NCBI GenBank assembly: GCA_017860375.1
Contig: JAGDMB010000001.1
Coordinates: 1 to 32,941, forward strand
Length of the DNA stretch: 32,941 nucleotides
DNA from: Bacteroidota bacterium
GTDB lineage: Bacteria; Bacteroidota; Bacteroidia; Bacteroidales; UBA10428
Reading direction: 5' to 3'
In this document: piece after piece, positions 1 to 32,941 of the stretch
Layout of the letters: each line of letters opens with the position of its first letter
How positions within the stretch are numbered: the stretch's first letter is position 1
The notes under the pieces: model-generated
Seen by the model: only the letters and a program-made list of their open reading frames with translations
What the model was told of the DNA's origin: nothing
Databases searched by the model: none
Position numbers and translations under genes: made by a program

Positions 1-80
1 TACGAGGAATAATAAATAGCATTTTTATCCCAACATTGTAACGGTTACAATCCGGGGTTTCTTTTTATTCTGCACCGGTG

Positions 81-189
81 TCCATTTTTCTTATGCCATC
101 TGCTCCGTTGCCCATTTTTCTTATGCCGTCTGTTCCGTTGCCCATTTTTCTTATGTTGTCTGCTCCGTTGTCCATTTTTTTATGCCGTT
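81..189. repeat. 30-bp direct tandem repeat, 3 full copies (81-110, 111-140, 141-170) plus a 19-nt partial copy with a 1-nt deletion (171-189). The unit is tccatttttcttatgccatctgctccgttg.
   Basis: Direct reading: the units differ at 2-4 positions each. There are no spacers between copies. The array lies in the intergenic region upstream of panC. Confidence 0.9.
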
Positions 190-251
190 TATTGGCAAAG
201 GGTTTTGTTTATCCAATCCACTAAAAAATTAGATTAAACGGCAAATCTCAT

Positions 252-259
252 TAGATTTG
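252..259 (+). promoter_or_regulatory. Candidate Bacteroidota sigma-A -7 element (TAgaTTTG) upstream of panC
   Basis: Exact match to the TAnnTTTG consensus, 37 nt upstream of the panC GTG start at 296. No clear -33 TTTG at the expected spacing. Confidence 0.3.
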
Positions 260-295
260 TGTCAGAATTTCTATTCTTAACCGGATTACAAAAAA

Positions 296-1141
296 GTGGA
301 AGTCTTTCATCACCGAAGGGAGATCAAATTACGCGTTGTATCGCTCAAAAAGGCGGGAAAATCGATTGGTTTTGTGCCCACCATGGGAGCGCTGCACGCT
401 GGCCATATTTCCCTCGTTCGTCATGCCAGGCAGCAGAATGATGTCATCGTGGTCAGCATATTTGTGAATCCCACACAATTTAATAACAAGGAAGACCTGG
501 TCAGGTACCCGCGAACGATTGATGCCGACCTCCTCCTGCTGGAAAAAGAAGGCTGCGATTTCGTGTTCATTCCCGATGAAATGGAAATGTATCCCGAACC
601 CGATCTGCGGGTCTTCAGCTTCGGCAACTTCGATAAAGTGATGGAGGGAAAGTTCCGGCCAGGACATTTCAACGGCGTGGCGCAGATCGTGACCAAGCTT
701 TTCGATACCGTAACTCCCGACCGGGCCTATTTCGGACAAAAAGATTTCCAGCAGCTGGCCATTATCCGAAAGCTTGCTTCGGACTGCAGATACCCGGTAG
801 AGATTGTGGCATGCCCCATTGTGCGTGAAGCCGATGGCCTTGCCATGAGCTCACGCAACACGCGGCTGACCCCCGAAGAACGGCAGCACGCGCCGCTTAT
901 CTACAAAACCCTGCTGAAAGCGCAGGAAACAGGTAGATCCGTATCGCCGGAAAGCCTAAAAAAGGCCGTCATTGATTCGATCAATGATGACCCTTTCCTG
1001 CAGGTCGAATATTTCGAGATCGTAGACGATAAGACCCTTCAGCCGGTCAAAAGCTGGGACAAGCCCGGTACAAAAATCGGGTGCATCGCCGTCCTTGCGG
1101 GAAAAATAAGACTGATTGATAATATAACTTTTAATTCGTAA
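296..1141 (+). CDS. panC: Pantoate--beta-alanine ligase (pantothenate synthetase)
   Basis: 281-aa ORF with a GTG start. It has the signature [15 protein letters not shown] (HxGH nucleotidyltransferase motif), FVNPTQF and FGQKDFQQ. Confidence 0.95.
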
Positions 1142-1152
1142 ATTTGGCCAAT

Positions 1153-1503
1153 ATGGTTATAGAAGTTTTAAAATCGAAAATACACCGGGTTAGCGTTACC
1201 GAGTCGAACCTGCAGTACATTGGCAGTATCACTATTGACGAAAACCTGATGGATGCTGCCAACCTGATTGAGAACGAGAAGGTGCAGGTCATTAATATCA
1301 ACAACGGCGAACGTTTTGAAACCTATGTGATCACCGGGAAAAGAGGATCGGGTATCATATGCCTCAACGGGCCTGCGGCCCGCAAGGTACAGGTTGGCGA
1401 CATCGTTATTGTATTGTCGTATGCCATGATGGAATTTGAAGAAGCAAAAAAATTCAAGCCGTCCATTATCTTCCCTGATCCTGGCACGAACAGGCTCCAG
1501 TGA
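1153..1503 (+). CDS. panD: Aspartate 1-decarboxylase
   Basis: N-terminus [16 protein letters not shown] with the self-processing region YIGSITID, typical of PanD. The ORF track starts at TTG 1144. ATG 1153 fits the usual PanD N-terminus better. Confidence 0.9.
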
Positions 1504-1588
1504 TCATGCAACGGCAGGTTATTTTTTGCCGGTTCTCCTTTTCCCTCGATAGTTTTTCTGTTTATACGTACCCTACATCCCCTTTTTT

Positions 1589-2083
1589 ATGAACCGAATC
1601 GACTCTATCCAGTCCAAGATTCTGAACGAAAAAACATTGAGTTCCTGGCTTGCCCGGATGCATTTTAAAAAAAAGAAAATTGTTTTTACCAGCGGCTGTT
1701 TTGACATCCTCCACCCGGGCCAGATTGTGTATCTTTCCAAGGCTGCTGACAGCAGTGATGTGCTGATCATCGGACTGAATTCCGATGCCTCGGTGAGGAA
1801 GCTGAAAGGGGAAGGCAGACCTGTGGTGGACCAGGATTCCAGGGCACTGCTATTGGCCTCCCTTTGTTTTGTATCCGCTGTCGTGCTGTTTGAGGAAGAC
1901 ACTCCGCAAAGGCTGATTCAAATCATACAACCGGATGTTCTGGTAAAAGGCAGTGACTATATGCCCGAAGAGATTGTGGGATATGACATTGTGAAGGCCC
2001 GCGGCGGTGAGGTGCTGACCATTGACTTTGTGGAAGGATATTCCAGCTCATCGATACGCAGGAAGATAGCGGAGACCAAATAG
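1589..2083 (+). CDS. rfaE2: RfaE domain II-type nucleotidyltransferase (D-glycero-beta-D-manno-heptose 1-phosphate adenylyltransferase-like), with an atypical HPGQ motif
   Basis: 164 aa. FTSGCFDILHPGQIVYL resembles GCFDxLHxGH of the cytidylyltransferase superfamily, and a C-terminal EGYSSSSIRRKI motif is present. Confidence 0.8.
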   Translation: MNRIDSIQSKILNEKTLSSWLARMHFKKKKIVFTSGCFDILHPGQIVYLSKAADSSDVLIIGLNSDASVRKLKGEGRPVVDQDSRALLLASLCFVSAVVLFEEDTPQRLIQIIQPDVLVKGSDYMPEEIVGYDIVKARGGEVLTIDFVEGYSSSSIRRKIAETK

Positions 2084-2086
2084 AAA

Positions 2087-3457
2087 ATGGCCAAATCCAA
2101 AACTGTCTTCTTTTGCCGCAACTGCGGTGCCGAAGCCCCCAAGTGGCTTGGCAAATGCCCTGACTGCGGGGAATGGAACACGTATGTTGAAGAGGTGGTG
2201 CGGACAAAAGCTCCTGCCGAACATCACCGCGACTCCGAAAAGAACGCCAGGCCGGTTGCACTTTCCGAGATCTCCTCTTCGGAGGAAGAACGGATGGATA
2301 CCGGCATCGGGGAACTCAATCGTGTGCTGGGAGGAGGACTTGTTTACGGATCGGTGGTGCTGCTGGGAGGCGAACCCGGCATCGGGAAATCGACCCTTGC
2401 CCTGCAGATGGCCCTGAAACTCCCCAACGAGAAAGTTCTGTACGTTTCCGGTGAAGAAAGCAACCGCCAGATCAAGATCCGCGCCGAACGGATCGGACTT
2501 TCCAATGAAAACTGCCTTTTCCTCAGTGAAACATCCCTGGATGTCCTTTTCAGTCAGATAGGTCAGATTCACCCGTCCCTTGTCATCATCGATTCGGTGC
2601 AGACCCTGCAGGATGAATCCATCGAATCTTCTCCCGGCAGCATATCACAGGTAAGGGAATGTGCGGTAAAACTGCTCCGCTTTGCCAAAGAATCTTCCAC
2701 CCCGGTCATTCTGATCGGTCATATCACCAAGGACGGGACCCTTGCCGGGCCTAAGGTGCTCGAACACATTGTCGACACGGTCCTGCTGTTTGAAGGTGAT
2801 CATCATTACCTCTACCGAATTTTGCGCTCAACCAAGAACCGTTTCGGGACCACGGCAGAACTCGGGATTTTTGAGATGCAGCAGTCGGGACTGCGCGAAG
2901 TCATCAATCCATCCGAGATCCTCATCAATAAAAATAACGATGGACTCAGCGGTGTTGCCATCGGTGCCACCATCGACGGGGTGCGCCCTTTCCTTATAGA
3001 AGTGCAGGCGCTCGTAAGCACGGCGGCATATGGGATGCCCCAGCGTATTGCAACCGGTTATGATGTGCGCAGGCTCAATATGCTGTTGGCCGTACTCGAA
3101 AAAAGGGCCGGCTTCAAGCTGGCCACCCGTGATGTTTTTCTGAACATTGCCGGTGGTATACGGATATCGGATCCCGGCCTCGATCTTGCGGTAATAATTG
3201 CCGTATTGTCTTCAAATTTCGACCGGCCTGTAAAAAAGGATATTTGCATGAGTGCTGAAGTGGGTCTGTCAGGTGAGATCAGACCGGTGAACCGTATTGA
3301 GCAACGCATCCGTGAGGCGGAAAAGCTGGGATTCAAAACCATCCTGATCTCCTCGGGGTATGAGAACAAACTGGCTGAAGGTAAAAAGGGTATGTCCGTA
3401 ATTCAGGTGGCTAAGGTGGAGGAAGCACTGAAGTATTTGTTTAACACGGCACAATGA
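2087..3457 (+). CDS. radA: DNA repair protein RadA/Sms
   Basis: N-terminal zinc finger CRNCGAEAPKWLGKCPDCGEWNT, Walker A GEPGIGKST, the KNRFG motif (STKNRFGTT) and a Lon-like C-terminal domain. Confidence 0.95.
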   Translation: MAKSKTVFFCRNCGAEAPKWLGKCPDCGEWNTYVEEVVRTKAPAEHHRDSEKNARPVALSEISSSEEERMDTGIGELNRVLGGGLVYGSVVLLGGEPGIGKSTLALQMALKLPNEKVLYVSGEESNRQIKIRAERIGLSNENCLFLSETSLDVLFSQIGQIHPSLVIIDSVQTLQDESIESSPGSISQVRECAVKLLRFAKESSTPVILIGHITKDGTLAGPKVLEHIVDTVLLFEGDHHYLYRILRSTKNRFGTTAELGIFEMQQSGLREVINPSEILINKNNDGLSGVAIGATIDGVRPFLIEVQALVSTAAYGMPQRIATGYDVRRLNMLLAVLEKRAGFKLATRDVFLNIAGGIRISDPGLDLAVIIAVLSSNFDRPVKKDICMSAEVGLSGEIRPVNRIEQRIREAEKLGFKTILISSGYENKLAEGKKGMSVIQVAKVEEALKYLFNTAQ

Positions 3458-3468
3458 ACAAATCAAGC

Positions 3469-3546
3469 GTTTGAAAATTCAAAGATTTGAAGATTCAAAA
3501 GTTCCCAATCGCCTGCTTCAAACCTTCAAATCTTCAAACTTTTTTT
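3469..3546. terminator. Hairpin-rich TTTGAA/TTCAAA element between convergent radA and PBP1A. It is a likely rho-independent terminator for radA and may be bidirectional.
   Basis: tttgaagatt (3486-3495) is the exact reverse complement of aatcttcaaa (3529-3538). A run of 7 T follows at 3540-3546. Alternative registers are possible because the hexamers repeat. Confidence 0.5.
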
Positions 3547-3547
3547 C

Positions 3548-5911
3548 CTACCATTCATTCTCCCAGTAATATTTCCCGTCAGCGGATTTTTCGGCAGCTT
3601 CCTTGCAGTTCGTCAAAGGCGGCATATCATGGGGCATTTCAAAGACATCCTGTTCGGTGATCCCCAGGGTAGAATCAGCGTACACTCTTTTCATAAACAA
3701 TGCCCATATGGGAAGTGCCATCTCAGCGCCCTGCCCCATATTCATCACATCAAAATGTACGGAACGGTCTTCAGCCCCCACCCAGCATCCCCCTACCAGT
3801 TTCGGAGTGATGCCCATGAACCAGCCGTCGGAGTGATTCTGCGTGGTGCCCGTTTTTGCAGCGATCTGGGCTGTAAAATTGTAACGGTACCGCAGCCTCA
3901 CGGCCGTACCGAAATCTGCCACCCCCTCCATCAGATCAAGCATCAGGTAAGCGGTTTTTTCATTGATCGATTCCATACGTTCGGGTTTGAATTCGGTAAG
4001 GATATTGCCGTTTTTATCTTCAATCCGGATCACATATACAGGTTTTGTATGTTCTCCCCTGTTGGCAAAGGTGGCATAAGCGGACACCATTTCGGCCACG
4101 CTGATATCGGAGGTTCCGTAAATCATGGAAGGCACCGGATCGATGTAACTGGTAACTCCCATTTTGTGCGCGATGTCGGCAATGGGCTTTGGTTTAAAAC
4201 GGCTTACAAGAAAAGCAGAGATATTGTTTTCCGAAGTGGCCAGCCCCCATTTCAGGGTTTTCATCTTGTTCAGGTCTTCCGGTTTGCTGTTGCTTTTGGG
4301 GCTGTATATGGTATCGTTGTCATAAAAGATGACGGACGAATTGGGCACTTCATCACAGGGAGTGAATCCTTCCTGCATGGCCAGAATATAAAGAAAAGGC
4401 TTGAAAGTGGAACCGGTCTGCCGTTTGCCCTGGGTAACATGATCGTATTTCATATAATTAAAATTGATGCCCCCCACATACGCTTTCACCTGACCTGAAA
4501 TGGGATCCATGGCCATAAAACCCGTCTGCAAAAGGTGTTTATAATACCGGATGGAATCCAGCGGGGTCATGACGGTGTCGATATCACCGTGCCAGGAGAA
4601 TATCTTCATCGGAACCGGGGTTTTAAAGGACTTGTAAACGGCATCCCGGGTCGCCCCCTGGCTCAGCAACCATTTACCCCGGTCGGAGGTACGCATAGCC
4701 CTCCAGAGAATATCCTGAACCTGTTGTGGCGTAAGATCCGCTGAAAAAGGAGCGGTCTTTTTCCCCTTCTTCTCGGCAAAAAAAGCCGGCTGAAGTGATT
4801 TTCCAAGGTGTTCAGCAACCGCTTCTTCGGCATATTGTTGTATGCGGGTGTCAACAGGAGTGTAAATTTTCAGGCCGTCGGTGTAAAGATTGTAGGGATT
4901 GCCATCGGGTTTCTTGTTTTTATTGCACCAGCCGTACAATGCATTGGTGGTCCATTCCAGTGAGTCCTGCTGATAGGAGGCATATTCATTAAAATCCTTC
5001 CGTCGGGGTTCCTTGGCCATCATTATTCTTCGCAAAAACTCCCTGAAATAAGTTGCCAGTCCTTCGGTATGCGAAATTCGCTGGAAATCAAGGCTCAGCG
5101 GTAATTGTTTCAGGGAGTCGCTTACCTTTTCCTCCATAAAATCATACCGCTTCATCTGGTTCAGCACAATATTCCTGCGTTTCCTGGCCGATATTGCCTT
5201 TACGGAATCCACCGGATTGTACAGGGCCGGATTTTTAGCCATCCCGACCAGCAAAGCGGCCTGTTCGGTCTTCAATGAATCCGGCTGGGTATTGAAATAC
5301 ACGTAAGAAGCTGATTTGATTCCCACTGCCTGGTTGAGGTAGTCGAACTGGTTAAAATACATTGTAATGATCTCTTCTTTTGTATAGGCCCGTTCCAGCC
5401 TTACGGCTATGATCCATTCTTTTATCTTCTGCTTGATCCGTCCGATTTTTGTCCTTGGCGGCTCATGAAATAAAAGTTTTGCCAGCTGCTGTGTAATGGT
5501 GCTTCCGCCTCCCGAACTTCGCTGCTGCAGCAAAACCGTCTTAAAGGCCACCCGCGCAAGACCTTTGGCATCAATACCCGGATGCCGGTAAAAGCGGATA
5601 TCCTCTGTGGCGATGAGGGCATCCACCAGAGGCTGGGGAAGCTCATTGTAGTCCACAAAGGTCCTGTTCTGGTTTTTATAATAAAAAGAACCCAGCATTT
5701 TCCCGTCCGCAGAAATGACCTGCGAAGCCAGGTTTATCCTTGGATTTTCAAGTACATTGATGCTGGGCATGTATCCCAGTGCTCCCACGGCAGCCAACAG
5801 CAGCAGCAATGCCAAAAGGGCAAAGGGTGCACAGAAAATGATCCAGAAATACCGGTTGAACTTTTTACGGTCAATATTCAGCACCATATCGATTAAAGAT
5901 TGGAAATGCAA
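3548..5911 (-). CDS. mrcA: Penicillin-binding protein 1A (bifunctional glycosyltransferase/transpeptidase)
   Basis: 787 aa with an N-terminal TM helix. GT51 motifs are ATEDIRFYRHPGID and GGSTITQQ. Transpeptidase motifs are STFKP and KTGTT. Confidence 0.92.
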   Translation of the reverse strand: MHFQSLIDMVLNIDRKKFNRYFWIIFCAPFALLALLLLLAAVGALGYMPSINVLENPRINLASQVISADGKMLGSFYYKNQNRTFVDYNELPQPLVDALIATEDIRFYRHPGIDAKGLARVAFKTVLLQQRSSGGGSTITQQLAKLLFHEPPRTKIGRIKQKIKEWIIAVRLERAYTKEEIITMYFNQFDYLNQAVGIKSASYVYFNTQPDSLKTEQAALLVGMAKNPALYNPVDSVKAISARKRRNIVLNQMKRYDFMEEKVSDSLKQLPLSLDFQRISHTEGLATYFREFLRRIMMAKEPRRKDFNEYASYQQDSLEWTTNALYGWCNKNKKPDGNPYNLYTDGLKIYTPVDTRIQQYAEEAVAEHLGKSLQPAFFAEKKGKKTAPFSADLTPQQVQDILWRAMRTSDRGKWLLSQGATRDAVYKSFKTPVPMKIFSWHGDIDTVMTPLDSIRYYKHLLQTGFMAMDPISGQVKAYVGGINFNYMKYDHVTQGKRQTGSTFKPFLYILAMQEGFTPCDEVPNSSVIFYDNDTIYSPKSNSKPEDLNKMKTLKWGLATSENNISAFLVSRFKPKPIADIAHKMGVTSYIDPVPSMIYGTSDISVAEMVSAYATFANRGEHTKPVYVIRIEDKNGNILTEFKPERMESINEKTAYLMLDLMEGVADFGTAVRLRYRYNFTAQIAAKTGTTQNHSDGWFMGITPKLVGGCWVGAEDRSVHFDVMNMGQGAEMALPIWALFMKRVYADSTLGITEQDVFEMPHDMPPLTNCKEAAEKSADGKYYWENEW

Positions 5912-6064
5912 CTGTTTATTTTGAAATACGAAATGGCCGTATCCGCCGTTTTAACCAAATGAAAAAATAGACGATAGCGCGTAAAAGTAATAATTATTTG
6001 AATTAAAATTTTGATCTTAGTGCCATAATTGGTTTATTTGCACCTTTTTAATAAAGTTAACCTG

Positions 6065-8380
6065 ATGATTAACAATCTGGTAATAGTAGAATCCCCGGCC
6101 AAGGCCAAAACCATTGAAAAAATTCTTGGAAAGAACTTTCAGGTGAAATCGAGCATGGGACATATCCGTGACCTGTCAAAAAATGACCTGAGCATTGATA
6201 CAAAAAAGAATTTTGTCCCCCGGTATTCAGTACCTCCCGAAAAAAAGAAAGTGGTCAGTGAGCTCAAAAGCCTGGTGAAGAAATCAAAAGTTGTCTGGCT
6301 GGCGTCGGATGAAGACCGTGAAGGGGAAGCCATTGCCTGGCATCTTGCCGAGGAACTTGATCTCAAACCCGATAAAACCAGGCGCATTGTATTTCACGAA
6401 ATTACAAAAGACGCCATTGAGGAAGCCATTGAAAATCCCCGGGAGATCAACCAGGATCTGGTGAATGCCCAGCAGGCCAGACGTGTTCTCGACCGGCTTG
6501 TCGGCTATGAGCTTTCCCCTGTTTTATGGAAAAAGATTAAGCCTTCCTTATCTGCGGGGCGGGTTCAGTCCGTCGCGGTGAGGCTGATCGTCGATCGTGA
6601 ACGCGAGATCATCGGCTTTAAAAGTACTTCCGCCTTTAAAATATCCGCAATATTTGATGTCAAAGGCAACAAAGGCAAAAAATACGAGGTGAAGGCCGAA
6701 CTTACCGAAAAATTTACCGGGAAGAAACAAGCGCTTGATTTTCTGAATCTGTGCAAGTCTGCTGTTTTTACCGTCGAGAATGTGGTAAAGAAGCCGTCGC
6801 GGAAATCGCCTTCCCCGCCTTTCACCACCTCCACCCTGCAGCAGGAAGCCAGCCGCAAACTCGGTTTTTCGGTTGCGCAAACCATGGCTGTCGCCCAGCG
6901 TTTATACGAAGCCGGAAAGATCACCTATATGCGAACCGACAGCGTCAATCTGTCCAATGCAGCCTTGGATGCAGCAAGCGAGTTAATTTCCCGTGCCTTT
7001 GGTGAGAAATACGGTAACCGGAAAAACTATAAAACAAAAAGCAAGGGTGCCCAGGAAGCGCACGAAGCCATACGTCCCACCGGTCTTGATCACGAAACCA
7101 TTGCCGGCACTGCAGCCGAGAAAAGATTATACGAGCTGATCTGGAAACGGACCATTGCTTCGCAGATGAGCGATGCGCAGCTCGAAAAAACCACGGTGAC
7201 CATAGGAATTTCCAACGCCCGCGAAAAATTCATTGCCGAAGGGGAAGTGCTTAAATTCGACGGATTCCTGAAAGTCTATTTTGAATCCAGCGATGACGAA
7301 CCGGAAGAAGATTCGGCCGGACTTTTGCCTCCCATTGAAAAAGGGATGACCCTGATCTATGACAACATAGCCGCCACCGAACGCTTTACTCATTATCCTC
7401 CGCGGTACACCGAAGCCAGCCTCGTAAAGAAACTCGAAGAACTGGGCATCGGCAGGCCTTCCACTTACGCCCCTACCATCTCCACAATCCAGCAACGCGG
7501 ATATGTGCTGAAAGAAGATCGTCCCGGCCGCGAACGGAAGTTTTCCCTGCTTGTCCTTAAAAACAACACGATCCGCGAAGAAACAAAGACCGAGAACACG
7601 GGTGCCGAAAAGAACAAGCTTTTTCCCGATAATATCGGCATGATCGTCAATGATTTCCTGGTGGAATACTTCGGAAACATCCTTGATTTCAACTTCACTG
7701 CTTTTGTGGAAAAGGAATTCGATGAGATAGCAGCCGGCAAGCTTGTATGGCATAAGATGATCGCGAAATTCTACAAACCCTTCCATGAAAGGGTCACCAG
7801 CACCCTTGCAAAATCCGCTGTGAACAAAGGCGAGAGAAAGCTTGGCAGCGATCCCGAAACCGGTAAGCCGGTATTTGTGCGCATGGGACGTTTCGGTCCT
7901 GTGGTGCAGATCGGCGAGGTATCGGCACCGGAGAAACCGCGGTACGCCTCCCTCAGGAAAGGGCAAAACCTCGAATCGATCACCCTTGAAGAAGCACTGG
8001 AACTCTTTAAGCTTCCCCGGACCATCGGAAAATTTGAAGACAAGGATATGGTCGTCTCCATCGGAAGGTTTGGTCCTTACATCCTTCACAATTCTGCCTT
8101 TTATTCGCTGAACCGGAACACCGACGACCCTTATACTGTGGAAGCGGACAGAGCCATTGAGATCATCCGCGAAAAGCGGCTGAAAGACCAAACCAAAGTG
8201 CTCAAAACTTTTCCGGAAGATACGGAATTATCCATTCTAAACGGACGATGGGGCCCTTATATCAAATACAGGAAGGAGAATTATAAAATCCCCAAAACGA
8301 CCGATCCCGGTAAGATCACCTATAAGGAATGCCTTGCCCTGATCAGCAATCCGCCCGCCCGGAAGAAAGGGAAAAAATAA
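6065..8380 (+). CDS. topA: DNA topoisomerase I
   Basis: MINNLVIVESPAKAKTIEKILG Toprim start, an active-site tyrosine context ITYMRTDS, and three C-terminal GRFGPY-type repeats. The ORF track start at TTG 6029 adds 12 unlikely residues, so ATG 6065 is preferred. Confidence 0.93.
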   Translation: MINNLVIVESPAKAKTIEKILGKNFQVKSSMGHIRDLSKNDLSIDTKKNFVPRYSVPPEKKKVVSELKSLVKKSKVVWLASDEDREGEAIAWHLAEELDLKPDKTRRIVFHEITKDAIEEAIENPREINQDLVNAQQARRVLDRLVGYELSPVLWKKIKPSLSAGRVQSVAVRLIVDREREIIGFKSTSAFKISAIFDVKGNKGKKYEVKAELTEKFTGKKQALDFLNLCKSAVFTVENVVKKPSRKSPSPPFTTSTLQQEASRKLGFSVAQTMAVAQRLYEAGKITYMRTDSVNLSNAALDAASELISRAFGEKYGNRKNYKTKSKGAQEAHEAIRPTGLDHETIAGTAAEKRLYELIWKRTIASQMSDAQLEKTTVTIGISNAREKFIAEGEVLKFDGFLKVYFESSDDEPEEDSAGLLPPIEKGMTLIYDNIAATERFTHYPPRYTEASLVKKLEELGIGRPSTYAPTISTIQQRGYVLKEDRPGRERKFSLLVLKNNTIREETKTENTGAEKNKLFPDNIGMIVNDFLVEYFGNILDFNFTAFVEKEFDEIAAGKLVWHKMIAKFYKPFHERVTSTLAKSAVNKGERKLGSDPETGKPVFVRMGRFGPVVQIGEVSAPEKPRYASLRKGQNLESITLEEALELFKLPRTIGKFEDKDMVVSIGRFGPYILHNSAFYSLNRNTDDPYTVEADRAIEIIREKRLKDQTKVLKTFPEDTELSILNGRWGPYIKYRKENYKIPKTTDPGKITYKECLALISNPPARKKGKK

Positions 8381-8394
8381 CCAAACCCAAAAGG

Positions 8395-9540
8395 ATGGAA
8401 CTGAACCACTATTTTGAACCGGTTGCCCTTGACAGACCCGAAAACGCATTGCCCTTCAGTGAGGATGTATTCGGAAGAAACATCCGTGTGAATACCCTCA
8501 GCCATCCCATTGATGAGATCAGCAATTACCAGATTGCCCTTATCGGTATTCCGGAGGACCGAAATTCATATAACCGGGGAGCCTCGTATGCCCCGGACAG
8601 GATCAGGGAAAAACTTTACCCGCTTTCCAAAGTCAGCGATAAAATCCACATCATAGACCTCGGGAACCTTAAAGCAACACCAACAGCCGGTGATACCTAT
8701 TTCGGGCTGAGGGATGTGTTGCTTGAATTGCTGAACAACCAGGTTACGGCCATCCTGCTGGGAGGATCGCAGGATCTTACCTACGGGGCCTTTTTGGCGT
8801 TCGAACAGGCAAAGCCAACGGTAAATCTGGTGACCGTTGATTCAAGGATCAATACCGGAAAAGAAGCCGTTTCTGCCGATACCTACCTGCAGTCCATCTG
8901 GAAAAGCCCAAAACTCTTTCGTTACTGCAATCTCGGGCACCAGCAGTATCTTGTAAGCGATGCATACGCAAACCAGATGGATAAATCGGGCTTTGAAGCC
9001 ATCCGGCTGGGTGCCCTGCGAAATAACCTGGCACAGGCTGAACCCTGCCTCCGGGATGCAAGCCTGGTCAGCTTTGATATTTCATCGGTCCGGCAGTCCG
9101 ATGCACCTGCCAATCCTTTTGCCTCGCCCAACGGATTATATTCCGAAGACAGCTGCCAGCTGGCAAGATATGCCGGTTTGAGTGATCATGTATCCTGTTT
9201 TGGCATTTTCGAGATCAATCCCGCCCTTGATCATCAAGGCCAGACCGTTCACCTGGCCGCACAAATGGTATGGTACTTCATGGAGGGTTTCGCTCAGCGA
9301 AGAGCGGAAACTCCTTCTTCGGAAAGCAATGATTTCAAGGTGTTTATCGTGAACCACGAGGATATGGAACACGAACTGACCTTCTACAAAAGCCAGATCA
9401 CAAACCGGTGGTGGATGGAAGTCCCGGACATAAAAACGGGCAGGTCTTTTGCCATTGCGTGTACACAGGAAGAATACCAGCAGGCGTCAAACCATGATAT
9501 ACCCGATTTATGGTGGCGCACCTTTCAACGCATCAATTGA
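8395..9540 (+). CDS. Arginase/formimidoylglutamase-fold protein, probably non-catalytic, with an ~80-aa C-terminal extension
   Basis: IALIGIPEDRN...GASYAPDRIR, LLGGSQDL, VTVDSRIN, VSFDISSV...APANPFASPNGL and FEINPALD align by eye to the conserved blocks of the arginase superfamily. Start chosen at ATG 8395 (MELNHYF), 14 nt after the topA stop. Confidence 0.75.
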   Translation: MELNHYFEPVALDRPENALPFSEDVFGRNIRVNTLSHPIDEISNYQIALIGIPEDRNSYNRGASYAPDRIREKLYPLSKVSDKIHIIDLGNLKATPTAGDTYFGLRDVLLELLNNQVTAILLGGSQDLTYGAFLAFEQAKPTVNLVTVDSRINTGKEAVSADTYLQSIWKSPKLFRYCNLGHQQYLVSDAYANQMDKSGFEAIRLGALRNNLAQAEPCLRDASLVSFDISSVRQSDAPANPFASPNGLYSEDSCQLARYAGLSDHVSCFGIFEINPALDHQGQTVHLAAQMVWYFMEGFAQRRAETPSSESNDFKVFIVNHEDMEHELTFYKSQITNRWWMEVPDIKTGRSFAIACTQEEYQQASNHDIPDLWWRTFQRIN

Positions 9541-9746
9541 AGGGGAGAGGATCTCATTTTTCCGGGATCTTTGTTAAAAAGGAAACATTCTTGCCGCAAA
9601 TCAGTATAAGAATAAAATTTATTTTATTTATTAACATATAACTGTTAATTTCCATTTGTACGAATACAATATTTTTACTTATTTTACTTTTTATACATGA
9701 AGGCTGTCCGCTGTTCGTAAAAGTGAAAAGTAAAAGGGTAACGAAA

Positions 9747-10709
9747 ATGAAAAGGGTTTTTCAGGTTATAGGTCTGTTAATGATGATTACGAACTTAAAC
9801 GCACAGACGGAGCGACAGGTAAGCCAATTTATGTTTGACCATATTTCCATCAATCCAGCCTACGCCGGAAGTTATGACATGATAACGGCCAGTGCGATTC
9901 TACGCCAGCAGTGGTTTGGTTTTGGCGATGGCACCCCCCAGGATGTTATCCTGAATCTGGATGCTCCCTTTAAGCTTTTTAAAAGAAACCACGGTGTGGG
10001 TTTATCCATATACAGTGATAACCTGGGTTTCAACGAAGACATCAATCTTTCCCTTTCCTACGCCTATCAGATCAGCGTGGGTGACGGAAAACTGGGTATC
10101 GGCCTCGGTGGAGGATTTGTAAACCGCAAGCTGGTGGATCCCGTATGGAAATACGGTGAAGGACCTGAAAATGGAGAAGACCCTACCGTTCCTACCGGTA
10201 AACAGAATGAATTCATATTCGATATGAGTGCCGGGATCTTTTACAAAACCGATGAATTGTATGTAGGAATTTCTTCTACCCATCTTCTTGAAGATGAGTT
10301 TATTTATCAAACCGAAGGGACCGGATCCACCACCCTCGTCAACGATAAGGTTGTCCGGCATTATTACCTCACCGCAGGCTATAACCTGCAGCTATCGAAT
10401 CCCTCCTTCGAATTTATGCCCTCTTTGCTCATCGGATCCGACGGGGCCACCACCCGAATCGATTTAAATTCCATCTTCCGGTACAATAAAAAATTCTGGG
10501 CCGGCGTTACGTATAGAGTTGGAAATGCTGTAGTAGGTATGGCAGGACTTGAAATTCTGAACGGGGTGAAGATCGGATATTCCTATGATTTCGAAACCAC
10601 TGACCTTATCGGTTTCCAGAAAGGATCGCACGAGATCATGGTAAGCTATTCATTCAAGGTAGGTGTGGAAAAAGCTTCACAAAAATACAAGAGTATTAGG
10701 TTTTTATAA
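9747..10709 (+). CDS. porP: Type IX secretion system membrane protein, PorP/SprF family
   Basis: Signal peptide MKRVFQVIGLLMMITNLNAQ followed by the family hallmark QFMFDHISINPAYAGS. The remainder is beta-barrel-like, and the gene sits immediately upstream of porK. ATG 9747 preferred over GTG 9723. Confidence 0.88.
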   Translation: MKRVFQVIGLLMMITNLNAQTERQVSQFMFDHISINPAYAGSYDMITASAILRQQWFGFGDGTPQDVILNLDAPFKLFKRNHGVGLSIYSDNLGFNEDINLSLSYAYQISVGDGKLGIGLGGGFVNRKLVDPVWKYGEGPENGEDPTVPTGKQNEFIFDMSAGIFYKTDELYVGISSTHLLEDEFIYQTEGTGSTTLVNDKVVRHYYLTAGYNLQLSNPSFEFMPSLLIGSDGATTRIDLNSIFRYNKKFWAGVTYRVGNAVVGMAGLEILNGVKIGYSYDFETTDLIGFQKGSHEIMVSYSFKVGVEKASQKYKSIRFL

Positions 10710-10759
10710 AAAAATACTTAATTTTATCAAGATTGATTGTACTAGTTGTTATAGATAAA

Positions 10760-10767
10760 TACCTTTG
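10760..10767 (+). promoter_or_regulatory. TAccTTTG, a -7-like promoter motif ending 3 nt upstream of the porK/gldK ATG
   Basis: Exact TAnnTTTG match in the 61-nt porP-porK spacer. It could also be a chance match in AT-rich DNA. Confidence 0.25.
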
Positions 10768-10770
10768 ATT

Positions 10771-12108
10771 ATGAAAAAGTTCGTTTCTTTTTGTTTCGTT
10801 CTCGCCGTGTTCATTATCAGCAGCTGCTCCAACTACAAAAGCGGTGAACTCACAGGGGTTGAGGGACGAACCAAGTTTTACGAGCCTACCCCTTTCGGGA
10901 TGGTCTTTGTGCCCCAGGGTAGTTTTAATATGGGCCCAAGCGATCAGGATGTGGCGTGGGCTCAGTCATCCCTTTCAAAAACCGTTACAATCGATCCTTT
11001 CTGGATGGATGAAACCGAAATCACCAACAACGAATACCGTCAGTTTGTGTTCTGGGTGCGTGATTCCATTATGCGCCGGATGCTGGGTGATCAGTTGCCG
11101 GACGATTATGTAATTACCGAGGATGCGTTTGGCAATCCGATTGAACCCCCCGCCATCAACTGGGAAACCAAAATTGACTTCAGGGATGAAGAGGTGAATG
11201 AAATCCTCAGCGATCTTTATCTTTCCCAGCAGGAGAGGTTTTATAACAAAAAGGAAATCGACACCCGTAAACTGATGTATGAATATTTCTGGGTTGACCT
11301 GAAACAGGCGTCCAAAAAAACAAACCGTTATAATTTCGAAACCAAGAAATACGAAGGGTTTATCCTCAACAATGACGGAGATAAAATCGAGATCAAAGAC
11401 CGTTCATCCTTCATCATCCGTGATATCATCAACGTATATCCCGACACTCTTTGCTGGATAGCCGATTTCACCTATGCCTTCAATGAACCCTATACCACCA
11501 TGTATTTCTGGCATCCTTCCTACGATAATTATCCGGTTGTCGGTGTTTCCTGGAAACAGGCTACTGCATTCTGCATATGGCGCTCACAGCTGCTGAACGA
11601 TGCGCTTGCCCTTGACGGGCATCCCGGTGTTCATCACTACCGCCTTCCGATAGAAGCAGAATGGGAATATGCTTCACGCGGAGGCATTGGTAATTCGATG
11701 TATCCCTGGGGAGGGTATTATACCCGGAATAAAGACGGCTGTTTCCTTGCCAACTTTAAACCCCTGCGGGGTAATTATGCCGATGACGGAGGCGTTGTGA
11801 CTCTTCCGGTGGGTACCTATGCCCCCAACGATTATGCCTTGTACGATATGGCGGGGAATGTCGCAGAGTGGACTTCCAGCGCGTTTGATGAGTCTGCTTA
11901 TCTGTTCTCCCATGACCTGAATCCCGATTACCGTTACGATGCTAAACCCGATGATCCTCCCGTGATGAAGCGAAAAGTAATACGCGGCGGTTCATGGAAA
12001 GACATTGCATTTTTCCTTCAGTGCGGCACCCGTTCCTATGAATACCAGGATACTTCCAAATCCTACATCGGATTCAGGTGCGTGAGACCGTATATGGGAA
12101 CTAACTAG
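10771..12108 (+). CDS. gldK: T9SS ring lipoprotein PorK/GldK (FGE/SUMF1-like domain)
   Basis: Lipoprotein signal MKKFVSFCFVLAVFIISSC. FGE-sulfatase-type motifs are WMDETEITNNEY, YPVVGVSW, RLPIEAEWEYASRGG, GNVAEW and RGGSW. It sits in gldKLMN order. Confidence 0.93.
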   Translation: MKKFVSFCFVLAVFIISSCSNYKSGELTGVEGRTKFYEPTPFGMVFVPQGSFNMGPSDQDVAWAQSSLSKTVTIDPFWMDETEITNNEYRQFVFWVRDSIMRRMLGDQLPDDYVITEDAFGNPIEPPAINWETKIDFRDEEVNEILSDLYLSQQERFYNKKEIDTRKLMYEYFWVDLKQASKKTNRYNFETKKYEGFILNNDGDKIEIKDRSSFIIRDIINVYPDTLCWIADFTYAFNEPYTTMYFWHPSYDNYPVVGVSWKQATAFCIWRSQLLNDALALDGHPGVHHYRLPIEAEWEYASRGGIGNSMYPWGGYYTRNKDGCFLANFKPLRGNYADDGGVVTLPVGTYAPNDYALYDMAGNVAEWTSSAFDESAYLFSHDLNPDYRYDAKPDDPPVMKRKVIRGGSWKDIAFFLQCGTRSYEYQDTSKSYIGFRCVRPYMGTN

Positions 12109-12136
12109 AATTCAATACATACTAAAAAAACATCGT

Positions 12137-13072
12137 ATGCCAAGTTTATCAGATATAGTTGAAAGCGCAGGTTGGCGAAAATTTATGTCCAAACTTTACG
12201 GACTTGGTGCTTCTGTAGTTATCACCGGCGCCCTGTTTAAAATCAACCATTGGAACGGGGCAACCGTGATGCTTGCTATCGGTATGTTCACGGAGGCAAT
12301 AATATTCTTCTTTTCCGCATTTGAACCCTTGCACCCTGAGCTCGACTGGACCCTGGTCTATCCTGAACTTTCCGGCATGACCGATCAGGATGAAATGGAT
12401 CAGATCCAGGAACTTGGTCCCGGCATCGGTGGCCGACCCCTGGAGCGGATAGAGAATATCCTCGGTGAATCCAGTATCAATGAGGATACGCTGAAGAATA
12501 TCGGCGTTGGCCTCGATAAATTGCACAAGGCAGCCGTCGGAATTGCCGATATTTCGGGAGCGTCAGTTGCCACCAAGGAGTTCCTTACCCACATACAGGC
12601 AGCCTCGGGTACCGTCAGCTCCATGAATGAAGCCTATAATTCCTCCGTGGGAGCCATTAAAGAATCGGCTTCAAATCTTGCCAGTGCATATTCCCAGTCT
12701 GCCAAACAGGTGGCTCAATCCGGTAATGAGGTGTCCAATACCTATATGCTCATCGCCGACACGATCAAGAACGAAAACCAGTTGCTTTCAAAGACAGGAA
12801 AGAGTTATGAAAGCCAGCTTGAAGCCCTCAACAAGAATCTTTCAGCCCTGAATTCGGTCTATGAGCTTCAGGTGAAGGAAAGCAATGATCATCTGAAAGG
12901 CGCACAACAAGTGTATGCTGGAGTGGAAGACATGATCCGCAAATTGAAGGATTCCGTGGATGAAACGAACCGCTATAAAGATGAAATCATGAAGCTAAGG
13001 GACAGTTTGTCCTCCCTCAACGGCATTTACGGCAATATGCTTTCTTCCATGAATGTTATGATTAACAAATAA
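12137..13072 (+). CDS. gldL: T9SS/gliding motor protein PorL/GldL
   Basis: Two N-terminal TM helices (LYGLGASVVITGALF and ATVMLAIGMFTEAIIFFFSAF) with an intramembrane Glu53 (codon 12293-12295). The C-terminal region is long and coiled-coil-like. Confidence 0.9.
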   Translation: MPSLSDIVESAGWRKFMSKLYGLGASVVITGALFKINHWNGATVMLAIGMFTEAIIFFFSAFEPLHPELDWTLVYPELSGMTDQDEMDQIQELGPGIGGRPLERIENILGESSINEDTLKNIGVGLDKLHKAAVGIADISGASVATKEFLTHIQAASGTVSSMNEAYNSSVGAIKESASNLASAYSQSAKQVAQSGNEVSNTYMLIADTIKNENQLLSKTGKSYESQLEALNKNLSALNSVYELQVKESNDHLKGAQQVYAGVEDMIRKLKDSVDETNRYKDEIMKLRDSLSSLNGIYGNMLSSMNVMINK

Positions 13073-13091
13073 GTACCTCAGGTAAAGACCC

Positions 13092-14759
13092 ATGGCCCAC
13101 GGCAAAGAGACTCCGCGACAAAAAATGATCGGTATGATGTACCTGGTGCTGACGGCCATGTTAGCCCTGAACGTATCGGTCAGTGTCCTAGATGCCTTTA
13201 AAATTATTGACGAAGGGTTGGAGAAAACACTCAAAACCATTGTCAATAAAAATAATGAAATATACAACGAATTTAGCAAGGCCTATGCCCTGAATCAGAG
13301 TAAGACGGCCAAATGGATGGAAATTGCGCAACAGGTACAACTGCGTTCGGACAGCCTTTATAATTACGTTCAGCGGTTAAAACTTAACGTGCTGAAAGAA
13401 GCAGAAAAGACCAATGCGAAAGTCAGCATCAAAGGGGATTCCATCTTCCGCGATAAAATAAAATCCACCACCAATTATGATACGCCGGGCAGGCTCATGA
13501 TCGGGAATGAACTCACGGAACGAAGTGAAGCCACCAAGCTGAGAAAGGCAATTGAGGATTACCGCAGTTACCTGCTCAGCCTTGTGCCGCCGATCAATAC
13601 AAAGCTGCGTGAATCTATCTCGAAAGGACTCGACACGGATCCTCCCTATTCGGAAAAGAAAATAAAAAAGCCCGAAGAAAGAACCTGGGAATACCACAAA
13701 TTCGGACACACTCCTCTTATGGGCTTCCTTGCCATTATGTCCTCCCAGCAGGTGAATATCCGGAATGCCGAATCGGAAGTGATCAACTACCTGTATTCAC
13801 AGATCAGCGCCGGTGAAGTGAAATTCAACGAACTTGAAGCGGTTGTCATTCCCCATTCCAATTATATTATAAAAGGGAACGAATACCAGGCCGACATTTA
13901 CCTGGCTGCCCGTGATACAACCCAGGATCCTGTTATCTGGATTGCAGAAGGAGTGAAAGAACCCTGGGTTGAAAAAACCGATGAGAATGGCAATACCTAT
14001 ATCGATAAGAGGGATGGAATTAATTACTCCCAACTCGAGATTGAGCATGGAAAAGGGAAAGGAGTTTTTAAACGTACCGGCTCTTCCCTGGGATTCAGGC
14101 AATGGGGCGGCATCATTGAAATTACAGGCCCCGGAGGCGAAGCCATACGGCGTCCTTTCAGCGCTGAATACCAGGTAGCCGAAGGAGGAGTGGTTGTTAA
14201 TCCTTCCAAAATGAATGTATTCTACACGGGAGTCGATAATCCCGTGGAAATTTCGGTGGCCGGTGTGGCCCCGAACAAAATCACTGCCGAAGCCACCAAT
14301 GGTTCACTGGTACCCAGCGCAGGCAATTACATCATGCGTCCGAAAAGGCCGGGGAACTCATTGATCACGGTGTATGCCGAACTGGATGGCAGAAAAAGAG
14401 CGGTGGGCTCCAAGGAATTCCGCGTTAAACCCGTACCCGATCCCTATGCCACCATTGGCGGCAAAAAAGGAGGCGGAATCAACAAAAACGAACTCATCGC
14501 ACAGACCGGCGTGGCCGCGGTTATGCCGCCTGACTTTGAATTCGATCTTACCTTCACTGTCACGGAATTTACCGTTTTTTCGGTTGTGCAGGGGTTTGTA
14601 AAACAATACACCTCCAAAAACAACCGTTTTACCGAGGAACAAAAAAACCTGATCAATACATTGGCCAAAGGAGCGCCCATCTATATCCAGGATATTAAAG
14701 CCGTGGGCCCCGATGGATCCATACGGCCCTTGTCTACCATAAATTTCAGATTAAATTAA
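13092..14759 (+). CDS. gldM: T9SS/gliding motor protein PorM/GldM
   Basis: The N-terminus TPRQKMIGMMYLVLTAMLALNVS matches the highly conserved GldM/PorM TM segment, including Arg9 (codon 13116-13118). The periplasmic region is large. Confidence 0.93.
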   Translation: MAHGKETPRQKMIGMMYLVLTAMLALNVSVSVLDAFKIIDEGLEKTLKTIVNKNNEIYNEFSKAYALNQSKTAKWMEIAQQVQLRSDSLYNYVQRLKLNVLKEAEKTNAKVSIKGDSIFRDKIKSTTNYDTPGRLMIGNELTERSEATKLRKAIEDYRSYLLSLVPPINTKLRESISKGLDTDPPYSEKKIKKPEERTWEYHKFGHTPLMGFLAIMSSQQVNIRNAESEVINYLYSQISAGEVKFNELEAVVIPHSNYIIKGNEYQADIYLAARDTTQDPVIWIAEGVKEPWVEKTDENGNTYIDKRDGINYSQLEIEHGKGKGVFKRTGSSLGFRQWGGIIEITGPGGEAIRRPFSAEYQVAEGGVVVNPSKMNVFYTGVDNPVEISVAGVAPNKITAEATNGSLVPSAGNYIMRPKRPGNSLITVYAELDGRKRAVGSKEFRVKPVPDPYATIGGKKGGGINKNELIAQTGVAAVMPPDFEFDLTFTVTEFTVFSVVQGFVKQYTSKNNRFTEEQKNLINTLAKGAPIYIQDIKAVGPDGSIRPLSTINFRLN

Positions 14760-14780
14760 GCACACATAATAATTATCCGA

Positions 14781-15638
14781 ATGAAAAGAGCTGTTTTTAT
14801 CCTTGCGGGATTTGCCTTGGCTGCGGCCGCTTCACTACCATTACGGGCCCAGGTGACCGAGGTATACGCACGTGAACATATCGCGAACAAATCACCTATC
14901 CCGTATGCTTACCTCCGTGAAGCCGATGTCTTTTGGGCTAAGGATATGTATCGCATCATCGACCTTAAACAAAAGCAGAACCAGCCGCTTTATTATCCGA
15001 CGCGGCCGATCGCTGACCGTATCAACCTTGTGGATCTTATTCTTAAAGGAGTGGATACAGAAGGCATCAGGGCATTCTCATCCGACGACGCCCTCAATGA
15101 ATTTACCATTCCCCTTACCAAGGAACAGATTGACGTCGCCTTTGATGCCGGATTGGATACCATAAGAGTAGTGGATGTCAATACCAACGAACCCGTGGAA
15201 TCAGTCGTTCCCCGGCCCCGTAAAACGGAAGAAGTAAAACAGCTCCTCATAAAGGAAAAATGGTTTTTCGACCGGAACCATTCCGTGATGAGCGTCAGAA
15301 TAATCGGTATTTGCCCCTTGCGTGTCTATAACCGGCTCGACGACCAGGGAATGCCTACCGACATCATTTACAGGGAAAAGACCTTCTGGGTGTATTTTGA
15401 TGAAATACGTCCCCTTCTCTCAAACCACGAAATTTTTAACCGGAACAACGATGCACAAAGGATCTCGTTTGACGATTTCTTTATGCAGCGCAGATTCAAC
15501 AGTTATATATGGGGCGAGTCCAATGTCTATGACAACCGGTTTATCAATTCCTATTCCGTTGGTGTCGATGCCCTGCTGGAAGCAGACAGAATCAAGAACT
15601 GGCTTTTCGATGTCGAACACGATCTGTGGGAATATTAA
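14781..15638 (+). CDS. gldN: T9SS ring protein PorN/GldN
   Basis: 285 aa with a signal peptide (AASLPLRAQV). It sits directly after gldM, and its size and composition are typical of GldN. Confidence 0.85.
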   Translation: MKRAVFILAGFALAAAASLPLRAQVTEVYAREHIANKSPIPYAYLREADVFWAKDMYRIIDLKQKQNQPLYYPTRPIADRINLVDLILKGVDTEGIRAFSSDDALNEFTIPLTKEQIDVAFDAGLDTIRVVDVNTNEPVESVVPRPRKTEEVKQLLIKEKWFFDRNHSVMSVRIIGICPLRVYNRLDDQGMPTDIIYREKTFWVYFDEIRPLLSNHEIFNRNNDAQRISFDDFFMQRRFNSYIWGESNVYDNRFINSYSVGVDALLEADRIKNWLFDVEHDLWEY

Positions 15639-15656
15639 TCCTTGCCCATGAACCAT

Positions 15657-15684
15657 AAAAGCTCCTGGTAAGGGGCTTTTTTTT
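15657..15684. terminator. Rho-independent terminator after gldN, possibly bidirectional with ung
   Basis: aaaagctcc (15657-15665) pairs with ggggctttt (15672-15680) in a 9-bp stem with one G-U pair. The loop is tggtaa, and the T-run continues to 15684. Confidence 0.75.
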
Positions 15685-15730
15685 GTATCCCTGTTTCCTC
15701 CGGCCAGAAGCAAAGCATGGGCGGATGACC

Positions 15731-16411
15731 TTATTCAACAGACCAGTCAATTTCCGGAAGACCATGCCGGCGCAATATTTCGTTGGTCCTTGAGAAATGC
15801 CGGCATCCGAAAAACCCATTGTAGGCTGAATAGGGAGAAGGGTGAGCGGCCTTCAGAATATAATGCTTCTGCGTGTCAATGAGCGATTCCTTATCCTGTG
15901 CAAATTTGCCCCAAAGCAAAAAGACCAGGCCAACCCTTTGTTTTGACAACTGGCTGATGACCGCATCGGTAAAGATTTCCCATCCCTTTTTCTGATGCGA
16001 TCCGGCCTGATTGGCCCTAACGGTAAGCGTGGCATTTAACAGGAGGACGCCCTGCCGTGCCCATTTTTCAAGATTCCCGTGCCTGGGCATCGGAATTCCC
16101 AGATCCTCGTTTATCTCCTTGAAAATGTTTACGAGGGAAGGCGGGGAGGATATGCCCCGGGGGACAGAAAAGCAAAGACCATGAGCCTGTCCCGCTCCAT
16201 GATAAGGATCCTGCCCGATAATGACAACCCTCACTGCAGAAAAAGGAGTCAAATTAAAAGCATTGAAAATCAGGCTTCCGGGAGGATACACCGTGAACCT
16301 CTGTTTTTCCTCTACAAGAAATTCCTTCATGCTTTTAAAATAGGAGGAATTGAACTGTTCCTGCAGTATTTCCTTCCAGCTTTCTTCAATTTGTGGTTTG
16401 ACTTCCGTCAT
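15731..16411 (-). CDS. ung: Uracil-DNA glycosylase
   Basis: GQDPYHGAGQAHGLCFSV and AAHPSPYS motifs of family 1 UDG. Confidence 0.95.
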   Translation of the reverse strand: MTEVKPQIEESWKEILQEQFNSSYFKSMKEFLVEEKQRFTVYPPGSLIFNAFNLTPFSAVRVVIIGQDPYHGAGQAHGLCFSVPRGISSPPSLVNIFKEINEDLGIPMPRHGNLEKWARQGVLLLNATLTVRANQAGSHQKKGWEIFTDAVISQLSKQRVGLVFLLWGKFAQDKESLIDTQKHYILKAAHPSPYSAYNGFFGCRHFSRTNEILRRHGLPEIDWSVE

Positions 16412-16418
16412 GTCCGAA

Positions 16419-18500
16419 TTAATTCTTTAACATGATCCGGGCAATATTGGTGGCATGGCTTCCGATATTCTTAAAGGAAGTGATGATCTCAAGATGGGTC
16501 TTGCTGCTGTCAATCGATTCTTCCACCTCCTGCTTGAGCCGCTGGTAATGTTGTTTTTCAAAATCAATATACAGATCCCGGAATTTCTCATATTTTGATT
16601 TCATGATGATGGCTTTGGCACGGCTAAATTCCCTGAACATGCCATAGGAATAATACAGCAGCTTCAGGGTCTGCAGATGAAAATACTGGATCTCTTCCTT
16701 TCCCGCCACTGAAAAAACAAAGTCCGAACGACACCACCACCGGGCCTTGCCTCCCAGCGATGAAGAAATAATATCGCCGATCTGTTCAAATTCATTTACC
16801 GCATACATCATAAAATACACTTCCTCCACCAGGTTCGTCGAAATGTCCTTTCGCGATATTTGAACAAGGTATGCATTTATTTCATCGCGCAAAAAGTTTA
16901 TTTCTGCTACCCTTTTGGCGATTTTGTCAATTATCCCGTATTTCTTTTCGATAAAAGGAGTAATAATTTCTTCCGCCATCCGGTGCGTGACCTGAATCAT
17001 CCTCAGAATTTCCTGTTTTGCTACCGCCAGTGCTAAATGAGGGGCATTGAGAAGCTTGGCATCCAGGTACCAGGTTTTGAGTGGTTCCGCCTTTTCTTCA
17101 CGGGCAGGCAACAACCGGGAGATCAACCGGGCAAAAGCCCGGGTGAAAGGCAGAAACAGCAAAGCGATGATGAGGTTATAGATTGTGTACGCATTGGCAA
17201 TTTGCCTTGCCATGATGGTAGAAGAAAAGGAAGGGGTCGTTTCAACGGAGGCACCATAGAGGGAGATCCCCTCAACCAGTCTGACGAGCTGGGGAATAAA
17301 CCATATCATGATCAGGGCTCCTGTTGTCTTGAACACGGCATGCGCCAGTGCCACCTGTTTTGACTCACGCGATAAACCGAAACTTGCAACAAAAGCGGTA
17401 ACGCAACTTCCCAGGGAGGCTCCGATCAGAAGAGGGACAGCGGCAGAAAGGGAAAGAAGATGCTGCGATCCGAGTATGATGAGTATTCCTACGAAAGCAC
17501 TGCTGCTTTGAAGGGCAGCGGCCAGAAGGGCCCCGACCAGGATACCCGGGACAGGCTTTTCAAGGGTCGTGAAAAGAGAGAGAATCCCTTTCATCGATTG
17601 CAGGGGTTCCATAGCCTGCGCCATAATATACATTCCGAAGAAAATAATGCCAAAACCCATAAAGGCATAGCTGATATCCCGGTATTTTGGCTTTTTAAAT
17701 GCCGTGTAAAAAAGAAAACTGACACCAAGGATCAGCAGCGCATAATCAGAGAGCCTGAAAGCAATAATCTGGGCCGTTATGGTTGCCCCCACCGAAGCCC
17801 CCAGTATAATCCCGATAGTCTGTGAAAACCGCATCAGCCGTGAATTGACAAAACTTACAAGCATGGCTGTAGTGGCACTGCTGCTTTGAACCATGACCGT
17901 CATAACGATCCCGGCCAGGAATGCTTTCAGGCGGTTATCGGTCAACCGTTCGAAAACACTTCGCATCTTTTCCCCGGCTGACTTTTGAAGTCCGTCGCTC
18001 AGCATCTTTAACCCAAGCAGAAAAAACGCAAGCCCGCCCAGCAGACCGGCGGTCATAAGAATAATCCAGGATTTCTTCCGGGCGGTGGCTTTAAATATCA
18101 GGCTGTCCGGTTCAGACAACGATTCAATTTTTGCCGCACAGAGGTAATCTCCGGCCTTGCTGCCCAAATGCAGCGTTGTTCCTGCCTTTCCTTCCGCATC
18201 CGTAAATACGGTATAATCTTCAAAAAATGCACCGGAGGAAGGGCCGGGTTCGGAAAGAATGACAAAACGAACCGGGAATCCTGAAACCGGATTGCCTGCA
18301 TCGTCCAGAACCTTTACACAAAATGGCGCACCAAGCTTTTGACCGGCTTTTCCGCTGGGATGAATCGTTCCATTATCCGTAAGGGAATTTACTTCCGTCG
18401 TGGTCAGATGATAGTGAACAGCAGGGACCTGACCCGTGAGATTCAACGTCCTGAACAGGAAAACCAGAAGCAACAGCCGCCAGGGGATTGCGCCATTCAT
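16419..18500 (-). CDS. Na/Pi cotransporter family protein with a PhoU-like C-terminal domain and an extra N-terminal secreted Ig-like domain
   Basis: Two NaPi-II repeats carry the QSSSATT and QSSSAFVG motifs, followed by a helical PhoU-like C-terminus. The first ~140 aa are a signal peptide plus a Big-like beta domain (VKVLDDAGNPVSGFPVRF...VFTDAEGKAGTTL). Confidence 0.85.
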   Translation of the reverse strand: MNGAIPWRLLLLVFLFRTLNLTGQVPAVHYHLTTTEVNSLTDNGTIHPSGKAGQKLGAPFCVKVLDDAGNPVSGFPVRFVILSEPGPSSGAFFEDYTVFTDAEGKAGTTLHLGSKAGDYLCAAKIESLSEPDSLIFKATARKKSWIILMTAGLLGGLAFFLLGLKMLSDGLQKSAGEKMRSVFERLTDNRLKAFLAGIVMTVMVQSSSATTAMLVSFVNSRLMRFSQTIGIILGASVGATITAQIIAFRLSDYALLILGVSFLFYTAFKKPKYRDISYAFMGFGIIFFGMYIMAQAMEPLQSMKGILSLFTTLEKPVPGILVGALLAAALQSSSAFVGILIILGSQHLLSLSAAVPLLIGASLGSCVTAFVASFGLSRESKQVALAHAVFKTTGALIMIWFIPQLVRLVEGISLYGASVETTPSFSSTIMARQIANAYTIYNLIIALLFLPFTRAFARLISRLLPAREEKAEPLKTWYLDAKLLNAPHLALAVAKQEILRMIQVTHRMAEEIITPFIEKKYGIIDKIAKRVAEINFLRDEINAYLVQISRKDISTNLVEEVYFMMYAVNEFEQIGDIISSSLGGKARWWCRSDFVFSVAGKEEIQYFHLQTLKLLYYSYGMFREFSRAKAIIMKSKYEKFRDLYIDFEKQHYQRLKQEVEESIDSSKTHLEIITSFKNIGSHATNIARIMLKN

Positions 18501-18624
18501 TCTCGTTTGGTATACTTTTTCAGGTTAAAGATAATCAATAAAGTGTTAACATACGATTGCCTCTGATGGATGGAAGAAGGCCGTGATGTTGGTAAAATCC
18601 CGGACAGGATAATGGTTAATTTCC

Positions 18625-18632
18625 TACCTTTG
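18625..18632 (+). promoter_or_regulatory. TAccTTTG candidate -7 promoter element for the 18721-24604 operon
   Basis: Exact TAnnTTTG match, 89 nt upstream of ATG 18721, in the divergent intergenic region. Confidence 0.35.
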
Positions 18633-18720
18633 AAAATAAGGGCCCCGAATGGAACTGACCTTTCGCTTCCACTGGTTTCTTTCATCCGGAAGAATCCCCA
18701 ATGTTGAACGAACATTGCAT

Positions 18721-21492
18721 ATGTTGAAAAAAAAATTACTATTTGGCCTTATTCCGGCATTCATTGTTCTTCTCCTTCTTTTTTTCTTCCTTAAAAGGGA
18801 TGCAAAAATTGGTCCGGGTGAACCGTTGCGGGCAATACCGGTGGATGCATCGGCGATCATTAAAATTAACGATCTGGAAGCGGTTCTGCAGAAAATACAC
18901 AAGGAGAGCGGCATCTGGGATGAGTTGAAGAATACTTCCTCCTTCCGGCGCCTGGCATACCAGATGCAGTTTCTCGATTCGGTTCTGATCTCCCTGCCGG
19001 ATGCACGGCAGTTGCTGCTCAATAATCCTTCTTACCTTTCGCTTCATTATGCCGGAAAAGATAAAATCGGGTTTCTTCATGTTTACCGCGTACCGAACAA
19101 CCTCAGCGAACGCAAAATCCATACACTGATTTCCCGGTTCGTGGAGAACAAGGGAACCATAACCGAACGGAATTATGACGGCAAAAAGGTGTTTGATGTG
19201 AGACTCCTGAATACGGAAAGAATAAACAACTTTACCTACGCGATTTACAAGGACTTGTTCATGCTGAGTTTTTCCTCTCTCTTGCTTGAGGATGCGTTAC
19301 GGCAGATCGACGGTGATGTGAGCATTACGGATCAGGAAGGATTTAACCAGGCCTTTTCTACCGCGGGGAAAAATGTGAATGCCAACCTCTTCCTGAATTT
19401 CAGAAATCTTCCGAAGAGCTTGTCTGTGGGAATAAACAATGAATACAAAGCCGAAATCCGTTCGTTTAATACATTTGCAGACTGGGGTGAACTGGATGCA
19501 AACATCATGCGTGATGTTTTTTTGCTCAACGGATTTATCCTGGCATCAGATTCGGGTAACTGCGCCGCATCGGTCTTTGCACATCAGAGCCCGCAAAAGA
19601 TCACAGCCGATGAAATTTTGCCCTCTTCCGTTGCCGCTTGCTTTGTACTTTCGGTTTCGGATCCGGTCCGGTATTTCTCCAGCTATCATGAATACCTGAA
19701 AGGCCTGGGCAAGTACAATCAGTATTCCAGGAGCCTTGATGTGCTTGAAAATACCTATGAAATTGATTTCCTCAAAGAATATACAGACGTGTGGGATAAC
19801 GAGATATCGGTTGCCTTTGATGCCGCCAGCGGTGAAAAGGGACCCACTTCCTACCTGCTGCTTAAGGTAAAAAGCCAGAGTTTTGCGGAAGAAAGATTTG
19901 CTGCGATCGTAAAAAAAATGGCGGAAAAAGAATCCGCTTCACCGGAGAAATATACTTCGGTGTACCGGATCGACAATGAATTGTCCTATAAAATATACCA
20001 ACTCCCCATTCGGAAACTAACCGGAAAAATATTCGGTGAACTCTTTACCAACATTGATGAACATTATTTTACCTTTATCGAAAACTACCTTGTTTTCTCC
20101 GATTCCCCGGCCTCGCTGGGAAAACTGCTGCATCAGGTTGTGCTCAACAAAACCCTGGTCACCAATCAGGCTTACAAAGATTTTAAAGCCAACCTGAGCC
20201 CGAAATCCAATGTGTATTTTTATGCCAATATCGGAAAATCCAATGTGGCTTTTTCCAAATATTTGTCCGCCCCGCTTTTGAAAAGCTGGAATGAGAATAT
20301 CGCCGCCTTTCAAAAGATACAGGTATTCGGATTCCAGATGTATTCCAGCAACGGCATGCTGTATTCCAATGTGTTTCTGAAACATTTCACCGATTTCAAA
20401 GATCAGCCCCATACGGTATGGGAAAGCCAGCTCGATACGACCATTGACATCAAACCTGTTTTCACCCTGAATCATGCAACACGCCAAAATGAAGTTTTTG
20501 TGCAGGATGAGCGCAATACCATTTACCTTATCAATCAGGCGGGACGTATTTTGTGGAAAATACCGCTAAACGAGAAAATAACCAGCGAGATCTTTCAGGT
20601 CGATTACTATAAAAACGGTAAACTGCAGCTGCTGTTTAGCTCCCCTCATTACCTCCACCTGATCGACCGCAACGGAAATTATGTGGAAAAATACCCCGTT
20701 AAGCTGAGATCTCCGGCTTCCAACCCGCTGGCCGTTTTTGATTATGATAAGAACAAGGACTACCGTATGTTCATTGCAGGCACTGACCGAAAGGTTTATG
20801 CGTATACGGTCGACGGATCGCTTGTGAAAGGCTGGAATTTCAGCAGTACCGAAAGCGAGGTTGCGCAACCCATTAACCATTTCAGGGTGGGCGATAAGGA
20901 TTATCTTGTTTTCGGCGACCGGCTGAAAACTTATATTCTTGATCGGCGAGGCAATGAAAGAGTAAATGTGACGGCCTATTTTCCCAAATCGGAGCTCAAT
21001 AACTATGTGTTCGACAATCCAGGCAGAACGGCAGATGCCCGCATTGCAATCACCGATACCGCGGGACTGATCTATTTTATTTATTTCAATGGAAACCATA
21101 CCACGCTGTATATGGGAAAATATTCCGGCAGCCATTTCTTCGATTACAAAGACATGGACGGGGACGGCAAAAAGGAATACATTTTTCTTGAAGGCACCCG
21201 GCTGCTGGTATTCAAAGAAAACAAAAAGCTGCTGTATGAATTTGATTTTAACCACCCCATCGTATTTAAACCTGCCTATTACAATTTTGCACAAAACGAT
21301 AAAAAACTGGGCATCGTTTCACGGGAGGATAACCTTATTTATATGATAAACAATGACGGCAAGGTGTATAAAGGATTTCCCCTGAGGGGAAATTCTCCCT
21401 TCAGCGTGGGCTATTTTGGTGAAAATACGTCAACTTTTAACCTGATTGTGGGCAGCAATGATAACTTTTTATACAATTATACAGTACAATAG
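18721..21492 (+). CDS. Uncharacterised membrane-anchored protein (923 aa) with an N-terminal TM helix, a large unassigned middle region and a C-terminal FG-GAP-like 7-blade beta-propeller
   Basis: MLKKKLLFGLIPAFIVLLLLFFFL is a single TM anchor. From about 20416 the C-terminal ~350 aa show repeated blade motifs (IYLINQAGRILWKIPL, LHLIDRNGNYVEKYPV, VYAYTVDGSLVKGWNF, IYMINNDGKVYKGFPL) and a DMDGDGKKEY loop. The ORF track start at 18649 adds 24 non-signal residues, so ATG 18721 is preferred. Confidence 0.8.
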   Translation: MLKKKLLFGLIPAFIVLLLLFFFLKRDAKIGPGEPLRAIPVDASAIIKINDLEAVLQKIHKESGIWDELKNTSSFRRLAYQMQFLDSVLISLPDARQLLLNNPSYLSLHYAGKDKIGFLHVYRVPNNLSERKIHTLISRFVENKGTITERNYDGKKVFDVRLLNTERINNFTYAIYKDLFMLSFSSLLLEDALRQIDGDVSITDQEGFNQAFSTAGKNVNANLFLNFRNLPKSLSVGINNEYKAEIRSFNTFADWGELDANIMRDVFLLNGFILASDSGNCAASVFAHQSPQKITADEILPSSVAACFVLSVSDPVRYFSSYHEYLKGLGKYNQYSRSLDVLENTYEIDFLKEYTDVWDNEISVAFDAASGEKGPTSYLLLKVKSQSFAEERFAAIVKKMAEKESASPEKYTSVYRIDNELSYKIYQLPIRKLTGKIFGELFTNIDEHYFTFIENYLVFSDSPASLGKLLHQVVLNKTLVTNQAYKDFKANLSPKSNVYFYANIGKSNVAFSKYLSAPLLKSWNENIAAFQKIQVFGFQMYSSNGMLYSNVFLKHFTDFKDQPHTVWESQLDTTIDIKPVFTLNHATRQNEVFVQDERNTIYLINQAGRILWKIPLNEKITSEIFQVDYYKNGKLQLLFSSPHYLHLIDRNGNYVEKYPVKLRSPASNPLAVFDYDKNKDYRMFIAGTDRKVYAYTVDGSLVKGWNFSSTESEVAQPINHFRVGDKDYLVFGDRLKTYILDRRGNERVNVTAYFPKSELNNYVFDNPGRTADARIAITDTAGLIYFIYFNGNHTTLYMGKYSGSHFFDYKDMDGDGKKEYIFLEGTRLLVFKENKKLLYEFDFNHPIVFKPAYYNFAQNDKKLGIVSREDNLIYMINNDGKVYKGFPLRGNSPFSVGYFGENTSTFNLIVGSNDNFLYNYTVQ

Positions 21493-21495
21493 AAC

Positions 21496-23160
21496 ATGCT
21501 GAAGACCCGTACCATGAAAACACCGTTTATAAAAGTTGCTGCGCTGTTTTTGGGAATGACAATTCTGTTGGGATGGGCATGCACCGAATTGTACGATTTT
21601 GAAAAACTCTCGGGCATGATGCAGTATGATCCCGAGATCGATGGCCCTCTTGTAAGGGGTTCGCTTACCGCTGAAGACCTTTTCGCAAGATGGGATTCGC
21701 TGATGGAGAATAACGGGGATACCGTTGTCCTTGCTTTCCGGGAAGACTCCCTGTTTTATTTCAACGTGGAAGATTTAAATGAAATCCCTCCGCAGGATAC
21801 CCAGGAATTTAATCTTATTCCCAGCTATACCCTTACCAGCGCTGAAATGCCGGACAGCATATACATTGACTCTACGGACATCTATGGATTTACCCTTGCT
21901 GACAACATGCGGATTGACAGCCTGTACACCAATGACGGATTCCTCATGATCGAGGTCAGTTCCTCTTTCAGGCATGCCGGCAACCTGACAATCCATTGTC
22001 CCGAAATCGTTATCGAAGGGCAGTTGTTTCAAAAAACAATCCCGATCAGCAATACCGATGGCACATTTTACACTAAATTGCTCTATCCCCTCACGGATGC
22101 AAAGATCTACCCCGATAATTCCATTCCGGGTGAACCCTTCATTCAGAATATTTATCATCTGGTGCTTTACAGGAATCCCGGACAAGGTATAGAAGCAGGC
22201 GACAGGGTACGCATTAACTATTCCATTGTTGAACTCGATAAATTTGAAACCATCTTCGGTTATGGCGGTAACCGTATTTTTTCCGAGGATACTGTTTTTT
22301 CAACAGGGCTGGAAGCGATCGAAGGACTTACGGGAACCTTTTCCGTTATCGATCCGCGCATCAATTTCAACTACGATAATTCATTTGGATTGCCTGTCGG
22401 ACTTGATCTTTACATACAAGGCCATTTCAGCGACGGGAATACGGTTACCCTCGACCCTCCCCTGCAGGTTATGACTGCTTCCGATAATTACCTGCAACCC
22501 CATGTGGAAGGATCGCTGTCGTACAACCGCACAAACATACCCAACATTGGTGAATTGCTGACCTTTCCAGTTCCTGACAGTATTACGGTGGGAGGTCAGG
22601 CAAACGCCAACCCGGGAGTAACCGATGCCAGGAATTTTATACTGAAAAACAGCAAGGTCCTGATCGATCTTGAAATAAAAATACCCCTGGCATTTTCTGC
22701 TGACCTTCAGCTGCGGGACACCTTTGCGATGGCGATCGAAAAGCCCGAAGCAGTGGATTATATCGAATATGCAAAGCTGCATTACCGCATACGAAATGAG
22801 TTCCCTGTTAACCTTGAACCCTACCTTATCTTATACGATTCCATTGCCGACGTGAACCGCGATACGCTGCTGCTGGCTGAATCCCTTTCTGATCCTTTTA
22901 TCAAAGCGGCCCCGGTGGATGCCAATGGAATATCCATACCCTCGCAGGTGGAGGATTATACCGGTACCGTTGAACTGGATGAGGAACTGATGGATCATTT
23001 TTTTCACGATACCAACAAGCTGATCATCGTGGGCGGTTTCAGCTCCTACCAAACCGGCAATGTCATCATCCTTACCACCTACCGGTTTGACTTCCGGTGC
23101 AACCTTGAGGCAAAAATCCATTACGTGACCAATATGAATGACAAAACCGATGATCAGTAA
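21496..23160 (+). CDS. Uncharacterised lipoprotein (554 aa)
   Basis: Signal peptide with lipobox (FLGMTILLGWAC). It starts 3 nt after the stop of the previous gene. The composition is beta-rich, with no catalytic motif recognised. Confidence 0.75.
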   Translation: MLKTRTMKTPFIKVAALFLGMTILLGWACTELYDFEKLSGMMQYDPEIDGPLVRGSLTAEDLFARWDSLMENNGDTVVLAFREDSLFYFNVEDLNEIPPQDTQEFNLIPSYTLTSAEMPDSIYIDSTDIYGFTLADNMRIDSLYTNDGFLMIEVSSSFRHAGNLTIHCPEIVIEGQLFQKTIPISNTDGTFYTKLLYPLTDAKIYPDNSIPGEPFIQNIYHLVLYRNPGQGIEAGDRVRINYSIVELDKFETIFGYGGNRIFSEDTVFSTGLEAIEGLTGTFSVIDPRINFNYDNSFGLPVGLDLYIQGHFSDGNTVTLDPPLQVMTASDNYLQPHVEGSLSYNRTNIPNIGELLTFPVPDSITVGGQANANPGVTDARNFILKNSKVLIDLEIKIPLAFSADLQLRDTFAMAIEKPEAVDYIEYAKLHYRIRNEFPVNLEPYLILYDSIADVNRDTLLLAESLSDPFIKAAPVDANGISIPSQVEDYTGTVELDEELMDHFFHDTNKLIIVGGFSSYQTGNVIILTTYRFDFRCNLEAKIHYVTNMNDKTDDQ

Positions 23161-24604
23161 CAGGAGAATACAAAAACACCGGAATTACTTTCTATGGGTC
23201 GTGGTATCGGTTTCCTGTGTTTTTTCGCGGGTGACGGGACAGGAAAGCAATACCCTGTATTTTATGAAAGGTGTTCCCCAGTCGTATCAGGTAAACACGG
23301 CTGCCCAGCCGGAATGCAGGTTTTTTCTCGGGTTTCCTGCTCTTTCCCCTTTACAGGTCTTCACCGAGAATTCAGCCTATTCATTGAAAGATATTGTCTT
23401 CCCCCTGGGAGATTCACTGGTTACCTTCATGCATCCCGAGGCGGATAAAAATGAATTTCTTAATAACCTGGCCCCGGTGAATACCCTCCAGACATACGGA
23501 AGTGCCAACCTGTTTTCCGTGGGATACCAGATGGAAACTTACTATTATACTTTCGACCTTTCGCAAAAAACCTATACCCGTTTCGTATACAACGATGACG
23601 TATTGGATTTATTACTGACGGGCAACAAAAGGGGCGATCGGTTTGATTTCAGCAATACCAATGTGGATTTGACCAGCTACCTCGAAGCGGCAACCGGTAA
23701 TTTCCGGAAAATAAATGACAGGCTTACTGTCGGTTCACGGATCAAAATCTTGTTTGGTGAGGCAAATGTTTCTACGGTCAATAAGGATCTTTCGCTGATC
23801 ACCGATGAAGACTGGACGATCCGGTCGGATATTAAGATCCGGCTCTCCGTGCCGGGATTGAGTATTCCCGTGAATGAAAACGGAGAAATAAGCCTTGATT
23901 CCATTGAATTTGACCCACCCCATACCACCACTGAAATTCTGCAGACAGCCTTCGGCAATATCGGTCTCGGGATTGACCTGGGATTGCATTATAAACTGAC
24001 AGACAAGATTATGCTTTCGGGAAGTTTGCTTGACCTGGCGGGAATCCGGTGGAGTGCAAATACCTATTCGTTCAGTCAGAATGCATCGTATGTGTACAAG
24101 GGGATTGAAATCGATCCTTCCGATACGGCCGGTGCAACCCAAAACTTCTTTGACAGCCTGAGCACTGTTTTTCGCTTTGCCACTGCCCTCGATCCTTATT
24201 ATACCATGCTGCCGTTGAAGCTTTATGTGGGAGGCACCTACCAGGTAATGGATCAGATAGGGTTCGGCATTCTTTCAAGGACTGAGTACTATAAGAACAG
24301 GCTGAGGGAACAGCTGACCCTTTCCGCCAATTTTTCACCGCTGAGGATTATCACCTTTTCGTTGAGTTATACCCTGTTTAATAACGCGTATAACAATTTC
24401 GGATTCGGATTTTCCGCAAGGTTCGGACCTTTTAATATGTACCTGATCTCGGATAACATTTCAACCCATTATGTGGTGGATCAGTCAACCCATGTGGTGT
24501 TGCCCTATGACAACAGGGTCATGAATTTCAGGGTTGGTCTGAACCTGGTATTCGGTTGCCTGTCCGAAAAGAAGAAAGCAAGTGACCTGCCGCTGGTATA
24601 TTAG
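23138..24604 (+). CDS. Uncharacterised outer-membrane beta-barrel-like protein (488 aa) with a PorP/SprF-like N-terminal motif
   Basis: It overlaps the previous gene by 23 nt. The signal peptide is FLWVVVSVSCVFSRVTGQ, followed by LYFMKGVPQSYQVNTAAQP. Alternating hydrophobic strands run throughout, and the C-terminal residue is aromatic (..LPLVY). Confidence 0.7.
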   Translation: MTKPMISNRRIQKHRNYFLWVVVSVSCVFSRVTGQESNTLYFMKGVPQSYQVNTAAQPECRFFLGFPALSPLQVFTENSAYSLKDIVFPLGDSLVTFMHPEADKNEFLNNLAPVNTLQTYGSANLFSVGYQMETYYYTFDLSQKTYTRFVYNDDVLDLLLTGNKRGDRFDFSNTNVDLTSYLEAATGNFRKINDRLTVGSRIKILFGEANVSTVNKDLSLITDEDWTIRSDIKIRLSVPGLSIPVNENGEISLDSIEFDPPHTTTEILQTAFGNIGLGIDLGLHYKLTDKIMLSGSLLDLAGIRWSANTYSFSQNASYVYKGIEIDPSDTAGATQNFFDSLSTVFRFATALDPYYTMLPLKLYVGGTYQVMDQIGFGILSRTEYYKNRLREQLTLSANFSPLRIITFSLSYTLFNNAYNNFGFGFSARFGPFNMYLISDNISTHYVVDQSTHVVLPYDNRVMNFRVGLNLVFGCLSEKKKASDLPLVY

Positions 24605-24605
24605 G

Positions 24606-24640
24606 TTTGAATATTTGAAAGTTCGAAAATTTGAAGGTTG
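24606..24640. repeat. Array of TTTGAA-type hexamers with ~8-bp period (TTTGAAta TTTGAAag TTCGAAaa TTTGAAgg)
   Basis: Direct reading, immediately after the stop codon at 24602-24604. It has the same hexamer and the same period as the element at 3469-3546. Confidence 0.7.
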
Positions 24641-24662
24641 AGTCCACTCCGCAAAATATTTC

Positions 24663-24670
24663 TATCTTTG
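24663..24670 (+). promoter_or_regulatory. TAtcTTTG -7 promoter motif ending 4 nt upstream of ATG 24675
   Basis: Exact TAnnTTTG match. The spacing implies a leaderless or nearly leaderless transcript for the small membrane protein gene. Confidence 0.35.
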
Positions 24671-24674
24671 CAGC

Positions 24675-24935
24675 ATGACAGGGTTTATCCGGATCATATT
24701 ACTGCTTGTCCTCTTCTATTATCTGACACGGATCATTACACGGTATTTGGTGCCGTTTCTTTTTGGCAGTTACGTGAACCGGAAAATGAATGATTTCCAG
24801 GGCAGATCTGGCAGACAGCAGAAAACCCATAACCGGAAGAAAGAAGGAGAGGTCACGGTGGACTATACTCCGCAGGAAGGGAATAAAAACAAAGACCGCG
24901 GGGAATATGTTGAATATGAAGAGATTAAGGATTAA
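24675..24935 (+). CDS. Small membrane protein (86 aa), DUF4834-like
   Basis: N-terminal TM helix FIRIILLLVLFYYLTRII, a basic linker, and a C-terminal GEYVEYEEIKD tail. I recall this pattern from a small Bacteroidota-specific family, but the family name is from memory and unverified. Confidence 0.65.
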   Translation: MTGFIRIILLLVLFYYLTRIITRYLVPFLFGSYVNRKMNDFQGRSGRQQKTHNRKKEGEVTVDYTPQEGNKNKDRGEYVEYEEIKD

Positions 24936-25714
24936 TAGTTTTCGGGATCCCTGATTTCATCCGTTGTCATTGCCTTGATCTTCTTGGCAAAATTCGAGGC
25001 AAAGACGAAGTCATTCAGGTTCACATCCTCGCTGTTGAGGATATCTTCCTTTGTTCCCTCCCAGCACTTTCGTCCTTCATGGATAAAGACCACTTTTTCG
25101 CCGATTTCCATTACCGAATTCATATCGTGTGTATTGACAATGGTGGTAATATCAAATTCCTTTGTGATTTCGCTGATCAGGTCATCAATCAGCAGCGCGG
25201 TTATGGGATCCAGGCCCGAATTGGGCTCATCGCAAAAAAGGTATTTTGGATTCTGAACGATGGCGCGGGCAATGGCCACCCTTTTTTTCATGCCTCCGCT
25301 TAACTCACCGGGATAAAGGGCATTCTCATTTTCGAGATTCACCCGTTTCAGACAAAAATTTACCCGGTCTGTTTTATCCCCCGGTGTCATGTCAGAGAAC
25401 ATGTTCAGGGGGAACATCACGTTTTCTTCAACGGTCAGGGAGTCAAACAGGGCACTGCCCTGAAACAGCATTCCGATCTCACGGCGAAGGTTTTGCCTTT
25501 CCTTGAAATTCATTTTCAGAAAGTCGCGTCCGTCAAAAAACACGGACCCTTTATCGGCTTCGTGAAGGCCCACGATGCATTTCATCAGAACCGTCTTTCC
25601 CGAACCGCTTCGTCCTATGATTAGATTTGTCTTCCCTTTTTCAAAACTCACGGAGATGTCATCGAGAACGCTTTCTCCGGAAAAGGACTTGTACAGGTCT
25701 TTCACTTCTATCAT
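24932..25714 (-). CDS. mlaF: ABC transporter ATP-binding protein, MlaF-like
   Basis: The start MIEVKDLYKSF is at 25714, where ATG overlaps the mlaE stop as ATGA. It has Walker A GRSGSGKT and the signature LSGGMKKR. The 349-aa ORF in the track is an artefactual 5' extension into mlaE. Confidence 0.9.
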   Translation of the reverse strand: MIEVKDLYKSFSGESVLDDISVSFEKGKTNLIIGRSGSGKTVLMKCIVGLHEADKGSVFFDGRDFLKMNFKERQNLRREIGMLFQGSALFDSLTVEENVMFPLNMFSDMTPGDKTDRVNFCLKRVNLENENALYPGELSGGMKKRVAIARAIVQNPKYLFCDEPNSGLDPITALLIDDLISEITKEFDITTIVNTHDMNSVMEIGEKVVFIHEGRKCWEGTKEDILNSEDVNLNDFVFASNFAKKIKAMTTDEIRDPENY

Positions 25715-26454
25715 CAGGCCAGCATTAATTGGGTGAGAATAACATCGGTCATGAGAATCAGGATACTGCTGAATACAACACCCCGTGTGCTTGCCCGACC
25801 GACTTCGAGTGCACCACCTTTTACATTGTAACCCTGAAAGGCGGAGACGGAGGTAATGATGAAGGCATAAAAAACGGTCTTGATCAGCGCATAAACAATA
25901 TAAAACGGTATAAAGTAATATTGGATGCCATATAAATAATCGGCGGAGGGAAGCGCACCCGTGATAATACAGGCCATCCACCCGCCGAAAAGTCCGACCG
26001 ACATGGAGATAGCCGTAAGGAAGGGATTGAATACCATGGTGGCGATTATCTTGGGTAAAACAAGGTAACTGGCGGAATTGACTCCCATCATCTCGAGGGC
26101 ATCTATCTGTTCGGTAATGCGCATATGCCCGATTTCTGACGCGATATTGGAGCCCACCTTACCGGCCAGTATAAGGCCTACCATGGTAGAGGAAAATTCC
26201 AGCAGCATGGTATCCCTGGCCGTAAGGCCGATGATATAAAGAGGCAGCAAAGGATTTTCAAGGTTGTACCGGGTTTGCAGGGTAATTACAGCCCCGATGA
26301 AAATTGAGATAATGATCACTATTCCGACGGAATTAAATCCCAGGCTCTCCATTTCCAAAATGGTTTGCTTCAGATAGATCCGTGCTTTCTCGGGACGGGA
26401 AAACACCCTGGACATGAAAATAACATACCGGCCGAATACGGAAAGAAAGCGCAT
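25714..26454 (-). CDS. mlaE: ABC transporter permease, MlaE family
   Basis: 246-aa polytopic membrane protein with the typical MlaE/Ttg2B layout (EMESLGFNSVGIV.., ITEQIDALEMMG). Confidence 0.88.
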   Translation of the reverse strand: MRFLSVFGRYVIFMSRVFSRPEKARIYLKQTILEMESLGFNSVGIVIIISIFIGAVITLQTRYNLENPLLPLYIIGLTARDTMLLEFSSTMVGLILAGKVGSNIASEIGHMRITEQIDALEMMGVNSASYLVLPKIIATMVFNPFLTAISMSVGLFGGWMACIITGALPSADYLYGIQYYFIPFYIVYALIKTVFYAFIITSVSAFQGYNVKGGALEVGRASTRGVVFSSILILMTDVILTQLMLA

Positions 26455-26467
26455 ATTTATTTTTGTT

Positions 26468-26475
26468 CAAAATTA
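26468..26475 (-). promoter_or_regulatory. TAatTTTG candidate -7 promoter element for mlaEF
   Basis: Plus-strand caaaatta is an exact minus-strand TAnnTTTG, ending 13 nt upstream of the mlaE ATG. A second match (TAaaTTTG) lies at 26536-26543. Confidence 0.35.
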
Positions 26476-26609
26476 ATGATATCGTACTAAAATCAAATAA
26501 TCTATTCACTTAATCTACATATATACCGCTCCGATCAAATTTATTTCAGGAATACACCTATTTTACTTATTTTCGCTGGAAAGTCAGGAATCTTTATATC
26601 CATGATCCT

Positions 26610-27707
26610 ATGAACAGAAGTCATTATTGTGTTATTATGGCCGGCGGCATTGGAAGCCGGTTCTGGCCGTTAAGCCGAACAAAAAAACCCAAACAGTTTC
26701 TGGATATTCTCGGAACCGGAAGAACATTGCTGCAGCAAACTTTCGACAGGCTGAAGAAAGTATTCCCGGTAGAGAATATCTTCATCGTTTCCAACGAAGA
26801 TTATAAAAATCTGATAGTAAAACAATTACCGGAACTTAAAGAAAACCAGATCCTCCTTGAACCCATGCGGAGAAATACGGCTCCCTGCATTGCCTATGCC
26901 AATTACAAAATCCAGCTTGAGGATCCCAATGCCATCATCCTTGTGGCGCCTTCCGATCATATTATTCTTAAAGAAAACGATTTTCTGGATGTGGTGAAAA
27001 AAGGCCTTGATTTTGTTGCCACCAACGACAGTTTGCTTACCCTGGGTATTCAACCCAACAGGCCTGAGACCGGTTACGGATACATTCAGATAAACGGGGA
27101 CAGGAGCAAGGTACTGGATCTGAATTCGAGCATCCGCAAAGTGAAAACCTTCACGGAAAAGCCCAATCTCGAAATGGCCGAAGTATTCCTGAGAAGCGGA
27201 GATTTCTTCTGGAATTCAGGGATGTTCCTGTGGTCATTAAAATCCATTGTCAAAGCATTTGAGGCATACCTGCCTGAAGTCAACACCCTTTTTAAGGAAG
27301 GCCTTGAGTTTTATAATTCACCGCGCGAAGCCGAATTCATTGCAAAAACCTATCCAAACTGCCGGAATATATCCATTGACTATGGCATTATGGAGAAAGC
27401 CGAAAATGTGCATGTGCTGTGCTCCGATTTTGGATGGTCCGACCTGGGAACCTGGGGTTCCCTTTATGACACCCTGAATAAAAACCAGGACAACAATGCC
27501 ATCTCAGGCTCCAATGTACTGACCTACAACACCCAGAATTGCATCATCAACGTACCGGATGACAAATTAACGGTCATCCATGGTCTGGATGATTACATTA
27601 TCGTTGAATCTGAAAATATCCTATTGATTTGCCGTAAACAGGACGAGCAAAAGATAAAGAATTTTGTCAACGATGTAAAAATTGAGAAGGGGGAGGATTT
27701 TATCTGA
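26610..27707 (+). CDS. manC: Mannose-1-phosphate guanylyltransferase
   Basis: N-terminal MAGGIGSRFWPLSR (GGxGxRxWPLSR motif). At 365 aa it has no isomerase domain. Confidence 0.88.
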   Translation: MNRSHYCVIMAGGIGSRFWPLSRTKKPKQFLDILGTGRTLLQQTFDRLKKVFPVENIFIVSNEDYKNLIVKQLPELKENQILLEPMRRNTAPCIAYANYKIQLEDPNAIILVAPSDHIILKENDFLDVVKKGLDFVATNDSLLTLGIQPNRPETGYGYIQINGDRSKVLDLNSSIRKVKTFTEKPNLEMAEVFLRSGDFFWNSGMFLWSLKSIVKAFEAYLPEVNTLFKEGLEFYNSPREAEFIAKTYPNCRNISIDYGIMEKAENVHVLCSDFGWSDLGTWGSLYDTLNKNQDNNAISGSNVLTYNTQNCIINVPDDKLTVIHGLDDYIIVESENILLICRKQDEQKIKNFVNDVKIEKGEDFI

Positions 27708-27731
27708 GATTAAACGGAATTTGCAGTCCGC

Positions 27732-28037
27732 TTATTCCTCTTCGTCGGCAACATCTTCGCCGATCTCAAGGTTTTCGAAATTATCAAATTCATCAAAGGA
27801 GGAAGATTCAATATCATCGTCGGATTCGGAAGCCGTACTTTTGGGCATTTTAATCAGGAAATACGTATCCTCCGTTTCGTAAGGCAGGGCCACTTCAATT
27901 TCTCCGCGGGTATTGGTGAAAGTAATAAGATGATCATCAAACCCGTCGGGATATTTTTCTTTTATCCGTTCGACCATTTCGTCCGGAAGCTGCTCGTACG
28001 ATTTTATTATCCTTTTCTTTGCTACGTTCTTTGCCAC
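27732..28037 (-). CDS. Hypothetical small protein (101 aa) with a polyacidic C-terminal tail
   Basis: GTG start. The folded-looking N-terminal ~65 aa are followed by ASESDDDIESSSFDEFDNFENLEIGEDVADEEE. No motif recognised. Confidence 0.55.
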   Translation of the reverse strand: MAKNVAKKRIIKSYEQLPDEMVERIKEKYPDGFDDHLITFTNTRGEIEVALPYETEDTYFLIKMPKSTASESDDDIESSSFDEFDNFENLEIGEDVADEEE

Positions 28038-28130
28038 GACTTTGCAGGTGATATTAACGTTGTAAGTATGGGGGTAAATTTATATAAATTTTATTCTTAA
28101 TAGCAAACTATATTTGGTAAATATTTTTTT

Positions 28131-29324
28131 TTACGTGTTGTTTTCCGTAAGGATTATGCTGATATCAGGATCATTAAGCCATTCCGAATTCATGATCTTC
28201 TGCAGATTGATCTTCGCTATAAAATAATCGCATTCTGGCGATTCATACCGGATGGAAACACTTTCAAAAACAGCAGGATCGATTTTTAATTTCCCTTTTT
28301 GCCTGACATATACCTCCACTACATGATCATTGCTGTACTTATAATTCAAATGCTGATCCATTTTTTTGTACTCGTACCGGTATCCATAGGTCAACGCTGA
28401 AATATCCGAAAGAACGGCTGATCCGGTTGAATTTCCCCCTGCCCCTTTGCCCATAAAAAACTGGTTTTCCGAGAAAGCGCCCTCCAGGATGAGACCATTG
28501 TATTCAAAATTCACTTTGTTGAGGGTATCCGACAGCGGAACGAATTTCGGCATGCAGTAGGCATATACCTTGTTTCCGACCTTCCGGCAATTTGCAATCA
28601 GTTTTATGGTGGCATTCTTTTCTTTTGCATGGCGTATGTCAAAATCATTCAGATGCTGGATGCCATAGTTGAATACATCGCCCGGATGCAGCACAATGCC
28701 AAAGGCATGCACAAGAATGATCATCAGTTTGTATTTGGCATCAAATCCCTCCACGTCAAGACGGGGGTCACTTTCGGCAAAACCCATCTCCTGGGCTTCT
28801 TTAAGAGCCTTCTCAAAACTCTTGTTATGCTGGAAAATATGCGTCAGGATATAATTGGTCGATCCGTTCAATATACCTTCCACACTGCGCAGCAATTCAT
28901 TGTCATAATATTCTTCCAGGTTTCGGATGATGGGTATGCTGGCACAACACGAAGCCTCGTACAAAAATGAAACGCCGTTTTCCTGCTGAAGGCGGAGCAA
29001 CTCGTCGAGGTGTTCGGCGATCATTTTTTTATTGGCGGAAACAACGGCTTTCTTTTTTTTCAATGCCGTCTCCACAATTTCAAATGCAGCCTGCACATCG
29101 TCGATCAGTTCGACGATCACATCGATCTCCGGGTCATTGAGGATTTCATTCCGGTCGGTGGTAAAAAGGGATGCATCCAGGATTCGTTTCTTTTCAGGAT
29201 GTTTGATGCATATTTTCCGGATGGTGGCATTAAATCCTCTCGTATGGTTCAATACATTGTAAAGGCCTTGTCCCACGCACCCAAATCCAAAAATTCCAAG
29301 GTTGATCTTTTTTTCCATTTTCAT
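28131..29324 (-). CDS. hom: Homoserine dehydrogenase
   Basis: NAD-binding start INLGIFGFGCVGQG, a central homoserine dehydrogenase catalytic region (AFGIVLHPGDV.., GKGAGGNSTGSAVLSDI) and an ACT-like C-terminus. Confidence 0.9.
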   Translation of the reverse strand: MKMEKKINLGIFGFGCVGQGLYNVLNHTRGFNATIRKICIKHPEKKRILDASLFTTDRNEILNDPEIDVIVELIDDVQAAFEIVETALKKKKAVVSANKKMIAEHLDELLRLQQENGVSFLYEASCCASIPIIRNLEEYYDNELLRSVEGILNGSTNYILTHIFQHNKSFEKALKEAQEMGFAESDPRLDVEGFDAKYKLMIILVHAFGIVLHPGDVFNYGIQHLNDFDIRHAKEKNATIKLIANCRKVGNKVYAYCMPKFVPLSDTLNKVNFEYNGLILEGAFSENQFFMGKGAGGNSTGSAVLSDISALTYGYRYEYKKMDQHLNYKYSNDHVVEVYVRQKGKLKIDPAVFESVSIRYESPECDYFIAKINLQKIMNSEWLNDPDISIILTENNT

Positions 29325-29418
29325 TGTTTATTTGACTAAAAAGGAAGAACCATGCCCCCATAAAACAAAAAAACCCTTCCGATACGTCAAAAGAGTTTTG
29401 ATGATTACATGCTCTGAT

Positions 29419-29534
29419 GGCTTATCTTTCTCTCCCGATACCTCGGGGGAGGGGGAGTTGGCACCTTCTCTCCGCTTTGCAGAGAGGGTTGCCAAGGTTT
29501 CGCAGGGCCATTCCCTCCACCTTTCCTGATAAGG
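29419..29534 (-). promoter_or_regulatory. SAM-I (S-box) riboswitch aptamer in the hom leader
   Basis: The minus strand reads CCUUAUCAGGAAAGGUGGAGGGAAUGGCCCUGCGAAACCUUGGCAACCCUCUCUGCAAAGCGGAGAGAAGGUGCCAACUCCCCCUCCCCCGAGGUAUCGGGAGAGAAAGAUAAGCC. This contains P1 (CUUAUC/GAUAAG), the GGUGGAGGGA..GGCCC..GAAACC..GGCAACC core, a P3 hairpin, GGUGCCAA, and a P4 hairpin. Confidence 0.88.
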
Positions 29535-29557
29535 ATTCATTAAATGAACGATGGGGG

Positions 29558-29565
29558 CAAATATA
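29558..29565 (-). promoter_or_regulatory. TAtaTTTG candidate -7 promoter element driving the riboswitch-hom transcript
   Basis: Plus-strand caaatata is an exact minus-strand TAnnTTTG, 24 nt upstream of the first aptamer nucleotide. Confidence 0.45.
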
Positions 29566-29570
29566 AAACT

Positions 29571-31001
29571 TTAATTATTTTTTTTCGTTAATAGGTGCAC
29601 AATTCCTCTTTTTGCATCCGGCTTCAGATCCGTCAGTTCTTCTATCTTCACCGGCCGTCCCTCATCAATGCTTTTTCGGGCGGCGATGCCAAGCAGGTTT
29701 GCCATGGCCCCGTCACGAGAACCGGCTGAATGGTGGTACGGATCGGATACAGGCTCGCCCCTGAAGATCGCATCCTTAAGACGATTGTCGCCTCCCCCGT
29801 GACCTCCTCTAAGCATGGGCACTTTAATCATCCGGGACTCCCCGAAATTATCCGATACCACAATTTCGTCATAGGCAGTTTCATCTTCCTTTGCATTCTG
29901 ATCCATTTCTTTGGTATGCCTTTCTGCCTGGTTTACCTTATCCTGTTCGCGCCAGGGCAGATCCTGCCAGCTGTCCAGCCGCCCCTTCATTCCGTTAAAA
30001 GCGATCGTAAGCCCTTCATAAGGAGAATAAGTGGTCAGGGAATAGCTTACCTGAACATCGTTCGCATATTTAACCTGTACGGCCATCTTGTCGAAGATAT
30101 CGATCTCCTCGCGCCATACACAGTTGTCACGGATATAGCCGTCATGCATTTCATTGGCCGCATACAGCTTCATGTAGAAATCATCCTTTGTAATGTCCCA
30201 GAAGAATTTGCAGGATGAAGTATGCGGGCAGGACCGGCATTTGGCGCCCCTGAAAGCATTGTTTTTACCGTAATGCTCCAGTTTTCCGTAGGCATGAACT
30301 TCCACGGGATCCGAATCAATCCACCAGTTCAGCAGATCAAAATGATGGCTGGCCTTGTGCAGCAAAAGCGTACCGCTTTTATTGCGCAGGCTGTGCCATC
30401 TTCTGAAATAGTCCGCACCGTGGTAAGTGTTCAGGTACCAGTGAAAATCCACTGAGGTGATGCGCCCGATGCGTTCTTCGGCCAGGATTTCCTTGATCCG
30501 GGTGAACAAGGTACCGTACCGGTAATTAAAAGTAACCTGGAGTTTCTTTCCTGTCCTTCTTTCTGCATCCAAAATCCGCTGGCATTTCGCCTCATCGGTG
30601 GTCATGGGTTTCTCGGTGATCACGTCGGCCCCCATCTCCATCCCTTTCACGATGAATTCGTCATGCGTTGCATCCACCGTGGTCACGATGACAAGTTCGG
30701 GTTTGGTTTTGACCATCATCTCTGTAAAATCGGTAAAAACCGGACAGGCTATCCCCATATATTCCAGCGCAAAAGAAAGCCTTCCCGGATTGCTGTCGCA
30801 CAATCCGACAAATTCAATCCGGTCGCTGTACTCGTCCATAAGGGATTTTCCCCACATGGTAATACCCCTGCTGCCCGTTCCGACCAGGGCAATTCGCTTT
30901 TTATCCGACCTGCCGGAAAGGCCAAAGGATGATGCAGGGGACATCAGCAATCCGCCTGCGGTAAGAATACTTGATGTTTTGATGAAGTTTCTGCGTTTCA
31001 T
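29571..31001 (-). CDS. Tat-exported Gfo/Idh/MocA-family NAD-binding oxidoreductase, possibly GH109-like
   Basis: Twin-arginine signal MKRRNFIKTSSILTAGGLLM and a Rossmann start RIALVGTGSRG. The C-terminal alpha/beta domain carries a CxxCx5C motif (CRSCPHTSSC). Confidence 0.8.
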   Translation of the reverse strand: MKRRNFIKTSSILTAGGLLMSPASSFGLSGRSDKKRIALVGTGSRGITMWGKSLMDEYSDRIEFVGLCDSNPGRLSFALEYMGIACPVFTDFTEMMVKTKPELVIVTTVDATHDEFIVKGMEMGADVITEKPMTTDEAKCQRILDAERRTGKKLQVTFNYRYGTLFTRIKEILAEERIGRITSVDFHWYLNTYHGADYFRRWHSLRNKSGTLLLHKASHHFDLLNWWIDSDPVEVHAYGKLEHYGKNNAFRGAKCRSCPHTSSCKFFWDITKDDFYMKLYAANEMHDGYIRDNCVWREEIDIFDKMAVQVKYANDVQVSYSLTTYSPYEGLTIAFNGMKGRLDSWQDLPWREQDKVNQAERHTKEMDQNAKEDETAYDEIVVSDNFGESRMIKVPMLRGGHGGGDNRLKDAIFRGEPVSDPYHHSAGSRDGAMANLLGIAARKSIDEGRPVKIEELTDLKPDAKRGIVHLLTKKNN

Positions 31002-31120
31002 GGTATTAAAAAGTTTGTAAGTCCGGGAAGACCAGGCGACCTCCCGGGTATTATAAAAGTATAAAAAAAAACAACATCGGATCTGAAATGGGGTCTGAAA
31101 GCCGGCGGGACCTTCTGCCC

Positions 31121-31702
31121 TTATTCAACTGTTCCCTTTAACCCGATAGCCTCTGCCACTTTCCGCATGCCTCGGATGGTCTCTTCAATTACGAAATCCA
31201 GGTCTTTTCCCATCATGGCTGCGCCCCTTTCAATGACTTCACGGTTGGCCCCGGCGGCAAAGTGTTGAATATTCCATTTCTTTTTTACCGATTTGGCCTC
31301 CATGTCCAGGATCGACTTTGTCGGGCGCACCAGAGCAGAAGCTGCCACGAGTCCGGTTAATTCATCGATGGTAAACAAAACCTTTTCCATGATGTGCACC
31401 GGTTCTACATCCGAACAAATGCCCCAGCCATGGCTGACGACAGAATGGATATAGGAGGAAGGCCAGTTTTCATCCTCCAGTATTTTTTTTGTCATGGTAC
31501 AATGCTGTTCGGGGTACTTCTCGTAGTCGAGGTCATGAACAAGACCGATAATGCCCCATTTTTCACTGTCTTCCTTGTAGATCGCTGCGAAGTGACGCAT
31601 CACGGCCTCAACCGAAAGCGCGTGTTTGATCAGCCGTTCGTTCTGATTGAACCGGAGAAGAAGCTGCCAGGCCTGTTCGCGTGAAGGGGTAAAGGATTCC
31701 AT
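31121..31702 (-). CDS. HD-domain metal-dependent phosphohydrolase
   Basis: The HD motif GLVHDLDYEKYPEQH is preceded by IKHALSVEAVMRHFA. The ATG at 31702 (MESFTPSREQ) is preferred over the track start at 31729. Confidence 0.8.
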   Translation of the reverse strand: MESFTPSREQAWQLLLRFNQNERLIKHALSVEAVMRHFAAIYKEDSEKWGIIGLVHDLDYEKYPEQHCTMTKKILEDENWPSSYIHSVVSHGWGICSDVEPVHIMEKVLFTIDELTGLVAASALVRPTKSILDMEAKSVKKKWNIQHFAAGANREVIERGAAMMGKDLDFVIEETIRGMRKVAEAIGLKGTVE

Positions 31703-31784
31703 ATTTCTTTTTGTAAAGATAAAAAACAATGTTTCATTCTGGTTTTACCCGAAGGATTATCTTTACCTTTAGGGATCCATTAAA

Positions 31785-32459
31785 TTGATCATTGCCGTGC
31801 CGGAAATCATCGATTTATCCCATACCCTCACCTCAGACATTAGTGTTTACCCGGGTTCGGATCATCCTGTTCTGAAAAATACTGCCTCTCTTCAGCGGGA
31901 AGGCTACCGCGAAAAAGAACTGGTATTGTCCACCCATCACGGCACCCATATCGACTGTCCCGTTCATATTCTCAGCGAAGGCCTTCATACCGGCAATGCT
32001 CCGCTTACCCTTTTTTACGGAAAAGGATTTGTAATGGATTGCAGAGCCTTTGCCCCGGAAGAAAAGATACCCGCAGGAATGTTGCATTCTTTGGAGCCGG
32101 AACTTTCCGGCACCGATTTCCTGTTGTTTTTGACCGGTATGGACCGGTACTGGAAATCGCCGGAGTATGAAGGCAGGTATCCTGTCCCCGGTCATGAAGC
32201 TGCAGATTACCTTACCCGGTTTCATTTGAAGGGCATTGGCATCGACGCACTCAGCATTGATCCGGTTGGAGACACAGAACTGGCAGTTCATAAAACCTTT
32301 CTTTCCGGAAACATACTGATTATTGAAAACCTGACGGGTCTTGAAAAACTGCTGAACAGAAAATTCCTGTTTTGTTGTTTCCCGCTGAAAATTGAGGAAG
32401 GTGACGGTTCTCCGGTGAGGGCATGTGCTATTGTGGAGGAGTTGCTTACAACTCTTTGA
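31785..32459 (+). CDS. Cyclase-family protein (kynurenine formamidase-like metal hydrolase)
   Basis: HHGTHIDCPVH matches the HxGTHxDxPxH cyclase-family signature. TTG start. Confidence 0.8.
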   Translation: MIIAVPEIIDLSHTLTSDISVYPGSDHPVLKNTASLQREGYREKELVLSTHHGTHIDCPVHILSEGLHTGNAPLTLFYGKGFVMDCRAFAPEEKIPAGMLHSLEPELSGTDFLLFLTGMDRYWKSPEYEGRYPVPGHEAADYLTRFHLKGIGIDALSIDPVGDTELAVHKTFLSGNILIIENLTGLEKLLNRKFLFCCFPLKIEEGDGSPVRACAIVEELLTTL

Positions 32460-32941
32460 TCAGTGCATTGAACAACCGGATTAGCCCTTCCTCCGCCTTT
32501 TCTGCAATTTCGAGGATGTCCTCAATCTTTGCAGGCACCAGGTTATCGGGGTCACACTCATCGGTCAGCACCGAAACGGCCGCACAAGGCAATCCCATGT
32601 GATTGGCTACGATGACCTCGGGAACCGTTGACATTCCCACGGCATCAGCAAAATTCCCCAGGAACCGGTATTCCGCGCGAGTTTCAAGATTCGGACCGGC
32701 AACCGCTGCATAAATACCCTTATGCATGGCTATTTTTTCACGGATTGCAATGGCTTCAAGCTTCCCATTCAGAAAAGGGGAATAAGGCTGGCTCATATCG
32801 GGGAATCGCGGGCCCATCTTATCGTCATTGCGACCCCGCAGAGGATTATCGGGCAGAAAACTGATATGGTCCTCAATGAGCATCAGGTTCCCCTTTTTAA
32901 AGTTGAGGTTGAGTGCACCGGCCGCATTCGACAGCAACAGG
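32446..32941 (-). CDS. punA: Purine nucleoside phosphorylase (trimeric PNP family), with the 5' end beyond the window
   Basis: GMSTVPEVIVANHMG, ETRAEYRF and GPRFPDMS motifs. The ORF stays open to the window edge. Its 3' end overlaps the convergent cyclase gene by 14 nt. Confidence 0.88.
   Translation of the reverse strand, partial: LLLSNAAGALNLNFKKGNLMLIEDHISFLPDNPLRGRNDDKMGPRFPDMSQPYSPFLNGKLEAIAIREKIAMHKGIYAAVAGPNLETRAEYRFLGNFADAVGMSTVPEVIVANHMGLPCAAVSVLTDECDPDNLVPAKIEDILEIAEKAEEGLIRLFNALIKEL

Follow-up and report, generated by a model that had tools for sequence, protein, structure and literature searches.

The operon and its gene starts

In the window (the whole stretch of 32,941 nucleotides of DNA from an uncultured Bacteroidales bacterium that was analysed), three tightly packed genes on the plus strand span positions 18721-24604: gene 1 (G1; 18721..21492, 923 aa), gene 2 (G2; 21496..23160, 554 aa) and gene 3 (G3; 23138..24604, 488 aa). 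G1 and G2 are separated by a 3-nt gap (21493-21495), and G2 and G3 overlap by 23 nt (23138-23160); both spacings, as originally predicted, agree exactly with the ORF coordinates. The longest ORF for gene 1 (18649-21492) would encode 947 aa; the internal ATG at 18721, which yields the 923-aa protein, is backed by homologues of 924-931 aa whose first residues read MxxKK. For gene 3, an alternative ATG at 23150 reduces the overlap to 11 nt, and the corresponding 484-aa form is present in the database.

A promoter-like motif, TACCTTTG (18625..18632, plus strand), fits the Bacteroidota -7 consensus and lies 89 nt 5' of the gene 1 start; we regard it as a candidate. The original prediction had described this single motif as promoter-like, but a lone TAnnTTTG is not significant: across the window we counted 18 instances of the pattern TANNTTTG, where chance alone would give 23, and since it is not enriched, one match is not evidence of a promoter. 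Scans for sigma-70-type promoters and for terminators gave results at or near chance level.

Gene 1 joins a membrane anchor and a DUF3352 domain to an eight-bladed propeller

G1 contains a single 19-residue hydrophobic stretch (residues 6-24) without a cleavage-type site, which coincides with a modelled signal-anchor helix at residues 2-26 (nt 18724-18798), in keeping with the one N-terminal transmembrane helix that had been predicted. Next comes a DUF3352 alpha/beta domain (residues ~35-555, nt 18823-20385) comprising two weakly similar repeats (hhalign probability 77%). The match to DUF3352 (PF11832) scores 29.3 bits against a curated cut-off of 26.8 and covers model positions 136-533 of 536; the same model is matched by 24 of 32 G1 relatives (best E 1.2e-27).

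The C-terminal beta-propeller (residues ~565-922, nt 20413-21486) was at first thought to have seven blades. We instead find eight: the sequence repeats eight times, near residues 601, 644, 692, 737, 784, 828, 873 and 917, and the top Foldseek matches to the AlphaFold model of G1 (pLDDT 87.7) are eight-bladed propellers, namely the design Cake8 (TM 0.78) and BamB (TM 0.63-0.66). Pfam families PQQ_2 and FG-GAP_3 match this region weakly, and all propeller models score below their curated cut-offs. The fold search with the whole G1 model returned propellers only, with no known fold matched to the DUF3352 domain; for that reason, what we say below of the role of G1 is a guess from its topology and gene neighbourhood. 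By hhalign, the DUF3352 domain shows no relation to G2 or G3, and Pfam did not match MlaD (MCE) in G1.

Gene 2 encodes a lipoprotein that is probably surface-exposed

The predicted lipobox of G2 is borne out by conservation: its cysteine, C29 (nt 21580-21582), is kept in 42 of 45 family members. In the window protein this residue is followed by acidic positions (C-TELYDF), and 40 of the 42 cysteine-bearing family members have at least two Asp/Glu residues no more than six positions past the cysteine. An acidic post-cysteine criterion has been described for surface-exposed Bacteroidota lipoproteins (PMC12578637); we applied it as a rule of thumb, in which a lipobox cysteine followed by at least two acidic residues in about six positions counts as a surface-export signature. 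On this signature, G2 is probably exposed at the cell surface rather than facing the periplasm. The stretch right behind the cysteine is conserved even among distant relatives.

The mature part of G2 is modelled (pLDDT 85.8) as all-beta, with several jelly-roll or sandwich domains. Foldseek returned only generic jelly rolls and 4h3w, a secreted Parabacteroides protein whose function is uncharacterised and for which our literature search found no paper. The family is large (4,886 clusters at E<=1e-3; ~4,900 clusters at 50% identity), and no Pfam or NCBIfam family consistently matches G2 or its 45 relatives. MlaA was not matched in G2 by Pfam, and BamH is absent among its top 50 structural matches.

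Gene 3 encodes a DUF5723 outer-membrane barrel

G3 matches DUF5723 (PF18990) across model positions 2-376 of 376 (E 4.5e-90; 303.5 bits against a cut-off of 26.8), as do all 48 of its aligned relatives. The expectation of a signal peptide and a beta-barrel was sound: DUF5723 is a barrel family, and a signal peptide occupies residues 1-34, with the mature N-terminus predicted at Gln35, a residue kept in 42 of 48 relatives. Some 19 residues from the mature N-terminus, within a plug-like N-terminal segment, lies a FadL-type NPA motif (NTA here; residues 53-55, nt 23294-23302), conserved across DUF5723 as N in 48/48, P in 47/48 and A in 39/48 members. Family members give weak matches to TraF_2, Porin_4 and Toluene_X/FadL, the Toluene_X model being matched by one of 48 (E 1.4e-3); the G3 profile against TbuX reaches E 0.26, which is below significance. 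A Brachyspira DUF5723 member has been modelled by others as a 16-strand barrel.

G3 ends in a basic tail whose last residues are DLPLVY. Some relatives are fused to TSP3 and OmpA domains, and the OmpA fusions locate this C-terminus on the periplasmic side. We considered whether the tail, generalised as D-x-P-[LM]-[VIL], could be a docking peptide for G1: it occurs in 21 of 21 readable triad loci of a first set and is absent from five non-triad barrels. Because it is missing from distant barrels that adjoin G1 (L058, L074, L078, L079, L080 and L105), we rejected docking as a general rule; the D-x-P-L-V tail is kept in closer lineages only.

The three proteins fall outside studied systems

The original prediction guessed that profile searches would return DUF-type families only, and so it proved: DUF3352 plus a propeller for gene 1, no family for gene 2 and DUF5723 for gene 3. 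Also as anticipated, Pfam and NCBIfam identified no catalytic, nucleotide-binding or T9SS C-terminal sorting domain in the three proteins; for the latter, neither the type A nor the type B Por_Secre_tail domain was matched. No Gld, Por or Spr family in Pfam or NCBIfam matched any of the three at E<=1, and the Pfam families Plug, TonB_dep_Rec and SusD were not matched in the operon proteins. Neither the individual proteins nor their family profiles had a significant match among the sequences of solved structures. In the literature, we found nothing on DUF3352, DUF4834, PF11832 or PF18990, and just two incidental mentions of DUF5723. Judged by sequence comparison, none of the three genes belongs to a studied system.

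A conserved triad whose families also pair modularly

Over 40 related loci keep the order G1-G2-G3. Thirteen complete metagenome loci carry the triad, as does each of the 17 genome loci whose length allows it to be seen, so that the adjacency expected across related genomes does hold, and co-orientation and spacing are conserved down to 25-32% identity. In the distant relatives L001-L004, G1 and G2 are spaced by 1-24 nt, and the G2/G3 junction varies between an overlap of 11 nt and a gap of 29 nt. Because the three genes recur together in many genomes, we conclude that they are a real conserved envelope module and not an artefact. Gene structure, family assignments, predicted topology signals and recurrent pairing of the families are the observations from which our interpretation proceeds.

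The three genes had been proposed as a single unit; they do recur as a triad, but the unit is not fixed, and its families also combine modularly. The locus scans were queried with reduced versions of the G2 and G1 alignments. A G2-like gene is paired with DUF5723 in the absence of G1 in L007 (hhalign probability 99.7%), L008 (97.4%) and L032 (95.8%); L031 has a DUF3352-only protein with DUF5723 and without gene 2, and in L079, L080 and L105 DUF5723 stands directly behind G1. The DUF5723 barrel is the hub of these pairings. G1 relatives have neither G2 nor G3 beside them in 52 of 73 evaluable loci (about 70%), 15 of which have a porP-gldKLMN arrangement where G2 and G3 may lie beyond the DNA examined. 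Since G2/G3 pairs exist without G1, and lone G1 is common, G1 may serve a separate function. Distant relatives of G1, G2 and G3 are found among housekeeping genes and not beside gld or porP genes.

A fourth small gene and the genomic surroundings

Downstream of gene 3 lies a small plus-strand gene (24675..24935) for an 86-aa DUF4834 protein (Pfam E 1.2e-9) with an N-terminal hydrophobic helix and a C-terminal GEYV[DE]YEE motif; it has its own TATCTTTG motif 5' of the gene (24663-24670). This gene is conserved downstream of gene 3 across related loci, and in 15 loci it stands directly behind G1 relatives that lack genes 2 and 3. DUF4834 probably belongs to the neighbourhood as its fourth member, with gene 1 as a partner.

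The T9SS/gliding core, porP/sprF-gldK-gldL-gldM-gldN (9723..15638, plus strand; assigned by Pfam), lies outside the operon; gldN ends at 15638, ~3.1 kb away, which accords with the 3 kb first estimated. On the opposite strand between gldN and the operon are genes for a UDG and a Na/Pi transporter. On the other side, Pfam and NCBIfam identify an mlaF-like ABC ATPase (about 24932-25720) and an mlaE permease (25714-26454), both on the minus strand and convergent with the operon. This convergent arrangement is kept in all related loci, and no MCE/MlaD gene adjoins the mlaF-like/mlaE pair.

A model for a surface-lipoprotein/barrel complex tied to the inner membrane

We tentatively favour, as a plausible reading though not a probable one, that the products of the operon form a surface-lipoprotein/beta-barrel complex of the Bacteroidota type with a tether to the inner membrane. 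In this model G3 would be a FadL-like outer-membrane barrel that acts as hub and anchor. G2 would be a lipoprotein flipped to the surface, its strongly conserved lipidated N-terminal segment held by the barrel and its jelly-roll domains displayed outside as the binding, or working, part. G1 would be a one-helix inner-membrane anchor, with its DUF3352 domain and eight-bladed propeller crossing the periplasm to contact the periplasmic face or the tail of the G3 barrel, and the DUF4834 protein would probably be the partner of G1 in the inner membrane. Because the unit comes without an enzyme or ATPase, we envisage a passive trans-envelope tether or conduit, not an energised pump. The protein-protein contacts, the surface exposure of G2 and any function are what we infer here. 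An envelope-spanning layout, as in the trans-envelope complex first proposed, is still the best reading, but with G2 now placed at the surface: because G2 resembles a surface lipoprotein, the order would be inner membrane and periplasm, then barrel, then cell surface.

Complexes of surface lipoproteins with barrels are a hallmark of Bacteroidota: the FadL-like barrel BamG grips the conserved lipidated N-terminus of the surface lipoprotein BamH, and the paralogues BamG2 and BamH2 are Bt1785 and Bt1786, with consecutive locus numbers (PMC12578637, PMC12611786). BamG-BamH and PorP-cargo are the closest parallels of our operon. The likeness to BamG-BamH comprises a FadL-like barrel as platform for a surface lipoprotein with a conserved lipidated N-terminus, and acidic residues behind the lipoprotein cysteine, as in G2. 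On the other hand, BamG is a Toluene_X/FadL member with 14 strands whereas G3 belongs to DUF5723, and the BAM complex has no inner-membrane-anchored partner comparable to G1. The G2 and G3 profiles matched no chain among PDB sequences, although the searched copies may omit the BAM entries 9HIS, 9HJ3 and 9HJM. PorP/SprF, PorV and PorQ are likewise outer-membrane barrels encoded beside the surface protein that they hold; PorP/SprF shares an N-terminal NPA segment (the window's PorP reads QFMFDHISINPAYAG), and the porP-gldKLMN cluster is near the operon. These systems differ in that G2 is a lipoprotein, without the C-terminal sorting domain of a T9SS cargo, and no relation between the G3 profile and the window's PorP/SprF emerged from hhalign (probability 1%).

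FadL, TodX and TbuX also combine a barrel with an N-terminal plug segment that bears a conserved NPA motif (PMC8407342), but their sequence similarity to G3 is below significance, and classical FadL channels act alone, without a lipoprotein or inner-membrane partner. BamB superposes on the C-terminal domain of G1 (less closely than the eight-bladed designs do); it is a stand-alone periplasmic lipoprotein, whereas the propeller of G1 shares its chain with a transmembrane anchor and a DUF3352 domain of 520 residues. SusC/SusD differs in its helical SusD-like lipoprotein, G2 being all-beta. We also weighed, and rejected, a match to the S-layer pair Bt1927/Bt1926 of B. thetaiotaomicron, which is a 100-kDa lipoprotein with an 8-strand barrel.

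Alternative interpretations

It is possible, if rather unlikely, that the gliding/T9SS machinery has an accessory in the module, or in G1 and DUF4834 at the least, for example a periplasm-spanning adaptor that joins a barrel/surface-protein unit to GldKLMN or GldAFG. The genomic associations are suggestive of such a link: a gld or porP gene lies no more than 9 kb away in 28 of 80 metagenome G1 loci, in three arrangements. In 15 loci porP-gldK-L-M-N follows directly behind G1, on the same strand; in ten loci and in L030 (GldA model TIGR03522, 396 bits) the order is G1-DUF4834-gldA, with a PorP-like gene and a gene of >1,100 aa 3-4 kb further on; and in the window's clade the triad is retained ~3 kb from gldN despite local inversions. 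However, the first and last of these arrangements differ by one inversion, and therefore there are at most two independent gld associations; we found no inverted repeats flanking the inverted block. The lack of any Gld, Por, Spr or T9SS C-terminal-domain match and the unrelatedness of G3 to PorP/SprF weigh against this role, as does the presence of remoter G1 relatives and G2/G3 pairs among housekeeping genes. DUF5723 is also present in Brachyspira, which is not known to have a T9SS. Also unlikely, in our estimation, is that G1 and DUF4834, together with the DUF5723 barrel and the lipoprotein of G2 type, constitute a hitherto unrecognised trans-envelope system of Bacteroidota. Such a system would link a surface lipoprotein/barrel unit with the inner membrane, and would either work with the gliding/T9SS apparatus, in view of the gldA and porP-gldKLMN neighbourhoods, or be a dedicated route for placing lipoproteins on the surface.

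We are more doubtful that the operon serves to import or export a hydrophobic or amphipathic compound independently of TonB, by a route in which G2 would capture the compound, a FadL-type lateral gate in G3 would pass it and the DUF3352 domain of G1 would receive it at the inner membrane. The hatch motif NPA, which is essential to FadL transport (PMC8407342), is near-invariant in DUF5723, and the lipid transporter genes mlaFE adjoin the operon. Yet the weak Toluene_X/FadL and TbuX matches that also point this way are below threshold, we identified a lipid-binding fold in neither G1 nor G2, and the distant pairs occur without an mla neighbourhood. Moreover, the NPA motif is borne by the N-terminus of the window's PorP/SprF as well; PorP/SprF proteins serve as surface-protein anchors and are not known to be transporters.

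The way in which surface lipoproteins of Bacteroidota pass the outer membrane is an unsolved problem (PMC12578637), and in every lineage examined the lipoprotein gene is immediately upstream of the barrel gene. G3 might accordingly be imagined as a dedicated translocator or assembly factor that surfaces G2, much as Slam does for adjacent substrates, with G1 as a periplasmic delivery factor. We consider this very improbable: there is no homology to Slam/DUF560, a stable complex equally predicts one barrel per lipoprotein, and hundreds of Bacteroidota surface lipoproteins are exported without such a partner. Least probable of all is that adjacency reflects inherited gene order with no joint work, for although the whole 20-kb region is syntenic in the clade (including the unrelated UDG, Na/Pi transporter and manC genes) and G1 often has no G2 or G3 beside it, the same families, at 20-30% identity, stand side by side in varied combinations and settings, with overlaps or very short gaps across lineages.

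Significance

The outer membrane of Bacteroidota is dominated by surface-lipoprotein/barrel complexes, and their assembly and connection to the rest of the envelope are an open question. To this the module adds a large lipoprotein family without a Pfam or NCBIfam model, the DUF5723 barrel as its regular partner, and an inner-membrane-anchored partner that is absent from the surface-lipoprotein/barrel systems compared here. If G1 does not bridge the periplasm, there is still a well-defined conserved operon. If G1 truly bridges the periplasm to the barrel, it would represent a type of envelope link that is new for Bacteroidota, and the G1 genes beside gldA and porP-gldKLMN would be concrete candidates for an unassigned gliding/T9SS accessory.

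Architecture of the operon and its genomic surroundings

We confirmed the three-gene plus-strand operon, with some corrections. Its first gene (G1) is an ORF at 18649-21492 in which an internal ATG at 18721 yields a 923-residue protein; we favour this start because homologues are 924-931 residues long and begin with MxxKK. The second gene (G2; 21496-23160) encodes 554 residues and the third (G3; 23138-24604) encodes 488, although G3 may begin at 23150 instead, a start that gives the 484-residue form in the database. These coordinates reproduce the 3-nt gap between G1 and G2 and the 23-nt overlap between G2 and G3 that were described in the original prediction. The promoter-like motif proposed there, TACCTTTG, is indeed present at 18625-18632, but the count of TANNTTTG in the window is not above chance (18 found versus 23 expected).

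Upstream lie porP/sprF-gldK-L-M-N (9723-15638); between gldN and G1, on the minus strand, are genes for a uracil-DNA glycosylase and then a Na/Pi transporter. The latter encodes a PhoU-domain Na/Pi cotransporter (16419-18500, minus strand) whose N-terminus carries a signal-like segment, with a weak Big_1 Ig-like domain at residues 61-127; extracytoplasmic parts of this kind are unusual in the family. Downstream of the operon come a small ORF, a convergent mlaF-mlaE pair and manC. The mlaF-mlaE genes (24932-26454, minus strand) have no adjoining MCE/MlaD gene, and their convergence with the operon is retained in all related loci.

Predicted properties of the three proteins

The expectation that homology searches would return only DUF-type families held for all three proteins: G1 contains DUF3352 (Pfam, residues 132-552) and matches several propeller models, all below cut-offs; G2 has no Pfam or NCBIfam match, nor do its 45 aligned relatives show a consistent one; and G3 is a full-length DUF5723 protein (303 bits). 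No significant solved-structure relative was found by sequence for any of the three proteins or their family profiles. Catalytic, nucleotide-binding and T9SS sorting domains were likewise not found in G1, G2 or G3, as originally reported.

In the predicted structure of G1 (pLDDT 87.7), an N-terminal helix (residues 2-26) precedes an alpha/beta domain of 520 residues, with about 20 strands and 20 helices and two halves that weakly resemble each other (hhalign probability 77%); a propeller completes the protein. The N-terminal hydrophobic segment is 19 residues long without a cleavage-type site, consistent with an uncleaved inner-membrane anchor. Seven propeller blades had been proposed; eight sequence repeats in this region instead indicate eight blades, and the top structural matches of the model are themselves eight-bladed (Cake8, TM 0.78; BamB, 0.63-0.66).

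The G2 model (pLDDT 85.8) is all-beta, with several jelly-roll or sandwich domains, and its fold matches are generic except for 4h3w, an uncharacterised secreted protein of Parabacteroides. The lipobox cysteine is conserved among relatives, and at least two acidic residues occur within the six positions that follow it in 40 of 42 family members; this is the rule by which Bacteroidota lipoproteins are called surface-exposed (PMC12578637). Searching 1.84 billion representative proteins with the G2 profile retrieved 4,886 related clusters (2,224 at E<=1e-30), and those that we looked up were all unnamed metagenome proteins.

Several features of G3 are barrel-like. Its signal peptide is followed by a conserved Gln, and a stretch that varies little across the family, Q..NTLYFM.GVPQ....NPA, has an invariant N and keeps its P in 47 of 48 members. 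FadL channels characteristically carry an NPA motif in their N-terminal hatch (PMC8407342), and PorP of the window has one near its start as well. Of the 48 aligned DUF5723 proteins, G3 alone reads NTA (residues 53-55) where NPA is otherwise nearly invariant. Members of the family match TraF_2, Porin_4, Toluene_X and OMP_b-brl_3 weakly; in the literature, a model of a Brachyspira member shows a barrel of 16 strands, and another member occurs in P. gingivalis vesicles. Some relatives (P0143, P0149, P0152, P0153 and P0159) are fused to thrombospondin type 3 (TSP3) repeats and an OmpA peptidoglycan-binding domain, and in Flagellimonas (L009) an OmpA-family gene follows the G1-like gene; these observations hint that some lineages connect the system to the cell wall.

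Conserved order and modular combinations of the families

Adjacency of the three genes in relatives had been left to be checked; wherever the contig was long enough, we found G1-G2-G3 order throughout the 19 species-representative genomes retrieved, which all come from uncultured Bacteroidales, and also in four additional contigs. The full constant order, [UDG-, NaPi-] G1 G2 G3 DUF4834, mlaF- mlaE-, manC, gldN-M-L-K-porP- (trailing hyphens denote the minus strand), persists down to 25-32% identity for G1-G3. Against every related genome found (L011, L013 and about 20 other loci), a block of about 12 kb from the uracil-DNA glycosylase gene to manC (15640-28130) has the reverse orientation in the window with respect to its flanks, which are gldN on one side and homoserine dehydrogenase on the other; no inverted repeats were found flanking it. 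A second type of inversion, in other lineages, places G1 directly upstream of porP-gldKLMN.

When metagenome contigs were scanned with a G1 alignment, 80 loci emerged, 73 of them evaluable. G1-G2-G3 was present in 13/73, plus three in which the contig ends after G2; G1-G2 had no barrel nearby in two, and DUF5723 directly followed G1 in three. Another 15 have G1-DUF4834 without G2 or G3 (10 of these run on into gldA), and in 37 none of these families adjoins G1. In L108 and L113 (the latter from a human gut metagenome), a 908-residue G1 relative precedes a G2-like lipoprotein, with no DUF5723 barrel within 9 kb. Where G1 is absent, a G2-like lipoprotein can precede a distant DUF5723 gene (hhalign probabilities of 99.7% in L007, 97.4% in L008 and 95.8% in L032), and in L031 a 529-residue protein comprising only a transmembrane helix and DUF3352 is encoded directly upstream of a DUF5723 gene. 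Since DUF5723 partners a lipoprotein, a DUF3352 protein, or both, we regard the barrel as the hub.

The conserved DUF4834 gene that follows G3 (24675-24935, plus strand; 86 residues) has its own upstream motif, TATCTTTG (24663-24670), and encodes a hydrophobic N-terminus and a C-terminal GEYV[DE]YEE motif. In other lineages it lies directly behind G1 relatives that lack G2 and G3, and for this reason DUF4834 may be the true partner of G1.

Proximity to gliding and T9SS genes

A functional link between the operon and gliding or the T9SS might be read from gene neighbourhoods: G1 lies a few kb from gldN in the window's clade, its relatives adjoin porP-gldKLMN at 15 loci (immediately downstream, on the same strand, all among the 37 above) and are two genes from gldA at 10 others and at L030 (GldA model, 396 bits), and this gld neighbourhood persists through inversions. 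We nevertheless consider such a link less likely than not. The porP-gldKLMN-adjacent and near-gldN arrangements are one inversion apart; the three proteins gave no match to Gld, Por or Spr models; and G3 is unrelated to PorP. Furthermore, distant G1 relatives adjoin housekeeping genes (for example cysteine synthase-like, ROK kinase, DXP synthase and prolyl-tRNA synthetase genes), gld genes are missing from the surroundings of G2/G3 pairs in other places, and DUF5723 is present in a spirochaete. We also noted a recurrent order of G1-like gene, DUF4834, gldA and ROK kinase (L030, L057, L059, L061, L063, L065, L066, L068, L083, L090 and L091); 3-4 kb beyond this cluster, the opposite strand of most loci carries a PorP/SprF-like gene together with one encoding >1,100 residues, and the two look like a T9SS adhesin pair.

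Comparison with characterised systems

The closest characterised system is BamG-BamH of the Bacteroidota BAM complex, in which a FadL-like barrel serves as a platform and the conserved lipidated N-terminus of a surface lipoprotein is wedged into it; its paralogues, Bt1785 and Bt1786, have consecutive locus numbers. The T9SS barrels PorP, PorV and PorQ have comparable anchoring roles. By every test run, however, G2 and G3 fall outside both sets of families, and neither the BamG-BamH nor the PorP/PorV/PorQ systems have an inner-membrane-anchored partner. We also weighed the Mla, Lpt, SusCD and S-layer (Bt1926/27) systems as matches; none of them fits.

That the operon encodes a trans-envelope module is plausible, and this part of the original prediction is better supported now because the families co-occur in modular combinations; it is not without precedent, given that surface-lipoprotein/barrel systems are known. 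The operon is best seen as a new variation on the Bacteroidota surface-lipoprotein/barrel theme.
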